A stretch of 64,000 nucleotides of DNA, taken from contig CAZPQW010000005.1 of the NCBI GenBank assembly GCA_964588985.1, positions 32,001 through 96,000 on the forward strand. The letters run 5' to 3'. A program made the translations under genes and the position numbers. The notes under the pieces were generated by a model. That model did not search any database and was not told the origin of the DNA. It was given only the letters and a program-made list of their open reading frames with translations. Shown here piece by piece: positions 1 to 64,000 of this stretch. Each line of letters begins with the position of its first letter. The stretch's first letter is position 1. Origin of the DNA: an uncultured Solirubrobacteraceae bacterium. GTDB taxonomy: Bacteria > Actinomycetota > Thermoleophilia > Solirubrobacterales > Solirubrobacteraceae.

Positions 1-299
1 AGGAACGGCTCGGCGGTGAGCACCGCGTGCGCGAGACCTAGCGGCTCATCCTGGACGATGTAGGAGATGTGCACGCCGAAGCGGGAGCCGTCGCCCGCGG
101 CGGCTTCGATCTCGGGGCCGGTGTCGGGGGCGATGATGATGCCCACCTCCTCGATCCCCGCCTCGGCCATCGCCTCTATCCCATAGAACAGGACGGGCTT
201 GTTGGCCACGGGCACGAGCTGCTTGGCGCTCGTGTGGGTGATCGGGCGCAGTCGCGTGCCCTTGCCTCCGGAGAGGATCAGTCCCTTGAGTGGCTCCAT
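1..299 (-). CDS. Glucose-1-phosphate thymidylyltransferase (long form), N-terminal part; runs off the window start
   Basis: Manual translation from ATG at 299: MEPLKGLILSGGKGTRLRPITHTSAKQLVPVANKPVLFYGIE...YIVQDEPLGLAHAV, the GGxGTRLRPxT..KQL and QxEPLGLAHA nucleotidyltransferase signatures. Not in the ORF track because it is truncated. Confidence 0.9.
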   Translation of the reverse strand, partial: MEPLKGLILSGGKGTRLRPITHTSAKQLVPVANKPVLFYGIEAMAEAGIEEVGIIIAPDTGPEIEAAAGDGSRFGVHISYIVQDEPLGLAHAVLTAEPF

Positions 300-306
300 T
301 GCGCGA

Positions 307-549
307 TCACCCTAACGCTTCGGCGCGGAGCAGCAGCGCGCCGGGTCGCACGCCGAGCGCCTTCGCTAGCCTGACCAGCAGCACGTAGTCTGGATCGAGC
401 CGTCCGTCCTCGAGCGCCTGGATGCGACGCTTGCCGACACCCACTGTCGCTTCGAGCTCACTTTGGCTGAGCCCGCGCTGCTCTCGTAGCTCGCGAATCG
501 CTTGGCCGAGCCGGGCGAGCTCTTCAGCCTCCTGCGAGCTCTGGGACAA
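307..549 (-). CDS. XRE-family helix-turn-helix regulator (80 aa)
   Basis: LGQAIRELREQRGLSQSELEA..VGKRRIQALEDGRLDP...LVRLAKALGV: HTH_3 pattern; TTG start uncertain. Confidence 0.85.
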   Translation of the reverse strand: MSQSSQEAEELARLGQAIRELREQRGLSQSELEATVGVGKRRIQALEDGRLDPDYVLLVRLAKALGVRPGALLLRAEALG

Positions 550-648
550 AGAAAACCTCGCAAACTGGTCGTAGACAACTGTCTGCAGAGGTGGATACGC
601 CAGGAACGTCCTAACTCCTCCTAGACGCGATGCGTAAGGCTCCCGGCC

Positions 649-912
649 GTGCCACCCAAGAGGAAGTCCCAGCCACGCAGCCCGGAGCTCGATGCGCTGG
701 GCAAGGCGATCGAGCAGCGCATGGCCGAGAAGGGCCTGACGCAGAAGTCGCTGGCAGACGCCTCCGGCATCGACATCAGGCGCATAGGGGACTACGTCCG
801 AGGACAGTACAACCCAAACCTCGCCAACCTCAAGCGCCTATGCAAAGCCTTGGATCTCACCTCCCACGACCTGACGGAACGTGCAGGAAGGCTCGAAACG
901 CCCTCTGACTAG
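649..912 (+). CDS. XRE-family helix-turn-helix regulator (87 aa), paralog of the divergent gene
   Basis: LGKAIEQRMAEKGLTQKSLADASGIDIRRIGDYVRGQYNPNLANLKRLCKALDL: HTH_3 pattern. Confidence 0.85.
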   Translation: MPPKRKSQPRSPELDALGKAIEQRMAEKGLTQKSLADASGIDIRRIGDYVRGQYNPNLANLKRLCKALDLTSHDLTERAGRLETPSD

Positions 913-1412
913 TAGACCCCGCCGAGCTTGCGGTGATCCCAGCTCGCTCTACGCACCTCGACGAACTCGAGCGCGACGCGCTTCAGCGCCTGCTTGTCGA
1001 CCATCTCGCCGACCTCTGGCGGCAGGTTCTCCGCAGGAGGCTGCCCGCGTGGGGAGGCGTAGCGCGCGAAGATCTCGTGCCCGAGCGCTTTGACGACATC
1101 CGCGTCGCGGTGAACGCGCACCTCGCACTCGAGCATCACTCCGCGCAGCTCCTGGTACTGCTCGCCGGCCTCCACCTGCACCGTGGCGCGGGGGTCGCGC
1201 TCGAGATTGCGCACCTTCTGCGTGACGCCGTACGTCCACGACCACAGGCGCGGCCCGGGCTCGCCGGCGGGCGAGTCGCGCAGGACGTACCACAGCGGCA
1301 TCAGGTGGGGCCAGCCGCGCGGGCCCGCGGTGGCGCATGTGAGCGTGCGCTCCTCGGCCAGGAAGCCGCCAACCTCACCCTCGCTCATCCTGATCTGCTC
1401 CCGGCGGCTCAC
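909..1412 (-). CDS. Pyridoxamine 5'-phosphate oxidase-like / F420-dependent FDOR protein
   Basis: CATAGPRGWPHLMPLWY, QKVRNLERDPRATVQVEAGEQYQELRGVM, C-terminal SWDHRKLGG typical of actinobacterial FDORs. Confidence 0.85.
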   Translation of the reverse strand: MSRREQIRMSEGEVGGFLAEERTLTCATAGPRGWPHLMPLWYVLRDSPAGEPGPRLWSWTYGVTQKVRNLERDPRATVQVEAGEQYQELRGVMLECEVRVHRDADVVKALGHEIFARYASPRGQPPAENLPPEVGEMVDKQALKRVALEFVEVRRASWDHRKLGGVY

Positions 1413-1448
1413 GGCGGTGAGACTATCGACGAGCGGGCAAGGTCGGCT

Positions 1449-3632
1449 TCAGGCCGCCGCGGGCGCGGAGTTGGCCTCGCGCAGGCGCGTGACCGCACAA
1501 CGGACCGCCTCACGGGCGTCCTCGGGCTCGAGCACCGCGGCGTCGCCCGCTTCCTTGAGGATCTCGCGTACGAGCCAGTCCACACCGGCGAAGCTCAGCT
1601 CGACGACCACCGACCCGTCGCTCCACTCCTCGACCACGCGCCTGGCCTCGCGCGCCCAGCGCGCGCGCTCGGGCGACACCCACACGCGGGCGCTGCGCGA
1701 CGCGGGCACCTCGCCGGTGCGCAGCCAACCGTCGACCTCGCCCGCCGGATCGACCTCGGGGCGCGGCTCGAACTTCTCGTCGGTGACGTGCACGCGCTTG
1801 ATGCGGTCCAGCCGGAAGTGGCGAACGCCTTCGCGCTCGGGGTCGAACGAGGCCACGTACCAGCCCTCGCGTCCGTTGGTGAGCGCGTAGGGCTCGACTC
1901 TGCGCGGCGAGAGCTCGTCCTCGTTCTCCTTGTAGTAGTCGAGCTCGATCATGCGCCTCTGCACGATCGCCTTGGAGACCTTGCGCGCGACGTCAGAGTC
2001 GTCGCCCGCGGTGGCGGCGACCTGCAGACCCTGCTCCATCGGGTCCTCGCCGAGGGCGGCGACGATCTTCTTGCGCGCGGAGGTGAGCGAGCCCTCGGGG
2101 ATGTGCTCGCCGATCAGGTCGATCGCCGCGACGAGCGCCTTCGCCTCGACGGGCAGCAGTCGCGCGGGCCGGTCGAAGTTGTCGCTGTAGGGCTCGGGGT
2201 CGACCTCGATCTCGCCGGTGTCCTCCTTGATCTCCGCGTACAGCACGTAGGAGCCGCCGCCGAAGTTGACGACATTGAGCACGTTGACGTCCTCGCGAAG
2301 CTCCTCGTCGCTGATCTGCAGGCGCTCGCAGATCTCCTTCATCACGACCCGCTCGCCCTCACGCCCGGCCTTGATGAGGATCGAGGCGAGCGTTACGAGC
2401 CGCGCGAAGCGCTCGGGACGGATCGCGGCCTCGGGGCGCGCGGAGCCACCCTCGCCGTCGGCCCCGCTTGACTCGCCTCTGCGCGCAGTACGGGAGCGCG
2501 CGGAGCCGGTGATCCGTCCCGTGCCCGCGGCGGCGACGGGCGCGGCTGGCTTGCTGGCGCGCGGCGGGACAGGCGCGGCGTCGCCGTGGCGCTCCTCGAG
2601 CAGCTCCAGGCGGCGCTGGAACTCAGCGACGAGCTCCTCCGGGCCGAGCAGCTGCGCGTTGGACCCCAGCCCGAGCAGCCACGAGACGATCGAGCGTGGG
2701 CTGGAGTAGCCGGTGAGGAAGATCCTGTCACCGTCCTCGACCGCGGCGGCGGCGGTCGATCCACCGTCGCCCTCGGTGGCGGGGTCGCGGATCTCGCCGT
2801 AGCGGCCGAAGTGGCGCTCCACCTGCCAGGCGATGCGCTCGGAGATGAGCATGCGCGCGACGCCGCGCTCCTCTCCGAGCTGCCAGTCGGCGCGGTTGGC
2901 GTAGGCGCGCGGGTCGAAGTCGGCGGGGCGGTGGAAGTCGTGCTCGGCCTTGGTCGCGTAGGAGACCTTGCCGCGGATGCGCGTGAGGCGAAACACGCGA
3001 ATCGCGTCGCGCTCGTGCGAGTGGCCGAGCAGGTAGAACTGGCCGCCCTGGAAGAGCAGGTGGTAGGGGTCGACGCGGCGAGTCGATACCTCGTCGCGCT
3101 CCATCGTGTAGTAGTCGAACACAATCGTCTTGTTGCGGAAGATCGCGGTCTCGACCTTCGCGAGGCGCGCGGAGAGCTCGTGGCCGCCGGCGGAGGCGGT
3201 GATGCCGAGTGCGACGGAGCGCTGCTCGGGGGCGCGCAGCGGACTGGGGCGACCCCAGGTGATCTGCTGGAGCGCGAGGCGCAGCGGCTCGGCGTAGGCG
3301 AATTCGCCGTCGAGCAGCGTGAGCGCGGTCTGCAACGCGGCCAGCTCCTTGTCGGTGAACTCGATCGCCGGCAGGTGGAAGTTCTCGGGACGCAGCGAGT
3401 AGTTCTCCTGCTCGGCGGCGCCGTCGGCTGGGCGCTCGACGGTCAGCTGGATGCGCAGCGATTCCAGCTCGGAGCGGTCCGCGTAGAAGCGCCGCGCGAA
3501 CGCGTCCTCGTTCATGCCGCTGTAGCCCTCCACGTCGCGTCTGATCTCCAGGGCCGTAACGGGCCGACGCTCGGCCATCAGGTAGGAGATCAGCGACAGT
3601 TGGCGGATCAGCTTCTCGGTGTCCTTTGCCAT
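1449..3632 (-). CDS. Fused PafBC-like double HTH-WYL-WCX transcriptional regulator
   Basis: N-half PafB-like (RRFYADRSELESL, RRVDPYHL...FYLLGHSHERDAIRVFRLTRI); C-half PafC-like (RPARLLPVEAKAL, RRVEPYAL...WYVASFDPEREGVRHFRLDRI, AAVLEP). ATG 3632 chosen because TATCTT lies 8 nt upstream (leaderless). Confidence 0.85.
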   Translation of the reverse strand: MAKDTEKLIRQLSLISYLMAERRPVTALEIRRDVEGYSGMNEDAFARRFYADRSELESLRIQLTVERPADGAAEQENYSLRPENFHLPAIEFTDKELAALQTALTLLDGEFAYAEPLRLALQQITWGRPSPLRAPEQRSVALGITASAGGHELSARLAKVETAIFRNKTIVFDYYTMERDEVSTRRVDPYHLLFQGGQFYLLGHSHERDAIRVFRLTRIRGKVSYATKAEHDFHRPADFDPRAYANRADWQLGEERGVARMLISERIAWQVERHFGRYGEIRDPATEGDGGSTAAAAVEDGDRIFLTGYSSPRSIVSWLLGLGSNAQLLGPEELVAEFQRRLELLEERHGDAAPVPPRASKPAAPVAAAGTGRITGSARSRTARRGESSGADGEGGSARPEAAIRPERFARLVTLASILIKAGREGERVVMKEICERLQISDEELREDVNVLNVVNFGGGSYVLYAEIKEDTGEIEVDPEPYSDNFDRPARLLPVEAKALVAAIDLIGEHIPEGSLTSARKKIVAALGEDPMEQGLQVAATAGDDSDVARKVSKAIVQRRMIELDYYKENEDELSPRRVEPYALTNGREGWYVASFDPEREGVRHFRLDRIKRVHVTDEKFEPRPEVDPAGEVDGWLRTGEVPASRSARVWVSPERARWAREARRVVEEWSDGSVVVELSFAGVDWLVREILKEAGDAAVLEPEDAREAVRCAVTRLREANSAPAAA

Positions 3633-3692
3633 CCGCACCAAAGATAGAAGCCAGCGGCGGGGCGGGTACAGAACGGTCGAACTGACGCCCCG

Positions 3693-6600
3693 CTATTTGC
3701 GGGGTTTGGGGCGGTGGGGCTTCGGCTTGGGCTTGCTGCAGCCGGTCACGGTCAGCTTGGTCGTCCTGGTGATCACCGCGTTGTTCTGCCCCGTGATGCT
3801 CGCGGGCATCGCCAGCTTCTGCCCGCAGAGGCTGTACTTGGCCCGCGCGGGGAGGTAGGTCGCGAGGATCGAGTGCGGTCCCTGCGGGAACGTCGCCGTG
3901 AAGCTCGTGAACGGCGCGTCCGGGACCGCTCTGAAGGTCTCGGAGGTGATCCCGTGCTTGATGTTGGTGTTGCCGTCCAGCTCGATCGTGATTCCTTCCG
4001 CCTGGAGCACGAACACGAGGTCCGGGAACGCAGCCCCGCCGTGCGAGACGAGGTAGATCGGGCCCGTCATCGCGCTCTTCAGGATCGGGGTGTGCAGCAC
4101 GGCGCTCCCCACGACAGAGGCTGCCGGGCAGCCGGCTGGGTTCGCGTTGAACACCGTGTCGATGCACGCTTTCTGAAGGGTCGCGAGCCGCGAGGGCAGC
4201 TGCTTTGGAACGTCGACCTTGACCTTCTCGATGTTCGCCTGGCCAGAGGTGGCGGTGAACGTCACCGACAGCCCGGCGCCGTTCTTTTTGCTGGCCTTTC
4301 CGGGTGTCGAGACCTTCAACACGGGGCTGAAGCCTAGGCCCGCGCATCCGGTCACCGCGAAGGGCGTGGAGAGGGCGGCCGTGGCGCCTCGGTCGCCCGT
4401 CGCGACGCCTTTGACCTCCTGCTGAGAGCAGTTCGTGGGGTTCAACACGAAGTGTTCCTTGTCGATCGTGACGTTGAGTGCTTTTAGACGCAACGGCACG
4501 CCCAGCCTGGACTGGGGGATGGGGTCGCTCGTGATCGTCACCGCTGCCGTCGACGGGTTCACGTTGATCGTCGCGCGTACAACTATGTTGCCGAGGTTGA
4601 ATGGGCCGGCGACTGCCGGGGTGACCACGTCTAGGCCGAATGGGGCGCCCTTGTACGGGCCGGTCAGATAGACCCGGCCGCTGACGTAGAACGGTTCTGA
4701 GCCCGAGCCGGCTCCGGCTGTGTCGTGCCCTATCAGGCTGGAACCTGGGCATTCTCCAGTCGCAGCCTGTGACTCCGGGCACGGCGTGACGTTCGAGAGC
4801 ATCGCGAGCAGCCCCAGCGGAGGGGTGACGGACAAGCCCGTCACGTTCTGTTCGCGGTCTTGGCGGGTCAGGGTTGTTGTAAACGACGTCGATCCAGCGG
4901 CAGCGGTTGAAACGCTGCCGCTAGTAAAGCCCGGAGTGAATGGCCATCGGGTAGGACATATGCCGCCAGCGCCGTCCGCGTCAACGGTGAATGCGGTCGG
5001 TGTGGGCGCGAACGGTTCGCTGCTACTCCATGACGTAAAGCTCGCCGTCGACGTGGCCACGCCGCATACTTGCGGGGTCGCGAGAACCGCTCGCTGCCCG
5101 CCATGGACTCTCAGCTTCAGTTCGCTGAAGGGAAAGTCGGATGCTTCGTTGAGATGAACCGTGACACGCCCGGTAATCTGATCAACTGAAATGCTTGTAG
5201 GTTCCTTGATCAGCACCCCGTTGCCGGAGAGTTCAACAAAGCCAGCAAACAGCATACCATCATCGGCGTCCCCTGCAGTGCATTCAGGTTGATCCTGCCC
5301 TCCGCATCTCGGTTGCGCGAGATACACGTGGCCCTGCAGCGGAGCGGGCGATTCCCCTACGTCGCACGCTGGCAAAGGCTCTTCACCGCACCGGTTTTCC
5401 AAAAGCGGAGTGAACACTTCGACTGATCCAATCGTAGAGGCCGCAGGACAGTGCCCCGGGGCGGTGTGGTACTGGTTGTCGTCGTAAAGGCTGCTATTCC
5501 CCCCAGCGTGCCCCGCCCCCAGTTCGGTGGCTTCGGGATTTCCTTCGTCTCTACCACCAGGACCAATGCTGTTTGTCCCGAGATTAATCCCTTCCGAACC
5601 GCGTTCTCGGCAGCCCTCCAGCCCCTGGGCTGCAGCGGGAGAGATAGACACGCCAGCCGGCAGGGTCGCCGAGATGTCCCTCATCTCCGGCACCGCGACT
5701 TCTTCAAACGCCGTGGTCTGCGGCACGCTCACCGTCCCTTGAAAGCCTGACGGCGCATCCGCCCGCGTGGCGCCTTCAACCCCCGTCAGCGGCGAAAACG
5801 ATAGAGATGGCGTAAATGCCGCCTGCAGCGCTGTGCAGCCCGATATCCGGTGAAACGGTGTGGTCGCTTGAGTCTTCACTTGCCCCGGGCTTTCCCACGT
5901 TTCTACTTCAACCCGCGCTTCATCCGACGCGGCGGAGCAATCCACCGGATCGGTGATCAGCGCAGCAGACGAACCGGTTTCGTCAAACACCCCAGGCTCG
6001 CCCCACAATGTCAACATCACATCCCCCGTCTCCAGCACCGGCGGGACACCTACAGTCGTCAGCCGCACTCTGTTACCTGAAGCCGAATGCACGACCGTCG
6101 CGTACAAATACACCGTCTGCGACGCGAATGTAAAGCCGAGCACAGCCGGATATCCCGGCTCGCTCACCACGTTGAAAACCGGCGACGGATTTCCCTGCGT
6201 CGTTGTGTGATAGTCAGCCGTTTCGAATTTCCCTGCCGCTATCGCAAGCGTTCCCACTCGACTCCCCCTCGGGCACTGGCCATGGAACAACTGCACCTGT
6301 GTACATCGTTCGGTGCTCAACAAGTTCCCGACCATCCCGATCGGAAGTTCCACTGAGATTTTCTTGACATTTTCAACCTGCATAAAGCGCACGTGTTGGG
6401 GGTTCGCCGGCTCATACATCCACGGGAACGCAAGACTCGTCGTGACCTGCCATGGGTGACCGCCAGCCTGCTGTTCGGGTTCCCCCTTTGCGTTGTTCAC
6501 TTCCATGCTAAATTCCGTAATCTCAAAGCTCTGTGGCCCCGTTCCCACTGGCGTACTCTGGCTCGTGGTTGCGCCTCCGCTCGCGCCCCCACCGGTCACG

Positions 6601-7091
6601 GTTACGCTGTTGATCAACGAGATCGCTGATTCGCTTGGAGCGGATACTTCAATCGCCAGCGACGGCGCATACCCATTCGCGCCAGCCGAATATTCTTCTT
6701 CTTCTTCGCTGACCGCTCCCAAGCTTTCGTTCAGCGTGCACACTACGAGCGCCGCTTCGACTTCAGCACAGCTCCACTGCCCTCCCTCGTGTCCTCCTTG
6801 ACCTTCAAAGCCAGTCATCGTCAAACCTTTCGGCAGATGATCTGTCAACGTGACTTCACCTGAAGAAGGTCCACTACCAGTGTTGCTAACGATGATCTGA
6901 TAGCGATTTCCAGATGATGGAAGAAACTGTGAAGGCTGCGCTACCCCGCGCACACTCCAAGCAACAGCCCCAAGCCCGACCGCCGGAATCACTAGAAAGC
7001 CTGTCAGCAGCAATAGCACCGCGCCAGCACCCAAGCCCACACGCCGCACCAAACCGCCATCGCTTACGCTCGTCGTGCTCATCCAGATCAC
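3693..7091 (-). CDS. Large secreted multidomain beta-rich protein (DUF11-like N-terminal domain, Cys pairs, basic C-terminal tail), function unknown
   Basis: N-terminal hydrophobic signal; YQIIVSNTGSGPSSGEVTLTDHLPKGL resembles DUF11; repeated CP..S.VG modules and PT/VxC motifs; ends KPKPKPHRPKPRK; start overlaps upstream stop (GTGA). Confidence 0.75.
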   Translation of the reverse strand: MIWMSTTSVSDGGLVRRVGLGAGAVLLLLTGFLVIPAVGLGAVAWSVRGVAQPSQFLPSSGNRYQIIVSNTGSGPSSGEVTLTDHLPKGLTMTGFEGQGGHEGGQWSCAEVEAALVVCTLNESLGAVSEEEEEYSAGANGYAPSLAIEVSAPSESAISLINSVTVTGGGASGGATTSQSTPVGTGPQSFEITEFSMEVNNAKGEPEQQAGGHPWQVTTSLAFPWMYEPANPQHVRFMQVENVKKISVELPIGMVGNLLSTERCTQVQLFHGQCPRGSRVGTLAIAAGKFETADYHTTTQGNPSPVFNVVSEPGYPAVLGFTFASQTVYLYATVVHSASGNRVRLTTVGVPPVLETGDVMLTLWGEPGVFDETGSSAALITDPVDCSAASDEARVEVETWESPGQVKTQATTPFHRISGCTALQAAFTPSLSFSPLTGVEGATRADAPSGFQGTVSVPQTTAFEEVAVPEMRDISATLPAGVSISPAAAQGLEGCRERGSEGINLGTNSIGPGGRDEGNPEATELGAGHAGGNSSLYDDNQYHTAPGHCPAASTIGSVEVFTPLLENRCGEEPLPACDVGESPAPLQGHVYLAQPRCGGQDQPECTAGDADDGMLFAGFVELSGNGVLIKEPTSISVDQITGRVTVHLNEASDFPFSELKLRVHGGQRAVLATPQVCGVATSTASFTSWSSSEPFAPTPTAFTVDADGAGGICPTRWPFTPGFTSGSVSTAAAGSTSFTTTLTRQDREQNVTGLSVTPPLGLLAMLSNVTPCPESQAATGECPGSSLIGHDTAGAGSGSEPFYVSGRVYLTGPYKGAPFGLDVVTPAVAGPFNLGNIVVRATINVNPSTAAVTITSDPIPQSRLGVPLRLKALNVTIDKEHFVLNPTNCSQQEVKGVATGDRGATAALSTPFAVTGCAGLGFSPVLKVSTPGKASKKNGAGLSVTFTATSGQANIEKVKVDVPKQLPSRLATLQKACIDTVFNANPAGCPAASVVGSAVLHTPILKSAMTGPIYLVSHGGAAFPDLVFVLQAEGITIELDGNTNIKHGITSETFRAVPDAPFTSFTATFPQGPHSILATYLPARAKYSLCGQKLAMPASITGQNNAVITRTTKLTVTGCSKPKPKPHRPKPRK

Positions 7092-9310
7092 CCATTGCCC
7101 TTTGCCTTGACACTGCCAAACCGTTTCCTCACCACCGCTTCACACACCCGGCGCTTCCGACCCAATCCATGAGCCCTTCTACATGCGCGCAACGCTTTCG
7201 TGAGCCTTTCGCCCCCCAACACGCTCCGAGACCGTGATCGCGGTGACATACCGGCCACGGCCGACGGCACGTTGCCGCCTCCCGATACCTGCATACTTTC
7301 GGGGGCGCCCAAGATCGCGGCAGGACTAGCTGTCCCCTGGCATGACAATTCCTTTTCACAATCGCTGACGACACCCAACGCCGGGAACCCGCCATCATCG
7401 CGCGCGTCATATATATCTTCCTGCGTATCGCGATCAGACAGGACCATCGGCGCCTGCGTCAGGAAGAATACATCTTCGCCCAAAGCGTCTGTTCCCCATG
7501 CCGTAGCTTCGAACTGGCCACTACCACCTGAGACCCAGAAGACTTCTCCATTTGACAGCACTCCCCCACTGCTGCGGTACTCATACACGCTCGGCTGCCC
7601 CGCTTCACCCACCGCCTTTGCGGCTTTGGTCAATCCGCCGGTGCTCTCGAACACCACCACTGACCCGTTGTTCGATATCGCTAGACGAATCGTAGCGCTC
7701 TTCACCCGTTGTGCTCGAGTGTAACCTAGCGGCGCCGTGATAGTCCCACCGCTTGCATCAGCGCTTTCCATACCGGCAACATAATTTGCTTCACCGACAG
7801 AAATCCGCACCAGTTCTTCCCGAGCAGAGTCATACTCGTACACCTGTTTTGCACCGCTGCTGCCATCGTTTGTCAAGTCAGCCAGGCTCTGGAACACCAC
7901 GAACCGCCCATCCGGAGTTGTCTGCACCGGACGCACGTCTTTGCCTTGCCAGTCCTGCTGATCTTCTTCTGACAGTGTTGCCACGAACGATACATGCCCG
8001 GTTGGCTGGGTTGCGTCGCGCTCGAAGACATACAAGTTCTCGCCACCTGCAGATGGTTCCCCGCCTTCTGCGTTTGGCCCCGCAGTCAAAGCCCCCTTCG
8101 CCACGAAGTACACATGCGAGCCATCCTCAGACACTCGCGCCACGCCCTGGACTTCGGGATCACCTGAGCCCACTGACACCCGTATCAGCTTATGACCAGG
8201 CCGATCATGAACATCATACTCATACAAGTTGGCGCCCGTGGCCCCTTTGAACAATTCCTGAGTTGTCAAGAACAACGCTTTTGAACCATCCTGTGACGCA
8301 CCCATAAATTCGGCCGCCGCCCGTTCCCCTGTTATCTGGCAAGCTTCACAGTCCGCGCTGCTGGGCTCAGAGATCGCGACGGTATGCGTCTGCCCCACTC
8401 GTGCGTACACTTCATTCACTTCCGGCGCATGTACGGTTTCACATTCATTTCGGCTGAGCGCGGTGAAATACACCGTTTCGCCATTCGCAGAGACGGCGTT
8501 ATAGGTATCCGCGTCGTGGCCCCCTGGCGAGATATCCGAACCCAACGACGTGCCGCAGTCGCTGATTAGTCGCCCTCCATCGTCAACACCTACCAGCAGC
8601 GGCTGTCTGTTTTCCGTTCCCACATACTCGTACAGCGAAAGCTGTCCGTTATTATGAAGAGTCGTATCATAAGGCCACAGTGGCCCTTCTCCTCTGATCT
8701 GAAAGAACACGTGTGATAGATCACTAGACGCCCCAGTATAGAGAACTTCGCTGAAGTCGCCGAAGACCTGTGATCCGCCCGCTGGTGGACCTTCGGTTGC
8801 AGAAGGCGGCAACATCGAGCCCACCTTTACGAATGATCCGTTCGGTTCACGTACCGCTAGATCCTCGGCTGCAACGGCCTGCGAAGCTTGCCGTACGGCC
8901 CACAACCCCTTGTTGAGATTTGGATTGAAGTCCAGAAATTCTTGCGCCGGATACACTTGGGAGGGAGGGCTAATTGCAGATGTCTTCCATCCCGTACTGG
9001 ACCAAACCGAGTGGTAGATCGTCTCTGCAAATTCGCCATAGCCTTCAGCGCCAGCAAAGACCGCGATTGAAGTGCCGACTATCTGAGACCCATCGCTTGA
9101 GATAGCTTCGGGCACCACGCGGGCGCCCGCCTTGAAGCCGGGCGTCACCCGCTCGTAGCCACCGCAACCAGGAAGGTATCGACTAAATCCCACAAAGCCA
9201 TAGTTTGGACAACTGGCCTTGCTTTGAGCGACCGTGAGGCTCATGAGAAGAAGCGCGCACAGCAAGCACGCCATTGCATCCTTACGACGCACTATGAGTT
9301 TGGCTGGCAT
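7088..9310 (-). CDS. Secreted TolB/WD40-like beta-propeller protein with basic Cys-containing C-terminal helix pair
   Basis: Repeated blades ISSDGSQI, ASSDLSHVFF, VSANGETVYF, ASQDGSKALF, VSEDGSHVYF, TTPDGRFVVF, ISNNGSVVVF; signal peptide; ATG 9310 preceded by AGAGAGG. Confidence 0.8.
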   Translation of the reverse strand: MPAKLIVRRKDAMACLLCALLLMSLTVAQSKASCPNYGFVGFSRYLPGCGGYERVTPGFKAGARVVPEAISSDGSQIVGTSIAVFAGAEGYGEFAETIYHSVWSSTGWKTSAISPPSQVYPAQEFLDFNPNLNKGLWAVRQASQAVAAEDLAVREPNGSFVKVGSMLPPSATEGPPAGGSQVFGDFSEVLYTGASSDLSHVFFQIRGEGPLWPYDTTLHNNGQLSLYEYVGTENRQPLLVGVDDGGRLISDCGTSLGSDISPGGHDADTYNAVSANGETVYFTALSRNECETVHAPEVNEVYARVGQTHTVAISEPSSADCEACQITGERAAAEFMGASQDGSKALFLTTQELFKGATGANLYEYDVHDRPGHKLIRVSVGSGDPEVQGVARVSEDGSHVYFVAKGALTAGPNAEGGEPSAGGENLYVFERDATQPTGHVSFVATLSEEDQQDWQGKDVRPVQTTPDGRFVVFQSLADLTNDGSSGAKQVYEYDSAREELVRISVGEANYVAGMESADASGGTITAPLGYTRAQRVKSATIRLAISNNGSVVVFESTGGLTKAAKAVGEAGQPSVYEYRSSGGVLSNGEVFWVSGGSGQFEATAWGTDALGEDVFFLTQAPMVLSDRDTQEDIYDARDDGGFPALGVVSDCEKELSCQGTASPAAILGAPESMQVSGGGNVPSAVAGMSPRSRSRSVLGGERLTKALRACRRAHGLGRKRRVCEAVVRKRFGSVKAKGNG

Positions 9311-9351
9311 TGTGACCTCTCTTTGAGCATAAGGCAATGAGCCGTATAGCG

Positions 9352-9384
9352 GTGCAGGGCTGCGGAACCACCACAGCCCTGCAC
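9352..9384 (-). terminator. Intercistronic 11-bp stem-loop (attenuator / mRNA stabiliser)
   Basis: GTGCAGGGCTG-N11-CAGCCCTGCAC perfect inverted repeat between the small secreted gene and the beta-propeller gene; no strong U-tract. Confidence 0.65.
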
Positions 9385-9407
9385 GAGTTGGAAGCTATTG
9401 AGATACC

Positions 9408-10154
9408 TTATTGTGTAAAGACACCCCAATTCACTGGTCCACTAGCTAAGTCCACTAACAGTAAGGCCGTACCCTTTAGATTTGCGGCAAGCCCGAATGC
9501 TTTCATGCCTGATTTGACGGAGGTCAAGACTCCTTCTTTTTCGAGCCAGATGGTGGAGCCTACGTTGTCGAAGGTGACTTCTCCATGTGTTTTTTCGGTA
9601 CCGGCACCGGGCTGTACGTTAACACCGCCCACTCTTGCTAAGCCGATTACAGTTCCTTCCACGCTAGTGGTTGGGAATGTACATGTACCAGAAAATTTGA
9701 CAGTTACGAAGACCTTGCCCGTATCTGGCGCGAACAACACTAATATAGGTCCGCCACGCGTTTCCGAAGCATAGCCGAGTAAGTTTACGACTAAGTTCGT
9801 TTGGATTTTTTCGTTTTCAACAGTGCATGCTTCGCCGTTTTTTTCCTGCGTGCAGCCACCAAATGCGATGGCCTCTAAGCTAGTGCCGCCATTTTTGCCG
9901 GCGCTTCCGATGATCTGCATCTCGGATCCAATAGGAAGTGATGTGGTTTTGCAGGTGATGACCGGACCAGCAGCCGCAGTAAGGATGAAATTTTCCTTTG
10001 CAGAAGCTAAGAGTAAACGGGTTTCACCTGCTCCCAGTCGACTCCCCTCTACCTTCCAAAACGGTCCTTCCACAGCCGACGCCGCCGTAGCCGCTATCGC
10101 GCTAAACGCGAAGATAGCCACGAGCGCCAGCCCCATTAATTTGATGCGAGTCAT
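9408..10154 (-). CDS. Small secreted beta-rich protein with 4 Cys (putative fibre/pilin-like subunit)
   Basis: Signal peptide MTRIKLMGLALVAIFAFSAIAATAASA; strong SD AAGGAG; Thr/Gly/Val-rich; homologous by eye to 12799..13458. Product is inference. Confidence 0.75.
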   Translation of the reverse strand: MTRIKLMGLALVAIFAFSAIAATAASAVEGPFWKVEGSRLGAGETRLLLASAKENFILTAAAGPVITCKTTSLPIGSEMQIIGSAGKNGGTSLEAIAFGGCTQEKNGEACTVENEKIQTNLVVNLLGYASETRGGPILVLFAPDTGKVFVTVKFSGTCTFPTTSVEGTVIGLARVGGVNVQPGAGTEKTHGEVTFDNVGSTIWLEKEGVLTSVKSGMKAFGLAANLKGTALLLVDLASGPVNWGVFTQ

Positions 10155-10740
10155 TTGCTGCTCCTTGTCTTAGGGAGCATGGGGCGAGACGCGGTCTCAT
10201 GGCTAGACCCACTCTTCTTGACCTATGCCATACAACACAACCCCCCGTTTTCGGTCTAGGCGACGGTAATCGTCTGGACCTCAAGATTGGGATCGGATTG
10301 GCCGTCGCACAAGCGGCGGACCTGACTGTCCTACCCCCTGGACGCTTCGCGCGCATCGCGATATGCTCCCTCTTGTTGTTGGTCCAAGCCACAACATCGC
10401 TTGGACATGATGGGCGGCTCTGAGGCGTTCTTCATCATTCAGCGCTTCAGGGCCGTTTTTTGTCCTTTGGTCTTCTGGACAGATCCGATGTCGTCGCGAC
10501 TTGCGGTCTGACAGTCGGAGCAAGCAACTTCTAGCACCGCCAAGCCTTTGGTGCAAGAGCTATCTTGAACATCACAACCTCCGCTCGAAGTCGGAAGAGC
10601 GGAATATGGCTGATATGCAGGTGGTTTTGTGAGACTAACGCCAGCTGCTAGTCGGACACAGACTTCGCCTTCTTGATTCTAAGAGGACCTTCTGGCTGCT
10701 GAAGTCTGGGCTTAATTCTCGCACGAGCTGGCGGGCCGCG

Positions 10741-12399
10741 CTAGCCGCCCGCGCCGAGTCGGTACGCGACGAGCGTCGGCGTCTGCCCAGCGGCGAGCCC
10801 CACGCCCGCCGGCGCGATCAACGTGCCGCCGCTCACCGCCACCCCGGTGTTCGTTCCCGCCGGAAGTTGCTTCTGCCACACGAGCGCTCCGGAGCTCGCT
10901 TCATACCCGTACACCGATCCTTCAAAGGTCGTGGCGAATACCAGGTCGTTGACCGACGTGGTCGCGCCAAACGCCGGCCCCGGGAGCTTGTGGTCCCACC
11001 TGACCGCGCCGGTCGCCGCATCCAGAGCCACGACTTCGCCCGTCGTGGGGCCGTTTTCCTGGATTTCGCCCTGGCTTTCCATCGTCGCGGAGTGATTGAC
11101 CACGGGCACGAACACCATCGACCCGTTGCTCGACATCGGTGCGATCACGCCCCCCAGCTGCCCTGGGTAGACCGTCTCCGGCAGGCTCAGCTTCGAGTAT
11201 TCGCCGCGCAGCGCGTACAGGTTGTCGTTGTCGTGGCCGTTGTGGATCCCCACCGGGCGCTTCCACAGCAGCTTGCCAGTGGCGCTGTCGAGGGCGATCA
11301 CGACCCCGCCCTTGCCCGCCGCGATGACCTCGTGATGGCCTCCGGCGTTCACCAGGATCGGCGGGTCCTGCAGGTCCCAGTCGTAGATGTCGTGGGGCGT
11401 CAGCTGGTAGTACCACTCGAGCTTGCCCGTCTTCGCGTCGAGCTTGACGATCGAATCCGTGTAGAGGTCCGGACCGGGCCTGCTCGAACCCCACGGGAAT
11501 TCGTTCGTCCCCGGGAACGGCGCCGGGTTGGCCGTGCCGATATACATCGAACCCTGTTCGTCGAAGGACGGGGTGTACCAAAGGCCTCCGCCCGAGTTGA
11601 TCGACTTGTTGTTCGCGGACCATAGGTCTTCCGGCGCCGTGTCGAAGTGCCATAGCCTCTTGCCCGTGCTCGCGTCGAGCGCCCACATGACACCCTGACC
11701 TTCGCCTCCGTAGTACTTCGCCACGTTGCCCGGCACCGTTGCCACGTACACGATCCCGTCGTGGTAACCCGGAGCCATGTCGATGCCCTCGTGTTCGTTG
11801 CGCACGAGCGTCACCGACCAGAGTTGTTCGCCGGTCTTCTCGTCGAGCGCGAACGCGGCCGACGGGGTCGCGCCATACACGCGCCCGCCCGCCACGACGA
11901 GCCCGTTGGGTCCCTGGTCGGGCTGTTCGTAGCTCTTCGACCACAGCACCCTGCCCGTCTTCAGGCTGACGGCCTGGACGTTGGACGCCAGGTCCTGGGA
12001 GAAGATCACGCCGTTGCTGATGATAGGCGAGGAGGAGTAGCTGCCGTACTGGCTCTTCGCCTTCAAGGGAGTGCTCCACGCGACCCCCAACTTCGACACC
12101 GTCGCGCTGTCGATCGGACCAGCCACATGACGCGTGTTCGAAAGGTCCACGTTGGGATAGCCGGAGCCCGTGAGCTGAAGGTGCTCGGACGGCGTCGAGG
12201 ACGATGACAAGAGCAGCACGATCGCCACGATGGCGGCCACTATCACCACGGCCAAGGCGCCCCATATACGCCAGCCAAGTTTCGCGATCGCCTCGCGAAC
12301 CCCGGAGAAGTCGCGTCCAGCAGGCCGAGCGGGAGCGCCGCGCTTCTGCTTGCGGCGTGCGTCGGCGCGGCGTGCTTGGCGTGAGCGAGAGGGTGACAT
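10741..12399 (-). CDS. Membrane-anchored PQQ-binding-like beta-propeller (quinoprotein dehydrogenase-like)
   Basis: One N-terminal TM helix; repeated ALDxxTGxxxW tryptophan-docking motifs; GGGLWYTPSFD, YIGTANP, DLYTDSIVKLD, HDIYDWD motifs as in quinoprotein dehydrogenases. Confidence 0.8.
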   Translation of the reverse strand: MSPSRSRQARRADARRKQKRGAPARPAGRDFSGVREAIAKLGWRIWGALAVVIVAAIVAIVLLLSSSSTPSEHLQLTGSGYPNVDLSNTRHVAGPIDSATVSKLGVAWSTPLKAKSQYGSYSSSPIISNGVIFSQDLASNVQAVSLKTGRVLWSKSYEQPDQGPNGLVVAGGRVYGATPSAAFALDEKTGEQLWSVTLVRNEHEGIDMAPGYHDGIVYVATVPGNVAKYYGGEGQGVMWALDASTGKRLWHFDTAPEDLWSANNKSINSGGGLWYTPSFDEQGSMYIGTANPAPFPGTNEFPWGSSRPGPDLYTDSIVKLDAKTGKLEWYYQLTPHDIYDWDLQDPPILVNAGGHHEVIAAGKGGVVIALDSATGKLLWKRPVGIHNGHDNDNLYALRGEYSKLSLPETVYPGQLGGVIAPMSSNGSMVFVPVVNHSATMESQGEIQENGPTTGEVVALDAATGAVRWDHKLPGPAFGATTSVNDLVFATTFEGSVYGYEASSGALVWQKQLPAGTNTGVAVSGGTLIAPAGVGLAAGQTPTLVAYRLGAGG

Positions 12400-12798
12400 T
12401 GGACTCCAGAGGGTCGATTGGCGTTGCGGGACGGACCGCGCTCAGCGGTCGTCGGATCGTGTGGCCACGGTAATTCCCAGCCCCCACAGAGTCAATGTTT
12501 TGGAACTTTTGTTTCTGTCCTTTTTGGCATGTACCCACGCAATGCGCCGGATTGGTTGGAGACAAAATCAGCAAGCTTAGGTCGCTTGTGCGAACCCCTG
12601 AGATATGAGCAGCGGTCTGATTAGTGGGACACATCGCTTTCCCTACACCACGTACGTGGTTATGGTGCGTGCAGCGTTACACGTTCCATGATCTACAGCA
12701 CTTCTGTAAATCCGACGCTACACAAACTCGACTTCACCAGCACCAGTGCGGGCGAGGACGAGCAGGTGGGAACAAACAATCAATGAAGGAGAGAGCGG

Positions 12799-13458
12799 AT
12801 GTTAGTTACACGCATCAGAATGATCGGGTTGGCCCTCGTGGCGGTATTCGCGATGGGCGCAATCGTCGCCTCGGCGGCGTCGGCGGCCCTGCCAGAACAA
12901 TTACCCGCCACAGGGACGTTCACGGGCACGAGCGGCGCGAGCACGTTCGAAACGAAAAGCGGAGAAAAAGTGAAATGCACCAGCGACACCATCGCGGGTG
13001 AAATCACTGGAGCGAAAACGAGCAAATCGAAAATCACGTTCAAAGGCTGTGAAGCCTTTGGCCTCAAATGCAACAGCTCAGGCGCCGCGTCTGGCGAAAT
13101 CGTCCTCAACGTGACCGGCGAACTGGTCTACATCATGAAAGCGACCAAAGAAGTCGGGCTGCTCAACACTCTCACCGCTGAATTGACGATCAAATGCTCG
13201 GCTTTCCAGACACTGAAGGTCAAGGGCTCGACGCTGTGCCCGATCACGCCGGTCAACGTGAAAACGACGAAATACAAAGTGGTCTGCAAAGAGACCAAAG
13301 GCGTTCAGGAACCAGTCAACTACGAACCCGGAAGCGAATTAATCAAAGCACCGATCACCGAAACCAAAGGCGAAGGTCTGAAAAGCTTCGCGTTTGAACA
13401 GTCGGCTCTGACTGGTACGGACGAACTCACATTGCCAGAAGGCGAAATCATGGCGTAA
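12799..13458 (+). CDS. Small secreted beta-rich protein with 6 Cys, paralog of 9408..10154
   Basis: Signal peptide MLVTRIRMIGLALVAVFAMGAIVASAASA nearly identical in pattern; SD AAGGAGAGAG; shared TS...IxFxGC..C...IxxN..LxY core. Confidence 0.8.
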   Translation: MLVTRIRMIGLALVAVFAMGAIVASAASAALPEQLPATGTFTGTSGASTFETKSGEKVKCTSDTIAGEITGAKTSKSKITFKGCEAFGLKCNSSGAASGEIVLNVTGELVYIMKATKEVGLLNTLTAELTIKCSAFQTLKVKGSTLCPITPVNVKTTKYKVVCKETKGVQEPVNYEPGSELIKAPITETKGEGLKSFAFEQSALTGTDELTLPEGEIMA

Positions 13459-13495
13459 CGATCAGGCCCAGCCTGATTCGTCGCTTTGAGCGGCC

Positions 13496-13535
13496 GGGGT
13501 GCGCGCGCGGGCAGCAACGCTCACGCGCGCACCCC
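13496..13535. terminator. GC-rich hairpin between convergent genes (probable bidirectional terminator)
   Basis: GGGGTGCGCGCG...CGCGCGCACCCC 12-bp inverted repeat; a smaller hairpin ATCAGGC-CCA-GCCTGAT at 13461-13477. Confidence 0.55.
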
Positions 13536-13550
13536 GCGCTCATTCCAAAG

Positions 13551-14858
13551 CTACGGCGTGAGCCGGTGCGGCCCGCGGTACAGGAACGTCACCTCGCGGA
13601 CGTTCTCCTGCCCGAGCATCTGCATCAGCAGCCGCGTGAGGCCGAAGCCGAAGCCGCCGTGCGGCGGCGCGCCGTAGCGGAAGAAGTCGAGGTAGTACTG
13701 GATCGGCCCCACGTCCACCTTCTTGTCCTCTGCTTGCGCCAGCAGTCGCTCGTAGCGGTGCTCACGCTGCGCGCCGGTGGTCAACTCGATGCCGCGCCAC
13801 AGTAGGTCGAAGCTCTTGGTCAAAGTCGGGTCGTCGGCGTGGCGCATGTGGTAGAAGGGCCGCACCGTGGTCGGGTAGTCGGTCACGAACGCGAACTCGT
13901 GACCGTGCATCTCCTTGACGATCGCTGAGAACGCTCGCTCGCTCGGCGGGTCGAGATCGTGCCCCACTCCCGGCGGCTCGTGGCCGTGCTCCCGCAGCAG
14001 CTCCTTCGCCGCCTCGAGCGTCACGCGCGGGAAGGGAAGTGTGGGCACCGTCAGCTCGACGCCGAACGTCTCTTCGATCTGCGCCCCGTGCTGATCCTTC
14101 ACCGCCGCGAGCACATGCGCGAGCCACGCCTCCTCGAAGGCCATCACGTCCTCGTGCGACTCGATCCAGGAGATCTCCACGTCCACGCTCGTGAACTCCG
14201 TGTCGTGGCGCGAGGTGAACGACGGGTTGGCGCGGAACACCGGGCCGACCTCGAACACTCGCCCGAAGCCCGCCGCCATCGCCATCTGCTTGTAGAACTG
14301 CGGCGACTGCGCGAGGTAGGCCGTTTTTTCGAAGTACTCCAGCTTGAACAGCTCCGCGCCCGACTCGCTCGCAGAGCCCATCGTCTTCGGCGAGTGCAGC
14401 TCGATGAAGCCGTCTTTGCGCCAGTAGTCGCGCATCGCGTGCTCCGCCGTGCTCTGCACCTCGAAGATCAGCCGCCTGTCGGGGCGGCGAAGGTCCATGT
14501 AACGCCAGTCGATGCGCTTGTCGAGCGCCGAGTCGGGCGCGACCGGCAACTCCGGCTCGGCCGGCGAATCCACGCTCAGCCCCTCGAGCTTCAGCTCCAG
14601 GCCGCCGAGCTTCACGCGCTCGTCGGCCACCACCGTGCCCACGATGCTCACCGCAGACTCCGGCGTCAGCGCCGAGACCGCCTCGTTGAGCTCGCTCGGC
14701 GGGTCGCCCTTCGGCAGAACCACCTGTGCCAGGCCGGTTTCGTCGCGTAGGACGACGAACTGCACCTTCTTCTGGTCGCGAATCGCGTGCACCCAGCCGC
14801 GCACTCTCACGCGCGCGTCGATGCTGCCCTGCAGATCCTCGATGAGTGTCCGGTCCAC
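13551..14858 (-). CDS. aspS: Aspartate--tRNA(Asp/Asn) ligase, short archaeal/eukaryote-like type
   Basis: 435 aa, OB-fold N-terminus (GWVHAIRD), AYLAQSPQFYKQ, motif 2 FRANPSFTSRHDTEF, motif 3 YGAPPHGGFGFGLTR; no GAD insertion. Confidence 0.9.
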   Translation of the reverse strand: MDRTLIEDLQGSIDARVRVRGWVHAIRDQKKVQFVVLRDETGLAQVVLPKGDPPSELNEAVSALTPESAVSIVGTVVADERVKLGGLELKLEGLSVDSPAEPELPVAPDSALDKRIDWRYMDLRRPDRRLIFEVQSTAEHAMRDYWRKDGFIELHSPKTMGSASESGAELFKLEYFEKTAYLAQSPQFYKQMAMAAGFGRVFEVGPVFRANPSFTSRHDTEFTSVDVEISWIESHEDVMAFEEAWLAHVLAAVKDQHGAQIEETFGVELTVPTLPFPRVTLEAAKELLREHGHEPPGVGHDLDPPSERAFSAIVKEMHGHEFAFVTDYPTTVRPFYHMRHADDPTLTKSFDLLWRGIELTTGAQREHRYERLLAQAEDKKVDVGPIQYYLDFFRYGAPPHGGFGFGLTRLLMQMLGQENVREVTFLYRGPHRLTP

Positions 14859-14880
14859 GCCCAGACCCTATCCCAGGGCC

Positions 14881-17490
14881 CTACTCGGCGGCCTCCTCGG
14901 CCAGCTCCACCTCGACCGCGGGCTCGTCCGACTCCTCCATCTCGACCAGCGCGATCGAGCCGGCCTCGCGCAGATCCCCCACCCCCAGCTCGAGCGCCGC
15001 CAGGCACTCGGCGCTGTTGCGCACCAGCACGCGTGCGACCGGCGCGCGCATCTTGCGTCGCGCCTCGGACTTGGCCTTGCGGACATCGCTCAGCACCGCC
15101 GCGGTCAGCGTCAGGGCCGTCTCCTCGCGCTCGCGCTCCGGGCTCGAGCCGGCCGTCTCCAGCTCGCCGGCGTCCGGCCACGGCGCGCGGTGCACCGAGC
15201 CCTCCTGCCACCACGACCACACCTCCTCGCACACGAACGGCAGGAACGGCGCGAACAGGCGCTGGAAGACCGAAAGCGACAGACGCAGCGCGAGGCTCAC
15301 CGACGCGCTCACCCCCGGATCGGGGTCGTAGCGGCGACCCTTCACGAGCTCCAGGTAGTAGTCGCAGTACCACCAGAAGAAGCTCTCCGCGCGCTCGAGC
15401 GCGCGTGCGTAGTCGTAGTCCTCGAAGCTCTTTGTCGCCTCCGCCGCGACGCCCGCCAGGCGCGCGATCAGCGCCCGGTCGAGCGGGTGCGTCAGCGCCT
15501 CGCCCTGCGGCGGCAGGTCCGCGAGCGCGAACTTCGACGCGTTCAGCAGCTTCACCGCCAGGCGCCGCCCGACCTTCATCTGCTGCGCGTCGAACGCCGT
15601 GTCGGTGCCAGGCCGGCCGTTCGCCGCCCAGTAGCGCACCGCGTCCGCGCCGTACTCCTCCAGCAGGTGCATCGGCGTGACCACGTTGCCCTTCGACTTG
15701 GACATCTTCTTGCGGTCCGGGTCCAGCACCCACCCCGAGATCGCCGCATTGGACCACGGCAGCTCGCCCTCATCCAGGTGCGAGCGCAGGATCGTCGAGA
15801 ACAGCCATGTGCGGATGATGTCGTGGGCCTGCGGGCGCACGTCCATCGGGAACACCTTCGCGAACAGCTCCGGATCCTCGCCCGCCTGCCCCGCGATCTG
15901 CGGCGTCAGCGAGGACGTCGCCCAGGTGTCCATCACGTCTGGGTCGCCCGCGAAGCCGCCCGGCTGCCCGCGCTGGGAGGGCTCGTAGCCTTCGGGGACG
16001 TCCGTCGAGGGGTCCACCGGCAGCTGCCCCTCGCGCGCGGGAAGCGGCTGCTCGTGGCGAACGTTGCCGTCAGCGTCGATCGGATACCAGATCGGGAAGG
16101 GCACGCCGAAGAAGCGCTGGCGGCTCACGCACCAGTCGCCCGTGAGGCCGTTTACCCAGTCCTCGAAGCGCGCGCGCATGTAGGGCGGGTGCCACTTCAG
16201 CTCCTGCCCGCGCGCGATCAGCTCGTCGCGGTGCTCGATCGTGCGGATGAACCACTGCCTGCTCGTGACGATCTCGACCGGCCGCTCGCCCTTCTCGAAG
16301 AACTTCACCGCGCGCGTCACCGGCTGGGGCTCGCCGATCAGCTCGCCCGACTCCTCCAGCAGCTCCACGATCCGCTTGCGCGCCTGGTTCACCGTCCGGC
16401 CCTCCAGCTCCGCGTAGCTCGCCCGCGCGCGCTCGAGGTCCTCCGACTCCCAGCCGGGCGCGCCCCACGGCGCCGCCACCAGGCGCCCGTCCGGGCCGAG
16501 CACCGAGCGCACCGGCAACGACAGCTCACGCCACCACGTCACGTCGGTGAGGTCGCCGAAGGTGCACACCATCACCAGGCCCGTGCCCTTGTCCTGCTCC
16601 ACCAGCGGGTGGGCGAGCACCGGCACGCGCGTGCCGAACAGCGGCGTCAGCGCCTCGCCGCCCACCAGGTCGCGGTGTCGAGGGTCGTCCGGGTGGGCGA
16701 GCAGCGCCACGCACGCGGGGATCAGCTCGGGGCGGGTCGTCTCGATCAATGCCTCGCCAGCTCCGCCGCCGGCCACGCCGAAGCGCACGCGGTGCATCGC
16801 GCCGGGGCGCTCGCGATCCTCGAGCTCCGCCTGCGCCACCGCGGTCTGGAAGTCCACGTCCCACAGCGTCGGCGCCTCCAGCTGGTAGGCGGCGTCGCGC
16901 TCGAGCAGGCCGAGGAACGATCTCTGCGAGATCCGCTGGGCGAGCCTGCCAATCGTGGTGTACGTCATCGACCAGTCGACCGACAGCCCCAGCGTGCGCC
17001 ACAGCGCCTCGAACGCCTGCTCGTCGCTCTCTGTCAGCTGGAGACACAGCTCCACGAAGTTCGGGCGCGACACAGACACCGGCTCCTTCTCCGACGGCGT
17101 GGGAAGGGCGGGCAGTCGATTCAAGAACTCGGCGTCATACGGAACGGACGGGTCGCAGCGCACGCCGAAGTGGTTCTGCACGCGGCGCTCGGTCGGCAGG
17201 CCGTTGTCGTCCCAACCCATCGGGTAGAAGACCTCCATGCCGCGCATCCGCTGGTAGCGAGCCACCGCGTCGGTGTGCGTGTAGGAGAACACGTGACCCA
17301 CGTGCAGAGAGCCGCTCACCGTCGGCGGCGGCGTGTCGATCGAGAACACCCGCTCGCGTGCGGCGCCGCGATCGAAGCGGTAGGTCCCGTCGCGCTCCCA
17401 CGCGGCGCTCCACTTCGCCTCCAGGCCGTCGAGCGTGGGGCGCTCGGGCACGCGCGCGTCGGATGGGTTCTGTGCGGGTTGCGTGGACAA
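14881..17490 (-). CDS. valS: Valine--tRNA ligase (actinobacterial/archaeal type)
   Basis: SIDTPPPTVSGSLHVGH, GWDDNGLPTE, DWCVSRQRFFG, DVMDTWATSS, KMSKS. TTG 17490 preferred because TACGAT lies 7 nt upstream; ORF track extends to 17550. Confidence 0.95.
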   Translation of the reverse strand: MSTQPAQNPSDARVPERPTLDGLEAKWSAAWERDGTYRFDRGAARERVFSIDTPPPTVSGSLHVGHVFSYTHTDAVARYQRMRGMEVFYPMGWDDNGLPTERRVQNHFGVRCDPSVPYDAEFLNRLPALPTPSEKEPVSVSRPNFVELCLQLTESDEQAFEALWRTLGLSVDWSMTYTTIGRLAQRISQRSFLGLLERDAAYQLEAPTLWDVDFQTAVAQAELEDRERPGAMHRVRFGVAGGGAGEALIETTRPELIPACVALLAHPDDPRHRDLVGGEALTPLFGTRVPVLAHPLVEQDKGTGLVMVCTFGDLTDVTWWRELSLPVRSVLGPDGRLVAAPWGAPGWESEDLERARASYAELEGRTVNQARKRIVELLEESGELIGEPQPVTRAVKFFEKGERPVEIVTSRQWFIRTIEHRDELIARGQELKWHPPYMRARFEDWVNGLTGDWCVSRQRFFGVPFPIWYPIDADGNVRHEQPLPAREGQLPVDPSTDVPEGYEPSQRGQPGGFAGDPDVMDTWATSSLTPQIAGQAGEDPELFAKVFPMDVRPQAHDIIRTWLFSTILRSHLDEGELPWSNAAISGWVLDPDRKKMSKSKGNVVTPMHLLEEYGADAVRYWAANGRPGTDTAFDAQQMKVGRRLAVKLLNASKFALADLPPQGEALTHPLDRALIARLAGVAAEATKSFEDYDYARALERAESFFWWYCDYYLELVKGRRYDPDPGVSASVSLALRLSLSVFQRLFAPFLPFVCEEVWSWWQEGSVHRAPWPDAGELETAGSSPEREREETALTLTAAVLSDVRKAKSEARRKMRAPVARVLVRNSAECLAALELGVGDLREAGSIALVEMEESDEPAVEVELAEEAAE

Positions 17491-17711
17491 GCCGCTGATC
17501 GTATCCGCCACCGCCGGAGGCGACTCGATTTCGCCGTTTAGGGTTGACAACAGTCTGCGCTCAGACCCCGTTGCATGGCAAAGCTTTCATGAGAATTCTC
17601 TTATTCGCGCGTATCCGACATTACATGGGGGTAGTCTGGCCCCGTCTGGGGAACAAGTACGGAGTCGCAAGGGAGAGCGGTGAGCGGGGGGATGGCGACT
17701 TGAGCGTGTTC

Positions 17712-18374
17712 ATGAAGAAGCTCCTCGCCGTTGGCGGGGCGGTCGTAGCCATCGGCGTTCTCATCGGCCTGTACGTGGCCGACTGGGCCACGACCCAGCC
17801 GACTGCCGTTGCCTCCTCCGTCGCGACACCGCCCAACAGCGGTGGAACACAGCTCACCCTGGAGACCGTCGCGGCGATCGGCCCCAAGTACGAGCCCTCG
17901 CACCCCGACTGGGTGTCCTACCTAGTGCGGAAGAACGGCCAGTGGGTCCACAGCACGATCTACACCGTGCCCGCCAACTCGATCGTCCACGTCACCGTCT
18001 ACCAGTACGACGGCGACAGCGGCCTGCGCAACCCGTTCCTCTCGCAGGTACAGGGAACGGTCGGCGGGACCGAGGTCGTGGACGGCAAGACGATCAACTC
18101 GATCGACCCCGAAGAAGCGTCCCACACCTTCGTAATCCCCGATCTCGGTGTGTTCGTCCCGCTTCCGGGCGTCGCCGAAGAAGCCAAGAACCAGTGCGAA
18201 TTCGCGCCCTGCGAAGGCGCCGCGCATCGCACGATCGAATTCAGCTTCAAAACGGGCAAGAAGGGCCGCTACCGCTGGCAGTGCTTCGTCCCGTGCGCCG
18301 CCGGCTACCTCGACGGCTTCGGCGGCCCGATGCAGACGCTGGGATACATGGACGGCTTCATCAATGTCGTCTAG
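17712..18374 (+). CDS. Membrane-anchored cupredoxin-like protein heading the oxidase operon
   Basis: N-terminal TM; YTVPANSIVHVTV, SHTF, FSFKTGKKGRYRWQCFVPC...GPM...YMDGFINV: cupredoxin C-terminal strand pattern with His, Cys-x3-Cys and Met candidates. Start ATG 17712 chosen by eye. Confidence 0.7.
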   Translation: MKKLLAVGGAVVAIGVLIGLYVADWATTQPTAVASSVATPPNSGGTQLTLETVAAIGPKYEPSHPDWVSYLVRKNGQWVHSTIYTVPANSIVHVTVYQYDGDSGLRNPFLSQVQGTVGGTEVVDGKTINSIDPEEASHTFVIPDLGVFVPLPGVAEEAKNQCEFAPCEGAAHRTIEFSFKTGKKGRYRWQCFVPCAAGYLDGFGGPMQTLGYMDGFINVV

Positions 18375-19227
18375 ACCCGTCTCCTCTGGCCAGCTGCCCG
18401 GCGAACCGAACCACGCACGGCGCTTCACCACGATCTGGCTGATCGCGACGCTGATCGCCCTGCCGCTGGTGATCTTCGTGCTCGGGCCCGAACTGCCGCC
18501 GGGCAACGCCAGCCAGCAGGCCGCCGGCAAGGTCACCGACAACACGGTGCTGCTCGCGATGGCCACGCCCGTGCTGCTGCTCGTGACGATCTACCTGATC
18601 TACGCGGTGATCGCCTTCCGCCAGCCCGCCGGCGGCGCGCTCGAAGGACCCGCCGTGCGCGGCGACTCGCGCATCCAGACGGCGTGGATCGTGATCACCT
18701 CGGCGCTCGTGCTCTCACTCGCCGCCTACGGCACCGTGCGACTGGAGGCCGACAACGGCGCCGGCTCGGGCAACGGGCCGAAACCGCTGACCGTGCCAAG
18801 CGGCCCCAAGCTGCCGGTGCAGGTGATCGCGCAGCAGTGGGCGTTCACCTACCGCTACCCCACCTACGGCGGCGTCGAGACCACGCACCTGTACCTGCCC
18901 GACAACGAGACGATCGAACTGCACGTCACCTCGATCGACGTGATCCACTCCTTCTGGGCCTACCAGCTCGGCGTCAAGGCCGACGCGAACCCCGACGTCG
19001 ACAACGTCGCGTTCGTCAAGCCCACCAAGCTCGGCGCCTTCGACGTGCGCTGCGCCGAGCTGTGCGGCATCTGGCACGGCTACATGTACGACAAAGGCCA
19101 CGTCGTCACGCCGAGCGAATTCGCAACGTGGATCGCCCAGCAGCAGAAGCAGATGGCGCCCGCGACGAAGGTCCTGCCCCCGTACAGCACCACCTACCTC
19201 CCCGAACCGACGAGGCGCGCAGAATGA
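18364..19227 (+). CDS. coxB: Cytochrome c oxidase subunit II (CuA)
   Basis: Two TM helices, QQWAFTYRY, DVIHSFW, CAELCGIWHGYM CuA motif; no fused cytochrome c (no CxxCH). Confidence 0.92.
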   Translation: MSSRPVSSGQLPGEPNHARRFTTIWLIATLIALPLVIFVLGPELPPGNASQQAAGKVTDNTVLLAMATPVLLLVTIYLIYAVIAFRQPAGGALEGPAVRGDSRIQTAWIVITSALVLSLAAYGTVRLEADNGAGSGNGPKPLTVPSGPKLPVQVIAQQWAFTYRYPTYGGVETTHLYLPDNETIELHVTSIDVIHSFWAYQLGVKADANPDVDNVAFVKPTKLGAFDVRCAELCGIWHGYMYDKGHVVTPSEFATWIAQQQKQMAPATKVLPPYSTTYLPEPTRRAE

Positions 19228-21128
19228 GCACGACCGCAGCGGCCGCATCCGCCCCCCAGCCCACCGGCAGGCCGCTGTGGCGGCGGCTGATCGGCTTCAA
19301 CCTGCTCACCGCGGTGATCCTCGGCGTCGCCGGCTACTACGTCGGCGCGCTCATCGGCCACACGATCGACGGCGGAAAAAGCTTCGAATACCAGGCGGCG
19401 ACCGACGAGTACGACCTCGCGCTGCTGCTCGGCTACTTCGGCGGCGTGGTCGGCTTCCTGATCGGCCTCGGCTTCGCCAACTACCCGATCTCGCGGATGC
19501 TCGGGCGCCCAGCGTCGCTACGCGAGAAGGAGGAGCAGGGCATCGGGCGCTACTTCGGCCTGTGCACCGACCACAAGGTCGTCGGCATCCAGTACCTCGT
19601 CGGCATCGGCGTGTTCTTCTTCGTCGGCGGCCTCAACGCGATGCTGATCCGCACCGAGCTGCTGCACCCCGTCCCCACGTTCGTCGGACCCAACCAGTAC
19701 CTGTCGATCGTCGGCATGCACGGCACGATGATGATGGGAATGATGACCTCGGGCATCCTCGGCCCGTTCGCCAACTACTTCGTGCCGATCATGATCGGCG
19801 CCCGGCGGATGGCCTTCCCCCGCATCGAGGCGCTCACGTTCTGGCTGCTGATGGCCGCCGGCTTCATTCTCACCTCGACGATCTTCTTCGGCGGCTTCCC
19901 CACCGGCTGGACGGGCTACGCGCCGCTCAACAACGAGGCCGTCATGGGGATGGACTCCTACATCTGCTTCTTCGCGCTCGTCGGTCTCTCGATGGCGCTG
20001 CTCGGCCTGAACATGATGGCCACGATCATCACGATGCGCGCACCGGGGCTCACCTGGTCACGGCTGCCGATCTTCGTGTGGTCGGTGTTCGCCACCTCCG
20101 TGCTGATGGTGCTCGCCGCGCCGATGCTCGTCGCCACGCTTTTGATGGCGGCGCTCGACCGCACGATCAACACCTCGTTCTTCATCGCCGGAGGCGGCGG
20201 CAGCTCCTACCTGTTCGAGAACCTGTTCTGGTTCTTTGGGCACCCCGAGGTCTACATCCTCGCGCTGCCGGGCTTCGGCATCGTGCTCGAGCTGCTGCCG
20301 GTGTTCACGCGCAAGCCTCTGTGGGGCTACCGCCTCGCCGTCTCGGGGATGCTCGGCGTCAGCCTGATGAGCTTCTTCGTGTGGCAGCACCACCTGTTCG
20401 TGAGCGGCATCAACGCCGACCTGCGCCCGTTCTACATGCTCTCAACCGAGATCATCTCGATCCCCACCGGGTTCATCTTCATGTGCGTCATGGGCACGCT
20501 GTGGAAGGCGCGAACATCATTCACCGTGCCGATGATGTTCGTCCTCGCGTGGACGTTCAACTTCCTCATCGGCGGGCTCTCCGGCGTGTTCCTCTCCGAC
20601 ACGCCCAGCGACACCGACACGCACGGCAGCTTCTTCGTGATGGCGCACTTCCACTACACGATCATGGGTGGGCTGATCTTCGCGTTCTTCGCCGGGATCT
20701 ACTACTGGGTGCCGAAGATGCTCGGCCTGCGCCTCAACGAGAAACTCGGCAAGGTGCACTTCTGGCTGATGTTCGTCGCGTTCAACTCCACGTTCATGCC
20801 GCTGTTCGCGCTCGGCATGGAGGGCATGCCCCGGCGCGTGAGCACCTACTCCCCGGCGCTGCAGACGCTCAACGTGTGGGTGTCGATCTCCGCGTTCGTG
20901 CTCGGGCTCTCGATGCTGATCTTCCTCTACAACGTCGTCTACTCGCTGATCTTCGTGCGCAAGGCCGCCACGGCCAACCCGTGGAACTCGAAGGCGATGG
21001 AGTGGCAGGTGCCGACCCCGGTGCCGGTCAACAACTTCGAGCAGATCCCCGTGTTCGACTCCGATCCCTACGACTACGGGATCCCGATCTCCGTGGGCGC
21101 CGGCCAGCCGGCCGCGGCGGGAGCGTAG
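19224..21128 (+). CDS. coxA: Heme-copper oxidase subunit I (A-family GHPEVY type, atypical proton channels, extra N-terminal helices)
   Basis: TDHKVVG, MHG, WFFGHPEVY, WQHH, AHFHY, GMPRR; ATG 19224 overlaps coxB stop (ATGA). Confidence 0.95.
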   Translation: MSTTAAAASAPQPTGRPLWRRLIGFNLLTAVILGVAGYYVGALIGHTIDGGKSFEYQAATDEYDLALLLGYFGGVVGFLIGLGFANYPISRMLGRPASLREKEEQGIGRYFGLCTDHKVVGIQYLVGIGVFFFVGGLNAMLIRTELLHPVPTFVGPNQYLSIVGMHGTMMMGMMTSGILGPFANYFVPIMIGARRMAFPRIEALTFWLLMAAGFILTSTIFFGGFPTGWTGYAPLNNEAVMGMDSYICFFALVGLSMALLGLNMMATIITMRAPGLTWSRLPIFVWSVFATSVLMVLAAPMLVATLLMAALDRTINTSFFIAGGGGSSYLFENLFWFFGHPEVYILALPGFGIVLELLPVFTRKPLWGYRLAVSGMLGVSLMSFFVWQHHLFVSGINADLRPFYMLSTEIISIPTGFIFMCVMGTLWKARTSFTVPMMFVLAWTFNFLIGGLSGVFLSDTPSDTDTHGSFFVMAHFHYTIMGGLIFAFFAGIYYWVPKMLGLRLNEKLGKVHFWLMFVAFNSTFMPLFALGMEGMPRRVSTYSPALQTLNVWVSISAFVLGLSMLIFLYNVVYSLIFVRKAATANPWNSKAMEWQVPTPVPVNNFEQIPVFDSDPYDYGIPISVGAGQPAAAGA

Positions 21129-21132
21129 AGCG

Positions 21133-21798
21133 ATGGCCGCCCACGGCGAAGACCGCCCTCTCGGCATGATGATCCCGCCGGTGCCGGCCGGCACGGAGAT
21201 CCCGCCCGAGCCGCCGGACGTCGGCGCGCGCGCGCTCGCGGTCGCCTCGCGGCTGCTGTGCGGCGCCACCACGTTCTTCTTCCTCGCGTTCCTGTTCGCG
21301 TACTTCTACCTGCGCTCGATCAACGAGGACCACATGTGGCACCCCGCGCACGTCAACCCCAGCCAGGGGCTCGGCGCGGCGTTCATCGTGTGCGTCGTGC
21401 TCAGCGCGGCGCTCGCGATCGTCGCGAGCCGCGGGATGAAGGCCAAATCGCAGGGCTGGGTCACGCCGGGGATCGCGAGCGTCGTGCTCGGGCTGATCGC
21501 GGTGGCCCTGCAGTGCCTGGAGTACACCTCGCAGCACTTCGGGCCCACCAACGGCGCCTACGCGAGCGTGTTCTGCGCGTGGAGCGGCTTCTACCTGATC
21601 GCGGTGCTCGCCACGATGTACTGGCTCGAGACACAGGTGGCGACCGAGCTGCGGGCGCGCCGTTCACCCGCGAGCAAGGAGGGCGACATCAAGGACCCCG
21701 ACCGTCTGATCGCGCCGGGGCTCGACGCCGCCGTCTTCTACTGGGGCTTCCTCGCGGCGATCGGCGTCATCACTTACGTGACGCTGTACCTGCTGTAG
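21133..21798 (+). CDS. coxC: Cytochrome c oxidase subunit III-like (5 TM)
   Basis: FFFLAFLFAYFYLR, LQCLEY...GAYASVF..WSGF, FYWGFL pattern of divergent subunit III; operon position. Confidence 0.75.
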   Translation: MAAHGEDRPLGMMIPPVPAGTEIPPEPPDVGARALAVASRLLCGATTFFFLAFLFAYFYLRSINEDHMWHPAHVNPSQGLGAAFIVCVVLSAALAIVASRGMKAKSQGWVTPGIASVVLGLIAVALQCLEYTSQHFGPTNGAYASVFCAWSGFYLIAVLATMYWLETQVATELRARRSPASKEGDIKDPDRLIAPGLDAAVFYWGFLAAIGVITYVTLYLL

Positions 21799-22673
21799 TG
21801 CTCGCGCCGGCGGCAGCCGCGCCGGGCTTCTGGGATTGGTCGCTGGATCCGCCGCTCGTGCTCGTCGTGGCGCTCGCGATCCTCTACTGGATCGGCGACC
21901 GGCGCACCGTCACGCCGGAGCGCACGCGGACCGCGCAGCGGTGGCGCAGCGCCTGCTTCTACACCGCCCTGGTCGCGCTCGCCGTCGCGCTCGCCTCCCC
22001 GATCGAGCCGCTGAGCGAGCAGCTCTTCTGGGTGCACATGATCCAGCACGTGCTGCTGCTCGCCGTCGCGGCGCCGCTGCTCGTCACCGCCCGCCCGTGG
22101 ATCCGCCTGTGGCGCAGCCTCCCGCTGGACGCGCGGCGGTGGCTCGCGCGCGGCCTCAGCGAGGGCCGGCGCACCTCGCCGTTGCGGGCGCTCAGCCGCG
22201 CGCTCGGGAGCCCGACAGCGGGCTTCGTGGCGTTCTCCGTCGTGCTGCTCGCGTGGCACCTGCCGTTCATGTTCGACGCCACGCTGCGCTTCGAAACGCT
22301 GCACGCGCTCGAGCACACGCTGTTCTTCTCAACCGCGGTGATGTTCTGGAAGCACGCGATCCCCTCCCCGCCGTTGCACACGCCACTCGTGGCCGTCCAG
22401 CGGGTGGTGTTCGCGATCGGAGGGATGATCGTCAGCTGGGTACTCGCGGTCGTGCTCGCGCTCGCCCCCAACCCGCTCTACGCCTCCTATGCCCATGAGG
22501 CGAGCCGCCCCGGCGGCATCTCCGCGCTCGCCGACCAGCAGTTGGCGGCGGGCATCATGTGGGTGCCCGGGTCGGTCACGTTCCTGATCGTCGTCTTCGT
22601 CTACGTCCACCGCTGGCTCACGCCGGATGCCCTGGGCAGCGCCAGGGGCACCCGACTGGCCAGCGAGCACTAA
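21798..22673 (+). CDS. ctaG: Caa3-type CtaG cytochrome c oxidase assembly factor
   Basis: LFWVHMIQHVLLLAVAAPLL, WHLP, HALEH, DQQLAAGIMWVPG; GTG 21798 overlaps coxC stop. Confidence 0.88.
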   Translation: MLAPAAAAPGFWDWSLDPPLVLVVALAILYWIGDRRTVTPERTRTAQRWRSACFYTALVALAVALASPIEPLSEQLFWVHMIQHVLLLAVAAPLLVTARPWIRLWRSLPLDARRWLARGLSEGRRTSPLRALSRALGSPTAGFVAFSVVLLAWHLPFMFDATLRFETLHALEHTLFFSTAVMFWKHAIPSPPLHTPLVAVQRVVFAIGGMIVSWVLAVVLALAPNPLYASYAHEASRPGGISALADQQLAAGIMWVPGSVTFLIVVFVYVHRWLTPDALGSARGTRLASEH

Positions 22674-22687
22674 CTCCAGGAGGACTC

Positions 22688-22822
22688 ATGCCACACCTCA
22701 TTCCCATCGCAGCGAGCTTCCTCACCGGTTCGATCCTCACGCTCGTGATGCCGCTCGCGGTCGTGATCCTGATCGCCGTCTGGTACTACGCGATGTGGCG
22801 GAGCGGGATGGGCGAACGCTGA
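22688..22822 (+). CDS. 44-aa single-TM protein, putative small oxidase subunit (CoxD-like)
   Basis: Strong SD AGGAGG 4 nt before ATG; MPHLIPIAASFLTGSILTLVMPLAVVILIAVWYYAMWRSGMGER; last gene of the oxidase operon. Confidence 0.65.
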   Translation: MPHLIPIAASFLTGSILTLVMPLAVVILIAVWYYAMWRSGMGER

Positions 22823-22823
22823 G

Positions 22824-23480
22824 CTACCCCGCCGCAAGCCGCGGCACGTCGTGCGCGATCTCACTCGGTTCGAACGAGTCGGGGTAGATCGTGGTGAGCT
22901 TCCCGCTCGCGCCGATGCCGTAGACGAGCGCGTCGTGGGCCACCAGCTGAGGCTGGCCGGCCTCGCGTTTGGAGCCGACGCTCCAGGCCTTCCACGTCCG
23001 TGCCAGTTCGGAGGCCGAGCCGATCAGGTACTGCATCCTGCCGACCATCTCGTGGGCGCGCACGAACCGCGCCACCGCCGCCGGCGTGTCTCCCCGCGGG
23101 TCGACCGACACCGCGATCACCTGCGCCTGCGAGGCCCGCTTGCCGAGCAGGTTCAGCGCGACGCGCAGGTTCGACGCGATCAGCGGGCACACGTCTGGGC
23201 AGTGGGCGTAGAGGAAGGTCACGAGCACCGCCCTGCCGCGGTACTCGGCGAGCGTGACCCGCTTTCCGAGGTAGTTGCGCAGGTCGATCGCCGGAGCCTG
23301 CTCGGCGGGGAGCGCGAGCGTCCCGTCGAAGCCACTCGCCGAAGCCGCCTGCTGTGCGCCGCCCGGCAGCACAGGCTTGTTGGCGGAGCCCTTGAAGAGC
23401 GCGAAGCTGAGCGCGGCGACGATTGCGAGCAGCAGCGCCAGTGCGGGCACTGCGCGCCGCCACGAGGGGGTTGAGCTCAT
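22824..23480 (-). CDS. SCO1/SenC family copper chaperone
   Basis: FLYAHCPDVCP (CxxxC), VSVDPRGDTP, conserved His in VAHD; N-terminal anchor. Confidence 0.9.
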   Translation of the reverse strand: MSSTPSWRRAVPALALLLAIVAALSFALFKGSANKPVLPGGAQQAASASGFDGTLALPAEQAPAIDLRNYLGKRVTLAEYRGRAVLVTFLYAHCPDVCPLIASNLRVALNLLGKRASQAQVIAVSVDPRGDTPAAVARFVRAHEMVGRMQYLIGSASELARTWKAWSVGSKREAGQPQLVAHDALVYGIGASGKLTTIYPDSFEPSEIAHDVPRLAAG

Positions 23481-23481
23481 G

Positions 23482-24141
23482 TCAGCTCATACTGACGTAA
23501 CCCGTCGCTTCGGTGGGGCCGCGCACGTTCGCCGCGACCTTGTTTTCGTAGTTGCCCTCGATCGTCGCGATCTGGCCGCTCGGCGTCACTTCCTTGACGA
23601 TCCCCACGTGCTGGTCGCCGAACACGATCAAATCGCCCGATTTCGGCACGACGCCGGGTGCGTTCGCGACCGCGCGGCCGCTGCTCTGCGCCCACGACCA
23701 GATCGCCGCGACCGAGCCGAGGCCCTGGCCGTTTTCGCCGATCGGCGTGCCCGCCTGGCTGGCCGCCCACGAGGCGAAGTAGGCGCACCACGGCTCTCCC
23801 GGGGCAGCTCCCGCCGTGGCCGTGCGGTACTGCGCGATCGCCGGCCCTTCGTTGGACCCGGGCGGCTGCTCGGTCTGGCCGAGCTGGCTTTCCGCGACCG
23901 CGACGATGCGGCTCGTGCCGCCGCCGGGGGTGTAGGCGAGGGATGGAACTCCCGTGGCCTGCTGAAGCGCGCTCGCGAACGACGTCGGGGTGCTCGCGGC
24001 GGCAGCGGTCGTGGTGGTGGCGCTCGTCGAGGGCGCTTCCACACCACCGCTCGGCGTGGTGCCCCTGCCGATCATCGAGGAGGGATCGGCGATCTCCTGC
24101 CTGATCGCGCCGACCCGCACCAGCGTGGATTCGATCGACAT
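23482..24141 (-). CDS. CHAP-domain peptidoglycan hydrolase under a sigma28-type promoter
   Basis: PWCAYFASW, PKSGDLIVF, HVGIV, TIEGN CHAP motifs; no Sec signal peptide. Confidence 0.85.
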   Translation of the reverse strand: MSIESTLVRVGAIRQEIADPSSMIGRGTTPSGGVEAPSTSATTTTAAAASTPTSFASALQQATGVPSLAYTPGGGTSRIVAVAESQLGQTEQPPGSNEGPAIAQYRTATAGAAPGEPWCAYFASWAASQAGTPIGENGQGLGSVAAIWSWAQSSGRAVANAPGVVPKSGDLIVFGDQHVGIVKEVTPSGQIATIEGNYENKVAANVRGPTEATGYVSMS

Positions 24142-24149
24142 CACCCGGG

Positions 24150-24176
24150 TAATCGGCAGAAAGCGCCTGCGTTTGA
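24150..24176 (-). promoter_or_regulatory. sigma28/FliA-type promoter for the CHAP gene
   Basis: TCAA-N15-GCCGATTA on the minus strand; ATG 8 nt downstream. Confidence 0.8.
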
Positions 24177-24209
24177 GATGGCCGCGGCACTGAGCTCGGA
24201 CGTTAAAGA

Positions 24210-24237
24210 GAGACGGGCGACCGTCGTCGCCCGTCTC
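24210..24237 (-). terminator. Intrinsic terminator downstream of flagellin
   Basis: GAGACGGGCGAC-N4-GTCGCCCGTCTC perfect 12-bp stem followed on the minus strand by TCTTTAA. Confidence 0.75.
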
Positions 24238-24418
24238 GAACCACCGTTCCCTCGATGAAGCGGCGGTATATGGCTCCCCGCGGCCCTTTCCCAGACCGTG
24301 GAAGCGTTTTGGACCCGCCTGGCCGCCAGCGGCCGACCACGAGGATCGACCAGCGAATCAGAAGGGCTTCACTGCAGCGGTGGCGTCCTCTACGCCACCG
24401 CTGAGGAAGTTCATTCGA

Positions 24419-25204
24419 CTACTGCAGCAGCTTCAGGACGGCGTCCGGGAGCTGGTTGGCCTGTGCCAGGATCGACACGCCAGCCTGCTGCAGGACCTGG
24501 AGCTTGGTGAATTTGGTCATTTCCGTCGCCATGTTCACGTCGACGATGCCGCTGACCGCTGACTGGAGGTTCTGGGAGTAGACTTCCAGGTTCGCCTCGG
24601 TGTACTGGATGCGGTTCTGAACCGAACCGAATTCACCGGCCGCCGTGGCGACTTTGCCGATCGCTTCGTCGATGCTTTTGATCGATTTGAGTTCCGCGCC
24701 GCTGGTTGCACCTTCGAGTTCCAGCGTTTTCACGGCGATCACTTCTTCGTCGTTCGCGCCGACCTGGAAGGAGATCGTCACGGCTTCGGAGAGCAGCTTG
24801 ACTTCGTTGAACTTCGTCGTTTCGCCGACGCGCTTGATCTCTTCTTTGAGCTGCGTGGCCTCAGCTTCGATCGCTTCCTTGTCCGATTCCGAGGTCGTGC
24901 CGTTGGCGTACTGCACCGCGAGCTCACGAACACGCTGAAGCATCTGCGTGACGTCGTTCAGGGAGCCCTGAGCGGTCTGCGCGAGCGAGACCGCGTCCTG
25001 GCTGTTCAGCGTCGCCTGGTTCAGGCCGTTGACCTGGCCCTGCAGACGCTGGCTGATGGCGTAGCCGGCGACATCGTCGGCCGCCGAGTTGATGCGCAGA
25101 CCCGAAGACAGGCGCGTCATCGACATCGCCAGCGAGCTCTCGGTCTGGTTCAGGTTCCTCGAGGCGTTCATCGCCTCTACGTTTGTGTTGATCGTCAGGC
25201 CCAT
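24419..25204 (-). CDS. fliC: Flagellin (short, essentially D0-D1 only)
   Basis: INTNVEAMNA..., RLSSGLRINSAADD, LQRVRELAVQ, GSVQNRI, QVLQQAGVSILAQANQLP. Confidence 0.97.
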   Translation of the reverse strand: MGLTINTNVEAMNASRNLNQTESSLAMSMTRLSSGLRINSAADDVAGYAISQRLQGQVNGLNQATLNSQDAVSLAQTAQGSLNDVTQMLQRVRELAVQYANGTTSESDKEAIEAEATQLKEEIKRVGETTKFNEVKLLSEAVTISFQVGANDEEVIAVKTLELEGATSGAELKSIKSIDEAIGKVATAAGEFGSVQNRIQYTEANLEVYSQNLQSAVSGIVDVNMATEMTKFTKLQVLQQAGVSILAQANQLPDAVLKLLQ

Positions 25205-25208
25205 GCGT

Positions 25209-25262
25209 TCATCTCCTTGATGACGGTTTTGTTGTCGGGTCCCGAATCGACTCCATGTCGAT
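25209..25262 (-). promoter_or_regulatory. CsrA-binding hairpins in the flagellin leader
   Basis: mRNA: ATCGAC-ATGGA-GTCGAT, TCGG-GAC-CCGA and TCATC-AAGGA-GATGA (overlapping the SD): ANGGA loops on stems; csrA and fliW are in the cluster. Confidence 0.8.
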
Positions 25263-25271
25263 CCACGCTGA

Positions 25272-25298
25272 TTATCGTCAGCGTGGAGGGAAACTTGA
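25272..25298 (-). promoter_or_regulatory. sigma28-type promoter for fliC
   Basis: TCAA-N15-GACGATAA. Confidence 0.8.
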
Positions 25299-25368
25299 GG
25301 AGGGACTTCCTCTCATCGGCGTGATTCCCGTCGCGCCTGCGATTTCCTCCATAAGAATCCCCTCGTAA

Positions 25369-25590
25369 TCAGACCCGAACGTCGATGTGGGGGTACCCGT
25401 CGTCGTCCTCCGAGGAGCCATCCTCGTCTGGATCGTGCGCCCTGCGATAGGCCGGGTCGCGCCGCTGCTGGCGCTCGTCGTGCGTCGGACGATCGCGCTC
25501 GCGACTGATCCGCTCCAGACGCTCCACCGGGAGCAGCGTGGAGCGTGAGATCAGTGGCGGTCCCGGCGCGATCGGGTGGATCGGATCCAC
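25369..25590 (-). CDS. Small hypothetical protein in flagellar operon (73 aa)
   Basis: GTG start, charged low-complexity body, ends PHIDVRV; fills the gap between the membrane protein and the fliC promoter. Confidence 0.55.
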   Translation of the reverse strand: MDPIHPIAPGPPLISRSTLLPVERLERISRERDRPTHDERQQRRDPAYRRAHDPDEDGSSEDDDGYPHIDVRV

Positions 25591-25605
25591 GGTCGTTCAG
25601 CCCGC

Positions 25606-26070
25606 CTAGGAGGCGACCCTCTGGCCGGGACGATCTGCGGCCTGGATCGCGTTCAGCAGCTGCTGCTCGCGTGCCTTGATCTCGAGGATCACGAGGCGGC
25701 GCCACACGAACACCGCCGCCGCCCACACCGCCACGTAGCAGACGACCCCCGCCACGAGCGCGCGCATCGCCGCTTCGGCGAGCGTGCCGATCGGCAGCGA
25801 CAGGTAGCCGCCCACGAGAAAGCCTCCGAGACCGCCCCAGCTCTTCGCGCGCGCGACCGCACGCGAAGCGCGCGGGTGCGCCGCCACGCTCGGACCGTCC
25901 CCCACGACCTCCGCCGCCGCGCCCTTGCCCTTCTTGTCCTTGCCGCCCTTCTTGTCCTTCGCGCCCTTGTCGGCCTTCGGCTTCTCCTTTGCGGCCTTCA
26001 CCTCCGGTGCTTTGACCGGAGCGGCGGTCTCCGCGGCTGGGGGCTCCATCACAGCCGTGTCAGCTGCCAT
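25606..26070 (-). CDS. Hypothetical two-TM membrane protein with Lys-rich N-terminus
   Basis: KAKEKPKADKGAKDKKGGKDKKGK-like tract then two hydrophobic segments; overlaps the PilZ gene end. Confidence 0.7.
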   Translation of the reverse strand: MAADTAVMEPPAAETAAPVKAPEVKAAKEKPKADKGAKDKKGGKDKKGKGAAAEVVGDGPSVAAHPRASRAVARAKSWGGLGGFLVGGYLSLPIGTLAEAAMRALVAGVVCYVAVWAAAVFVWRRLVILEIKAREQQLLNAIQAADRPGQRVAS

Positions 26071-26722
26071 AACCGTCCTCCATCAGACCCCGGCGGCGTT
26101 CCGCTCTCTGCGACTCGAAGATGAAGCGCACGAGGCGCCTGCGGTCGAAGTCGCTGATCCCCTCGAATTCCACCGCGCGCCGGCCCCTGGAATCGGTTCG
26201 CACGACCTTCCCGGTGCCCGAGATGGCGTTGTCGCCCGGGGTGAGCGTGAGCTGGAACTTGACCTCCTCGCCGACCTTCAGCGTGTCCGGCCCCGCGAGC
26301 AGGAAGCCGCCGCCGCTGAGATCGACGGTGTAGCTGCGGATCTGCATCCTGTCACCGCCCGCATACACGAGCACCGGGCGCGCGGACTTGATGCGCACGA
26401 ACTCGCGCTCCTGGAGTACCTCCACCGAATACGGGCCGGTGACATGCAGCACGTCGGGCTCGGAGTGGTCCGGAATCTCGAACTCTCCGCGCAGGCGCGC
26501 GCGACCGCGGGCGCCCTCGAACTCCAGCACCATGCCCTTGAGCTCGCGGGCGCTGAGCGACTTCATCGGCACGACGATCGCGACCGCGAGCGTATCGATG
26601 CCACGTTCCAAGACGCGCGCTGGAATCCGCTCGCCCGAGGGCACCGCGAGCGTCACGGTGTCGAAGCGCTCCGGCAGCGCGACCGGCTTGGATGCGTCGT
26701 TCTTGGAGCGCCCGAACTTCAT
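26060..26722 (-). CDS. PilZ-domain c-di-GMP receptor (YcgR/MotI-like flagellar brake candidate)
   Basis: REFVR (RxxxR) and DLSGGG (DxSxxG); C-terminal LVRFIFESQR; ATG 26722 overlaps flhF stop. Confidence 0.85.
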   Translation of the reverse strand: MKFGRSKNDASKPVALPERFDTVTLAVPSGERIPARVLERGIDTLAVAIVVPMKSLSARELKGMVLEFEGARGRARLRGEFEIPDHSEPDVLHVTGPYSVEVLQEREFVRIKSARPVLVYAGGDRMQIRSYTVDLSGGGFLLAGPDTLKVGEEVKFQLTLTPGDNAISGTGKVVRTDSRGRRAVEFEGISDFDRRRLVRFIFESQRAERRRGLMEDGYGS

Positions 26723-28191
26723 TGCAGTAGTTTCCCCGCGAGCCCAGTCGGATCGATTCGACTCAGCCGCCAGCCGCCCGTGCGACCGCGGTCGAGCATG
26801 TACTCGGGCGCGAGACCGAACCTGCAGGCGGCCTCGATCGCGACGCCGATCTGGTCGGTCTCGTCGGCGTGGGTGAGCGCCAACGCGTTCGCCTCCAGCG
26901 GCGCGAGCGCCTCGAGCAGCTGCGCCGCCGCGGCCGCGCCGAGCGTCGCGGGCAGCGCCACCAGCACGCGCTCGGGCTTCAGCTCGCCCAGCAGGCTCGC
27001 CAGCTCGCGGATGCCCGCGCGGTCGGCGGGCGAGGCGCGCGGAGTGTCGATCACCGCGAGGCCGTCGACCTTCGCCCTGCGCATAGCGCGCAGCGCGCGC
27101 GGATTGCTCGCGGGGATCGCGTTCATGATCTTCGGGCTGAGGATCATCTGCAGCTCGCCGTGGTCGTCCACGCGGCTGAGCGTCGCGCAGCTCGCGGGCA
27201 GCGCTCCGCTCGTGCGGTAGGCGCCCAGCAGCGCCGCGCAGCACGTCGTCTTTCCCGCTCCGCCCGCGCCGACGAGCGCGATCGACGCGCCCTTCGCCGA
27301 CAACGGCGCGAGGACCGGTATCCGCTGCGCGAGCGTGGTACGCACGGCCTGCGCGAGCCCCGCGCGGGGCGCGAACGGCAGCGCGTGCGCGGCGGCGGCG
27401 TCGATCAGCTCCTGTGCGAGCTCCTCGCCGATGCCATAGCGGCGCAGGCTCTTCTCCACGCCCGCGCGAGCGCGGGCGTGCGACCCGGGCGCGACCGTGC
27501 GACGCTCGAACGTGCGCGGGAGCTCCTCGCGCAGGGGTGCGGGCGGCGGTGGAGGCGGCGGCTCGGCGGCGAACGCGGGACTGGGCGCGTATGGCCGCGG
27601 GATGTCTCTCGGGATCAGCTCCTGGAAGTCCATCGCAGGCGGCGCCGGCGCGCGCGGCGCTTCGGGCACCAGCGGGGGGTGAGAGATCTGCGAGCGCTCC
27701 GCGCGGGCGAGCGCCGCCAGGTGGGCGGTCACGTACGCGCTTCCGCCGGCGGGCGACGCGGCTGGTTCACGCGTGAAGAACGGCGCCTGGGCAGGCGTGG
27801 AGACCGGCGCCGAACTGGTCCGCACGGGCGGAGGCGGGGGCTGTGCGAGCGGCGGGGAGCGCACTTCGGGAGCGGGCGGCGTGGGCGCGAGGAAGCTCGG
27901 CTGGATCGGCGGCGGCGCGAGCGGAGGCGACGGCGCATACGCCGGCGCGGGCGGCGGCGGCGGCGCATACGCCGGCGCGGGCGGCGGCGGTGCGACGCTC
28001 TCAGCCTCGTCGTAGAGGTCGACGCGTGCGGGGCCGGGCATCGCCTCGATCTCCACGTAGGGGCGCTGGAAGAAGCCGAGCACCCCGCCGGTGAGGCCCT
28101 CGCGGCGGCGCACGATGATCGCGTCCGCGCCGAGCTCCTGCTGGATCTGCGGGATCAGCTCGTCGACGGTGCGCCCGCGGTAGATGCTCAT
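26719..28191 (-). CDS. flhF: FlhF-like SRP-family protein with degenerate GTPase motifs
   Basis: N-terminal YRGRTVDELIPQIQQELGADAIIV...GGVLGFF..PYVEIEA; Pro-rich linker; GAGGAGKTT; position after flhA. Confidence 0.8.
   Translation of the reverse strand: MSIYRGRTVDELIPQIQQELGADAIIVRRREGLTGGVLGFFQRPYVEIEAMPGPARVDLYDEAESVAPPPPAPAYAPPPPPAPAYAPSPPLAPPPIQPSFLAPTPPAPEVRSPPLAQPPPPPVRTSSAPVSTPAQAPFFTREPAASPAGGSAYVTAHLAALARAERSQISHPPLVPEAPRAPAPPAMDFQELIPRDIPRPYAPSPAFAAEPPPPPPPAPLREELPRTFERRTVAPGSHARARAGVEKSLRRYGIGEELAQELIDAAAAHALPFAPRAGLAQAVRTTLAQRIPVLAPLSAKGASIALVGAGGAGKTTCCAALLGAYRTSGALPASCATLSRVDDHGELQMILSPKIMNAIPASNPRALRAMRRAKVDGLAVIDTPRASPADRAGIRELASLLGELKPERVLVALPATLGAAAAAQLLEALAPLEANALALTHADETDQIGVAIEAACRFGLAPEYMLDRGRTGGWRLSRIDPTGLAGKLLQ
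27931..27990. repeat. Perfect 30-bp tandem duplication in the flhF Pro-rich linker
   Basis: CGGCGCATACGCCGGCGCGGGCGGCGGCGG x2, encoding PPPPAPAYAP twice. Confidence 0.9.
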
Positions 28192-30263
28192 GCGTGGATG
28201 ACTCCCACGGTTTCAACGCTGATCCCGGGCGAGATCTCGTTGTAGGAGCACACCGCGAGGTGCGGCTGGGCCTGCGCGATCAGGCGGCGCAGGTGGCGGC
28301 GGATGCGCGCCGAGCACAGCAGAACCGGGCTGCGCCCGCCGGTGCTGCGGGCGGCGGCGTGCTCGACCTGGGCGCGCAGCGCCGCGACGATCGCCTGCGC
28401 GCGCGGCGGGTCCATCGCGAGGTACTCCCCATCGGTCGTCTGGGTGATCGAGATGGAGACCTCCTGCTCGATTGCGGGGTCTAGGGTTATCGCTTGCAGG
28501 CGCAACTGCTCGTCCAGGTGTGGAGCGGTGATCGCCCGGCCGAGAGCCTGGCGAGCGTACTCCGATAGGAGGCTTGTGTCTCGTGTTGTTCGAGCCTTGT
28601 CGCCGATTGCCTCCACGATTGTGCCGAGATCGCGGATCGGGACGCCCTCCGACAGCAGCGACTGCAGCACCCGCTGGATCTCTCCGAGCGACAGCGCGTC
28701 GGGCACGACCTCTTCGACGACCGCCGCGTTGGTCTCCTTGAGACGGTCCAGCAGCGTGCGCACGTCCTGGCGCGTGAGCAGCTCGGCGGCGTGCGAGCGG
28801 ATCGTCTCGGTCAGGTGGGTGACGATCACCGACTCGGCGTCCACGACGGTGTAGCCGAGCGACTCGGCCTCCGCGCGGGCGGACTCGTGCACCCACACCG
28901 CCTCCAGGCCGAACGCCGGCTCGCGCGTGGGGATGCCCTGCAGCGTGCCGCTCGCGTCGCCGGGGTCCATCGCGAGCAGGTGCCCCGGCATGATCCGTCC
29001 GCGCGTGACCTCCGAGCCGCGCACCTTGAGCACGTACTCGTGCGATTCCATGCCGAGCTCGTCGTGGATGCGCACGGGCGGGATCACGATCCCGAGGTCG
29101 CCCGCGATCTGGCGGCGGATCAGGCTCACACGGCGCAGCAGCGAGCTGGCGGCCCCGCCGTCGACGAGCGGCACGAGGCCGAAGCCGATCGCGAGCTCGA
29201 GCGCGTCGACGCCCACCTCGCCGATCGGCTCCGCGCCCGACGCCGGCAGCGCGGCCTTGGCGTCCTTCGCGGCCATCGCCGCCTTGTCGGCGTCGGTGGC
29301 GCCGGGCAGGCCGTTGCGCACGCCCCACGCGACCGCGCCGAAGATCGCCGCGATGAACAGGAACGGCAGCTTCGGCAGCCCGGGGACGAGCGCGAACAGG
29401 CCGATCGCGCAGGCGGCCACGAGCGGCGCCTTGCGCTGGCCGAGGATCTGGTTGGCGATGTCTGAGCCGAGGTCGCGGTCGGAGGCGGCGCGGGTGACGA
29501 TGATGCCCGTCGCGACGGAGATCAGCAGCGCGGGAATCTGCGCGGCGAGGCCGTCCCCGACGGTCAGCAGCGAGTACTGCTGGGTCGCTTCGGTGAAGCC
29601 CAGCCCATGCTGGAGCATGCCCACGATGATCCCGCCGATGAGGTTGATCGCGGTGATGATCAGCGCGGCCATCGCGTCGCCTTTGACGAACTTCGACGCG
29701 CCGTCCATCGCGCCGTAGAAGTCGGCCTCTCGAGCGATTTCAGAGCGTCGCGCGCGCGCCTGGTCGTCGGTGATGAGGCCCGCGTTGAGGTCGGCGTCGA
29801 TCGCCATCTGCTTGCCCGGCATCGCGTCGAGGGTGAAGCGCGCGCCGACCTCCGCGACGCGTCCGGCGCCGTTGGTGACGACCACGAACTGGATCACCAC
29901 GAGGATCAGGAAGATCACGAGGCCGACGATCACGTTGCCGCCGACGACGAACGAGCCGAACGCCTTGACCACGCTGCCAGCTTCGCCGGAGGTGAGGATC
30001 AGGCGCGTGACCGACACGTTGATCGCGAGGCGGAACATCGTGGTGAGCAGCAGCAGCGACGGGAACGACGCGAAGTCGAGCGCCTTGCCGAGGTACATCG
30101 TGGCGACGACCACCGTCAGCGCGGCGGAGATGTTGATCGTGATCAGCAGGTCGAGCAGCGCCGCGGGCAGCGGCACGACGAGCATCGTCACCACGCACAC
30201 GACGGCGACCGCGGCGAGCAGGTCGGTGTGGCGCAGGAGCCGCTTTATGCCCTCGCTGTTCAC
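28188..30263 (-). CDS. flhA: Flagellar export gate protein FlhA
   Basis: FPSLLLLTTMFRL, RVAEVGARFTLDAMPGKQMAIDADLNAG, FYGAMDGASKFVKGDA; GTG 30263 overlaps flhB stop. Confidence 0.96.
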   Translation of the reverse strand: MNSEGIKRLLRHTDLLAAVAVVCVVTMLVVPLPAALLDLLITINISAALTVVVATMYLGKALDFASFPSLLLLTTMFRLAINVSVTRLILTSGEAGSVVKAFGSFVVGGNVIVGLVIFLILVVIQFVVVTNGAGRVAEVGARFTLDAMPGKQMAIDADLNAGLITDDQARARRSEIAREADFYGAMDGASKFVKGDAMAALIITAINLIGGIIVGMLQHGLGFTEATQQYSLLTVGDGLAAQIPALLISVATGIIVTRAASDRDLGSDIANQILGQRKAPLVAACAIGLFALVPGLPKLPFLFIAAIFGAVAWGVRNGLPGATDADKAAMAAKDAKAALPASGAEPIGEVGVDALELAIGFGLVPLVDGGAASSLLRRVSLIRRQIAGDLGIVIPPVRIHDELGMESHEYVLKVRGSEVTRGRIMPGHLLAMDPGDASGTLQGIPTREPAFGLEAVWVHESARAEAESLGYTVVDAESVIVTHLTETIRSHAAELLTRQDVRTLLDRLKETNAAVVEEVVPDALSLGEIQRVLQSLLSEGVPIRDLGTIVEAIGDKARTTRDTSLLSEYARQALGRAITAPHLDEQLRLQAITLDPAIEQEVSISITQTTDGEYLAMDPPRAQAIVAALRAQVEHAAARSTGGRSPVLLCSARIRRHLRRLIAQAQPHLAVCSYNEISPGISVETVGVIHA

Positions 30264-31330
30264 GACGCGAGCCTCCGACGTCCGGCCAGGCGGTAGACGA
30301 ACGCGAGCACCCGCGCGACCGCGGCGTACATTTCTTCGGGAATCATCTGGCCGACCTCCGTGGATTGGTGCAGGGCACGTGCGAGCGGCGGGTCGGGCAC
30401 GATCGGCACGTCGTTCTCCTCGGCGATCCGCCGGATCTGCAGGGCGACGAGGTCCTTGCCCTTGGCGACGACCTCGGGGGCGGTGCGCGTGCCGTCGTAG
30501 CGCAGCGCCACGGCGTAATGGGTGGGGTTGGTGACGACCACGTCGGCGTCGGGGACGGCCGCCATCATGCGCGAGCGCGCGAGCTGCATCTGGCGGCGGC
30601 GCAGCGCGGCCCTGACCTCCGCGGAGACCCCGTACTGGCGTGTCTCGTCCTTGACCTGCTGCTTGGTCATCTTCAGCTGTTGCTCGTGGCGGTGGCGCTT
30701 CCACGCGTAGTCGATCAGCCCGATCGCGAGGTAGGCGAAGGCGGCGTGCTGGGCGATCGAGGAGGCGCGCTGCCCGAACAGCACACCGAGCGCGGAGGGC
30801 GAGATGCCCACCTGCGAGGAGAGGTCGGTCAGGCCCGGGAGCAGGGCGAGCGCGGCAAACGCGGCCACCACACCGACCTTGGCGATCGTCTTGATCGTTT
30901 CGAACACGAGGTTGGGACCGAGCAGGTTCTTCAGCCCGGATGCGGGGTTGATGCGGCGGAAGTCCGGTTTGAGCACGTGCGCGGTCGGCCTGAAGCCGAC
31001 CTGGGCGACGCCGGCGACGACGCCCGCGACCATGCACGTGCCGGCGATCGGCCCGACCGTGATCAGGATCGTGGTGAGCATCGAGTGCATCAGTTCGCTC
31101 AGCCCCGCGGCGCTCGTCGCCCGCCCCGGATGGGCGATCTCGCCGAGGATCTCGCGGAAGCTCGACGCGCCCTCCTGCACGATCCGCGGGCCCATCAGGC
31201 TGACGGCGAGCAGCCCCGCGACGACCACGACCGAGCCGCCGAGCTCGGCGCTGCGCGCGACCTGCCCCTTCTCTCGGGCGCGCTGGCGATGCTTCGGTGT
31301 CGGCTTCTCTGTGCGGTCGTCGTTGGCCAT
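30260..31330 (-). CDS. flhB: Flagellar export protein FlhB
   Basis: DRTEKPTPKH...REKGQV, VVVTNPTHYAVALRY autocleavage motif. Confidence 0.96.
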   Translation of the reverse strand: MANDDRTEKPTPKHRQRAREKGQVARSAELGGSVVVVAGLLAVSLMGPRIVQEGASSFREILGEIAHPGRATSAAGLSELMHSMLTTILITVGPIAGTCMVAGVVAGVAQVGFRPTAHVLKPDFRRINPASGLKNLLGPNLVFETIKTIAKVGVVAAFAALALLPGLTDLSSQVGISPSALGVLFGQRASSIAQHAAFAYLAIGLIDYAWKRHRHEQQLKMTKQQVKDETRQYGVSAEVRAALRRRQMQLARSRMMAAVPDADVVVTNPTHYAVALRYDGTRTAPEVVAKGKDLVALQIRRIAEENDVPIVPDPPLARALHQSTEVGQMIPEEMYAAVARVLAFVYRLAGRRRLAS

Positions 31331-31333
31331 CGA

Positions 31334-32113
31334 TCACGCCACGTGCATCGCGCCGAGGGCGGCGCCTACGCTCACCGACAGCTGGTCGGAGATCCAGTTG
31401 GACACGAACGGCAGCGACGCCCCGACGACGAGCAGCGCGACCGCGACCTTGGTGGGGAAGCCGATCGCGAACACGTTCATCTGCGGCACCACGCGCGAGA
31501 CGATCCCGAACGCGACGTCGGTGATCAGCAGCGCGACGAGCACCGGCGCGGCGATCTCGAGGGCGGCGGCGAACACGTTCGAGAACACGTGCTCGGCGCC
31601 GCCGACGAGCGATTTCATCTCCGGCGCCTGGGTGAGGGGAACGAGCTGGAAGGTCCGTCCGAGACCCCGCAGCGTCCACGCGTCGCCGCCGATGACGAGG
31701 AAGATGAGCGTGCCCACGAGCGAGTAGAAGCGCGAGATCACGGCGCTCTGCTCGCCGTTCATGGGGTTGATGAGGCTGCCGTAGGAGAAACCAGAGACGA
31801 CGTCGATGACCGCTCCCGCGGATTCGAGCGCCGCCATCAGCACGGCGAGCGTGAACGCGAACGCGAGGCCCACGAGCATCCCCTCGACGACCATGCCGGC
31901 GAGCAGCAGCGGCTGGTTGGGCACGTGCTGGCCCTGCATCGCGATCGGCGTGAGCCCCACGGCGATCGCCACCGCGACGATCCCGCGCACGCGCGGCGGG
32001 ATCATCTGCGAGGAGAACAGCGGCGCGATGAAGAACAGCGGCGTGACGCGCGCGAGCACGAGGATGAAGCCCGTGAGCTCGTTGCCCGCGAGCTTGCTCA
32101 ACAGCGCGTTCAC
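31334..32113 (-). CDS. fliR: Flagellar export protein FliR
   Basis: LARVTPLFFIAPLFS, SRVVPQMNVFAIGFP; GTG 32113 overlaps fliQ stop. Confidence 0.93.
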   Translation of the reverse strand: MNALLSKLAGNELTGFILVLARVTPLFFIAPLFSSQMIPPRVRGIVAVAIAVGLTPIAMQGQHVPNQPLLLAGMVVEGMLVGLAFAFTLAVLMAALESAGAVIDVVSGFSYGSLINPMNGEQSAVISRFYSLVGTLIFLVIGGDAWTLRGLGRTFQLVPLTQAPEMKSLVGGAEHVFSNVFAAALEIAAPVLVALLITDVAFGIVSRVVPQMNVFAIGFPTKVAVALLVVGASLPFVSNWISDQLSVSVGAALGAMHVA

Positions 32114-32382
32114 GTGCCGACCATCGTGGGGATCGCGGTGTAGAGCGCGGTCGTGTAGGAGACGAGCTGGCCGAGCATCCACGGCCCGAGCAGGACGATC
32201 ACGACGGCCACGCCGACGATCTTCGGGATCAGCGTGAGGCTCTGCTCCTGGATCTGGGTGACCGCCTGGAAGACGCTGATCACGAGCCCGATCACGAGGC
32301 CGACGAGCAGCAGCGGGCCGGCGATCTTGAGCGCCAGGCTCATGGCCTGCGAGGCGAGGTTGACGACGGTGTCCTGGTTCAT
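32110..32382 (-). CDS. fliQ: Flagellar export protein FliQ
   Basis: GLVISVFQAVTQIQEQSLTLIPK. Confidence 0.96.
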   Translation of the reverse strand: MNQDTVVNLASQAMSLALKIAGPLLLVGLVIGLVISVFQAVTQIQEQSLTLIPKIVGVAVVIVLLGPWMLGQLVSYTTALYTAIPTMVGT

Positions 32383-32383
32383 G

Positions 32384-33019
32384 TCAGTGGAAGCTCTGCA
32401 CGAGCGCTTTGATGACGAGGTCCCAGCCGTCGACGAGGACGAACAGCAGGATCTTGAACGGGAGCGAGATGAACGTCGGCGGGAGCATGATCATGCCCAT
32501 GCTCATCAGCGTCGAGGAGACGATCAGGTCGATGATCAGGAACGGCAGGAAGATCAGGAAGCCGATCTGGAACGCGGTCTTCAGCTCGGAGACGATGAAC
32601 GCGGGGATCAGCACCTCGGTGGGCACGTCGGCGCGCTTGTGCGGCTGTTTGGCGTGGGCGAGGCTCACGAACAGCGAGATGTCCTGCACGCGCGTCTGGT
32701 GGAACATGAATTCGCGCAGCGGCTGCTCGGCGCGTTCGAGCGCCACCGTGGTGCTGATCTTGTGCGCGTTGAGGGGTTCGAATGCGTCCTTCTTGATCGC
32801 GCTCACGGTGGGCGCCATCACGAAGATCGTGAGGAACAGCGCGATTCCGACGAGCACCTGGTTGGGCGGCGCGCTGTTGGTGCCGACCGCGGTGCGGATG
32901 AACCCGAGCACGATCAGGATGCGGCTGAAGCCGGTGACGGTGAAGAGGATCGCGGGCACGAGCGTGAGCCCGCCGATCAGCAGCAGGATCTGAACGGCGT
33001 TCGAGGAGTTGAGGTTCAA
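32384..33019 (-). CDS. fliP: Flagellar export protein FliP
   Basis: PPNQVL, LIPAFIVSELKTAFQIGF, ISLPFKILLFVLVDGW. Confidence 0.96.
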   Translation of the reverse strand: MNLNSSNAVQILLLIGGLTLVPAILFTVTGFSRILIVLGFIRTAVGTNSAPPNQVLVGIALFLTIFVMAPTVSAIKKDAFEPLNAHKISTTVALERAEQPLREFMFHQTRVQDISLFVSLAHAKQPHKRADVPTEVLIPAFIVSELKTAFQIGFLIFLPFLIIDLIVSSTLMSMGMIMLPPTFISLPFKILLFVLVDGWDLVIKALVQSFH

Positions 33020-33609
33020 CGACGCACCGTCAATTCACGTAGGCGCTCGACGAGTCCGGAGGAGGGCGAGGGCATGCGCATCGGGTCGTGGCGTGCCGGC
33101 GCGGGCGGACCGGGGAGCTGGAAGCGGCGCGGGCGTGGCGCATCGATGTCGTCGGTCAAAGGCAGGCCGGCCTCGCGCGCCTGCTCTTCGGTGTAGCGGT
33201 GGATCGGCACGAGGCCGTGCTCGCCGCTGCCGACGAGGATGTAGTCGCTGCCGGCACGGATCAGGTGCACGGCGCGCCCGGTGGAGAGGGTGATCGCGGC
33301 GACGCTCGCGAGGCCGGAGCTGGAGATGCTCGGATCGCGTCCGGCCTTGACCTGGCGCAGGATCCAGTAGAGCCCCCAGATCACGGCGATCACGATCGCG
33401 AGGCCGACGATCGTGCGCACGATCGACGCGCCGCCGCTACTCGTGTGCGCGCCGGTCGTGGTGGGGCTGAGGTTCAGCGGGGTGCTTTCCCCACCCGCTT
33501 TCGTGGCCGGCGTATACGCCGAGGCCGGGCAGGCGAAAGCGAGCAGGCATGCGCCAAGCACCGCGGTCGCCTGCGCGACCGCACGGGAAAGCGGGATCAA
33601 CTTAGTCAT
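33016..33609 (-). CDS. fliO: Flagellar protein FliO/FliZ
   Basis: Signal-like N-terminus, TM helix, then LSTGRAVHLIRAGSDYILVG; directly upstream of fliP. Confidence 0.8.
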   Translation of the reverse strand: MTKLIPLSRAVAQATAVLGACLLAFACPASAYTPATKAGGESTPLNLSPTTTGAHTSSGGASIVRTIVGLAIVIAVIWGLYWILRQVKAGRDPSISSSGLASVAAITLSTGRAVHLIRAGSDYILVGSGEHGLVPIHRYTEEQAREAGLPLTDDIDAPRPRRFQLPGPPAPARHDPMRMPSPSSGLVERLRELTVRR

Positions 33610-33642
33610 CGAGGGACGACTCCGAGGAAGAGTCGTCCCCGG

Positions 33643-33669
33643 TTATCGGCCCGCACGCCCGGGTCTTGA
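33643..33669 (-). promoter_or_regulatory. sigma28-type promoter for fliOPQR-flhBAF operon
   Basis: TCAA-N15-GCCGATAA (consensus -10). Confidence 0.85.
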
Positions 33670-33692
33670 GGAAACGGCCCCTTACGTACGGG

Positions 33693-34883
33693 TCAGAGCA
33701 GCTGCTCGAGCTGCACGCCCCAGGCGCCCTCGCCGGTGACGACGAGACTGCCGTTGGCGAAGCACAGCCCGTTGGCGAACAGCTCGACGGGCTCCTCGGC
33801 GAGCTGGTCGAGCTCGACGACCGCGCCGGGGGCGAGATCGAGCGACGCGCCGATCCCCATGTGGGTCCTGCCCAGCTCGGCCCACACGCGCACGAAGATG
33901 CTGCTGAGGATCGCGCCCCCGTCGGGGCCCTCCGCGGCGCCCGCTACGTGCGCTCGCGCGCGTTCGAGCTCGGCGCGGCCGAGCGTCGCGTAGGTGTCGG
34001 CGCGGATCGGCGGTTCGCCGGTGGACTCGAGCTTGATCGCGCGCCGCGCGCCGCTGCGCCCGGGGCGCCCGCGGCCGATCGAGATTCCCTCCGCGAACAG
34101 GCGCACGCCGTCCTCGGCGTGCCCCTCGAGCTCCACGAGCGTGCCGGGACCCAGCTCCAACAGGCGCGCGATGCCCATCTGCGCGGAGCCGACCTCGGCG
34201 CGCAGCAGCACGTGCGCGCTCGCGACTCCACGGGCGAGCGCCTCGGGGCCGGGCGCGGACGCCTGCAGGCTCAGCCGCTGGCCCCCGCCGCCGCGGATGC
34301 TCTCGGCGACCGGCTCCACGGCCCACCACGGGATCAGCAGCGACATCGTCGAGGACTGTCCGGCGATGACGGTGGCGAAGGCGATCGACAGCGTGGGCTC
34401 GTTGGCGGGGACTAGCACGCCGGCGTCGCCCTCCACGTCGAGCGCGCCGCGCGTCAGCTCGGGTCCGTCGAGCTCGGTCCAGGCGCTCGAGAGCCCGCTC
34501 ACGATCGCGTCGAGCAGCCCGGCGGCGAGCTTCCAGTCGAGCTCGCTCAGATGACGCTCCACCGAGGCGCTGGCGGCGTCTCCGCCGAGCATGCATTCGA
34601 GCGCGTGCAGCACGAGCGTCCGCTCGACGCTCAGCAGCATGGAGCGTTCGATCGCGCTCTCCTCCACCGCCACCGCGACCGAGTCGACGGGCAGCTGCGC
34701 CTTGGCCTCGGCCCAGGTGCGCTGCGCGACATCCCCCACGCTCAGCTGCACCTCGCATGAGAGCTCCTTGGCCATCCACTCGCCGAGCTCCTCGCAGAAT
34801 GGCTCGAGCGCGTCGCCGATACGGCGCCTGATCTCGGTGGTGAACTTCGCCGGCTGTGAGAAGTCGAGCGAGGCTATTGCCAT
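33693..34883 (-). CDS. fliM: Atypical FliM (no N-terminal CheY-binding peptide; two C-terminal SpoA/FliN-like domains)
   Basis: Begins LDFSQPAKFT (DFxxPxK); MLGG, RHLSELD middle domain; two LRAEVG/VWAELG...L.PG.VVEL SpoA repeats. Confidence 0.8.
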   Translation of the reverse strand: MAIASLDFSQPAKFTTEIRRRIGDALEPFCEELGEWMAKELSCEVQLSVGDVAQRTWAEAKAQLPVDSVAVAVEESAIERSMLLSVERTLVLHALECMLGGDAASASVERHLSELDWKLAAGLLDAIVSGLSSAWTELDGPELTRGALDVEGDAGVLVPANEPTLSIAFATVIAGQSSTMSLLIPWWAVEPVAESIRGGGGQRLSLQASAPGPEALARGVASAHVLLRAEVGSAQMGIARLLELGPGTLVELEGHAEDGVRLFAEGISIGRGRPGRSGARRAIKLESTGEPPIRADTYATLGRAELERARAHVAGAAEGPDGGAILSSIFVRVWAELGRTHMGIGASLDLAPGAVVELDQLAEEPVELFANGLCFANGSLVVTGEGAWGVQLEQLL

Positions 34884-34889
34884 GTCAGG

Positions 34890-35288
34890 TCAGTCTTGGG
34901 GGGCCGCGGAGGGGTCTGCGGCTTGTGGGGAGGAGTCCCCGCCGGCGTCAGCGGCTGCGCCGTTGCGGGATTGCTCGCCGTCCTGCTGGGAGTCGAGGAT
35001 CTCGGTGACCCGCAGACCGTACTGCTCGTCCACGACGATCACCTCGCCGCGGGCGATCGCGGTGCCGTTGACGAGCAGGTCGACCGGCTGGCCGGCCTCG
35101 CGCTCGAGCGTCACGACCGAGCCGACGCCGAGCTCGAGCGTCTCGCCGACGGTCATGTGCGTGCGTCCGATCTCCACACTGAGCTCCATCGGGATGTCGC
35201 TGAGGCGGCTCAGATCCGGCTCGGAGGAGGAGACCCCATCCGGCTGGGCGGTCTGATCGAACTGCTCGTACTCGATTGCGTCGGTCAA
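34890..35288 (-). CDS. fliN: Flagellar motor switch protein FliN
   Basis: DIPMELSVEIGRT, PVDLLVNGTAIARGEVIVVDEQYGLRVTEI. Confidence 0.95.
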   Translation of the reverse strand: MTDAIEYEQFDQTAQPDGVSSSEPDLSRLSDIPMELSVEIGRTHMTVGETLELGVGSVVTLEREAGQPVDLLVNGTAIARGEVIVVDEQYGLRVTEILDSQQDGEQSRNGAAADAGGDSSPQAADPSAAPQD

Positions 35289-35297
35289 GCGTGCTCC

Positions 35298-35732
35298 CTA
35301 TTGGACGGCCAGGTCGGGGATCAGGACCTCTTCGACTTTGACGTCCGTCTGCTTCTCGATTTCGTGGAGGATCTGGGTGCGGATGCTGTGCCTGCCCCTG
35401 GAGCTGGTGAGCGTTTCGCCGTTCTGCCCGGTCACCGCGTTCGTCACGATTTCGCGGACCAACGGTTCCTCAGGCAGCGTACCGGGCCCACCTTCGGAAC
35501 TGGTGGAGGCGGTCGCCGAGGCCCCGTCGCTCTGCCCCGGAGCGAGCTGCAGCGCGACGGTGAGCTTGGCGTAGCGGCCGTCGCTGAGGTTGAGCAGGAA
35601 CGTCTGCGGCATCACGTAGATGGTGCCGGCGATCTTCGGCTTGACGACCTTGGGCTTGGGCTTGGTCATGGTGTAGCCCGCGAACAGCAGGATCGGCAGG
35701 GCGACGATGAATATCTTCTTGTTCTTGAGCAT
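35298..35732 (-). CDS. fliL: Flagellar basal body protein FliL
   Basis: N-terminal TM, FLLNLSDGRYAKL, ends VEEVLIPDLAVQ. Confidence 0.85.
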   Translation of the reverse strand: MLKNKKIFIVALPILLFAGYTMTKPKPKVVKPKIAGTIYVMPQTFLLNLSDGRYAKLTVALQLAPGQSDGASATASTSSEGGPGTLPEEPLVREIVTNAVTGQNGETLTSSRGRHSIRTQILHEIEKQTDVKVEEVLIPDLAVQ

Positions 35733-35747
35733 GGTCAGGGTGGGCTT

Positions 35748-36617
35748 TCAGGGTTCGCTTTGGGCTTCGTTGGTGAAAATCCGGCGCATCACGATCTCCA
35801 CGCGGCGGTTGCGCGCGCGTCCTGCGGCGGTGGCGTCGCTCGAGAGAGGGTGCTGGTCGGCGTTGCCGGTGGCGGTGAGCCTGCGCGGCGTGACGCCGTG
35901 TTCGATCAGGAAGCGCACGACGGTGCTGGCGCGCGCGGTCGAGAGCTCCCAGTTGCTCGGGAACTGCGCGCTGTGGATCGGCACGTTGTCGGTGTTGCCT
36001 TCGACATCCAGCGGGTGGGTGGAGTCGACGTTCAGCAGTTCTGCGATCTCGCCCAGCAGCCCGTGCGCGCGGCTATCGAGCGAGGCCTGCCCGGAGGGGA
36101 ACAGGAGGTCATCGGTGAGCACCCTGATGACGAGCCCCTTGGGTTCGATCGCGACCTTGACGCTTTTGCTGAATCCGTGCTTGGCGGCGTAGCTTTCGAG
36201 GCGCTGTTTGATGTGCGCGAACACCTGCGCCTCGTGCGACGCGGCGTTCTGGTGCGCGGCCGCGGCGGCTGAGCTCTGGGCGCTGGAGGAGCTCTTGGTG
36301 GATTCCGTCGCGCTCGGGGTGCTGAGCGCGGTGACCGGCGTGACGGCCTGCAGATCGGCGGCCTGGGGCACATGGCTGGAGTTGTTGGTGGCGCCCTGCG
36401 AGGAGAGGGCTTTGCCGCCGGGGAGGATGTTGCCCGAGAAGGCGGCCTTGAGGGAGTGCTGCAGCACCTGGTACTTGGACACGTTGACGGAGGAGATCGA
36501 GAACAGCACCATGAACAGCGCCATCAGCAGCGTGATCATGTCGGCGTAGGTGAGCAGCCAGCGCTCCTCGCTCTCCTCGCCTCCGCCGTGACCGGCGCGT
36601 TTGCGTCCGCGGGCCAT
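35748..36617 (-). CDS. motB: Flagellar stator MotB
   Basis: WLLTYADMITLLMALF, OmpA-like VEGNTD...SNWELSTARA, RARNRRVEI. Confidence 0.95.
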   Translation of the reverse strand: MARGRKRAGHGGGEESEERWLLTYADMITLLMALFMVLFSISSVNVSKYQVLQHSLKAAFSGNILPGGKALSSQGATNNSSHVPQAADLQAVTPVTALSTPSATESTKSSSSAQSSAAAAAHQNAASHEAQVFAHIKQRLESYAAKHGFSKSVKVAIEPKGLVIRVLTDDLLFPSGQASLDSRAHGLLGEIAELLNVDSTHPLDVEGNTDNVPIHSAQFPSNWELSTARASTVVRFLIEHGVTPRRLTATGNADQHPLSSDATAAGRARNRRVEIVMRRIFTNEAQSEP

Positions 36618-36619
36618 TC

Positions 36620-37426
36620 TCAGGCCGCCTGGAACTCGACATCCCCGCGTGCCATCTGCGGCTCGTCCTCGGTGGAGCGCTGGGCGGGCGGGACGTAGGA
36701 CATGAGCTTTTCGGAGACCAGCCGCGGGTTGTCCCCGGCCTGGATCGAGAGGATCCCCTCGACGGTCATCATCCGCAGCTCGACCTCTTCGGCGGAGATC
36801 GCCTTGAGGCGGTTGGCGATCGGCAGGAAGATGACGTTGGCGGCGCCGACGCCGAGCAGGGTGGCGATGAACGCGGCGGAGATAGACGGGCCGAGGGTGG
36901 AGGGGGCGGCGAGGTTCTCGAGCACGTGCACGAGACCGAGCACCGTGCCGATGATCCCCATCGTGGGGGCGAAGCCGCCGGCCTTCTCGAACGGCGCGGC
37001 GCCGGCGTGGTGGCGGGCCGCCATGCCGTCGACCTCGGCCTCGAGGATCGCGTGCACCATCTCCGGGTCGGTGCCGTCGACGACGAGCTGCAGGGCGTTG
37101 CGGGTGAAGGTGTCCTCGATCTCGCCGAGCTGCGCGTCGAGCGCGAGCAGGCCCTCGCGCCGGGCCTTGTCGGCGAGCGTGACGAGCCGGTCGAGCTGCC
37201 CGCGCATGTCGGGCGGTTCGGCGGAGAAGACCATCTTGTAGAGGCTCGGGACGCGCTTCATCGACTCCATGCCGACGCTGGCCATCGTGACGCCGCCGGT
37301 CCCGCCGAGGATGATGAGGAGAGCCGGGATGTTGATGAACGAGGCGGGACTGGTCCCATCCATCATTGAGCTCATCAGCAGTGAGCCAAAGGCCACCCCG
37401 ATTCCGATGGCCGTAGAAGCCTTCAT
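36620..37426 (-). CDS. motA: Flagellar stator MotA
   Basis: ARREGLLALD, GGFAPTMGIIGTVLGL, EGILSIQAGDNP; ATG 37426 chosen (8 nt after the promoter -10). Confidence 0.95.
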   Translation of the reverse strand: MKASTAIGIGVAFGSLLMSSMMDGTSPASFINIPALLIILGGTGGVTMASVGMESMKRVPSLYKMVFSAEPPDMRGQLDRLVTLADKARREGLLALDAQLGEIEDTFTRNALQLVVDGTDPEMVHAILEAEVDGMAARHHAGAAPFEKAGGFAPTMGIIGTVLGLVHVLENLAAPSTLGPSISAAFIATLLGVGAANVIFLPIANRLKAISAEEVELRMMTVEGILSIQAGDNPRLVSEKLMSYVPPAQRSTEDEPQMARGDVEFQAA

Positions 37427-37434
37427 TGGACTCA

Positions 37435-37461
37435 ACATCGGCCGGGCCGAGGTTTCCTTCA
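37435..37461 (-). promoter_or_regulatory. sigma28-type promoter for motAB-fliLNM
   Basis: TGAA-N15-GCCGATGT. Confidence 0.7.
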
Positions 37462-37559
37462 ATGCTGCCGAAACTCGTGCAACATTCGTCCCAGAGGGCG
37501 GTCTCGGGGTCTCCAGGCCTGTTCAGCCCGACCCTGCGAAGCGTTCTAGAAAATACAGA

Positions 37560-37850
37560 TTACGCAGGTGAGTCCTCGACCGCGGAGAGCCGCGCCGAGT
37601 CGCGCTGGGCTGGCGATGGCCCTCCCGCGCGCTCCGGCCGACGACGCCTGAGCGCGTCGCTCATGATCAGCGCGCGGTAGGCGCTGACCTCGGAGGCGAC
37701 CTCTTCGGGCGTCTCGGCGACGACGACCTTTGCGCCGGTCGCGAGCGCGATCACGGTGTCGGGCGTGGATTCGACCGTGACGATCATGTCGGGATTGAGT
37801 TGAAATGGCTCGTCGCTCTGGCCGAGCCGGTGCAGCGTGATCATCGGCAC
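37560..37850 (-). CDS. flbD: FlbD/SwrD family flagellar protein
   Basis: MITLHRL...LNPDMIVTVESTPDTVIALATGAKVVVAETPEEV. Confidence 0.9.
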   Translation of the reverse strand: MPMITLHRLGQSDEPFQLNPDMIVTVESTPDTVIALATGAKVVVAETPEEVASEVSAYRALIMSDALRRRRPERAGGPSPAQRDSARLSAVEDSPA

Positions 37851-37974
37851 TCCCCTCTGTTGCGACTGTGCCTCCGGTGGGACGACGCGCTGTGGCGCCG
37901 CCCCACCTCGGGCTCCTCGGAGTTCGTGTTCGTCCCTCGCAACCTCCTTGGTCGCTGACTGGAAGAAGATCGGG

Positions 37975-38868
37975 CTACTGGACCATCGTCACGACCGTCT
38001 GGAGCATCTGGTCGGAGACGCTGATCACGCGCGAGTTGGCCTGATAGCCGCGCTCGGCGGTGATCATGTTGGTCATCTCGGTGGCGAGGTCGACGTTGGA
38101 CATCTCGAGCTCTCCGCCGATCGTCGAGCCGAAGCCCGCGGTGGAGGGGGTGCCGACGATCGGCGTCCCCGAGTTGGCCGTCTGACCCCACAGCGAGCCG
38201 CCGAGCCGTTCGAGGCCCGATTCGTTGGCGAACGTGGCCAGCGAGATGTAGCCGGCGGTGACACGCTGTTGGTAGGTTTTCGATTCGGGGTTCTCGTCGG
38301 TGTAGTTGACCGACCCGTCCTGGCCGATCGACACGTTGGCCGAGCCGGGCGGGATCTTGAGGTATGTGTCTTCGGTGCCCGCCGTGTAGGTGGTGCCGGT
38401 TTCGGTTTCGTTGGCGACGGCGTTGCGCCCGATCACGTACTCGCCCGCCTGCGTGATCAGCAGGCCCTGCGTGTTGGTGGTGAGGTCGCCGGCGCGCGTG
38501 TACTGGAGGCTGGCGGGCTGCGCCGAGGTGAGTGGTTCTTTGGGTTCGCCGGCGCCGACGCGCAGGAAGCCCGGTCCCTCGATCGCGACGTCGAGCGGGT
38601 TGTTGGTCGATTGGAAGGAGCCCTCGGTCATCGTGTTGCGGGTCGCGGAGACCTGCACCCCGAGCCCGATCTGCACCGGGTTCGATCCACCGTTGGTGGT
38701 CGTCGGTCCAGAGGCCCCGCGGAGCACCTGCGTGAGCGAGTCCGCGAACGTGACGCTCGCGCCCTTGTAGCCCACGGTGTTGACGTTCGCCAGGTCGGCG
38801 GCGGTCTCGTTGAGCATCGCTTGATTTGCGTCGAGGCCGCTGATCGCGGCATACATTCCAGCCATCAT
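37975..38868 (-). CDS. flgE: Flagellar hook protein FlgE (short form)
   Basis: AISGL...LANVNTVGYK, LDVAIEGPGF, YTRAG, LEMSNVDLATEMTNMITAERGYQANSRVI; downstream of flgD. Confidence 0.9.
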   Translation of the reverse strand: MMAGMYAAISGLDANQAMLNETAADLANVNTVGYKGASVTFADSLTQVLRGASGPTTTNGGSNPVQIGLGVQVSATRNTMTEGSFQSTNNPLDVAIEGPGFLRVGAGEPKEPLTSAQPASLQYTRAGDLTTNTQGLLITQAGEYVIGRNAVANETETGTTYTAGTEDTYLKIPPGSANVSIGQDGSVNYTDENPESKTYQQRVTAGYISLATFANESGLERLGGSLWGQTANSGTPIVGTPSTAGFGSTIGGELEMSNVDLATEMTNMITAERGYQANSRVISVSDQMLQTVVTMVQ

Positions 38869-38935
38869 GTTGACTGCCCTTCCTTTCGCGGCCCCCTCGC
38901 AGAGGTCCAGCCGCCGTTGTGGCCTGTCGCCCTTC

Positions 38936-39355
38936 TCATGCGATCACGGCACTGTCGATGTTGGTGAACACGTTGTCCTTCATGTGTTCGGATCCGACGG
39001 CCGTGATGACCGTGCGGTTGCTGACGGACACCACGAACGCGGTGCCGTCGACAAGGACGAGGGAGTCGCGCGAGCCCTTGCTTGCGGCGCGGGCGACCCC
39101 CTGTGAGAGCCGGCCGAGCGTCGCCTGGTCGAGCTCGATCCCGCGGCGCTGCACGCGGGCGAGCGCGTGGCGGGAGAACTGCAGGGACTCGGCCGCGCCG
39201 GCCTTGGTGAGCGCGTCCGCGAAGGACTGTCCGGGGGCGGCGCCGGTCTGCGGGGCGTTCGCGGGCTTGCCCGCGCCGGGTGCGGCGGCGGGGGCAACCG
39301 GCGCTCCGAGGCCACCGGGCGGTATCAGCGCGGGGTTGGAGGGGATCGAGCTCAA
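38936..39355 (-). CDS. Flagellar operon protein (TIGR02530-like)
   Basis: LQFSRHALARVQRRGI, SKGSRDSLVL, NRTVITA, NVFTNIDSAVI. Confidence 0.85.
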   Translation of the reverse strand: MSSIPSNPALIPPGGLGAPVAPAAAPGAGKPANAPQTGAAPGQSFADALTKAGAAESLQFSRHALARVQRRGIELDQATLGRLSQGVARAASKGSRDSLVLVDGTAFVVSVSNRTVITAVGSEHMKDNVFTNIDSAVIA

Positions 39356-39759
39356 TTGACTTCCGTGATGCTCGCGAGCTTCACGCCGCCGACGCCTTCG
39401 ATGGTCACGGTGGTGCCGGAGGCGTTGGACTGGACGCTCTGGACTTTCCCCACGGCGACGCCGCCGGCGGGGTTGTTGTAGGCGACGGTGCGCCCGATCA
39501 GCTGGACCGCGCCGGATAGCTCGTTGGCGTTGGCGAGGTTGGTGGTCTGCTCGACCTGGGTGAACTGGGCGAGCTCGTTGATGTATTCGTTGGTGTTGGC
39601 CGGCTGCAGCGGATCCTGCGCCTGCAGCTGCGCGATCATCAGTTTGAGGAAGTCGTTCTGGCCGAGCATGCCGTTGGAGTTTTCGGTGCCCGACGTGGAG
39701 CCAGATCCGGCGCTGTTGCTCGCGGCGGCGGCCTGTGCTGTGGGGTTGACGGTGGTCAT
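39352..39759 (-). CDS. flgD: Hook capping protein FlgD
   Basis: LGQNDFLKLMIAQLQAQDPLQP...ELAQFTQVEQ; ATG 39759 with SD AAAGGA. Confidence 0.92.
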   Translation of the reverse strand: MTTVNPTAQAAAASNSAGSGSTSGTENSNGMLGQNDFLKLMIAQLQAQDPLQPANTNEYINELAQFTQVEQTTNLANANELSGAVQLIGRTVAYNNPAGGVAVGKVQSVQSNASGTTVTIEGVGGVKLASITEVN

Positions 39760-39781
39760 GGTCTTGGTCCTTTCGTGTGGC

Positions 39782-41560
39782 TCACGCGAGCACGTCGACG
39801 AGCTCGCCGCGCGGCGGTCCCGAGATCGACTGGACGCCTTCGAGTCCGGGCACCGGCTCGGAACCGGCCTCCCCGTCTTCGGGGCGGGTGGACGAGCCCG
39901 GGGCGCTTGAGTCCGAGCGCCCGGGGAAGCGGCCTTCGCCCCCTCCGACGTCCGACTGCGCGGATGAGCCGATGTCCAGCCGCAGGAGCGACACGCCGAG
40001 CGAGTGGTGAAGCTCGGCACGGCATCCCACGAGCACCTGGGCGACGGCGGGCGTGTCGGCGGTGACCCGTGCGAGCAGTCCGTCGGAGGTCTGGGTGAGA
40101 TGGATGCGGATCTCGCCCAGCTCGGCCGGATGCAGCGCGATCCGCGCCTGGGTCAACCCCTGGCGGGCGGCCACCTCGATCGTGGCGCCGATCGAGTCGA
40201 TCATGTCCTGCATGCCCGCACCCGAGGCGAAGCTCGGTGCCGAGACGGACGCGGTGGCGGTGGCCTGCGCGCCCACTGGCGAGGCTGCGAGCGGCTGGCC
40301 GGCTGCGTCCGTGGGGCTCGCCGGCGTCGAGTCGTTGGCGCTCGCGGTCTGGGTGGCGACGGCCAGCGCCCCCGGACGGGCTCCCTGGCCACGGGAGAAC
40401 GCGGCTTTGGCCGGGAGGGCGTTCGGTTGCGTCGGGGCGGCGGCGACCGTGTAGGCGACGCTCGTGTTTGGAGAGGATGCGGCTTCGCCGGGCTCGGATC
40501 GCGTGGTGGCCGTGCCCTCGCCTGTCGTGGGTTCGCCGGTCGGCGCGACTGCCGGGGGCGGCGTCTGGCTGGCGGTGAGCGAGACCGGGGGTGGTGACTC
40601 AGAGGAGCCGGTCGCGGTGGGCGGGCTGGCGGGGAGGGCCTGCGTGGTGGTTGCTGTCACGGCGGCCTTCGTGCCGGGTGTCTGGGGAGCGGCGTCGAGC
40701 GGTGGCTGGGCAGCCCCGGGCGCGGGCGTCGCGGTTGCGCTCGTGGCGTCGTTTGCGAGCGGGGTGCTGGACGCGCTCGCCGGTGTGGTCGCGAGCGAGG
40801 AGTGCGCATCTGCGGGGGGCGCGGGCTCCCGGAGCCGCGGCGCGGGGGCCGGCTCTCTCGAGGTGCGCGCATCCGTACCCGAGCGTGGAGTCGGCGGCGC
40901 TGGGACGTTGGCAGCGCCTTCCTGGACGCCAGGATCCTGGCTCGGCACGGGTGCCGCGGCGTCCGTGCTCGGGATGGGCGTGGCGGCGCTCGAGGTCGCG
41001 GGGAGGGGCGTGCCGGCGGTGTCGGCGGTGTCGGCGGCCGCACTCGTCGCTCGATCCGAGGCCGCGGGACTCGCGCCAGGGGTGGCTGGCGATGGGGCCG
41101 CGGTGGGTGCGGTCGGGATGGCTGCCTGCGTGAGCTGGTCGGCGGCGGTCTGCCCCTCCGTGCTCGCCGGTGCCGCTGAAGCCGATGCGCCCACGGCGAT
41201 GCTGAGAGCGGCGGCTGTCCCTGTGGCCAACGAGCTGGCTGGTGCATACGGGGCCGCGGGCGTTGCCGTGGCCGCTGATTCGGCGGAGGCGGAAGGCGTG
41301 GGCGCGGCGGACGCCGTCGGAGCGCCGGCCACAGCCGCAGCCGCCGGCAGCGCCGCTGCGGCGAGCGTGGTCGCACCGGTGGGCGCTTCGCTCGCGTCTG
41401 GCGAGTGACTCTGTTTGTGGCCTTCCGCAGTGGCGGTCCGGGCCCAGTGTTCCTCCAGCGCGCTCTGGAAGGGCGGCGCGCCTGGTGGGGCTCCCGGTGG
41501 AGCCGCGCCGCTCGTCGGCGGCGAGGATCCGGGCGGTGGGAGCTTCTGCGCGATCATCAT
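39782..41560 (-). CDS. fliK: Hook-length control protein FliK
   Basis: Long Ala/Pro/Thr-rich region, then ARIALHPAELGEIRIHL T3S4 domain. Confidence 0.85.
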   Translation of the reverse strand: MMIAQKLPPPGSSPPTSGAAPPGAPPGAPPFQSALEEHWARTATAEGHKQSHSPDASEAPTGATTLAAAALPAAAAVAGAPTASAAPTPSASAESAATATPAAPYAPASSLATGTAAALSIAVGASASAAPASTEGQTAADQLTQAAIPTAPTAAPSPATPGASPAASDRATSAAADTADTAGTPLPATSSAATPIPSTDAAAPVPSQDPGVQEGAANVPAPPTPRSGTDARTSREPAPAPRLREPAPPADAHSSLATTPASASSTPLANDATSATATPAPGAAQPPLDAAPQTPGTKAAVTATTTQALPASPPTATGSSESPPPVSLTASQTPPPAVAPTGEPTTGEGTATTRSEPGEAASSPNTSVAYTVAAAPTQPNALPAKAAFSRGQGARPGALAVATQTASANDSTPASPTDAAGQPLAASPVGAQATATASVSAPSFASGAGMQDMIDSIGATIEVAARQGLTQARIALHPAELGEIRIHLTQTSDGLLARVTADTPAVAQVLVGCRAELHHSLGVSLLRLDIGSSAQSDVGGGEGRFPGRSDSSAPGSSTRPEDGEAGSEPVPGLEGVQSISGPPRGELVDVLA

Positions 41561-42228
41561 GCGAGCGCTCCCGCGGAGACGGGGTGGGACTGCCGGTAGG
41601 CTTCGGCGTAGCCGAGAACTTTGGTGACGTAGCTCTGGGTTTCCGCATACGGCGGCACCCCGCCGTACTGCTTCACAGCCCCCGGGCCGGCGTTGTATGC
41701 GGCGAGCGCGTCGGTGGCGCTGCCGCCGAACTCGCTCATCATCTGGCTGAGGTAGCGCGCGCCGCCTTCGATCGCTTCGGCTGGGTCGAGCGGGTTGGCG
41801 ACGCCGAGCGAGGAGGCGGTACCGGGCATCAGCTGGGTGAGCCCGCTCGCGCCGGCGCTGCTCTGCGCGTTGGGGTCGAAGCCGGACTCCTGCTGGATCA
41901 GCCCGTGCAGCACGGCCGGGTCGACGCCGTAGCGCTGGGAGGCCTGTTCGATCAGCGCGTCGTAGGGAGTGGACTGCGCGGCGCCGGTCGTGCCCGCGTA
42001 GGCGGCGGGCACGGCGGTGTTGGCGGTCGTCGCGGCCTGCAGCGCGGAGGCGAAGGCGGTGGGCTGGGCTTCAGTGGCCGAGCCGCTCGTGGCGGCGCCC
42101 GGCACGATCCCGGTGACGGCCGACTGGCGCGTCTGTTCGATCATCGCCTGCAGCTGCTGGACGCGCTGCGCGATCGCGAGCTCGCCGGCGCTCACACCCG
42201 CGGACGGGGCGATCGCTTCGGTGCTCAC
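41557..42228 (-). CDS. Lytic transglycosylase (SLT domain) in flagellar operon
   Basis: IQQESGFDPNAQSSAGASGLTQLMPGTA, ALAAYNAGPG, PPYAETQSYV. Confidence 0.92.
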   Translation of the reverse strand: MSTEAIAPSAGVSAGELAIAQRVQQLQAMIEQTRQSAVTGIVPGAATSGSATEAQPTAFASALQAATTANTAVPAAYAGTTGAAQSTPYDALIEQASQRYGVDPAVLHGLIQQESGFDPNAQSSAGASGLTQLMPGTASSLGVANPLDPAEAIEGGARYLSQMMSEFGGSATDALAAYNAGPGAVKQYGGVPPYAETQSYVTKVLGYAEAYRQSHPVSAGALA

Positions 42229-42683
42229 GCGGAGCTCCTGCCGAAGCGGCTGGAGGCGATCTCGTCGAGGCTGTTGCGCTCCACGCGGGCGGCCTCGCGG
42301 TCGTGCTCGCCGCGGTGGCGCTCCCTGAGGCGGTTGAGCATCTCGTGCTCGCTGGCGGCGGCGGTGAGCTTGGCGTCGCTCTCGGCGACCTCCGCCTCGC
42401 GCTGGGCGAGCTCGTGGGCGTGACCGTTGCGCTGCGCCTCGATGCGCTCGAGGAACGACTGGCGCACCTGCAGCTCGCCCGCGCTGATGGGGCCGGGCTC
42501 GGCGACCACGCTGCGCTGTTCGACGTGCGCCTGCGCGATGTTCGCCTCGGTGGCTCTGAGCTCCTCCTCGGTGCTCGAGCGCCGGGAGATCGCCTGCGCG
42601 AGATCCTGCTTGGCGAGCTTCTCGGCGCGCTCGCGAACGGCGCGTACGCGCTCGAGGCGAAAGCGAAATGCGGGTCCGGTCAC
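42225..42683 (-). CDS. fliJ: Flagellar export protein FliJ
   Basis: FRFRLERVRAVRERAE..., coiled coil, ends ERNSLDEIA; follows fliI. Confidence 0.88.
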   Translation of the reverse strand: MTGPAFRFRLERVRAVRERAEKLAKQDLAQAISRRSSTEEELRATEANIAQAHVEQRSVVAEPGPISAGELQVRQSFLERIEAQRNGHAHELAQREAEVAESDAKLTAAASEHEMLNRLRERHRGEHDREAARVERNSLDEIASSRFGRSSA

Positions 42684-42690
42684 TGCCTGG

Positions 42691-42717
42691 TAATCGGACG
42701 AGCGGTTGCGTTCTTTA
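42691..42717 (-). promoter_or_regulatory. sigma28-type promoter for fliJ-slt-fliK-flgD-flgE
   Basis: TAAA-N15-TCCGATTA; GTG start 7 nt downstream. Confidence 0.8.
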
Positions 42718-42738
42718 GCCGCGCGGGGAAGGCGCGTC

Positions 42739-44199
42739 TCAGATGCTCAGACCGAGCGCCGGGATCGCGGGCGCCTCGCCCGTGACGATGCTCGGCGCGG
42801 CGGCGGCCTGCGGCGCGGGGTGCACCTCCTCGGCGTCGGGGATCTCGCCGTCGAGACGCTCGAGCTCGCCGGTGAGCGACGCCGCGAGCTCGATCAGGCG
42901 GGCGTCCGTGTCGTCGGGGTCGGAGTGCTCGCTGACGGCCTGGCGCAGGAACGCCTCGATCCGCGCGCGGTGCGAGAGGGCGGCGTCGAGCGCGGGGTCG
43001 CTGCCGGGCTGGTAGGCGCCGATCGCGACGAGGTCTTCCTTCTCGTGCAGCACCGCGAGCGCGGCGCGCAGCTGCTGCCCGGCGCGCGCGACCTCCGGTG
43101 AGACGATCTCCCCGACGAGGCGCGAGACGCTCTGCAGCACGTCGATCGCGGGGTAGTGCCCGGCGTGGGCGAGCGGGCGCGTGAGCACCACGTGCCCGTC
43201 GAGGATCGATCGCACCGCGTCGGCGATCGGCTCGTTCATGTCGTCGCCGTCGACGAGCACCGTGTAGAGCGCGGTGATCGAGCCGTCGGTGCTCGTGCCG
43301 GCGCGCTCGAGCAGCCGCGGCAGCAGCGCGAACACGCTCGGGGTGTAGCCGCGGGTGGCGGGCGGCTCGCCGATCGCGAGGCCGACCTCGCGCTGAGCCA
43401 TGGCGAAGCGCGTGACGGAGTCCATCATCAGCATCACGTCGTGGCCCTGGTCGCGGAAGTACTCCGCGATGGTGGTGGCGGTGAAGGCGGCCTTGATGCG
43501 CACGAGCGCGGGCTGGTCGGAGGTGGCGACGACGACGACGGAGTGCGCGAGCGCGTCGCCGAGGTCGCGCTCGATGAACTCCCGCACCTCGCGTCCGCGC
43601 TCGCCGACGAGCGCGATCACGTTGATCTGGGCGCTCGTGGAGCGGGCGATCATCCCCAGCAGCGAGGACTTGCCGACGCCCGAGCCGGAGAAGATGCCGA
43701 GCCGCTGGCCGCGCCCGCAGGGCACGAGCCCGTCGAGCGCGCGCACGCCGAGCCCGACGCGCTCGCTGATGCGGGGCCTGGTGAGCGCGCCGGGGGGCGC
43801 TGCGATGGTGGAGCGGGGCAGGCCGCCGGGGTCGCCGCGGCCGTCGTCGGGCACGCCAAGCCCGTCGACGATCCGCCCGAGCAGCCCCCGCCCCACGTTC
43901 ACGCGAAACGGCGCGCCGGTGGCGAGCACCCTGGTTCCGGGCCCGATGCCGTGCAGCTCGCCGAGCGGCATCAGCAGCGTGCGCCCTTCCCGGAACCCGA
44001 CCACCTCGGCGGACACCGCCGCGCGGTTGCGGTCGGTCCCCACGAGGCACACCTCGCCGACCTCCGCCTGCAGGCCGGTGGCCTCGATGATCAGCCCGAT
44101 GAGGTTCGAGACGAAGCCGTGGCGGCGGGCGAGATCGGCCTCGCGGACGGCCTCCGTGGCTCTGTCGAGCAGCGCGCCCACGACCGGCTGCTCGCTCAC
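42739..44199 (-). CDS. fliI: Flagellar export ATPase FliI
   Basis: GRGQRLGIFSGSGVGKS, GERGREVREF, DSVTRFAMAQRE, YPAIDVLQSVSR; GTG 44199 overlaps fliH stop. Confidence 0.96.
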   Translation of the reverse strand: MSEQPVVGALLDRATEAVREADLARRHGFVSNLIGLIIEATGLQAEVGEVCLVGTDRNRAAVSAEVVGFREGRTLLMPLGELHGIGPGTRVLATGAPFRVNVGRGLLGRIVDGLGVPDDGRGDPGGLPRSTIAAPPGALTRPRISERVGLGVRALDGLVPCGRGQRLGIFSGSGVGKSSLLGMIARSTSAQINVIALVGERGREVREFIERDLGDALAHSVVVVATSDQPALVRIKAAFTATTIAEYFRDQGHDVMLMMDSVTRFAMAQREVGLAIGEPPATRGYTPSVFALLPRLLERAGTSTDGSITALYTVLVDGDDMNEPIADAVRSILDGHVVLTRPLAHAGHYPAIDVLQSVSRLVGEIVSPEVARAGQQLRAALAVLHEKEDLVAIGAYQPGSDPALDAALSHRARIEAFLRQAVSEHSDPDDTDARLIELAASLTGELERLDGEIPDAEEVHPAPQAAAAPSIVTGEAPAIPALGLSI

Positions 44200-44810
44200 G
44201 TGGGTGGCTCTTCGCCGGCGAGCGCAGCGGCGAGCACCTCGCCGGCCCGCTCCAGCTGGGTCTGCACGCCCGCGTCGATCTCGCCCTCGGTGGTGCGCAC
44301 GATCGCGCCGCCTAGCTCGACGCGCTGGTCGGACTGCAGGTCGCACAGCTCGATGCCGGCGACCTGGGCCTGCAGGTCGCCGATCGCCGCCTGCAGCGTG
44401 TCGAGGTCGGCGGGGTTGACGAGCACGGCGATCCCACGGCGGTCGCTGACGCGGCGGAGCGCTCCCTGCACGACGTCGACGACCAGCTCGGGGCGCGCGT
44501 GCAGCGCCCCGGCGAGAATCTTGCCGGCGAGGTCGAGTGCGAGCTGCACGGCGTCGCGTTCGACCGACTCGACCGTCTCGGTTCGCAGCGACTCCACGCC
44601 CTGAAGCGCCTCGCCGAGCGCGGCGGCCACGGCGGATACGTCGGCCGATCCCTCGACGCGGCCGGCGGCGCGGCCCTCCGCACGCGCCTGCTCGCGGATC
44701 TCCTCGGCTTCGGCGTGCGCCTGCGCGAGCGCTCGCGCGGCCGCGTCGCGCGGGGGCGGCGGAGACGGTTCGAGGTTCTCGAAGGCGTAGCTGACGGCCG
44801 CGTCAGACAA
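44196..44810 (-). CDS. fliH: Flagellar assembly protein FliH
   Basis: ARAEGRAAGRVEG repeats, VNPADL, GGAIVRTTEGEIDA. Confidence 0.9.
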   Translation of the reverse strand: MSDAAVSYAFENLEPSPPPPRDAAARALAQAHAEAEEIREQARAEGRAAGRVEGSADVSAVAAALGEALQGVESLRTETVESVERDAVQLALDLAGKILAGALHARPELVVDVVQGALRRVSDRRGIAVLVNPADLDTLQAAIGDLQAQVAGIELCDLQSDQRVELGGAIVRTTEGEIDAGVQTQLERAGEVLAAALAGEEPPT

Positions 44811-45891
44811 CGTCTGAGCCCCCTTCGCCGTCGCCTTCTTCGCCGCCCGGGATCACGATCGTGCCCGCCTCCTCGAGCCTGCGCACGACCGCCACGATGC
44901 GGCTCTGCGCGGCCTCGACGTCGCGTTTGCGCTGCGGAGGCTGGACCTCCATCTCCTCCTTGAGCATCGCCGCGCCGCGCTCGGACATGTTCGTGAGGAC
45001 CGCGTCCATGACGTGCTCCTCGACACCGCGCAGCGCGAGCACGAGATCCTTCTGGTCGACCTCGCGCAGCACCTGCTGGATGGCGCGCTCTTCGAGTTTG
45101 ACTATGTCCTCGAACACGAACAGCATGCCGCGCACTTCCTCGGCGAGCTCCTTGTCGGTGGTGGTGAGGCTGTCGAGCACGTTTTTCTCGAGGCTGCGGT
45201 CGGCGTGGTTGAGGATCCCCGCGAGCGCCTTGGCGCCGCCGGCGGCCTTGTACTCCTCCTCGGTCTCCTCGCCCATCTTGGCGCGGATCGCCGCCTCGAT
45301 CTGCTGGATGACCTGCGTGCTGGCGTCGCCCATGCGCGCGATCCGCAGCGCGACGTCGGGCTGCTCGGCCTCGGGCAGGCGCGAGAGGACGCGGGCGGCG
45401 AGGTTGGCGGTGAGGCTCGCGAGCACGAGCGCGATCGTCTGCGGCGACTCGCCGCGCAGCAGCGTGACGATCTGCTCGGGCGGGATGCGGCGCAGGAACT
45501 CGAACGGGCGCGATTCGTTGTTCGATAGCCGGCCGAGGATGTCGGCCGCGCGCTCGGCCCCGAGCGCGCGTTCGATCACTTCGTGGGCGAACTCGAGCCC
45601 GCCGGCGACCGCCCCCGGGAGCTGGCCGGCTCCGGCGGTTAGCTCGGTGAAGATCGACTCGGTGGTCTCCGCGGCGACGTTATGCAGCCGCGCCATCTCG
45701 CGCGAGAGGCTCTCGATCTCTTCCTCGCCGAGCAGCTGGATCAGGCTCGCGGCGCGCTCGGGCCCGAGTGCGGCCATCAACACCGCGGCCTTGCGCGCAC
45801 CGGAGATACGCGGCGGCCCGACGGCCATGCCGGTCTGGGTCGCTCCCGCGGGGAGCGCCGGCAGGACCTCCCCGTGCAGCTCACCGGCCAC
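44803..45891 (-). CDS. fliG: Flagellar motor switch protein FliG
   Basis: GARKAAVLM, PFEFL, ESPQTIAL, LFVFEDI, NMSERGA, VEAAQ. Confidence 0.95.
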   Translation of the reverse strand: MAGELHGEVLPALPAGATQTGMAVGPPRISGARKAAVLMAALGPERAASLIQLLGEEEIESLSREMARLHNVAAETTESIFTELTAGAGQLPGAVAGGLEFAHEVIERALGAERAADILGRLSNNESRPFEFLRRIPPEQIVTLLRGESPQTIALVLASLTANLAARVLSRLPEAEQPDVALRIARMGDASTQVIQQIEAAIRAKMGEETEEEYKAAGGAKALAGILNHADRSLEKNVLDSLTTTDKELAEEVRGMLFVFEDIVKLEERAIQQVLREVDQKDLVLALRGVEEHVMDAVLTNMSERGAAMLKEEMEVQPPQRKRDVEAAQSRIVAVVRRLEEAGTIVIPGGEEGDGEGGSDVV

Positions 45892-45897
45892 CTGGTG

Positions 45898-47454
45898 TTA
45901 CCCCTCCTGGATCCAGCTGCGGACCTGCTGGGCGACGAGATCGGGGTCGTTGGCGGCGAGCTGTTCGACCTGCAGGCGCAGCGGGTCGGTGCTGCCGTTG
46001 CCGTTGGCGACAGCTCCGGGGCCGGCGCTGCCGTTGGGCGGCGAGGCGGCCGCGCCGGCCATCGCGGCCGCCCGCGGCGCGGTCTCGCGTTCGAGCTCGG
46101 ACAGACGCATCGGCGCCTCCAGCTCGCGCAGCCACACGGGCTCGCCGATCGCTTCGGTCTCGCGGTTGCGCAGCGCGCGGGTGGTGAAGAACAGGAACAG
46201 CAGCGCGCCGATGCCGAGCAGCGCGTACTTGGCGTAGCCGATCATCGAGCTGGTGGACGCGGCGGCCGCGGCGGTGGACTTGGGGAACACCACCTGTCCG
46301 AGGGAGATCGTGTCTCCGCGCTTGGCCTGTAGGCCTGCGGCGTTGGTGATCGCTTCGCGGATCGCAGGCAGCGAGGCGGCGGGCACGGAGTGGTCGAGGA
46401 GCACAGAGACGTGCTGGCTTTCGACCGTGCCGGGCGCGATGGTGGAGTGTGTGACGGTCTTGCCGACCGCTAGCTGGGAGTTGGTGGTTTCGCGCTTGTA
46501 GTTCGATTTGCCGCCCGATGCGCCGGCGGCGGCGGTGAGGTTCGCGGTGCCGGTCGCGCCGCCCGCGCCGGTCCCCGTGCCCGTCAGCGTCTCAAGCTGT
46601 TTGCTCTGCGACTGCGGCACGCCGGCTTTCGTGTAGGTGAGCGATTCCTGGGTGGTCTGGTTGACGTTCATGTTCGCGTACACGAGCACCTGCGCCTTGC
46701 CCGGCCCGAGCGTCTGCGCGAGCATCGCGTCGAGGCTCGCGGCCATCGTCTGGTCGTAGCGCTGCTCGGCTTCCTGCACGGTCGCGCCGGAACCCCCGCC
46801 GGCGGCGCCGCCGGGCGCCGGCCACAGCAGCTGACCGGAGGCGTCCGTGATCGTGACTTTGCTGAGCTGCAGGCCGGGCACGCTCGAGGTGACGAGCTGT
46901 GCGATCCCCTTCACCGAGCCCTGGTCCAGAGACGTCGTCCCCGAGAGCAGAACCGCGGCCGAGGAGGCGCCCTGGCTTTCGCCGAACAGCTGGTTCTGGG
47001 CGCTGGGCAGCACGAGCGACACCTGCGCGCCGGATACCCCCTGGACGGAGTTGATCGTCTGCTCGAGCTGTCCCTGCAGCGCTCGCTGATAGGTGACCTG
47101 CTGCTGGAAGTTGCTTTCGCCCAGTTTTTGTTTTTCGAAGAGTTCGAAGCCGGGCTGGCTGTTGCCGAGCAGGCCAGCGCCGGCGAGGGCGACGCGCGCG
47201 GTGGCGGTCTGACTGGACTGCACGGCGATCGCGGTGCCGTTGTTCTGCAGCTGGTAGTTGACCCCCTTCGCGCTGAGGGCGCTCGTCATCTTGCCCGTCT
47301 GCGCGGGGTCGAGGCCGCTGGCGAGTGTCGAGTAGCTCGGCTGGGAGACCAGGTGCAGGAACATGTACGCAAACAGGATCACGCCGACGACGAAGCCGCC
47401 CGCGATCAACCATGCGCGAGGGGTGAGCCTTGAGGCGAGCTGGGCGATGGGCAA
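45898..47454 (-). CDS. fliF: MS-ring protein FliF
   Basis: GFELFEKQKLGESNFQQQVTYQRALQGQL, SSAAVL, second TM, VAQQVRSWI. Confidence 0.93.
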   Translation of the reverse strand: MPIAQLASRLTPRAWLIAGGFVVGVILFAYMFLHLVSQPSYSTLASGLDPAQTGKMTSALSAKGVNYQLQNNGTAIAVQSSQTATARVALAGAGLLGNSQPGFELFEKQKLGESNFQQQVTYQRALQGQLEQTINSVQGVSGAQVSLVLPSAQNQLFGESQGASSAAVLLSGTTSLDQGSVKGIAQLVTSSVPGLQLSKVTITDASGQLLWPAPGGAAGGGSGATVQEAEQRYDQTMAASLDAMLAQTLGPGKAQVLVYANMNVNQTTQESLTYTKAGVPQSQSKQLETLTGTGTGAGGATGTANLTAAAGASGGKSNYKRETTNSQLAVGKTVTHSTIAPGTVESQHVSVLLDHSVPAASLPAIREAITNAAGLQAKRGDTISLGQVVFPKSTAAAAASTSSMIGYAKYALLGIGALLFLFFTTRALRNRETEAIGEPVWLRELEAPMRLSELERETAPRAAAMAGAAASPPNGSAGPGAVANGNGSTDPLRLQVEQLAANDPDLVAQQVRSWIQEG

Positions 47455-47457
47455 CGA

Positions 47458-47829
47458 TCAGGCCTGGGTTTGGAAGATGCTCTGGACGGCTTCGGTCGCC
47501 TTCGTGCGGATCTGGGAGGCGAGTTGCATCGCCAGCTGCGCGTCCTCGACGGTGACGACGGCTGTCTCGGGATCCTTGACGGTCCCGGTCGCAAGCGCCT
47601 GCGCGGCGCTGTTGCCACTCTGCTGAGTCTTCTCCAGCGAGGAGATCGCGTTCGTGAGCTCGCTGCCGAAGCCACCCGACGTCGATTCGATCGCGCCGCT
47701 GGGTTCGGCGCCCTGCGCGAGTCCTTCGGCCTGCGCCGCGGCGGGCGCTTTGAGCGCGCCTTCGGCCTGGGCTCCGCCGAGCGTGCCACCCAGCCCGCCG
47801 GTCAAGCCGCCGATCGGCGGGATGATCAT
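47458..47829 (-). CDS. fliE: Hook-basal body protein FliE
   Basis: FGSELTNAI...AQLAMQLASQIRTKATEAVQSIFQTQA. Confidence 0.9.
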   Translation of the reverse strand: MIIPPIGGLTGGLGGTLGGAQAEGALKAPAAAQAEGLAQGAEPSGAIESTSGGFGSELTNAISSLEKTQQSGNSAAQALATGTVKDPETAVVTVEDAQLAMQLASQIRTKATEAVQSIFQTQA

Positions 47830-48272
47830 TTGAGCAGTCCCAGGGTCGCGGTGAACATCGACTTGGCGGTCTGCATCGCGGTGACGTCCGACTGGTAGGA
47901 CTGCTGCTCGGAGATCAGGTCGGTCATTTCTGTGACGGTGCTGACGTTCGGCATCTTCACGTAGCCCTGCGCGTTGGCTTCGGGGTTGGTGGGGTCGTAC
48001 ACCTGGCGGTCGGGGGTGGCGTCGCTGACGATCCCCGACACCTGCACGCCACCCGCGGTCGGCACGCCGGACTGGGCGAGCGCGCCGGAGAGCGCGCCTT
48101 CGAAGCTGTTCGAGCCAGCCTGCGCGAGCACGACCTCCTGACGCTGGTAGGGCAGGCCGTTGGCGCCCTTGGTGGTGTCGGCGTTGGCGAGGTTCTCCGC
48201 GGTGACGTCCATGCGGATGCGCTGCGCGCTGAGGCCCGTGCCGGCAATGCCGATCGCGTCGAACAGGCCCAT
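47826..48272 (-). CDS. flgC: Basal-body rod protein FlgC
   Basis: GLSAQRIRMDVTAENLANA, YDPTNPEANAQGYVKMPNV. Confidence 0.95.
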   Translation of the reverse strand: MGLFDAIGIAGTGLSAQRIRMDVTAENLANADTTKGANGLPYQRQEVVLAQAGSNSFEGALSGALAQSGVPTAGGVQVSGIVSDATPDRQVYDPTNPEANAQGYVKMPNVSTVTEMTDLISEQQSYQSDVTAMQTAKSMFTATLGLLK

Positions 48273-48622
48273 CAGAGGATCCCGATCGCGGTGCGCATGA
48301 TCGTGTTGCGAGCTCCCATGACCTCGGTGATCGCCTGGTAGTCGAGCCCGTTTTCGGCGAGCTTGGCCGATTCCTGATCGACGCTCACGCCGGCGCCGTT
48401 GGGGCCGGCTTCGATCGGCTCGGTTTCGGTCTGGAACTGCACTTCTTCGGGGGATTCGCCGACGTTCATGGCGCTCTGCAGCGCCGACTCGAAGTTGACC
48501 TCCTGCGGCTTGTAGCCGGGGGTGTCGGCGTTGGCGATGTTGTTCGTGAGCGCGGTCTGGCGTTGCCAGGAGCCGCGCATGGCGGCCTCGAGCAGCTGCT
48601 GGGTCGAGTCGACGAGGGCCAT
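48272..48622 (-). CDS. flgB: Basal-body rod protein FlgB
   Basis: RQTALTNNIANADTPGYKPQEVNFE, VDQESAKLAENGLDY. Confidence 0.95.
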   Translation of the reverse strand: MALVDSTQQLLEAAMRGSWQRQTALTNNIANADTPGYKPQEVNFESALQSAMNVGESPEEVQFQTETEPIEAGPNGAGVSVDQESAKLAENGLDYQAITEVMGARNTIMRTAIGIL

Positions 48623-48632
48623 CGTGCCCTCG

Positions 48633-48659
48633 TGATCGGCCCGGAACGGTGGATCTTTA
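48633..48659 (-). promoter_or_regulatory. sigma28-type promoter for flgBC-fliEFGHI
   Basis: TAAA-N15-GCCGATCA; ATG 10 nt downstream. Confidence 0.85.
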
Positions 48660-48670
48660 GGGCGCTTGGG

Positions 48671-49024
48671 TCAAGCGCTGCGGTCGAGGCGCGGGAGCCG
48701 CGCGGGCTGCTCGCCGTAGCCGTGGGCGGTGCGGCGGGCGCGCGTGGCGGTGGTGAGCTCCGCCACCAGCGCGTCGCGCAGGCGCAGCAGCTCGATGCGC
48801 GTGCGCTCGTGGATCAGGTGAGCGCGTTCGAGCAGCGACGCGGCCGCGGCGGGTGGAGGGGTGGGCAGACCCGCGACCAGATCGTCCCAGCTCTCGCCGA
48901 GCGCGAGCAGGCCGTCGACGTCGCCGCGGCCGGCGAGCTCGAGTTCCAGCTCGGCGTGCGCGTGGATCGCCTCGTAGCGCGTGAGCGGTCCGTCGACCGT
49001 GTTCTCGCGCGCGGGCGTCCTCAC
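48671..49024 (-). CDS. Small helical protein after fliS, FliT-like by position
   Basis: 117 aa helical; GTG overlaps fliS stop; fliD-fliS-fliT synteny. Product is inference. Confidence 0.6.
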   Translation of the reverse strand: MRTPARENTVDGPLTRYEAIHAHAELELELAGRGDVDGLLALGESWDDLVAGLPTPPPAAAASLLERAHLIHERTRIELLRLRDALVAELTTATRARRTAHGYGEQPARLPRLDRSA

Positions 49025-49404
49025 CCCTGCGAGACCTCAGAGGCGACCTGGGACCATGCCTCGCGCAGCTCGCCGAGCAGCTCGCTGACCTCTTCCAGCT
49101 TGGCGGGATCCTGGTGGATGCGCCCGCTGTTGAGGTGCTTGAGGCAGAACCCGTAGATCGTGTGCAGCTGCTCGGGGAGCTGGCCCTGCTCGAAGTCGAG
49201 TGTGGCGTCGAGGTGGGCGATGATCATCTCGGCGCGGCGCAGCGTGTTGTGCGCCCGCTCGATCTGCCCGTCGCGCATCGCCACCGTGGCCTGGCGCAGG
49301 AAGCGCCGCGCGCCGTCGTAGAGCATCACCACGAGCTCGCCCGGCGCCGCGGTGAGCACGGCGCTCTGGCGGTAGGCCTGCGGCGATGCCATCAGATTGC
49401 TCAT
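49021..49404 (-). CDS. fliS: Flagellin chaperone FliS
   Basis: AYRQSAVLTAAPGELVVMLYDGARRFL, ELREAW. Confidence 0.95.
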   Translation of the reverse strand: MSNLMASPQAYRQSAVLTAAPGELVVMLYDGARRFLRQATVAMRDGQIERAHNTLRRAEMIIAHLDATLDFEQGQLPEQLHTIYGFCLKHLNSGRIHQDPAKLEEVSELLGELREAWSQVASEVSQG

Positions 49405-49412
49405 CTGGAGAG

Positions 49413-49439
49413 TGATCGGCCTGGCGCGGACAAAGCTGA
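49413..49439 (-). promoter_or_regulatory. sigma28-type promoter for fliS
   Basis: TCAG-N15-GCCGATCA; ATG 8 nt downstream. Confidence 0.75.
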
Positions 49440-49461
49440 AGTCCGACGCTCGCCGGCCGCG

Positions 49462-50850
49462 CTAGAGCCCGGAGTTGTTGAGCGACTTTTCCTGGCTCAC
49501 GAGCCACGACGACTGTGCGCTGTTCTGCGAGATCACGCCTTCGAGCTGCGCGTAGGTTGCCTGCAGAGCGCGCTGGCGCACGGCGAGCATCTCGTTCATC
49601 GTGCTGATCCGCTGGGTCATGTTGCTGATCTGGCTGGCGTCGCCTTCGATCCTTCCACCGAGCGTCCCGGCGGGTTCGGCCATCGAGGTGACCATGCCCT
49701 GCAGGTTCTTCGCCCACTTCTGCAGCATCGACTGGGCGCCCGCGGGGTTGGCTTCGATCGCTTCCTTGAGCTTTGTGGGGTTGAGGCTCAGCTGACCTTC
49801 GAGCGTGGACTGCGAGCTGCTGCCACCGCTTGCCGAGCCCGTGCTGAGGCCGATGTCGGCAGGGCTCGCCATGCCTTCCGTCAGGCCTTCGATCGGTTCG
49901 TACATCGCTTGGCGCATGCGGCTGAGCAGCCCCGTGAGGTTCTGGTCGCCGAACAAAGCCCCGGTGGCGAATTCGGCCGCGTTGGCGGCGTGGGCGGGCG
50001 GCTTGGTGGTGACCTGCTTCTGGATCGCCGCGACGGTGCTGTTGTAGAGCGTGACGAACGACTGCACCTGCGTTTCGACCGCGGTCACGCTCGGGCCTGG
50101 AGCATGGATGTTGATCGTCACCGGCCCGGTCGTCGTGACGCCTTCCAGTTTCAGGGTCACACCGGGGATGGCGCTGGTGACGGTGTTGGAGGCGGAGGTT
50201 CCCGCGACACCGTCGACGGAATATTCGGCGTTCTTGCCTTCTTTGGCGGTTCCGGGCTGTTCGGCGATCGCTCCCTGCGTGTCGATCACGTTGATGAATT
50301 CGGCGCCCGTGTTGCCGGTGGCGCGGCTGGAGAAGACGATGCCGCCTTCCACGACGGCGGCATAAACGGTGGCGGTGGCATCGGAGTTGATCTTGCTGGC
50401 GAGTTCTTTGGCGCTCGCGCCGGCCGCGATCTTGTATTCGTGCCCGTCGATCGTGATCGTGTCTGCTTCCGTGGGGCTCGTGAAGGTGAACGTTCGCTGT
50501 GCCGCGTTGGCGAGCTGTTTGACTTCGACCTGGTGACCACCGACGCCCGCACCGGACGTGGTGACGGCGCTGACGCGCGTGGGTTCGCTGGAGGTGACGG
50601 TCTGGGAGCTTTCGAACAGCGACGGCAGGCTGAATTCGGAGAGCTCGAAGGAGAGCTGCTGCAGGCTCGTCTGGATGCTCTGGAGCTGACCCTGCTCAGC
50701 CTGGAGCTTTTCCTGCTGGGTGGTGAGGCGTTTGACCGGAGCGCGTTCGGCGCTCATCAACGCTTCGATGATCGCGGCGGTGTTGAGACCCGACGCGAGC
50801 CCGGAGAAGTTGATCGTGGAGCCGCCGGTGTTGACAGAGCCCGAGGACAT
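49462..50850 (-). CDS. fliD: Filament cap protein FliD
   Basis: SGLASGLNTAAIIEALMSAERAP, SNTVTSAIPGVTLKL, FVTLYN, C-terminal coiled coil. Confidence 0.93.
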   Translation of the reverse strand: MSSGSVNTGGSTINFSGLASGLNTAAIIEALMSAERAPVKRLTTQQEKLQAEQGQLQSIQTSLQQLSFELSEFSLPSLFESSQTVTSSEPTRVSAVTTSGAGVGGHQVEVKQLANAAQRTFTFTSPTEADTITIDGHEYKIAAGASAKELASKINSDATATVYAAVVEGGIVFSSRATGNTGAEFINVIDTQGAIAEQPGTAKEGKNAEYSVDGVAGTSASNTVTSAIPGVTLKLEGVTTTGPVTINIHAPGPSVTAVETQVQSFVTLYNSTVAAIQKQVTTKPPAHAANAAEFATGALFGDQNLTGLLSRMRQAMYEPIEGLTEGMASPADIGLSTGSASGGSSSQSTLEGQLSLNPTKLKEAIEANPAGAQSMLQKWAKNLQGMVTSMAEPAGTLGGRIEGDASQISNMTQRISTMNEMLAVRQRALQATYAQLEGVISQNSAQSSWLVSQEKSLNNSGL

Positions 50851-50856
50851 GACTCG

Positions 50857-51201
50857 CTATCCCAGTGTCTTCCCGGCCGCGATGTCGAACACCTCGGCCG
50901 TCGAGAGAGCCCTGACGGCGTTGCCGTCGTCGAGCTCGACCTTGACGCGGCCGGTCTCGGAGAAGGAGAAGCGCACCTCCTGCCCGCGCTCGCGCAGCTG
51001 CTCGCCTATACGACCTGCGGCGGCCATCTGCTCCAGTACCTCGGGCGGCGGACCGCTGCGGGTGGCCTCGACCCTGAGCGAGCGCTCGCTGGCGGCGAGC
51101 TCGGCGACGAACGCCGCCATGTTGGTGGCGTCGCTCGGTGCGGACGACGTCGGTTCGGATGGGGCCCGAGGGTCCCTGATCGGCATGATCGGCGAGCTCA
51201 T
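50857..51201 (-). CDS. FlaG-like protein
   Basis: EVRFSFSETGRVKVELDDGNAVRALSTAEVFDIA resembles FlaG C-terminus; directly upstream of fliD; ATG 51201 with SD AGGGAG. Confidence 0.7.
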   Translation of the reverse strand: MSSPIMPIRDPRAPSEPTSSAPSDATNMAAFVAELAASERSLRVEATRSGPPPEVLEQMAAAGRIGEQLRERGQEVRFSFSETGRVKVELDDGNAVRALSTAEVFDIAAGKTLG

Positions 51202-51205
51202 ATGG

Positions 51206-51224
51206 CGTTTTCTCCCTGAAAACG
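51206..51224 (-). promoter_or_regulatory. CsrA-type hairpin over the SD of flaG-fliD
   Basis: mRNA CGTTTTC-AGGGA-GAAAACG: 7-bp stem with ANGGA loop; a second ATGGA loop lies upstream (~51234-51254). Confidence 0.7.
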
Positions 51225-51281
51225 TGTGGTTACGCGGTCCGGTCCATGGGCCGCCTCGCTCATGGTGTGTTTCGTTCATGG

Positions 51282-51308
51282 TGATCGACGTCCTCCGGGA
51301 AAACTTGA
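51282..51308 (-). promoter_or_regulatory. sigma28-type promoter for flaG-fliD
   Basis: TCAA-N15-GTCGATCA. Confidence 0.75.
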
Positions 51309-51362
51309 AGTATTTCCCGCGATGAGAGCCGAGTTGCCGAAGCTGCACACGCGACAGCACGG

Positions 51363-53468
51363 CTACGCGGCCTCCGCCTCGCCTCGCGAGAGCAGCTCTG
51401 CGGCCTCCGCGTTGCCCGGGTCCTGGGAGAGCGCGGCGGCGGCGAACTCGCTCGCCTCGCGCGCCATGCCACGGGTGGCGGCCACGCGTGCGAGCCCCAA
51501 CAGCGCTCGCACATCGGGGTCCTCGCCGCAGACGGCCATCCACTCCTCGGCCGCGGAGGCGATGAACCCGTGGCGCAGGTACATCTCGGCGAGCAGCTCG
51601 CGCTGCTCGCGCGCGGACATGGGCGTACGCGCCATCAGACCGAGCAGCACCTCGAAGGTCTCGAAATCCTGGGAGCGCAACAGCGTCTCGAGCGTCCTCT
51701 CGAGCGGCGCCACCGCTGCCTCGCCGAGCACCACGGTGCTCTCCCCGTCGCTGGCCAGCTGCTGCCAAGCGGCGAACAGCTCCAGCTCCGCCTCATCCAT
51801 CCCGCTCGCGTGCGCCCGCGCGAGCGCCGCCGGGGTGGCCGTGCGCTCGCCGCCGGCGATGAGCGCGCACAGCTCTGTGCGACGAGCGCTCGCCGCGAGC
51901 GGTTCCTCGTTTGCGACTTCGCCCGCGACGCGCGCCGCCTCGGCGTAGCGGCGCTGCCTCAGCAGGAGCTCTGCGAGCTCCATGCGCGCCAGGAAGCTGC
52001 CGCAGCCGACGGTCGCGGCGTACCGCGGCGGAGCGTCGCCCATCTCGATGCAGCGCTCGAGCAGCTCGATCGCGCGGTCGCCCTCGCCGAGCGCGGCCGC
52101 GGCGAGGGCCTGCTCGAACACGAGATCGGTGAAGCCGGGAAAGCGGGCGAGCCCCTCCTCGGCGCGCGCGATCGCGTCGGCGTGCAGGCCGACCACGCGC
52201 AGCGTCTTGACCATGCGACTCGCCAGAGCGGGGGCGAACGCCTGACCGTCCAGGTCGGAAAGGCCTGCGAGCAGCGCCCAGGCGCGCTCGAACTCGGCCA
52301 GCGCGGAGACCAGGTCGCCCGCGGCGGCGTACTCGGAGCCGAGGTTGAAATGGAGGAACGGCGTGGCGGCGTCCTCGGCCTGCTGGATCTCGAGCAGCTC
52401 GATGTTACGCGCGGACTTACCGCGACGCACGCGCACGGACGCGAGGTAGCCGTAGTGCTCGACGCGCACGCCGCTCGCCTCCACCCGCTCGGGCAGGTAC
52501 CCCGGCAGACGTGCGGCGATCTGCTCGTGCACGCGCCCCTCGAAGCGGTACTCGGGCCGGCTGCGAAAGACGCGCAGCGCGTCGTGCGTGACCGCGGTCC
52601 CGTCGTGCAGCTCGCCGGTGTAGTTGATCTCGGTCAGCGAAAACGCCTCGCGCCAGGTGCGCCCCTTCAGCGCGCGCAGCAGGGCGAGGTCCTCCGTTAC
52701 GAGCACCTCGTCGGCGTCGAGGTACATCAGCCAGTCGCCCGTGGCCGCGTCGAAGGACACGTTGCGCGCGTCCGCGAACGAGCCGTTCCATGGGTGCTCG
52801 ATCACCCGGGCTCCGAACGAGCGGGCGATCTCGACGGTCGCGTCGCTGGAGCCGGTGTCGACGACCACGATCTCGTCGGCCGCGTCGGCCACCGCGGTCA
52901 GGCAGCGCGAGAGCATCTCCTGCTCGTCGCGAACGATCATGCACAGGCTCAGGCGCAACCCCTCGGCCGGCTGGGCGCGGCCGGCGATCGCGTGGGCGCG
53001 CTCGGCGAGCCCGGCGGACGGGCGCGTGGCCGGGTCGAGCGACTCGCGTCGCGCTCGAAGGGCTTCGCGAGCGCCGTCGAGTCCCGCGAGCCTCGGATCG
53101 AGGCGAGCGGCCGCCTCGAACATCGCCTCGGCGGCATCGAGGCTCCCCAGCCCGCACAGCGCCTTCCCCGCGTGACCCAGCAGCACGGGCTCCGCCGGCT
53201 CGCGCTCGAGCAGCTCGAGTGCCGCGTCGGAAACGGCCGCGAGCAGGCCCGGCGGTGGGGCCTGCTCACCAGCTTCGAGGCCCGCTTCCACGAGTGTCCT
53301 GCCGGCCCAGTAGCGGCGATGCGGGTCGGCGATCGACTCGATCCGCGAGAACAGCTCGCGATAGCTCTCCAGATCGCCGGCGGCCAGCAGCTCGCACGCG
53401 CGGGAGGGCAGCTCGCTCGCCGCGAGCGCGCCGTCGGGGGAGTCTGAGCCTGTGGGGCGGTGGGACAT
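51363..53468 (-). CDS. GT2 glycosyltransferase with TPR-like repeats (candidate flagellin glycosyltransferase)
   Basis: LSLCMIVRDEQ, VVDTGSSDAT, FADARN, YLDADE, FEGRVHEQ, HYGY; helical repeats on both sides; inside the flagellar cluster. Confidence 0.88.
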   Translation of the reverse strand: MSHRPTGSDSPDGALAASELPSRACELLAAGDLESYRELFSRIESIADPHRRYWAGRTLVEAGLEAGEQAPPPGLLAAVSDAALELLEREPAEPVLLGHAGKALCGLGSLDAAEAMFEAAARLDPRLAGLDGAREALRARRESLDPATRPSAGLAERAHAIAGRAQPAEGLRLSLCMIVRDEQEMLSRCLTAVADAADEIVVVDTGSSDATVEIARSFGARVIEHPWNGSFADARNVSFDAATGDWLMYLDADEVLVTEDLALLRALKGRTWREAFSLTEINYTGELHDGTAVTHDALRVFRSRPEYRFEGRVHEQIAARLPGYLPERVEASGVRVEHYGYLASVRVRRGKSARNIELLEIQQAEDAATPFLHFNLGSEYAAAGDLVSALAEFERAWALLAGLSDLDGQAFAPALASRMVKTLRVVGLHADAIARAEEGLARFPGFTDLVFEQALAAAALGEGDRAIELLERCIEMGDAPPRYAATVGCGSFLARMELAELLLRQRRYAEAARVAGEVANEEPLAASARRTELCALIAGGERTATPAALARAHASGMDEAELELFAAWQQLASDGESTVVLGEAAVAPLERTLETLLRSQDFETFEVLLGLMARTPMSAREQRELLAEMYLRHGFIASAAEEWMAVCGEDPDVRALLGLARVAATRGMAREASEFAAAALSQDPGNAEAAELLSRGEAEAA

Positions 53469-53480
53469 TTCCTAACCCCT

Positions 53481-53507
53481 TCATCGACCGCGCCGTTCGA
53501 TAGATGA
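53481..53507 (-). promoter_or_regulatory. sigma28-type promoter for the glycosyltransferase
   Basis: TCAT-N15-GTCGATGA; a second weaker match GCAA-N15-GACGATAT at 53526-53552. Confidence 0.55.
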
Positions 53508-53648
53508 GTACGACCGGAGCAGGGAATATCGTCGCGGCCGCGAATCAGTTGCCGGTTAGACCGCTTTAAGACGGCTCGGACGCGAGCAGTAGTTCCGTAT
53601 CAGGCGGGCCATCCCCCTGTCAGTTCCCTCGATACCAAAAGCAGGAGT

Positions 53649-54461
53649 ATGGAAATAATCGGAAAGCGTGCAGTCAGGGCGCCGGCAGCTGAGGTTTTGG
53701 CGACCTGGCGCGAGTACCGGCGCACGGGCGAGCGCGAGCTGCGCGACCGGCTGATCTTCATGTTCATGCCGATGGTTCGCTACATCGTGTACCGCAAGGT
53801 GCGCGAGGTACCGGCCCAGTGCGATGTCGAGGACTTCCTCTCCTGCGGCCTGGAGGCGCTGATCCACTCGATCGAGCGCTACGACCCGGACAAGGGCGCG
53901 ACGCTCGAGCAGTACGCGTGGACGCGGATCCACGGCGCGGTGCTCGACGAGCTGCGCCGCCACGACTGGGCGCCCCGCTCGCTGCGCCGCGACGAGCGCA
54001 CGATCAACAACGCCCGCGAGAGCTTCCTGTCAGCCAACGAGCGCCCCCCCAGCCGCGAGGAGCTCGCCGCGAAGGTGGGGATGACGCCTGTCCAGCTGAC
54101 CGGCCGGCTCGACGAAGTGGTGCTCGCGGAGGTGGGCTCGCTGAACCGGATCGTGCGCTCCGACGAGAGCGCCACGATCGAGCGGATCGACACGCTCGAG
54201 AGCTCCGACGAGGACTGCGACCCGATCGTGAGCGCCGAGCGCAGCGAAGCCAAGGAGCGCTTCCGCAAGGCGTTCGCGCGTCTCAGTCGCCAGGAGCGCG
54301 AAGTGGCGGTGCTCCTGTACGTCGAGGATTGGACGCTGCGCGACATCGGCGAGCGCCTCGGCGTGTCGGAGAGCCGCATCTCCCAGATCCACACCCAGCT
54401 GCGCCGCCGTCTCTACGAACAGCTCTCCGGCGAGCTGACGCTGTTCAACGCGGTCGGCTGA
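53649..54461 (+). CDS. fliA: RNA polymerase sigma factor FliA/WhiG (sigma28)
   Basis: LRDRLI, YAWTRIHGAVLDELRRHDWAPRS, LRDIGERLGVSESRISQIH. Confidence 0.93.
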   Translation: MEIIGKRAVRAPAAEVLATWREYRRTGERELRDRLIFMFMPMVRYIVYRKVREVPAQCDVEDFLSCGLEALIHSIERYDPDKGATLEQYAWTRIHGAVLDELRRHDWAPRSLRRDERTINNARESFLSANERPPSREELAAKVGMTPVQLTGRLDEVVLAEVGSLNRIVRSDESATIERIDTLESSDEDCDPIVSAERSEAKERFRKAFARLSRQEREVAVLLYVEDWTLRDIGERLGVSESRISQIHTQLRRRLYEQLSGELTLFNAVG

Positions 54462-54501
54462 AGCTCAGCCCGACGACCTCCTCGCAAGACCGCTTGCGTT
54501 C

Positions 54502-54528
54502 TAAAGAATCGTCGTCTCCGGTCGAACA
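54502..54528 (+). promoter_or_regulatory. sigma28-type promoter for flgF-flgG-flgJ-flgN-flgKL-fliW
   Basis: TAAA-N15-GTCGAACA. Confidence 0.75.
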
Positions 54529-54539
54529 CCCGGAGGGAG

Positions 54540-55226
54540 ATGGACCTTGGCATCTACATCGCTGCTACGGGGATGATCGCTGAGCAGACCCGCCAGGATC
54601 AGCTCTCGAACGACCTCGCGAATGCGACGACGCCTGGCTTCAAGCCCGACAAGTCGCCGCAGCACAACTTCGGCTCGATGCTGCTGGCGAACACCGAGGG
54701 CGGAGCGGCGGTCGGCTCGGTCGATGCGGGCGTGGCGCTCGGCAAGACCTACACGAACATGGCGCCCGCCTCGCTTCAGGAAACCGGCGAACCGCTCGAC
54801 TTCGCGATCCAGGGCAGCGGCTTCTTCGCGGTGAAGACCGCCCAGGGGACCCGCTACACCCGCGACGGCCAGTTCACCGCGTCCGCCGCGGGGCTGCTGA
54901 CGGACGTGAGCGGCAACCCCGTGCTCGACCAGGCGGGAGCGCCGATCAAGGTGAGCACCGGCGGCACCGTGCCTGCGAGCGCTCTCGGCGTCTTCGAAGT
55001 GCCGGGTGCCGCCAAGCAGGGCGAAAACCTCTACACGGGCACGGCCGCGGGCAAGCCCAGCGGCGTGGTGCACCAGGGGGCGCTGGAGGCCTCGGGGGTG
55101 GACGCGGCGAAGGTGATGGTCGACATGATCACCTCGCTTCGCACCTTCCAGTCCGGGCAGCAGGCGATCCAGACGATCGGCCAGACTTTGCAAGAGGCCG
55201 CCTCGCAGGTCGGCTCGGTGGCCTGA
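54540..55226 (+). CDS. flgF: Basal-body rod protein FlgF (FlhO-like)
   Basis: GIYIAATGM...LANATTPGFK, PLDFAIQGSGFF, YTRDG, GALEASGVD. Confidence 0.85.
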   Translation: MDLGIYIAATGMIAEQTRQDQLSNDLANATTPGFKPDKSPQHNFGSMLLANTEGGAAVGSVDAGVALGKTYTNMAPASLQETGEPLDFAIQGSGFFAVKTAQGTRYTRDGQFTASAAGLLTDVSGNPVLDQAGAPIKVSTGGTVPASALGVFEVPGAAKQGENLYTGTAAGKPSGVVHQGALEASGVDAAKVMVDMITSLRTFQSGQQAIQTIGQTLQEAASQVGSVA

Positions 55227-55957
55227 TGCTCGAAGGCCTCTACGCGGCGGCGGCGGGCATGGCCGCGCAGCAGCAGCAGATCGACGCGATCGGCAACGAC
55301 CTCGCGAACGAGAACACCACCGGCTACAAGACCGAGCGCGTGGCTTTCAGCGACCTGCTCTACAACAAGTTCGACCAGGCGGGCACCGAAACGACGACCG
55401 GAGCGGGCGCGAGCGCACAGACGATCGGCGCGAGCCGCACGCAGGGATCGATCCGGGAAACGGGCGACCCCCTCGACATGGCGATCGAAGGCGAAGGCTA
55501 CTTCCAGGTGATGCGCGCGAACGGGCAGGTGGCGCTGACGCGCGACGGCTCCTTCGGCGTAGACGCGAGCGGGACGCTGGTCAACTCCAGCGGCGATCGG
55601 CTGAACCCGCCGATCAAGCTCCCGGCGGGCGTCTCGCCGAGCGAAGTGAGGATCTCATCCGACGGGACGGTGCGCGTCGGGGAAAAGACGCTGGGGCAGA
55701 TCAAGCTCGTCACGGTCGCGGCCCCAGACCGCCTGCTCGCGGACGGAGCCAGCGAGTTCAGCACGACGGCGGCCAGCGGATCTCCCACCCCGCTGGCCAC
55801 GTCGAGCATCAAACAGGGAGCGCTGGAGGCGTCCAACGTGGACATGGCGAAGGCGATGTCGCAGCTGGTTAGCACGCAGCGCGCCTTCCAGATGAGCAGC
55901 ACGGCGATCCAGACCGAGAGCCAGATGATGTCGATCGCGAACCAGCTCAAACCATGA
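55226..55957 (+). CDS. flgG: Basal-body rod protein FlgG (FlhP-like)
   Basis: LYAAAAGM...LANENTTGYK..FSDLLY, TRDGSF, QGALEASNVD, QRAFQM. Confidence 0.88.
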   Translation: MLEGLYAAAAGMAAQQQQIDAIGNDLANENTTGYKTERVAFSDLLYNKFDQAGTETTTGAGASAQTIGASRTQGSIRETGDPLDMAIEGEGYFQVMRANGQVALTRDGSFGVDASGTLVNSSGDRLNPPIKLPAGVSPSEVRISSDGTVRVGEKTLGQIKLVTVAAPDRLLADGASEFSTTAASGSPTPLATSSIKQGALEASNVDMAKAMSQLVSTQRAFQMSSTAIQTESQMMSIANQLKP

Positions 55958-56388
55958 CCATCGAAGCCTCCACGGGGCTACCGGCGGTCAACCAGGCGCT
56001 GGAGCCGGCGTGGGTTCGCCACGGCTCGGCGTCCACCCAGAAGACCTACGAGACGGCGCTGGCGTTCGAAGAGATGCTCGTACAGCAGCTCTCGCAGTCG
56101 CTCACCGCGACGAGCGGGCTCGAAGGCGACTCCTCGCAGGGCGGCGGAGCGGGTGCCGAAGAAGGCGGCTCCGGCGGCTCCTCTTCGCTCGGCACCAGTC
56201 AGCTGTCCTCGCTGCTGCCGCAGGCGCTGTCGAACGGCGTGATGAGCGCTGGCGGACTCGGCCTGGCGGCGCAGCTGACGCGCGAGCTGCAAAGTGCACA
56301 GGGCATGCAGAGCTCGGCGAGCGGCGGTACCGCCGCGAGCACCGAGCACGGTGCGGTCTCCCCAGCCAGCGGAGGCGTGGGCGCGTGA
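55954..56388 (+). CDS. Stand-alone FlgJ-like rod-binding protein (no muramidase domain)
   Basis: ALAFEEMLVQQL...SSLLPQALSNGVMSAGGLGLAAQLTREL matches the FlgJ N-terminal pattern. Confidence 0.75.
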   Translation: MTIEASTGLPAVNQALEPAWVRHGSASTQKTYETALAFEEMLVQQLSQSLTATSGLEGDSSQGGGAGAEEGGSGGSSSLGTSQLSSLLPQALSNGVMSAGGLGLAAQLTRELQSAQGMQSSASGGTAASTEHGAVSPASGGVGA

Positions 56389-56936
56389 CCCCCGCGGCGA
56401 TGGTGGCGCACGAGGGCGTCGCGCGGGATCGCGCGCTTGCGAGCGACGTGCTCGTGCACCTGAACGCCCAGATCGCCTCGGCGCGCAGCCTGCTGGAGGT
56501 GGTGCTCGAGCAGGGCGCCGCGATCCGCGCGCGCGACGTGCACACGGTCGTGAGGCTCGCGGGCATCCTGCGCGGAGAGATGAGCCGTCGCCAGCTGCTG
56601 GAGGAGGAGCGCTCTCGTCTCCTGACTCGCAGCGGCGAGCGATTGGGGGTCCCCGCCGAGACCGTCACGCTCGCGCAGCTGAGCGCGCTGATGGATCCGC
56701 CCAGCGCCGAGCGTGCGGTCGAGCGCAGCGCGGAGCTGCGCGGCCTGCTGCACGAGCTCCAGCGCGAGCACACGAGCAACCGCACGTTGATGCAGATCGA
56801 GCTGGGCTTCCTCGACCACCTGATGGGGATGCTCGCGCTCGACGGCGTCAGCGGCTACGACACCCGCGGCTCCTCCACGTCGATCACGCGCTCGCGTCCC
56901 AACGGCGAGCTGCACGTCCTCGACCTGCGGGCCTAG
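56385..56936 (+). CDS. flgN: FlgN export chaperone
   Basis: Helical; LLEEERSRLL...LGV..TLAQL..., NRTLMQIELGFLDHL; directly upstream of flgK. Confidence 0.8.
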   Translation: MTPAAMVAHEGVARDRALASDVLVHLNAQIASARSLLEVVLEQGAAIRARDVHTVVRLAGILRGEMSRRQLLEEERSRLLTRSGERLGVPAETVTLAQLSALMDPPSAERAVERSAELRGLLHELQREHTSNRTLMQIELGFLDHLMGMLALDGVSGYDTRGSSTSITRSRPNGELHVLDLRA

Positions 56937-56941
56937 ACGCG

Positions 56942-58249
56942 ATGTCGATCCCCACCCTGCAAGGACTCCAGACCGCGCTCAGCGGCCTCCTGGCCGAGCA
57001 GCAGGCGCTCGACGTCGCCGGGCACAACATCGCCAACGTGAACACGGAAGGCTACTCGCGCGAGACAGCGGTCCTGGTGACCAACCGGCCGATCGAAATC
57101 CCCGCGATGTCGGTGCTGACGGGGAAAGGCGGGCAGCTCGGCACGGGCGTCAGCGTCGAGACGTATACACGAATCCGCAACGCTTACCTCGACGCTCAGT
57201 ACCGTACGCAGAACAGCGCGTTGAGCGGCTCGACGACCGAAGCGGAAGAGCTGCAGCAGGCACAGGCGGCGTTCAACGAACCGTCGGAATCCGGGCTCGC
57301 GAGCCAGCTGTCGAAGTTCTGGTCGGCGTGGAGCAACCTCGCCAACTCGCCCGAAACGGGCAAGCAGGGGGTGGTCGCCGCGGGCGAACAGCTCGCGAGG
57401 ACGTTCAAACAGCTCACCACCCAGCTCGAAACGATCTCCACCCAAGCCAACCAGCAGTATGCGTCGCTGACGGGCCCCACGGGCGAAGTCCAGGATCTCG
57501 CGAACCAGATCGCGCAGCTCAACGGGCAGATCAAGCTCGCCGAAGAAGCCGGCCAGCAGCCCAACAGCATGCTCGACCGCCGCGACCTGCTGCTGGACAA
57601 ACTCTCGTCTCTGGCCAACATCACCGTCGCCCAGCAGCCAAACGGCACCGACACCGTCAGCTTCGGCGACGCCGCCAAACCGCTGGTGGAAGGCACGACG
57701 GTCAACTGGCCGCAGACGCTCACCGCGGCGGCCGGCGGCCAGCTCGGCGCGCTCCTCGGCTTGACGAGCCCGGGCGGTGCGCTCGCCTCTTATCAGACCG
57801 CGCTCGACGGGGTTGCCGAACGCCTCGTGGGGTCGGTCAACGAACTCCACACCTCGACGCCGTTCTTCAGCGGTTTCACCGCGTCGACGATCGCCGTTGC
57901 GGTCGAACCATCGGAAGTCCAGACATCCTCCACCGGGACGGTCGGCGGAAACGACGTGGCGCAGGCGATCGCGGCGCTGCGCGGCGGCAGCGCCGACCAG
58001 AGCTACTCGGCGCTGATCGAGCAGGTCGGCAGCGACGTGAAGACCGCCAAGGACGAACAGTCCAACAACCAGACGACGGTCACCGCGATCGGCAACCAGC
58101 GCCAGAGCGTCTCGGGCGTGTCGCTGGATGAAGAAATGACCAACCTGATCACCTTCCAGCGCGGCTACCAGGCGTCCGCGCGCACGATGACCGCGATGGA
58201 CCAGATGCTCGAAACGTTGATTGAGCACACGGGCTTGGCGGGGCTGTAG
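56942..58249 (+). CDS. flgK: Hook-associated protein FlgK
   Basis: GHNIANVNTEGYSRE, LDRRDLLLDKLS, SVSGVSLDEEMTNLITFQRGYQASAR. Confidence 0.95.
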   Translation: MSIPTLQGLQTALSGLLAEQQALDVAGHNIANVNTEGYSRETAVLVTNRPIEIPAMSVLTGKGGQLGTGVSVETYTRIRNAYLDAQYRTQNSALSGSTTEAEELQQAQAAFNEPSESGLASQLSKFWSAWSNLANSPETGKQGVVAAGEQLARTFKQLTTQLETISTQANQQYASLTGPTGEVQDLANQIAQLNGQIKLAEEAGQQPNSMLDRRDLLLDKLSSLANITVAQQPNGTDTVSFGDAAKPLVEGTTVNWPQTLTAAAGGQLGALLGLTSPGGALASYQTALDGVAERLVGSVNELHTSTPFFSGFTASTIAVAVEPSEVQTSSTGTVGGNDVAQAIAALRGGSADQSYSALIEQVGSDVKTAKDEQSNNQTTVTAIGNQRQSVSGVSLDEEMTNLITFQRGYQASARTMTAMDQMLETLIEHTGLAGL

Positions 58250-58251
58250 CG

Positions 58252-59166
58252 ATGAGCAACCGGATCGCCACGGGGATGATCACGAGCTCGACGCTCAACG
58301 ACATCAACTCCGCCCTCAGCAAGCTCGAGCGCAGCTCCGAAGAACTGTCCTCCGGCAGGACGATCCTGCAGCCGTCGGACAACCCCTACGGCGCCAGTCA
58401 CGCGATCGACCTGCAGAGCCAGCTCGACGGGCTGACCTCATATGCCACGAACGTGCAGGACGGCATCTCGTGGTCGAACACGGCCAACGGCGCGATGACG
58501 AACATGGGCAGCGTGGTGCAGCGCGTGCGCGAACTGCTCGTGCAGGCGGGCAACGCCACGTACAACCAGAGCGACCTCAACAGCATCGCAACCGAGGTGA
58601 GCCAGCTCACCGAAACGATCAAGCAGGACGCCAACACGCAGTACGCCGGCCAGTATGTGTTCGCGGGCACGCTCACCACCACCGCCCCCTACAAACAGGG
58701 CCCGGAAGACGAATATCACGGCAACGAAGGGACGATCTCGCGCTCTGTGGGACCGGGCGCGTCGGTCACCGTCAACACGAACATCTCAACGCTGCTCGGC
58801 AACGGAGCGGGCTCCGGCGACGGCAAGCTGCTCGACACGCTGCGCACGATCTCCGAACACCTCACCAGCGGGACCGCGGAAGGCAGGGCGGCGCTCAACT
58901 CGACCGACCTGAAAGCGATCGACGCATCGATGGAAACGCTCACGCAACTGCAGGCGACGACGGGCAGCGTGACCAACCAGCTGCAGGTCGCCTCGCTTCG
59001 CATCGAAGACCTCCAGGACTCGATCACCAAGACCCTGTCGAACACTCAGGATGCGGACGTCGCGAAGACGACCATCGCCTACTCCAACGAGCAGGCCGCC
59101 TACCAGGCGGCGCTGCGCGCGGGAGCGAACATCGTTCAGGAATCACTTCTCAACTTCCTCCGCTAG
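58252..59166 (+). CDS. flgL: Hook-associated protein FlgL
   Basis: LSSGRTILQPSDNP, NTQYAGQYVFAG, YQAALRAGANIVQESLLNFLR. Confidence 0.95.
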   Translation: MSNRIATGMITSSTLNDINSALSKLERSSEELSSGRTILQPSDNPYGASHAIDLQSQLDGLTSYATNVQDGISWSNTANGAMTNMGSVVQRVRELLVQAGNATYNQSDLNSIATEVSQLTETIKQDANTQYAGQYVFAGTLTTTAPYKQGPEDEYHGNEGTISRSVGPGASVTVNTNISTLLGNGAGSGDGKLLDTLRTISEHLTSGTAEGRAALNSTDLKAIDASMETLTQLQATTGSVTNQLQVASLRIEDLQDSITKTLSNTQDADVAKTTIAYSNEQAAYQAALRAGANIVQESLLNFLR

Positions 59167-59194
59167 AAGCCGAAACAAGAGAGAGGCACACCCA

Positions 59195-59662
59195 ATGTCC
59201 GTCACATTTCAGAGCATCCGCTTCGGCTCGGTCGAGATACCGGCGCAGGACGTGATCGAGTTCCCCCTCGGCCTGATCGGCCTGGGCGGGCTGCGCTACG
59301 CGCTGATCGACCGCAACCCGGGCACCGGTTTTCTGTGGCTGCACTCGGTTGAAGACGATGCCCTGGCGCTGCCGGTCGTCAAACCCGAGCCGTTCTTCTC
59401 GACGTTCGCGCTCGACATCGCCCCCGAGGATCAGGAGCGCACCGGCATCCACGACGCGGCCGGAGCCGAGATCTACGTGACCGTTCGCGCCACGCCCAAC
59501 CCGCTCGACATCACCGCCAACCTGCGCGCCCCGCTGGTGATCCGCGACGGCCACGGCTATCAGGTGATCAACGTCAGCGAGGACGCGCCGCTGCAGGCGC
59601 CGCTGTTCGAACTGCCCGAGCCGGTCGTCGCCGAGCGCGCGCGGACGGTCGACGCGGCCTGA
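59195..59662 (+). CDS. fliW: Flagellar assembly factor FliW (CsrA antagonist)
   Basis: RFGSVEI...FPLGLIGL, WLHSVEDDALA, TANLRAPLVI, GYQVI. Confidence 0.92.
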   Translation: MSVTFQSIRFGSVEIPAQDVIEFPLGLIGLGGLRYALIDRNPGTGFLWLHSVEDDALALPVVKPEPFFSTFALDIAPEDQERTGIHDAAGAEIYVTVRATPNPLDITANLRAPLVIRDGHGYQVINVSEDAPLQAPLFELPEPVVAERARTVDAA

Positions 59663-59711
59663 ATCGTCGGGTCCCTCCCGACATCTCGGGATTGCTTCAT
59701 AATCCGAAGCG

Positions 59712-59963
59712 ATGCTGATCCTGACGCGTCGTCCCGGAGAGCGCGTCGTGATCGGCGACGAGATCCTCGTGACCGTGATGGGCGTGAGCGGGCACACCGT
59801 TCGCCTGGGGATCGAAGCTCCCTCCGGCGTTCCGATCTACCGCGAGGAGATCTGGCTCGCGGTCAAGGAGGAGAACCGCGCGGCCGCCGCGGCGCAGCCG
59901 GACGCGCTGCCCGCCGACCTGCCGGCGCCACCCGCGCCCGAGACAGAGCCCGAGCAGCCCTGA
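59712..59963 (+). CDS. csrA: Carbon storage regulator CsrA
   Basis: [18 protein letters not shown]...[23 protein letters not shown] (FliW-type C-terminal extension). Confidence 0.96.
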
Positions 59964-60150
59964 CGTGGGCGACGTTGCGTCGGCGTGTGCGTCGATGTAG
60001 GGTGCGGTATCCAGGAGTCAACCCTGGCAGTGCGGCAGTGCGCCTCGTCGGCGAGGCGGATCGGGTGTGCAAGGAACTGCGAGCCTGAACCGATCACCTC
60101 CCGCGATTCGCAAGTGTCGCGCAGCAAAATCCAAGGGAGGGAGCAAAGCC

Positions 60151-61611
60151 ATGCCATCGAAGCGTTGCAGAGGGCGACGCACCGCAAGCCGGCTGACAAC
60201 CGTGCTGGCGCTCGCGCTAACGGCCTTCTGCGTTCTCGCGGCCAACGCGTTCGCGGTCAAGGTCGACATCGTCACGCAGGGTGCGATACCGAACAACCCG
60301 CCGAAAAAAGTGGCGTATTTCCACCACATCCAGGAAGCGGTCAACGCCACGCACCGTGGCGACTGGGTCCTGATCGAGCCGGGCGTCTACACCGAAGAAG
60401 TCAAGATCACCAAGGCGCACTCGGACATCTACGTCCGCGGCATGGACCGTAACTCGGTGATCGTCGACGGCCAGAACATCCAGGTGCCGGGCGGCCGCAA
60501 CGGGATCGAAGTCTACAAGGCGAACAAGGTGTGGATCGAAAACCTCACCGTGCGCAACTTCGACAAGGAAGGGCTCAACGGTGCCGGCGGCAACGAGATC
60601 TGGTGGAACGGCGGCGCCGACTCCGGGCGCATCCACGCGCGCGGATGGTACGGCTCGTATCTGACCGCCTACGACACCGGCCTGGACGGCGGCTACGGCA
60701 TCTTCACCAACAACGAGATCGAAGGCGAATGGAACCACATCTACGCCTCCGGCTTCAACGACTCGGGCATGTACCTGGGCGCCTGCGCCGAATGCAAGGC
60801 GCGCATCAACGATGCCACCATGGAAAACAACGCGCTGGGCTACTCGGGATCGAACTCGGGCGGCAACCTCGTGATCGAAAACTCGACCATCAGGAACAAC
60901 AGCGCGGGGATCGCGCCGAACTCGGAAAACCCGGGCGACGGACCGCCGCCTCAGAACGGCGCGTGCAACCCGATCCCGCCATATCGCAAGGGTCACAAGA
61001 TCCTGCCCACGTTCGAAACGACCGAAATCGAACGGTGCACGATCATCCGCAACAACCTGCTCGAAAACAACAACAACCTCAGCGCACCCGCCAACACGTC
61101 CGCTTCGGCGTCCCCGTGGGGCACCGGCGTGGAGCTCCCGGGCGACTACGGCGATCTCGTCGAAGGCAACACGTTCGTGGGCAACGCGACCGATGCGGTG
61201 ATGGCGTTCGAGTACCCCAACCCGTTCCCGCCCGAAGAAGACACGATCTTCTTCGCCGCGAGTGGGAACAAGATCGCGAACAACAAATTCATCGACAACG
61301 GCACAGCTCCGGTGAAATACCCCGGCGACGTGTTCATGGCGGGAGGCGTGTTCACCGAATCGACGAACAACTGCGCCTCCGGCAATGAATTCACAGCGGC
61401 CACGTACCCGGCGAACATCGAGGGAACGTGGGGCTGTCAGAACAAAACCACGCCGGCTCCCTCGGAACTGGGCTTCGCGGGCGTGGAATACCTGCTGGAA
61501 CTGCAGGAAATGTCGCTCGCCAGGGAACCGGTGCCGCAGCCCGCGCCACCGGCACAGGTAAGCATGCCCAACCCCTGCGAAGGGGTACCGACGAACCCGC
61601 TGTGCCCGTAG
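60151..61611 (+). CDS. Secreted right-handed parallel beta-helix protein
   Basis: Signal peptide (…AANAFA), IQEAVNA..GDWVLIEPGVY, WIENLTVRNF, repeated I-x-N-N ladders; SD GGGAGGGAG. Confidence 0.8.
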   Translation: MPSKRCRGRRTASRLTTVLALALTAFCVLAANAFAVKVDIVTQGAIPNNPPKKVAYFHHIQEAVNATHRGDWVLIEPGVYTEEVKITKAHSDIYVRGMDRNSVIVDGQNIQVPGGRNGIEVYKANKVWIENLTVRNFDKEGLNGAGGNEIWWNGGADSGRIHARGWYGSYLTAYDTGLDGGYGIFTNNEIEGEWNHIYASGFNDSGMYLGACAECKARINDATMENNALGYSGSNSGGNLVIENSTIRNNSAGIAPNSENPGDGPPPQNGACNPIPPYRKGHKILPTFETTEIERCTIIRNNLLENNNNLSAPANTSASASPWGTGVELPGDYGDLVEGNTFVGNATDAVMAFEYPNPFPPEEDTIFFAASGNKIANNKFIDNGTAPVKYPGDVFMAGGVFTESTNNCASGNEFTAATYPANIEGTWGCQNKTTPAPSELGFAGVEYLLELQEMSLAREPVPQPAPPAQVSMPNPCEGVPTNPLCP

Positions 61612-61649
61612 TCGAGTAGGGACACATCGGCAGTTGACATAGGCAGTGA

Positions 61650-61678
61650 GCGGCGCCGCCCGACGAGGGCGGCGCCGC
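61650..61678. terminator. Hairpin between convergent genes
   Basis: GCGGCGCCGCCC-GACGA-GGGCGGCGCCGC 12-bp perfect stem. Confidence 0.65.
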
Positions 61679-61714
61679 CACTTAAAGGGACAGACGCTGA
61701 CTCCGAGCGTGCGG

Positions 61715-63163
61715 TCAGACCAGCTCGAGCAGTGGGAAGGCGCGGTTGCGCCTCGGCGGCACGAGGAAGTTCTGGCGGCGTGTGGCGGTGATGAAGCGCT
61801 CGATGCCGAGGTTCTGCGCGGGGACGTTGTACCGCTGCGCCAGGTCGACCGAGGCCTGGCTGCGACGCATCGTCGCGAAGAAGTCCGCGGTCGGGACGAA
61901 GATGCCGAAGTGCAGCTTCGGCTGCGAGGAGCCGTCGGGCACGTCGAGCGAGTCGAAGCCCGGGCCGTCCGCGCGGATGTGCATCGGCGTGCGGTCGTGC
62001 GCCCGGCTGGAGCGCTGCAGCGCGACCGTGTGGCCGATGTGCGGCTGTCCGTCGAAGTTGCTCGCGCCTTCGGCTTCGCGTTCGGCCGCTTCGGGGCTCA
62101 CCGCCGCGTTTGCAATCGATGTCGGACCACCGCCGCCGGTGAACTGGTCGGCGTTACCGCGTCTGGGGACGGGATTGGCGCTGAACATCTCGGCCGCACG
62201 GCGCACGTACGTTTCGCCCGGACGTTCGTAGAACTGCTGGAGGTCCTGGATCAGATGCGACAGGTGCATCACCGAGCCGTGGTTGAAGTAGTCGTGCGAC
62301 CGCGCGGTGGTGAGCTTGGCCGAGCCGTTGCCGAGAAACGTCACTATCGGCGGCGGGCCGCTGCTGCCGACCTGCTGTGAGATGAAGCCCATCCACATCG
62401 GCGAGAGCGGGTTGATCGTCGCGGCGTACGGCAGCGTGTGTTCTTCGGCGAGCCTGCGCGGCAGGCCCTGCTGCACGAACATCAGCCGCCGCGAGCTGAC
62501 GCGCAGGAGGCCGCCCAGACCCGAGCTTCCGCCCTGGACGCCCGCGAGCGTGGAGCTTTCGCCAGCCAGCCAGCTGAGCGCTTCGTCGATCACAGCGGTG
62601 GAGTCGCTGCGAAGCATCAGCACCATGTCGTTGGACTCGATCCGCACGGGCACGTCGAAGCGGAGCTTCTGCACCGCGGGGTTCACTGGCGAGACGTCGG
62701 TTGGGCCTGGGACGGCCTCCTCGAAGGCATAGCGCTGCGGTTCGGCTGCCAGGCGCGGCATGTGCGCGGAGACGAGCGCGCCACTCATTCCGCCGGGCAG
62801 GCGTTCGAAGTACGGCACGCCGTAGGCGATCGTCATGAACACGCCGCTCGGGCTGAAGGGGTAGCTCGCCTCGACCTTGGCCAGGGCCGCCGCCAGCGCC
62901 GCCTGGTCTGAGAGCGTCGGCGTTCGCGTCAGTTCCACCGTGGCGAACGTCGTGTACGTCGGCCCGAAGCGGACCTTCACGCCTTCGATCGAAACCGCGT
63001 GCGGGAGGTACTTTTCGATCTGGAACTGGACTTCCGGCAGGCCCGACTTGGTCGCCGCGCCAGCGCGCTGCGGGACCCACGCCAGCAGATCCAGCGCACT
63101 CATCGTGGAGGCGGCCACGCCCAGCCCCACCGCACGCTGCATCAGGGTTCGCCGCGTGATCAC
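61715..63163 (-). CDS. Tat-exported protein of uncertain function (possibly DyP-peroxidase-like fold)
   Basis: ITRRTLM twin-arginine signal; SPMWMGF, MHLSHL, GHTVALQRSSR, LHF, FITATRRQNFLVPPRR. Fold assignment is inference. Confidence 0.7.
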   Translation of the reverse strand: MITRRTLMQRAVGLGVAASTMSALDLLAWVPQRAGAATKSGLPEVQFQIEKYLPHAVSIEGVKVRFGPTYTTFATVELTRTPTLSDQAALAAALAKVEASYPFSPSGVFMTIAYGVPYFERLPGGMSGALVSAHMPRLAAEPQRYAFEEAVPGPTDVSPVNPAVQKLRFDVPVRIESNDMVLMLRSDSTAVIDEALSWLAGESSTLAGVQGGSSGLGGLLRVSSRRLMFVQQGLPRRLAEEHTLPYAATINPLSPMWMGFISQQVGSSGPPPIVTFLGNGSAKLTTARSHDYFNHGSVMHLSHLIQDLQQFYERPGETYVRRAAEMFSANPVPRRGNADQFTGGGGPTSIANAAVSPEAAEREAEGASNFDGQPHIGHTVALQRSSRAHDRTPMHIRADGPGFDSLDVPDGSSQPKLHFGIFVPTADFFATMRRSQASVDLAQRYNVPAQNLGIERFITATRRQNFLVPPRRNRAFPLLELV

Positions 63164-63190
63164 CGGCGAATGGTAAACGCAGTGTGCTCG

Positions 63191-64000
63191 TCAGGTCAAT
63201 TGATGTGCAAGCTCGCGGAAGCGCTCCCCCCGCTCCTCGAAGTTGACGAAGAAGTCATAGCTTGGGGCCGCCGGCGAGAGCAGCACGACGCCACCGCCCT
63301 GCGCCAGCCCACGCGCCAGCTCGACCGCCTCGGCGAGATCGGACGCTTCGACTGCCCGCTCCTGCTCCGCCCCAGCCTCGCGAGCGGATGCGATGAGCCG
63401 CGGGCCCGTCGACGGCACCCCGATCACCGTGGCCCCGCGCTCGGCGAGCGCCCGCCCGAGCCCGGCGTAGTCCTGCCCCCTGTCCTGCCCACCGCCGATC
63501 AGCACCACGTCGCGTCCCGGAAAGCTGGCGAGCGCCGCGAGCGCGGACTCGGGCGTGGTGGAGATCGAGTCGTCCACCCACGTGACACCGTCGCGCTCCA
63601 GCACCGTCTCGAGTCGATGCGCGAGCGGACGGAAGTCGGCTAGCGCGTGCGACAGATCGGCAGGGAGCTCGACGCCGAGCGCCTCCAGCGCCGTCAGCGC
63701 CGCACACAGGTTCAGTGCGTTGTGCTCGCCGTGCAGCGGCAGATCGGCGCGCGCGAACTTCGACTCGCCGTGGAGAGTGATCCCACCATCGGCCGGCTCC
63801 CAGCCGCCGGGCACGCCGAACACCTCCACCTCGATGTCCGGATGGGCGCGCGCGATCCGCTCCTCGCGCTCGCCGACGACGGCCACGCGCACCCCGGGCA
63901 GTCCGAGGATCCGCAGCTTGTCCGCGCGGTAGGCGTCCTCGGAGCCGTGCCAGTCGGTGTGCTCGCGAAAGAGGTTCGTGATCACGGCCACCTCGGGTCC
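63191..64000 (-). CDS. murD: UDP-N-acetylmuramoyl-L-alanine--D-glutamate ligase, C-terminal part; starts outside the window
   Basis: TNLFREHTDWH, GEHNALN, HRLE, VDDSISTTP, LLSPAAPSYDFFVNFEERG. Confidence 0.92.
   Translation of the reverse strand, partial: GPEVAVITNLFREHTDWHGSEDAYRADKLRILGLPGVRVAVVGEREERIARAHPDIEVEVFGVPGGWEPADGGITLHGESKFARADLPLHGEHNALNLCAALTALEALGVELPADLSHALADFRPLAHRLETVLERDGVTWVDDSISTTPESALAALASFPGRDVVLIGGGQDRGQDYAGLGRALAERGATVIGVPSTGPRLIASAREAGAEQERAVEASDLAEAVELARGLAQGGGVVLLSPAAPSYDFFVNFEERGERFRELAHQLT

Follow-up and report, generated by a model that had tools for sequence, protein, structure and literature searches.

Proton entry in a K362-less A-type oxidase with an Arg132/Glu139 D-channel entrance from uncultured soil actinobacteria

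According to standard teaching, A-type heme-copper oxidases have two conserved proton channels (PMC11214002), and proton gating in these enzymes has been worked out largely from mutants of D132, N139 and K362. In a 64,000-nucleotide stretch of DNA from an uncultured Solirubrobacteraceae bacterium (hereafter the window), an operon encodes an oxidase in which each of these residues is replaced, which raises the question of whether the enzyme works and how protons would reach its active site. A sequence-only reading of the locus had proposed a functional oxidase without a K-channel that takes all protons through one modified channel. The genes concerned are as follows:

17706..18374, + strand: upstream gene for a COX2-like, membrane-anchored protein with a cupredoxin fold (222 aa from the GTG at 17706; ATG at 17712)
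18364..19227, + strand: coxB, subunit II (287 aa; PF00116, E 2.3e-14)
19224..21128, + strand: coxA, subunit I (634 aa, 14 predicted helices; PF00115, E 1.2e-125)
21133..21798, + strand: coxC, short subunit III (221 aa; PF00510, E 1e-6, profile positions 85-255 only)
21801..22673, + strand: caa3-type CtaG, CuB assembly factor (PF09678, E 6.4e-50)
22682..22822, + strand: small hydrophobic ORF (46 aa; no family match)
22824..23480, - strand: SCO1/SenC-type copper chaperone for CuA assembly (PF02630, E 4.8e-23), convergent with the operon

The cupredoxin gene is the first of the operon, its stop is overlapped by the ATG of coxB, and coxB and coxA are joined by an ATGA overlap. CoxB consists of two transmembrane helices and a CuA cupredoxin domain, with the cytochrome c domain absent, while the CoxA N-terminus carries two additional hydrophobic segments (~22-48 and ~65-83) before canonical helix I (119-137), as had been noted from the sequence. 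Within a set of 160 related loci (80 from Solirubrobacteraceae and 80 from Acidimicrobiales), the cupredoxin gene (79/80 + 80/80) and coxC are each found in 159 and ctaG in 151, and the gene order cupredoxin-coxB-coxA-coxC is kept in all 158 loci having all four genes; the operon is fixed as cupredoxin-coxB-coxA-coxC-ctaG. Among 80 other loci, the cupredoxin gene was found in 3, all from the sister clade described below.

For a first alignment, HMMER was used to compare CoxA with CtaD of M. smegmatis (6adq_F), its best PDB sequence match (E 5e-128). CtaD GAPDVAFPRLNA is aligned with CoxA GARRMAFPRIEA, PTGIKF with PTGFIF, and TDSYFVIAHFHY with HGSFFVMAHFHY, while GHPEVY is common to both. R. 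sphaeroides numbering was carried over via P0188, a close relative of the Paracoccus/Rhodobacter enzymes that aligns with 1m56_A without gaps from residue 96 on (offset +8). The following substitutions were obtained, those of CoxA from a MAFFT alignment:

P131R: CoxA R194 (R194/R195 codons 19803-19808, + strand)
D132R: CoxA R195 (R194/R195 codons 19803-19808, + strand)
N139E: CoxA E202 (codon 19827-19829, + strand)
S201M and S299L: CoxA
M353E: CoxA E409 (codon 20448-20450, + strand)
A356S: CoxA S412 (codon 20457-20459, + strand)
K362I: CoxA I418 (codon 20475-20477, + strand)
D412G: CoxA G468 (codon 20625-20627, + strand)
K-channel entry glutamate position: CoxB Q105 (codon 18676-18678, + strand)

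In CoxB, RIQTAW stands against RLEIGW of the genome's own canonical CoxB, with Q105 opposite the glutamate. This position corresponds to what we take to be E101 of R. sphaeroides subunit II. In P. denitrificans numbering, the K-channel glutamate of subunit II is E78 (Degli Esposti et al., 2020 preprint). Both alignments therefore uphold the substitutions read from the sequence (D132R, N139E, K362I and D412G, with no Lys at 362 and no Asp at 132), and the comparison of the two CoxB proteins upholds the change from E101 to Q.

The redox machinery, by contrast with the channels, is complete: heme a, heme a3-CuB and CuA all have their ligands, and E286 and the cross-link tyrosine are present. CoxA retains Y33, H102, N121, N207, H284, E286, Y288, H333, H334, T352, T359, H411, H419, H421, R481 and R482, including all six metal-binding histidines (H102, H284, H333, H334, H419, H421), in agreement with the earlier statement that the metal ligands, E286 and the arginine pair R481/R482 are kept. 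The CuA ligands of CoxB (H195, C230, E232, C234, H238, M241) are invariant among 52 sequences, as is W159. The canonical D-channel set is only partly present: N121, N207 and E286 remain, whereas R and E take the places of D132 and N139. Of the canonical K-channel set only T359 is kept, with I for K362, L for S299 and Q in subunit II. The helix VI glutamate within GHPEVY, a criterion for the A1 subtype, is present; this subtype was reportedly defined by Pereira et al. in 2001.

These features are not confined to a single genome. R131, E139, T352, E353 and T359 are found in 160/160 loci, S356 is likewise invariant, and K362 is absent throughout; position 132 holds R in 154 loci and K in the other 6, and G412 occurs in 157. 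The histidine ligands and Y288 are invariant in 160/160 loci, save 2 gapped rows at 419/421, and the D-channel core residues N121, N207, Y33 and E286 are kept in every locus, while S200/S201 of the upper D-channel read S/M in CoxA and G/M in Acidimicrobiales. The presence of the same residues in all 160 loci shows that they are not due to chance. Furthermore, the dN/dS ratio was 0.17-0.35 in 8/8 pairs tested, and purifying selection on the oxidase genes is strong. The coordinated loss in two subunits that had been suspected was also seen at this scale: at the E101 position, CoxB has Q in 148/159 subclade loci and E in only 6, as against E in 58/64 CoxB proteins adjoining a K362-bearing CoxA.

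The genome additionally encodes heme A synthase, a third COX1 and, on contig C2, the second, canonical ctaD whose existence had been left to be checked. This canonical copy has no N-terminal extension, retains D132, N139, S299, K362 and the subunit II glutamate, and is ~57% different from CoxA (43% identity), although the actinobacterial CtaCDEF aa3 enzymes (6adq and the contig C2 copy) share R131, A140, E300 and a short subunit III with it. Since a canonical ctaD and a third COX1 are present, the CoxA/CoxB oxidase is an accessory one, and we infer that it is a working O2 reductase of aa3 type within the A family. It is highly improbable that the genes represent a paralogue that is decaying or unexpressed, or that the enzyme carries out other chemistry such as NO reduction. 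Such readings could draw on the noncanonical channel residues and on NCBIfam equivalog scores under the cut-offs (548.2 against 670.75 for CoxA with TIGR02891, CtaD_CoxA; 129.8 against 147.7 for CoxB with TIGR02866), but decay is contradicted by the intact frames, the invariant ligands and the low dN/dS, all of which support the earlier view of a functional enzyme. NO reduction is countered by the cross-link tyrosine and the three CuB histidines, which together define O2 reductases, NORs being without this tyrosine (PMC11214002).

The protein encoded upstream of coxB is a candidate for the electron-entry partner of this oxidase. It had no match in Pfam (E up to 10), NCBIfam or PDB sequences (phmmer), and its Atlas matches were only unnamed Actinomycetota clusters, plus one with PF00116 in 14% of its members. 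Its AF2 model (pLDDT 76.8) consists of one N-terminal helix and a beta sandwich, with low confidence for the copper loop (residues 197-214), and Foldseek retrieved cupredoxins, COX subunit II, auracyanin and rusticyanin at E ~1e-4, a weak fold match with TM-scores of only 0.28-0.36. Invariant among 54 sequences are H140, C164, C169, C193, C197, M209 and M215; these provide a Cx3C motif, one His and Met residues, while the second histidine of type 1 and CuA sites is missing, and the protein may not be redox-active. Docking on CoxB yielded a complex score of 0.80, compared to 0.00 for the best of 3 controls, a mark that was reached by 58/80 solved complexes and 2/110 mismatched pairs, although both chains have a cupredoxin fold, so that the score may be raised by a resemblance to multidomain copper proteins (the complex was run on custom alignments). 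At least 71% of contacts are shared between docking runs, the partner pLDDT is at least 86, and the interface includes CoxB residues 155-162 and 235-243 and partner residues 190-212. The predicted docking site of the upstream cupredoxin is thus the CuA electron-entry face of CoxB.

A positional analogue is AcoP, the green cupredoxin that acts as oxidase partner in A. ferrooxidans, which likewise combines a single transmembrane anchor with a cupredoxin domain and is encoded in COX clusters; AcoP binds the oxidase and is a redox-active partner. A profile of the upstream family reached only four PDB sequences, three of them AcoP chains, over the Cys loop, at E values (0.4-0.9) that are not significant. 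The sites differ: AcoP has His/Cys/His/Met, whereas the upstream protein has His, Cx3C and Met but no second His, which is closer to the CuA motif. Alternatively, the protein could be a copper-insertion factor for CuA, like Sco (Cx3C + His) or PCuAC, rather than a redox subunit. We give this reading a tentative place only: the invariant Cx3C, His and Met with their incomplete type 1/CuA ligand set, the predicted contact falling exactly on the CuA loop, and the Sco and CtaG assembly genes at the same locus speak for it, but a Sco homologue is already there, the analogous AcoP is redox-active, and the cupredoxin gene is the first of the operon, translationally coupled to coxB and followed by coxB-coxA-coxC in 158/158 four-gene loci.

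Loss of K362 itself is not new and has already been described, together with loss of the subunit II glutamate, for a deep-branching clade (Degli Esposti et al., 2020 preprint and 2021 paper) whose members have two extra N-terminal helices and include oxidases of acidophilic iron oxidizers. With two extra helices, a hydrophobic residue at 362 and a substituted COX2 glutamate, CoxA/CoxB fit the description of this clade, and by sequence CoxA belongs to it. In our tree (unrooted, quick search, SH-aLRT support only, without bootstraps), the enzymes with R132/E139 form a subclade (SH-aLRT 99), whose sister (support 97) is a K-less group retaining D132/N139, and both are nested in a K-less clade (SH-aLRT 99) with the COX1 of Acidiferrobacter thiooxydans (P0145). 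This placement, and the two substitutions given in the preprint, substantiate the remark in the sequence-only reading that oxidases of acidophilic iron oxidizers are similar. As judged from the sequences, the R132/E139 entrance marks out a subclade made up of MAGs of Thermoleophilia and Acidimicrobiia. The subclade spreads over hundreds of MAG species (570 + 494 matching stretches, at least 120 motif matches), with no cultured host among the 240 matches listed, all of which are MAGs, and the record titles place the hosts in ordinary soils and peat, not in acid mine waters.

The CoxA locus and the published clade, which includes the aa3 oxidase of the Acidithiobacillus rus operon and that of Acidiferrobacter, have further features in common, namely a caa3-type CtaG in the cluster, in line with the reported clustering of caa3-type CtaG genes with two-extra-helix COX1 genes (PMC8239418), and a membrane cupredoxin gene before coxB. 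However, the D-channel of the clade is "essentially conserved" according to the preprint, in contrast to D132R and N139E in CoxA; K-less enzymes are classed there as A2, while CoxA has the A1-like GHPEVY; and the published enzymes come from acidophilic Fe(II) oxidizers and relatives, as opposed to neutral-soil Thermoleophilia and Acidimicrobiia MAGs. Genes for cyc2, cyc1 and rusticyanin were likewise absent near the operon in the 64-kb window. An iron-oxidation context for the window was rejected, its neighboring genes being tRNA synthetases and a flagellar cluster.

The D-channel mouth (132/139) varies across the K-less clade, with D/N, T/L, E/S and R/E combinations, and for R/E there is a laboratory precedent. 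In three model enzymes, pumping is uncoupled when a carboxylate is placed at 139 alone (PMC7196763), and combining it with loss of the entrance aspartate, as in D132N/N139D, restores pumping in R. sphaeroides (PMC7196763, PMC3840923), as the sequence-only reading had stated. In this mutant and in E. coli bo3 with D135N plus D139/D142, the entrance carboxylate was removed and a new one placed at 139, as in CoxA, and these mutants take up protons and pump. They carry Asp139/Asn132, whereas CoxA has Glu139/Arg132 plus a second arginine at 131 and is also without K362. The arginine pair at the channel mouth could equally plug the channel by pairing with E139.

Regarding the K-channel, the conclusion that none exists does not follow from the loss of K362, since E353 and S356 had been overlooked, T352, T359 and Y288 are kept, and position 362 is Thr in 19/71 subclade members. 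With E353 and S356 both invariant in helix VIII, absence of a K-channel is not established. E353 occurs in 13/14 K-less compared to 0/66 K-bearing enzymes, and S356 in 13/13 compared to 1/68, although an independent-pairs test of E353 and K-loss (5 pairs, same direction in 3-4, never opposite) was not significant once relatedness was allowed for (median p 0.25; too few pairs), and simple helix geometry places E353 ~140 degrees off the K362 face. In Thermus thermophilus ba3, a B-family enzyme with no known D-channel or E286, a single K-analogue path of Thr, Ser and Tyr, with no lysine, has Thr at the K362 position, as do the subclade members with Thr362; ba3 matches CoxA at E 1e-5 only. For canonical A-type enzymes, the D-channel is not known to take over from the K-channel when the active site is reduced, and K362M is reportedly nearly inactive. 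We lean towards the view that the helix VIII stripe, with a glutamate for the lysine, still supplies the protons of the reductive half-cycle.

Taken together, we consider it reasonably probable that this is an accessory aa3 oxidase with the following, inferred mechanism. Electrons would reach CuA via the membrane-anchored, COX2-like cupredoxin encoded in the same operon, for which a head-to-head position on W159 and the CuA loop is predicted. The D-channel path along N121/N207/Y33 to E286 would still be in use, with the proton-collecting carboxylate shifted one turn inward to E139 and R131/R132 as the mouth, making this entrance a putative natural equivalent of the laboratory mutant D132N/N139D. 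Of the K-path, the lower part (K362, S299, subunit II E101) would be lost, leaving a polar stripe on helix VIII formed by T352/E353, S356, T359 and, in some members, Thr362. A strict single-channel enzyme, in which all chemical and pumped protons pass through the modified D-channel with E139 as entry acid and no K-type path exists, is unlikely in our judgment. It would account for the replacement of K362, S299 and subunit II E101 alongside a fully conserved D-channel core, agrees with the competence of D132N/N139D in R. sphaeroides, and has been proposed for the wider clade in the 2020 preprint; however, it leaves unexplained the invariant, membrane-buried E353 and S356 where K362 is lost as well as Thr362 in 19/71 members, and is difficult to reconcile with the near inactivity of K362M.

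A different possibility, compatible with either channel model, is that the oxidase pumps poorly or not at all while still consuming cytoplasmic protons. Such an enzyme would fit O2 scavenging or donors of high potential, as has been argued for the oxidases of iron oxidizers. The uncoupling by a carboxylate at 139 alone, the relatives serving acidophilic Fe(II) oxidizers with little driving force, the variable channel mouth and the two other A-type oxidases available for coupled respiration make this conceivable, yet we hold it to be a minority prospect: CoxA is without D132, and removing D132 along with N139D restores pumping (PMC7196763), the pump-site residues E286, R481/R482 and H411 are kept, and the hosts, judging by the record titles, are from ordinary soils and peat. 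Regarding the cupredoxin-fed enzyme with E139 and a helix VIII path, it might further constitute a distinct soil Thermoleophilia/Acidimicrobiia module, lysine-free, with an E353/S356 K-path, a 139 carboxylate behind an arginine pair, and a CuA-like cupredoxin with a novel His/Cys2/Met site docked on CuA, a suggestion that we make with considerable reserve. We found no paper that treats the D- or K-channels of Acidimicrobiia or Solirubrobacter, and none describing the D132R/N139E entrance, though supplements of the clade papers may list such variants; no description of E353/S356 in the K-less clade, where they may be identical with the "K^C-channel" residues said to be common to this clade and family C (Degli Esposti), on which papers about cbb3 oxidases yielded nothing of use; and none of a membrane-anchored COX2-like cupredoxin gene upstream of coxB in the subclade.

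If the module is indeed distinct, the "recoupled" double mutant was already made by nature, and a whole conserved lineage forms an exception to the two-channel rule of A-type oxidases. The arrangement of this lineage, with D132 out, a 139 carboxylate in and no lysine, has long been held under purifying selection. The subclade offers a natural setting in which to ask how many input channels are required by an A-type oxidase, why position 139 acts as a coupling switch, and whether a glutamate in helix VIII can stand in for the lysine, and the co-inherited cupredoxin may represent a new electron-entry subunit. The enzyme may also matter for the respiration of its hosts, soil actinobacteria that are abundant and for the most part uncultured. 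Downstream of ctaG, the small hydrophobic ORF (22682..22822) has a BLAST match in 41/80 Solirubrobacteraceae and 0 Acidimicrobiales loci, and possibly encodes a subunit IV.

The variant oxidase is encoded in a single plus-strand operon at 17706-22822, in which neighbouring genes overlap or abut:

17706-18374, plus strand, unannotated membrane protein gene, without family match
18364-19227, plus strand, coxB (PF00116)
19224-21128, plus strand, coxA (PF00115, E 1.2e-125)
21133-21798, plus strand, coxC (PF00510, weak match)
21801-22673, plus strand, caa3-type ctaG (PF09678)
22682-22822, plus strand, hydrophobic ORF of 46 codons, without family match

A minus-strand SCO1 gene is convergent with the operon, which is flanked by housekeeping genes (valS and an aspS-like gene) and by a flagellar cluster of approximately 35 kb. 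The surrounding genome is 96% complete and 3.4 Mb in size, and the closest relatives of the proteins encoded in the window are labelled Solirubrobacteraceae.

The top match of CoxA among solved structures is the mycobacterial CtaD (HMMER, E 5e-128). In this alignment GHPEVY is conserved; GAPDVAFPRLNA of CtaD reads GARRMAFPRIEA in CoxA, PTGIKF reads PTGFIF, and TDSYF reads HGSFF. Numbering of Rhodobacter sphaeroides, used for COX1 residues throughout, was transferred via the database COX1 protein P0188, which from residue 96 onward matches 1m56_A without gaps once shifted by +8. In a MAFFT alignment, CoxA retains Y33, H102, N121, N207, H284, E286, Y288, H333, H334, T352, T359, H411, H419, H421, R481, and R482, and is altered at positions 131 (R), 132 (R), 139 (E), 201 (M), 299 (L), 353 (E), 356 (S), 362 (I), and 412 (G). 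Both alignments thus confirm the channel-residue changes described in the sequence-only reading, with metal ligands and E286 kept; positions 362 and 132, on which that reading turned, hold I and R rather than Lys and Asp. The Glu-to-Gln change proposed for subunit II is likewise present, as CoxB Q105 aligns with the Glu of the genome's own canonical CoxB, and the two additional hydrophobic segments lie upstream of CoxA helix I.

The closest full-length relatives of CoxA (38-47% identity, among representatives at 50% identity) are likewise extended at the N-terminus and hydrophobic at position 362. They include P0145, the COX1 of the acidophilic iron oxidiser Acidiferrobacter thiooxydans, and another close relative originates from acidophilic Thermoplasmata. 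In an unrooted tree from a quick IQ-TREE search, with SH-aLRT values as its only support, oxidases with R132/E139 form one clade (support 99; hereafter the subclade), whose sister (97), a small group of actinobacterial enzymes, is devoid of K362 and keeps D132 and N139; both are nested in a larger clade without K362 (K-less, 99), to which the Acidiferrobacter branch also belongs. This K-less clade is the one described by Degli Esposti and colleagues, and the features reported in the available portions of the literature agree with those seen here: a COX1 extended by two N-terminal helices whose gene clusters with that of caa3-type CtaG (PMC8239418), and, in the Degli Esposti 2020 preprint, replacement of Paracoccus K354 by, e.g., Ile, substitution of the COX2 glutamate E78, and a taxonomic range that takes in Actinobacteria and Chloroflexi MAGs. 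The earlier suggestion that oxidases of acidophilic iron oxidisers have similar features was therefore right. Since the K354 and E78 losses of this clade are published, the K-channel half of the finding was already known at the sequence level. P0145 itself carries Y, T, and L at N121, D132, and N139 (MAFFT alignment), which fits poorly with the D-channel that the preprint calls "essentially conserved" in such enzymes.

Conservation was analyzed in 160 subclade loci, comprising 80 from Solirubrobacteraceae (82-91% identity) and 80 from Acidimicrobiales (found via P0130, a database protein). R131, E139, T352, T359, and E353 were each found in 160/160 loci, and K362 was missing from all 160, with I or L in its place. 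Position 132 is R in 154 loci and K in 6, G412 occurs in 157/160, and the metal ligands are invariant except for 2 gapped rows. The dN/dS of coxA amounts to 0.17-0.35 (eight orthologues). The variant coxA is a maintained gene, as the proposal of a functional enzyme required, and decay or other chemistry is highly improbable in view of this tight conservation, even though the gene has lost residues of both channels. Three additional substitutions are specific to the subclade: Q388, L391, and F470 of CoxA correspond to A332Q and M335L, which adjoin the CuB ligands H333 and H334, and to Y414F, which adjoins the Mg-site motif; these positions are A, M, and Y in 68/68 comparators with K362 (K-bearing). 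A motif scan revealed at least 120 further stretches, although some of their contigs duplicate loci of the 160-locus sample, and all 80 of the 80 titles listed belong to Actinomycetota MAGs (Solirubrobacterales, Gaiellales, Acidimicrobiales, unclassified, and one Conexibacteraceae). Within the host family the distribution is patchy, with an orthologue (at least 61% identity) in only 7/101 sampled genomes and 4/51 genera. In loci L035 and L044, the coxB BLAST match covers only query residues 129-286 and 14-167, respectively, which may result from frameshifts or assembly errors; both are excluded from alignment A2.

The genome encodes three COX1 proteins. Besides the variant, there is a canonical ctaD, as the sequence-only reading had proposed to check, which is accompanied by coxB and ctaB and encodes GARDMAFPRLNA, PTGVKM, and the Glu in subunit II. 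The third COX1 gene is split over contig ends (L004, C2:1-2116, minus strand; L003, C18:1-2087, plus strand) and has its own coxB with the Glu. Because it combines the N-terminal two-helix extension with canonical GAPDMAFPRLNA and PTGIKVF, keeping D132 and K362, the extra helices are not by themselves tied to the loss of the lysine. Most genomes of the family carry such a third-type gene approximately 5 kb from the canonical ctaD. A heme A synthase gene was also found in the genome.

The 132 and 139 substitutions are restricted to the subclade, as D132 and N139 were found in 80/80 other A-family loci of a mixed set; across the K-less clade, the D-channel mouth (132/139) reads D/N, T/L, E/S, or R/E. 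According to the available portions of PMC7196763 and PMC3840923, D132N nearly abolishes proton uptake and N139D alone uncouples pumping, and the double mutant D132N/N139D regains both proton uptake and pumping; in E. coli bo3, rescue is achieved by moving the Asp to 139 or 142. The laboratory precedent invoked for a carboxylate moved to 139 is thereby borne out, and the natural enzyme shares this arrangement, except that residue 139 is Glu and two arginines occupy the mouth.

On helix VIII, E353 and S356 lie three residues apart and are both invariant in the subclade. E353 was found in 13/14 other K-less loci compared to 0/66 K-bearing ones, and S356 in 13/13 compared to 1/68. On the tree, loss of the lysine changes state six times and E353 four times; among 5 independent pairs, E353 accompanies the loss in 3-4 and never the opposite, too few for significance. 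Among 71 motif-selected loci reaching helix VIII, position 362 is Thr in 19 and Lys in none. Considered alongside T352, T359, and Y288, which are all kept, E353 and S356 give the appearance of a polar stripe that has been rebuilt instead of given up, judging from residue patterns.

The product of the upstream gene has no sequence match in Pfam, NCBIfam, or PDB. Its predicted fold is a helix-anchored beta sandwich (pLDDT 76.8), for which Foldseek finds similarity to cupredoxins, COX subunit II, and rusticyanin (E ~1e-4; TM-score 0.28-0.36). H140, a Cx3C motif (C193 and C197), M209, and M215 are invariant, a pattern that, by sequence, corresponds to a CuA-like motif lacking its second histidine; another pair of Cys residues is peculiar to the subclade. 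The gene was found in 159/160 subclade loci and outside the subclade only in three sister-clade loci, and gene order is constant in 158/158 loci holding all four genes. A predicted complex with CoxB scored 0.80, whereas none of the three controls exceeded 0.00; the mark used was reached by 58/80 solved complexes and 2/110 mismatched pairs, a calibration that is only rough for this prediction, as it ran on author-built alignments. Contacts agree by at least 71% between runs, with a partner pLDDT of at least 86, and the predicted interface places the Cys loop of the partner (190-212) against the CuA loop of CoxB (235-243) and W159, which we take to be the electron-entry tryptophan. A positional analogue, AcoP, accompanies the A. 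ferrooxidans oxidase: this membrane cupredoxin is a product of COX gene clusters and attaches to the oxidase (PMC4059628), and it corresponds to "Cup" in PMC8239418. The upstream-family profile reached only four PDB sequences, three of them AcoP chains, at non-significant E-values of 0.4-0.9.

We consider it reasonably probable that this is a working accessory aa3 oxidase in which E139 would serve as the entry acid of the D-channel and the helix VIII glutamate stripe would replace the lysine path. That the gene is maintained and its K-path residues are replaced is shared with the single-channel model of the sequence-only reading; its claim that all protons take one modified channel fares less well given the invariant E353/S356 stripe, and we regard it as rather unlikely. 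An enzyme that does not pump would be compatible with either channel model and is somewhat doubtful. More tentatively than the channel proposals, the cupredoxin may be the electron-entry partner of this accessory oxidase, as its predicted position on CuA suggests; a role as copper chaperone, which its copper-site-like motif would also suit, is the less likely alternative. In the literature covered, we found no description of the D132R/N139E entrance, of E353/S356, or of the upstream cupredoxin gene. Relative to the known clade, the shifted carboxylate, the E353/S356 combination, and the cupredoxin that is inherited with the oxidase and predicted on CuA would thus appear to be new, and the variant merits experiment.

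The flagellar cluster adjoining the operon (24419-59662) encodes flagellin, flhB, fliP, fliR, fliM, fliN, motA, motB, fliG, fliF, fliI, fliD, fliS, flgN, and fliW as well as a sigma factor (53649-54461), and a minus-strand gene for a CHAP-domain protein (peptidoglycan hydrolase type, 23482-24144) lies between the flagellin and Sco genes. At 6001-10000, G+C falls to 0.54-0.58 compared to ~0.68 elsewhere, and just past this stretch lies a minus-strand PQQ-dependent dehydrogenase beta-propeller gene (10741-12399); such dehydrogenases often hand electrons to cupredoxins or cytochromes c. Furthermore, the minus-strand gene at 1449-3641 encodes a 730-aa protein that combines a PafC-type HTH with WYL and WCX domains, two of each; it resembles a regulator formed by a PafB/PafC-like fusion.

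Follow-up and report, generated by a model that had tools for sequence, protein, structure and literature searches.

A membrane-anchored cupredoxin-like protein encoded directly upstream of coxB in Thermoleophilia, with a predicted CuA-derived metal site

The auracyanins of Chloroflexus are membrane-anchored type 1 cupredoxins with a Cys-x4-His-x4-Met ligand pattern, these tethered carriers being thought to supply the terminal oxidase. PmoD, a cupredoxin-like protein of methane and ammonia oxidisers whose function was formerly unknown, reportedly forms an unusual CuA-type site, which is said to span a homodimer with one Cys from each chain. The closest analogue in gene position to the protein described here is AcoP (Cup) of Acidithiobacillus ferrooxidans, a single-domain cupredoxin with an N-terminal transmembrane anchor, whose gene lies directly 5' of coxBACD in the rus operon, together with genes for Cyc2, Cyc1 and rusticyanin (PMC10654088). 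AcoP has the classical His-Cys-His-Met ligands with a CX6H loop, interacts with the oxidase, and has been proposed to be an electron donor and/or a protector of its metal centres (PMC10804444).

Two further proteins act in copper delivery to the oxidase. PCuAC, like CtaK a periplasmic chaperone for CuA, has a cupredoxin-like fold, binds Cu(I) via His and Met, and acts with Sco on subunit II, Sco plus either PCuAC or CtaK being generally required for CuA. Sco1/SenC itself has a single membrane anchor, copper ligands made up of a Cys-x3-Cys pair and a distant His, and genes linked to those of the oxidase (both from PMC9145763).

Organisation and distribution of the operon

The window analysed here is a stretch of 64,000 nucleotides from an uncultured Solirubrobacteraceae bacterium. 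Positions 17712-23480 hold a tightly coupled oxidase operon, and the gene order and coordinates given for it in an earlier note on this DNA hold on analysis of ORFs, Pfam and NCBIfam. The first gene (17712-18374, plus strand; ORF and translation) encodes a cupredoxin-like protein of 220 aa, here called P0001. It is followed on the same strand by coxB (oxidase subunit II, 18364-19227; PF00116 COX2, E 2.3e-14), coxA (subunit I, 19224-21128; PF00115, E 1.2e-125), coxC (a divergent subunit III, 21133-21798; PF00510, E 1e-6), ctaG (caa3-type copper assembly factor, 21798-22673; PF09678 Caa3_CtaG, E 7.7e-50) and an ORF for a hydrophobic, single-helix membrane peptide of 44 aa (22688-22822), with a convergent gene for a SCO1/SenC copper chaperone on the minus strand (22824-23480; PF02630, E 4.8e-23). 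The coxB ATG falls 11 nt within the P0001 gene, an ATGA is common to the end of coxB and the start of coxA, and the GTG start of ctaG overlaps the coxC stop by 1 nt.

The P0001 family is large, with 5363 clusters at 90% identity (E<=1e-3), and 558 representatives at 50% identity, and a collection of one genome per species yields at least 592 loci that match; the sole name carried by its members is "hypothetical protein". It extends to Chloroflexota (Ktedonobacterales) and to Dormibacterota. Neighbourhoods were surveyed in 80 fetched loci, all from Thermoleophilia or from loosely labelled actinobacterial MAGs. The survey bears out the link to oxidase operons: coxB lies directly 3' of the P0001 homologue in every one of the 80 loci. 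In 79 of them coxA comes next, the sole miss (L028) ending inside coxB. A tblastn match to coxC was found in 76/80 loci, 3' of coxA in those inspected, and ctaG is present in 67/80. The 44-aa ORF, which has AGGAGG 6 nt 5' of its ATG, has a tblastn match at the equal position in 45/80; the peptide matches no Pfam or NCBIfam family, and is possibly a small oxidase subunit. The SCO protein has a CPDVC motif (Cys94/Cys98), and a SCO-like gene is found within the flanks of 47/80 loci, lying after ctaG on the operon strand in many of the more distant ones (L055 onward).

The oxidase is of the A type, CoxA having the GHPEV motif. Among solved chains it is closest to mycobacterial CtaD (6adq_F, E 5.2e-128), the match starting at residue 114; the roughly 113 aa before this form a conserved N-terminal extension that adds two hydrophobic segments. 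CoxB matches PF00116, and TIGR02866 below cut-off, and among solved chains comes closest to subunit II of Thermus caa3 (2yev_B, E 2.4e-17); it has an additional N-terminal hydrophobic helix and lacks a cytochrome c domain. Its CuA motif is complete (H195, C230, E232, C234, H238, M241) and invariant in 36/36 aligned sequences, which implies that the oxidase draws electrons from a one-electron carrier. None of the seven proteins encoded at 17712-23480 contains a CxxCH motif, so that the operon is indeed free of cytochrome c as the earlier note had it, and within the 7-kb flanks of the 80 loci there is no conserved gene for a cytochrome c or a Rieske protein. The rus operon, in contrast, has both cytochromes c and rusticyanin.

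The median identity to the window protein across the loci is 69% for P0001, 69% for CoxB, 65% for CoxC, 59% for CtaG and 55% for SCO. P0001 is more conserved than CtaG in 48/58 loci and than SCO in 33/41, a comparison biased by the choice of the 80 loci, which were picked for their similarity to P0001. Being conserved like CoxB and above CtaG and SCO, P0001 behaves, at the level of sequence, as a core subunit would and unlike the adjacent assembly factors.

Fold of P0001 and its relation to known cupredoxins

P0001 has no sequence match in Pfam, NCBIfam or the PDB. Its topology consists of a helix (residues 2-27), a linker, and a β-sandwich from about 46 to 220. The AlphaFold2 models are confident, with pLDDT 87.8 for the full length and 93.8 for the domain alone, the lowest-confidence stretch in both being residues 196-205, in the C195-M207 loop (pLDDT about 60). 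They predict an N-terminal membrane helix followed by a divergent cupredoxin domain. All Foldseek matches to the models are cupredoxin-fold proteins, in support of the fold originally proposed, with TM-scores against known cupredoxins below 0.5. For the full-length model there were 37 matches at E<=1e-3, the best being rusticyanin (1rcy, E 5.9e-5), followed by ba3 subunit II (2qpe_B, E 9.9e-5). For the domain model, the lowest rmsd values among the matches listed are those of subunit II domains: CyoA with an engineered CuA (1cyx, 4.4), ba3 (5ndc_B, 4.8) and CoxB (4w9z, 5.0). P0001 is predicted to be a membrane-anchored, extracytoplasmic protein serving this A-type, CuA-containing haem-copper oxidase.

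The match to rusticyanin touches on a proposal that P0001 supplies the oxidase with electrons from extracellular Fe(II) or Mn(II), in the manner of the rus operon. The order cup-coxB-coxA-coxC is identical there, and Acidithiobacillus CoxA and CoxB cluster with those of Chloroflexi, Actinobacteria and other phyla (PMC10654088). However, nitrite reductase, laccase and subunit II domains match the domain-only model at least as well as rusticyanin does; Cyc2, Cyc1, rusticyanin and CxxCH proteins are absent from the operon and, like multicopper oxidase genes, are not conserved in its flanks across the 80 loci; and the neighbours of the operon in the window are a tRNA synthetase gene and flagellar genes, the adjoining valS being upstream in 34/80 loci as well. 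The similarity to AcoP is also not significant. We found nothing that supports metal oxidation itself, and regard it as extremely unlikely.

P0001 was considered as a specific relative of AcoP, and this was rejected (profile E 0.13-0.9; Foldseek rank 45, TM 0.31/0.37), the similarity in sequence and fold being at superfamily level only. In a profile search of PDB sequences the best matches were auracyanin A (E 0.0024) and auracyanin B (E 0.0059). These alignments are weak and short (about 30-38 residues), and cover the strand ending in C191, aligned with the Cys-ligand strand of the auracyanins. It is worth adding that the P0001 family reaches the Chloroflexota, the phylum in which the auracyanins are found.

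The candidate metal site

The motifs quoted in the earlier note, SHTF and WQCFVPCAAGYLDGFGGPMQTLGYM, are both present in P0001, and contain the candidate ligands H138, C191, C195, M207 and M213. The two Cys that it counted do form the pair C191/C195, but there are four in all (162, 167, 191 and 195); the further pair, which the note leaves out, is conserved in the Thermoleophilia-like part of the family alone. Conservation was assessed in alignments of 36, 55 and 74 sequences, reaching 31-35% identity and including the Ktedonobacterales branch. C191, P194, C195, M207, M213 and G215 are invariant, with H138 and W189 conserved at 90% or more. Of 314 fetched sequences holding C..PC, 300 retain the motif C..PC-x(7-18)-G.M-x3-G.M, while a His within 25 residues past the Cys pair occurs in 0/121, 14/72 and 7/119 members of three sequence sets. 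Given the size of the family, the retention of the motif and the near-absence of a following His, the candidate site is not a chance arrangement. In the full-length model strand 136-142 contains H138, C191 comes just after strand 185-190, and M213 just before strand 214-219, which we take to be the canonical cupredoxin ligand positions.

The CuA domain of subunit II (PF00116) resembles P0001 in having a cupredoxin domain behind an N-terminal membrane anchor, and in having His, Cys-x3-Cys and Gly-Tyr-Met in matching register. Alignment with CoxB of the same operon using hhalign pairs H138 with His195, C191 with Cys230, C195 with Cys234 and M213 with Met241. The profile-profile match is weak (E 0.011, probability 3.9%; E 0.092 in another run), and the register with CuA rests on pattern rather than significance. 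P0001 itself has no PF00116 match, unlike subunit II, though 4/55 family members do match it weakly (best E 5.7e-4), as does 14% of one related Atlas cluster. P0001 has one membrane helix where subunit II has two. The second His of CuA is missing, the variable residue L210 standing in its place, there is no Glu between the two Cys, and M207 is added by an invariant Gly-Gly-Pro-Met within an insert of 11 residues. With the CuA register, the lost His and the inserted Met, the site is best described as a predicted CuA-derived His-Cys2-Met2 variant.

The second Cys of P0001 comes four residues after the first, where there is no His, in contrast to the auracyanins; AcoP likewise differs in having the second His and no second Cys (PMC10804444). 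PmoD produced no match in any search run on P0001, and differs in that P0001 has both Cys in one chain and an oxidase rather than a monooxygenase context. The candidate ligand set, as read from the alignments and motif counts, fits no described copper site and corresponds to neither type 1 nor canonical CuA, in agreement with the earlier note. The "new copper-site type" proposed there is right in that the ligand set is unmatched, but not as an unrelated type, since the set is in register with the CuA motif.

The loss of the second His throughout the family also suits a metal-free protein, in which P0001 would be a degenerate subunit II paralogue with its Cys pairs as disulfides, stabilising the oxidase by shielding or positioning the CuA domain. 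Exported actinobacterial proteins often contain disulfides, Thermoleophilia-type members have the second pair C162/C167 (with H172 nearby), and one of the best structural matches (1cyx, 7cub_B) is quinol-oxidase CyoA, in which the fold persists without copper. Nevertheless, C162/C167 is dispensable, being found in 0/119 sequences of the Ktedonobacterales branch, and a structural role leaves unexplained why two Met and a His should be invariant or nearly so, with a Cys pair, at canonical ligand positions down to 31-35% identity. We consider it improbable. The invariant C-x-x-P-C and the linkage to coxB and SCO could alternatively indicate a thiol-disulfide oxidoreductase that keeps the cysteines of CoxB CuA (or SCO) reduced, like TlpA in Bradyrhizobium; many bacteria lack TlpA-type reductants (PMC9145763). 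This is very improbable, as the fold is cupredoxin and not thioredoxin, and the invariant Met and the nearly invariant His play no part in such chemistry. We know of no precedent for a disulfide reductase with a cupredoxin fold.

Proposed roles: copper delivery or electron transfer

A ligand set rich in Cys and Met is what Cu(I) trafficking proteins typically have, and a mononuclear bis-thiolate Cu(II) site is seldom a stable redox centre; both points count against P0001 as an electron donor. The conserved ligands of P0001, thiolates and thioethers with one His, are of this kind, and P0001 may be a membrane-tethered Cu(I) chaperone for assembly of CuA (possibly CuB), which would load CoxB together with SCO and CtaG and functionally replace PCuAC or CtaK. 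Two coppers might then be delivered from a CuA-like Cys2-His-Met2 cradle. In the operon and its flanks SCO and Caa3_CtaG occur without a PCuAC- or CtaK-type gene (Pfam, NCBIfam), which suits this role. Cys-x3-Cys with a distal His is the Sco motif too (CXXXCXnH) and PCuAC shares the cupredoxin-like fold (PMC9145763), while AcoP has also been discussed as a chaperone-like protector of the oxidase metal centres (PMC10804444). Nonetheless, P0001 is the first gene, translationally coupled to coxB and linked to it in 80/80 loci, and it evolves more slowly than its neighbours CtaG and SCO. Pfam matches it neither to PCuAC (PF04314) nor to YtkA-type families, and Pfam and NCBIfam give no match to CtaK; P0001 lacks the H(M)x10Mx21HxM motif, and has candidate Cys ligands where PCuAC has none; Sco differs in having a thioredoxin fold, and a genuine SCO gene already adjoins the operon. 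Work as a chaperone is nearly as compatible with the data as electron donation, and we regard it as possible, though somewhat doubtful.

Our tentative preference, at somewhat less than even odds, is that P0001 is a copper-binding extra oxidase subunit passing electrons to CuA. We infer that it binds copper and with what nuclearity, that it is physically associated with the oxidase, and where the electrons come from and go. The metal site would be derived from the CuA pattern, keeping H138, C191 and C195 and, where the last strand begins, the axial M213, with the second His lost and the invariant M207 added by the inserted loop. Copper would be bound in a binuclear, CuA-like centre with Met replacing one terminal His, or alternatively in a mononuclear Cys2-His-Met centre. 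QcrC or other cytochromes c, if encoded in these genomes, would make a cupredoxin donor unnecessary. As an extra subunit on the outer face of the oxidase, P0001 would pass electrons to the canonical CuA of CoxB, and by analogy would have a role equivalent to that of the cytochrome c domain of caa3 oxidases, of QcrC in actinobacterial supercomplexes, or of auracyanin, sulfocyanin or AcoP elsewhere.

The operon and its oxidase

Seven genes lie at 17712-23480 of the window, six on the + strand and one convergent with them on the − strand. The first is an open reading frame (17712-18374, +) for a membrane-anchored cupredoxin-like protein of 220 residues, called P0001 here. It is followed on the same strand by coxB (18364-19227), coxA (19224-21128), coxC (21133-21798), a caa3-type ctaG (21798-22673) and a gene for a hydrophobic peptide of 44 residues (22688-22822) with an AGGAGG ribosome-binding site; the convergent gene encodes a SCO1/SenC protein (22824-23480, −). 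The ATG of coxB is 11 nt inside the P0001 gene, coxB and coxA have an ATGA in common, and the end of coxC shares one base with the start of ctaG, so that the junctions from the P0001 gene through ctaG are those of a translationally coupled operon. None of the seven encoded proteins contains a CxxCH motif. Coordinates and translations bear out what the earlier note had described here, namely this gene order, the convergent SCO gene and the lack of CxxCH. A scan of 17400-23600 returned no promoter-like sites and a single terminator-like one, which is inside coxA; shuffled sequences give more.

The oxidase core of the operon is ordinary and aa3-type. The best PDB match of CoxA is the mycobacterial CtaD (6adq_F, E 5.2e-128), and its translation contains the motif GHPEV, a mark of A1-type oxidases. 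CoxB has a complete CuA motif (H195, C230, E232, C234, H238 and M241), invariant in all 36 aligned sequences; it lacks a cytochrome c domain, and among solved structures subunit II of the Thermus caa3 oxidase comes nearest to it (E 2.4e-17). An oxidase that bears CuA is supplied by a carrier of single electrons at the outer membrane face, and in typical actinobacteria the aa3 oxidase is fed from the bcc complex. Within the operon no one-electron donor for CuA is evident, unless it is P0001.

Both large subunits carry additional N-terminal sequence. Residues 1-113 of CoxA (19224-19565) form an extension of about 113 residues with two extra hydrophobic segments, in which many columns are invariant in 36/36 aligned sequences. 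No solved subunit I in the PDB has an equivalent, matches there beginning at about residue 114; the extension could represent a small subunit that has become fused, or the place where the cupredoxin helix docks. Residues 1-50 of CoxB (18364-18520) contain an extra hydrophobic helix, at about 21-41, and then a conserved Pro/Gly-rich loop, both of them preceding the canonical pair of COX2 membrane helices.

Upstream, the operon is flanked by valS and another class II tRNA synthetase gene, and downstream by a CHAP-domain gene, flagellin and then a long flagellar cluster. The cluster (24419-59662), from a Thermoleophilia-type genome, encodes flagellin, FlhB, FliP, FliM/N, MotA, FliI, FliG, FliF, FliD, FliS, a sigma factor, a second flagellin and FliW. 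Further upstream, three large open reading frames at 3693-10154 (−), of 1132, 749 and 248 residues, have a G+C content of 54-63%, against about 69% elsewhere, and no Pfam or PADLOC match. They adjoin a gene (1449-3692) for a 747-residue protein with two WYL/WCX/HTH_PafC modules, and the low-G+C stretch may be acquired DNA. A 566-residue protein at 10741-12441 (−) has PQQ-type β-propeller repeats (PF01011, E 5.5e-40 over part of the model, and PF13360), for which a dehydrogenase and a BamB-like propeller are candidates; no link between it and the oxidase operon was seen among the related loci.

A large family linked to coxB

P0001 has no match in Pfam (none at E ≤ 0.1), NCBIfam or the PDB sequences. 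It matches 5363 clusters at 90% identity, 558 representatives at 50% identity (E ≤ 1e-3) and at least 592 loci in a collection of one genome per species, and the source names seen for the family are all "hypothetical protein". The gene is therefore real and widespread, and its family is large, strongly conserved and wholly unannotated. Close relatives come from Solirubrobacterales, Gaiellales and other Thermoleophilia. A distant branch, at 31-49% identity, appears to be mainly Ktedonobacterales (Chloroflexota), judging from the minority of its 120 rows that carry organism names, two further named rows being from a Nitrososphaerota archaeon; membership of Dormibacterota is a label from one Atlas cluster. 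In a limited literature collection we found no paper joining a cupredoxin with Thermoleophilia and cytochrome c oxidase, or with Ktedonobacter, and broader searches gave no published description of the family, which as far as these searches show is unstudied elsewhere.

A search of longer proteins revealed no recurrent fusion of the P0001 domain. It yielded three singletons, two with acyl-CoA dehydrogenase domains and the third with no Pfam domain, all read as gene-calling artefacts and set aside. One representative of 424 residues (P0237) has a Caa3_CtaG fragment ahead of the cupredoxin part, a single case which suggests a ctaG-cupredoxin order in some contig.

Gene neighbourhoods were scanned with an alignment of 13 P0001 sequences, the best 80 of the at least 592 loci were fetched, and the window genes were located in them using tblastn. 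The closest locus, in a Solirubrobacteraceae MAG, has a P0001 homologue 87% identical to the window protein and valS upstream. In all 80 loci coxB is directly downstream of the cupredoxin gene. coxA is found in 79, the lone miss being a locus that ends inside coxB (L028), coxC in 76, ctaG in 67 and a SCO-like gene within the flanks in 47, several of the misses falling on contigs that stop short. Many loci from L055 onward, the more distant ones, have the SCO gene on the operon strand, after ctaG. The earlier note had held that the idea of an oxidase partner would fail if homologues were not linked to oxidase operons, and the linkage is present at every locus. Across these 80 loci, of Thermoleophilia type, the cupredoxin gene shows obligate co-location with the gene for the CuA-bearing subunit, to which it is translationally coupled in the window.

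Clustering of the open reading frames in the 80 loci shows that the only widely conserved extra neighbours are valS and the second tRNA synthetase gene, with no conserved cytochrome c, Rieske protein, multicopper oxidase or PCuAC near the operon. CHAP and flagellin genes are downstream in other loci also, flagellin keeping its synteny with the oxidase operon in 14/80. With the 87% identity and the valS gene of the Solirubrobacteraceae locus, this makes that family the most likely origin of the window. The 44-residue single-helix peptide encoded after ctaG, with its strong AGGAGG, has a tblastn match at the same position in 45/80 loci; it matches no family and is a candidate small subunit of the oxidase. 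Loci L053-L080, which are more distant, include 15 with a gene for an OmpR-type response regulator and 12 with one for a histidine kinase, placed immediately upstream of the operon and on the other strand (for example L080:5762-6655 and L063:1491-3134), which hints at regulated expression of the operon in those lineages.

Among these loci, which were picked by similarity to P0001, the median identity to the window protein is 69% for P0001, 69% for CoxB, 65% for CoxC, 59% for CtaG and 55% for SCO. With the same selection, P0001 is more conserved than CtaG in 48 of 58 loci and than SCO in 33 of 41. A complex prediction of P0001 with CoxB 51-262 and CoxA 18-585, using 36-row alignments, gave scores of 0.59, 0.64 and 0.00, which count neither for nor against binding; controls scored 0.00 and 0.00 with the partner replaced and 0.46, within 0.20 of the median, with CoxA replaced. 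What is shown of an association of P0001 with CoxA and CoxB is genetic linkage.

Predicted fold and metal site

AlphaFold2 modelled full-length P0001 with a pLDDT of 87.8 (55-row alignment), as an N-terminal helix (2-27), a poorly ordered linker and a β-sandwich, and the domain alone with a pLDDT of 93.8 (74 rows). A lack of cupredoxin fold, the other result that the earlier note said would count against it, was not what we found: when both models were compared with the PDB using Foldseek, every listed match was a cupredoxin-fold protein or domain. The full-length model gave 37 matches at E ≤ 1e-3, led by rusticyanin (E 5.9e-5) and ba3 subunit II (E 9.9e-5). The domain model gave three, the remainder having a probability of 0.9-1.0, and its matches at E 5e-4 to 3e-3 include copper nitrite reductase, laccase domains, CyoA with an engineered CuA site, rusticyanin, auracyanin and CoxB domains. 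TM-scores to solved cupredoxins are 0.35-0.49, and P0001 is therefore a divergent cupredoxin without a close solved relative. Among the listed superpositions, the lowest rmsd is with subunit II domains (4.4-5.0 Å, domain model).

Classical cupredoxins have a His ligand on an inner strand, a Cys at the end of the penultimate strand and a Met at the start of the last. In the model, H138 is in strand 136-142, C191 comes directly after the penultimate strand (185-190) and M213 directly before the last (214-219). Both the predicted Greek-key β-sandwich and the placing of these three residues at canonical ligand positions put P0001 in the cupredoxin superfamily. In alignments of 36, 55 and 74 family members, reaching down to 31-35% identity, C191, P194, C195, M207, M213 and G215 are invariant, and H138, W189 and several loop glycines are at least 90% conserved. 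The pattern C..PC-x(7-18)-G.M-x3-G.M is whole in 300 of 314 fetched sequences having C..PC, and a His within 25 residues after the Cys pair occurs in 0/121, 14/72 and 7/119 members of three sequence sets. The invariant Met and the His are poorly explained if P0001 is a purely structural subunit, which we consider quite improbable, and likewise if it is a disulfide reductase, a role that would surprise us greatly.

Alignment of P0001 with the operon's own CoxB using hhalign is statistically weak (E 0.092 and 0.011), with the identical register both times: H138 pairs with the first CuA His, the cysteines C191 and C195 with those of CuA, and Gly-Tyr-Met213 with Gly-Tyr-Met241. The position of the second CuA His is L210, a variable column, and between C195 and L210 there is an 11-residue insert bearing an invariant Gly-Gly-Pro-Met207. 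In a profile search of PDB sequences, the strand that has C191 at its end was also aligned with the strand of the Cys ligand in auracyanin A (E 0.0024) and auracyanin B (E 0.0059). Because of the CoxB register, L210 at the His position and the insert with Met207, the predicted site is best described as a CuA-derived pattern with one His lost and one Met gained, His1-Cys2-Met2.

This pattern is not that of type 1 copper (His, Cys, His, Met, with Cys-xn-His-xn-Met), an invariant Cys (C195) occupying the place where the type 1 His would fall. Nor is it the CuA motif His-x(n)-Cys-x-Glu-x-Cys-x3-His-x2-Met: P0001 keeps the His, Cys-x3-Cys and Met in register, but has no Glu and no second His, and its loop is 11 residues longer. 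P0001 does not reach the gathering score of PF00116, to which 4 of 55 family members give weak matches (best E 5.7e-4). Judged by its residues, the His-Cys2-Met2 ligand pattern would be outside the described copper-site classes. The new type of copper site suggested by the earlier note thus holds in that the pattern is neither type 1 nor canonical CuA, but it appears as a variant of CuA, and in its register, rather than as something separate.

A second motif, Cys-x4-Cys-x4-His (C162, C167 and H172; window 18195-18227), is in a confidently modelled loop. It is invariant in 36 Thermoleophilia-type sequences and is present in none of the 119 of the Ktedonobacterales set; it is therefore outside the core site, and may form a disulfide specific to that lineage or bind a second metal.

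A possible electron donor or copper chaperone

P0001 probably binds copper, since it is a membrane-anchored and divergent cupredoxin by its model, has conserved soft ligands at the canonical position, and is encoded next to and coupled with coxB. As to what the copper would do, we tentatively favour electron transfer, as an extra subunit or a tethered donor to CuA, though we would give this somewhat less than even odds. In this role P0001 would sit on the oxidase and pass electrons to the CuA of CoxB. It is favoured because the oxidase requires a donor and none is encoded nearby, because P0001 evolves like a core subunit and unlike the adjoining assembly factors, and because Cys-x3-Cys in a cupredoxin builds the delocalised Cu2S2 core of CuA. 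In its most specific form, the proposal is that the family has a natural binuclear CuA-type centre with Met for one terminal His (His1-Cys2-Met2), in a stand-alone membrane-anchored cupredoxin that replaces cytochrome c as the immediate donor to aa3 in Thermoleophilia and probably in Ktedonobacteria and Dormibacterota; we regard this full version as unlikely.

The same residues would also suit a chaperone that loads copper into CuA. Cu(I) carriers typically bind the metal through thiolates and thioethers, Cys-x3-Cys plus His is the Sco motif too, and the operon has SCO and CtaG and no partner of the PCuAC or CtaK type. Such a partner is generally required for CuA, according to PMC9145763. P0001 itself does not belong to PCuAC (PF04314) or CtaK, having no Pfam or NCBIfam match and no H(M)x10Mx21HxM motif; even so, it may act as a chaperone. 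The chaperone is the main rival of the electron-transfer role, and we consider it somewhat less likely.

The earlier note compared the operon with cup-coxBACD of the Acidithiobacillus ferrooxidans rus operon, in which the cupredoxin AcoP (Cup) is encoded just upstream of coxBACD. The gene order is indeed the same, and P0001 resembles AcoP in its N-terminal anchor (helix 2-27) and in the position of its gene directly upstream of coxB (80/80 loci). The relationship is, however, no closer than a shared fold: profile E-values against AcoP chains are 0.13-0.9, AcoP has rank 45 in Foldseek (E 3.2e-3), and the classical ligand set with CX6H is absent from P0001. AcoP itself is debated between electron donor and chaperone-type roles in PMC10804444. 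In addition, Cyc2, Cyc1 and rusticyanin are encoded in the rus operon, whereas the window operon has none of these. Rusticyanin-like iron oxidation was considered as the main reading and rejected, and the oxidation of Fe(II) or Mn(II) raised by the earlier note finds no sign in the window or the 80 loci.

The copper sites that transfer electrons in biology belong to a handful of classes, and new ligand sets have taught how proteins tune copper. What is new in P0001 is a cupredoxin with a predicted ligand set that none of the described classes has, linked to an aa3-type oxidase that is ordinary in other respects; the protein is small, and its soluble domain is modelled with high confidence. Its hosts are mostly uncultivated soil bacteria, Thermoleophilia, Ktedonobacteria and Dormibacterota being abundant soil lineages, and in a limited literature collection we found no account of the gene in their respiratory chains. 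If the reading as a binuclear donor is true, the family would have a biological copper centre of a new class, and would give a bacterial CuA oxidase an entry route that is independent of cytochrome c. As a chaperone, P0001 would be a third and unrelated solution to the building of CuA, after PCuAC and CtaK; as an electron carrier, it would be a new redox centre feeding an aa3 oxidase without cytochrome c.
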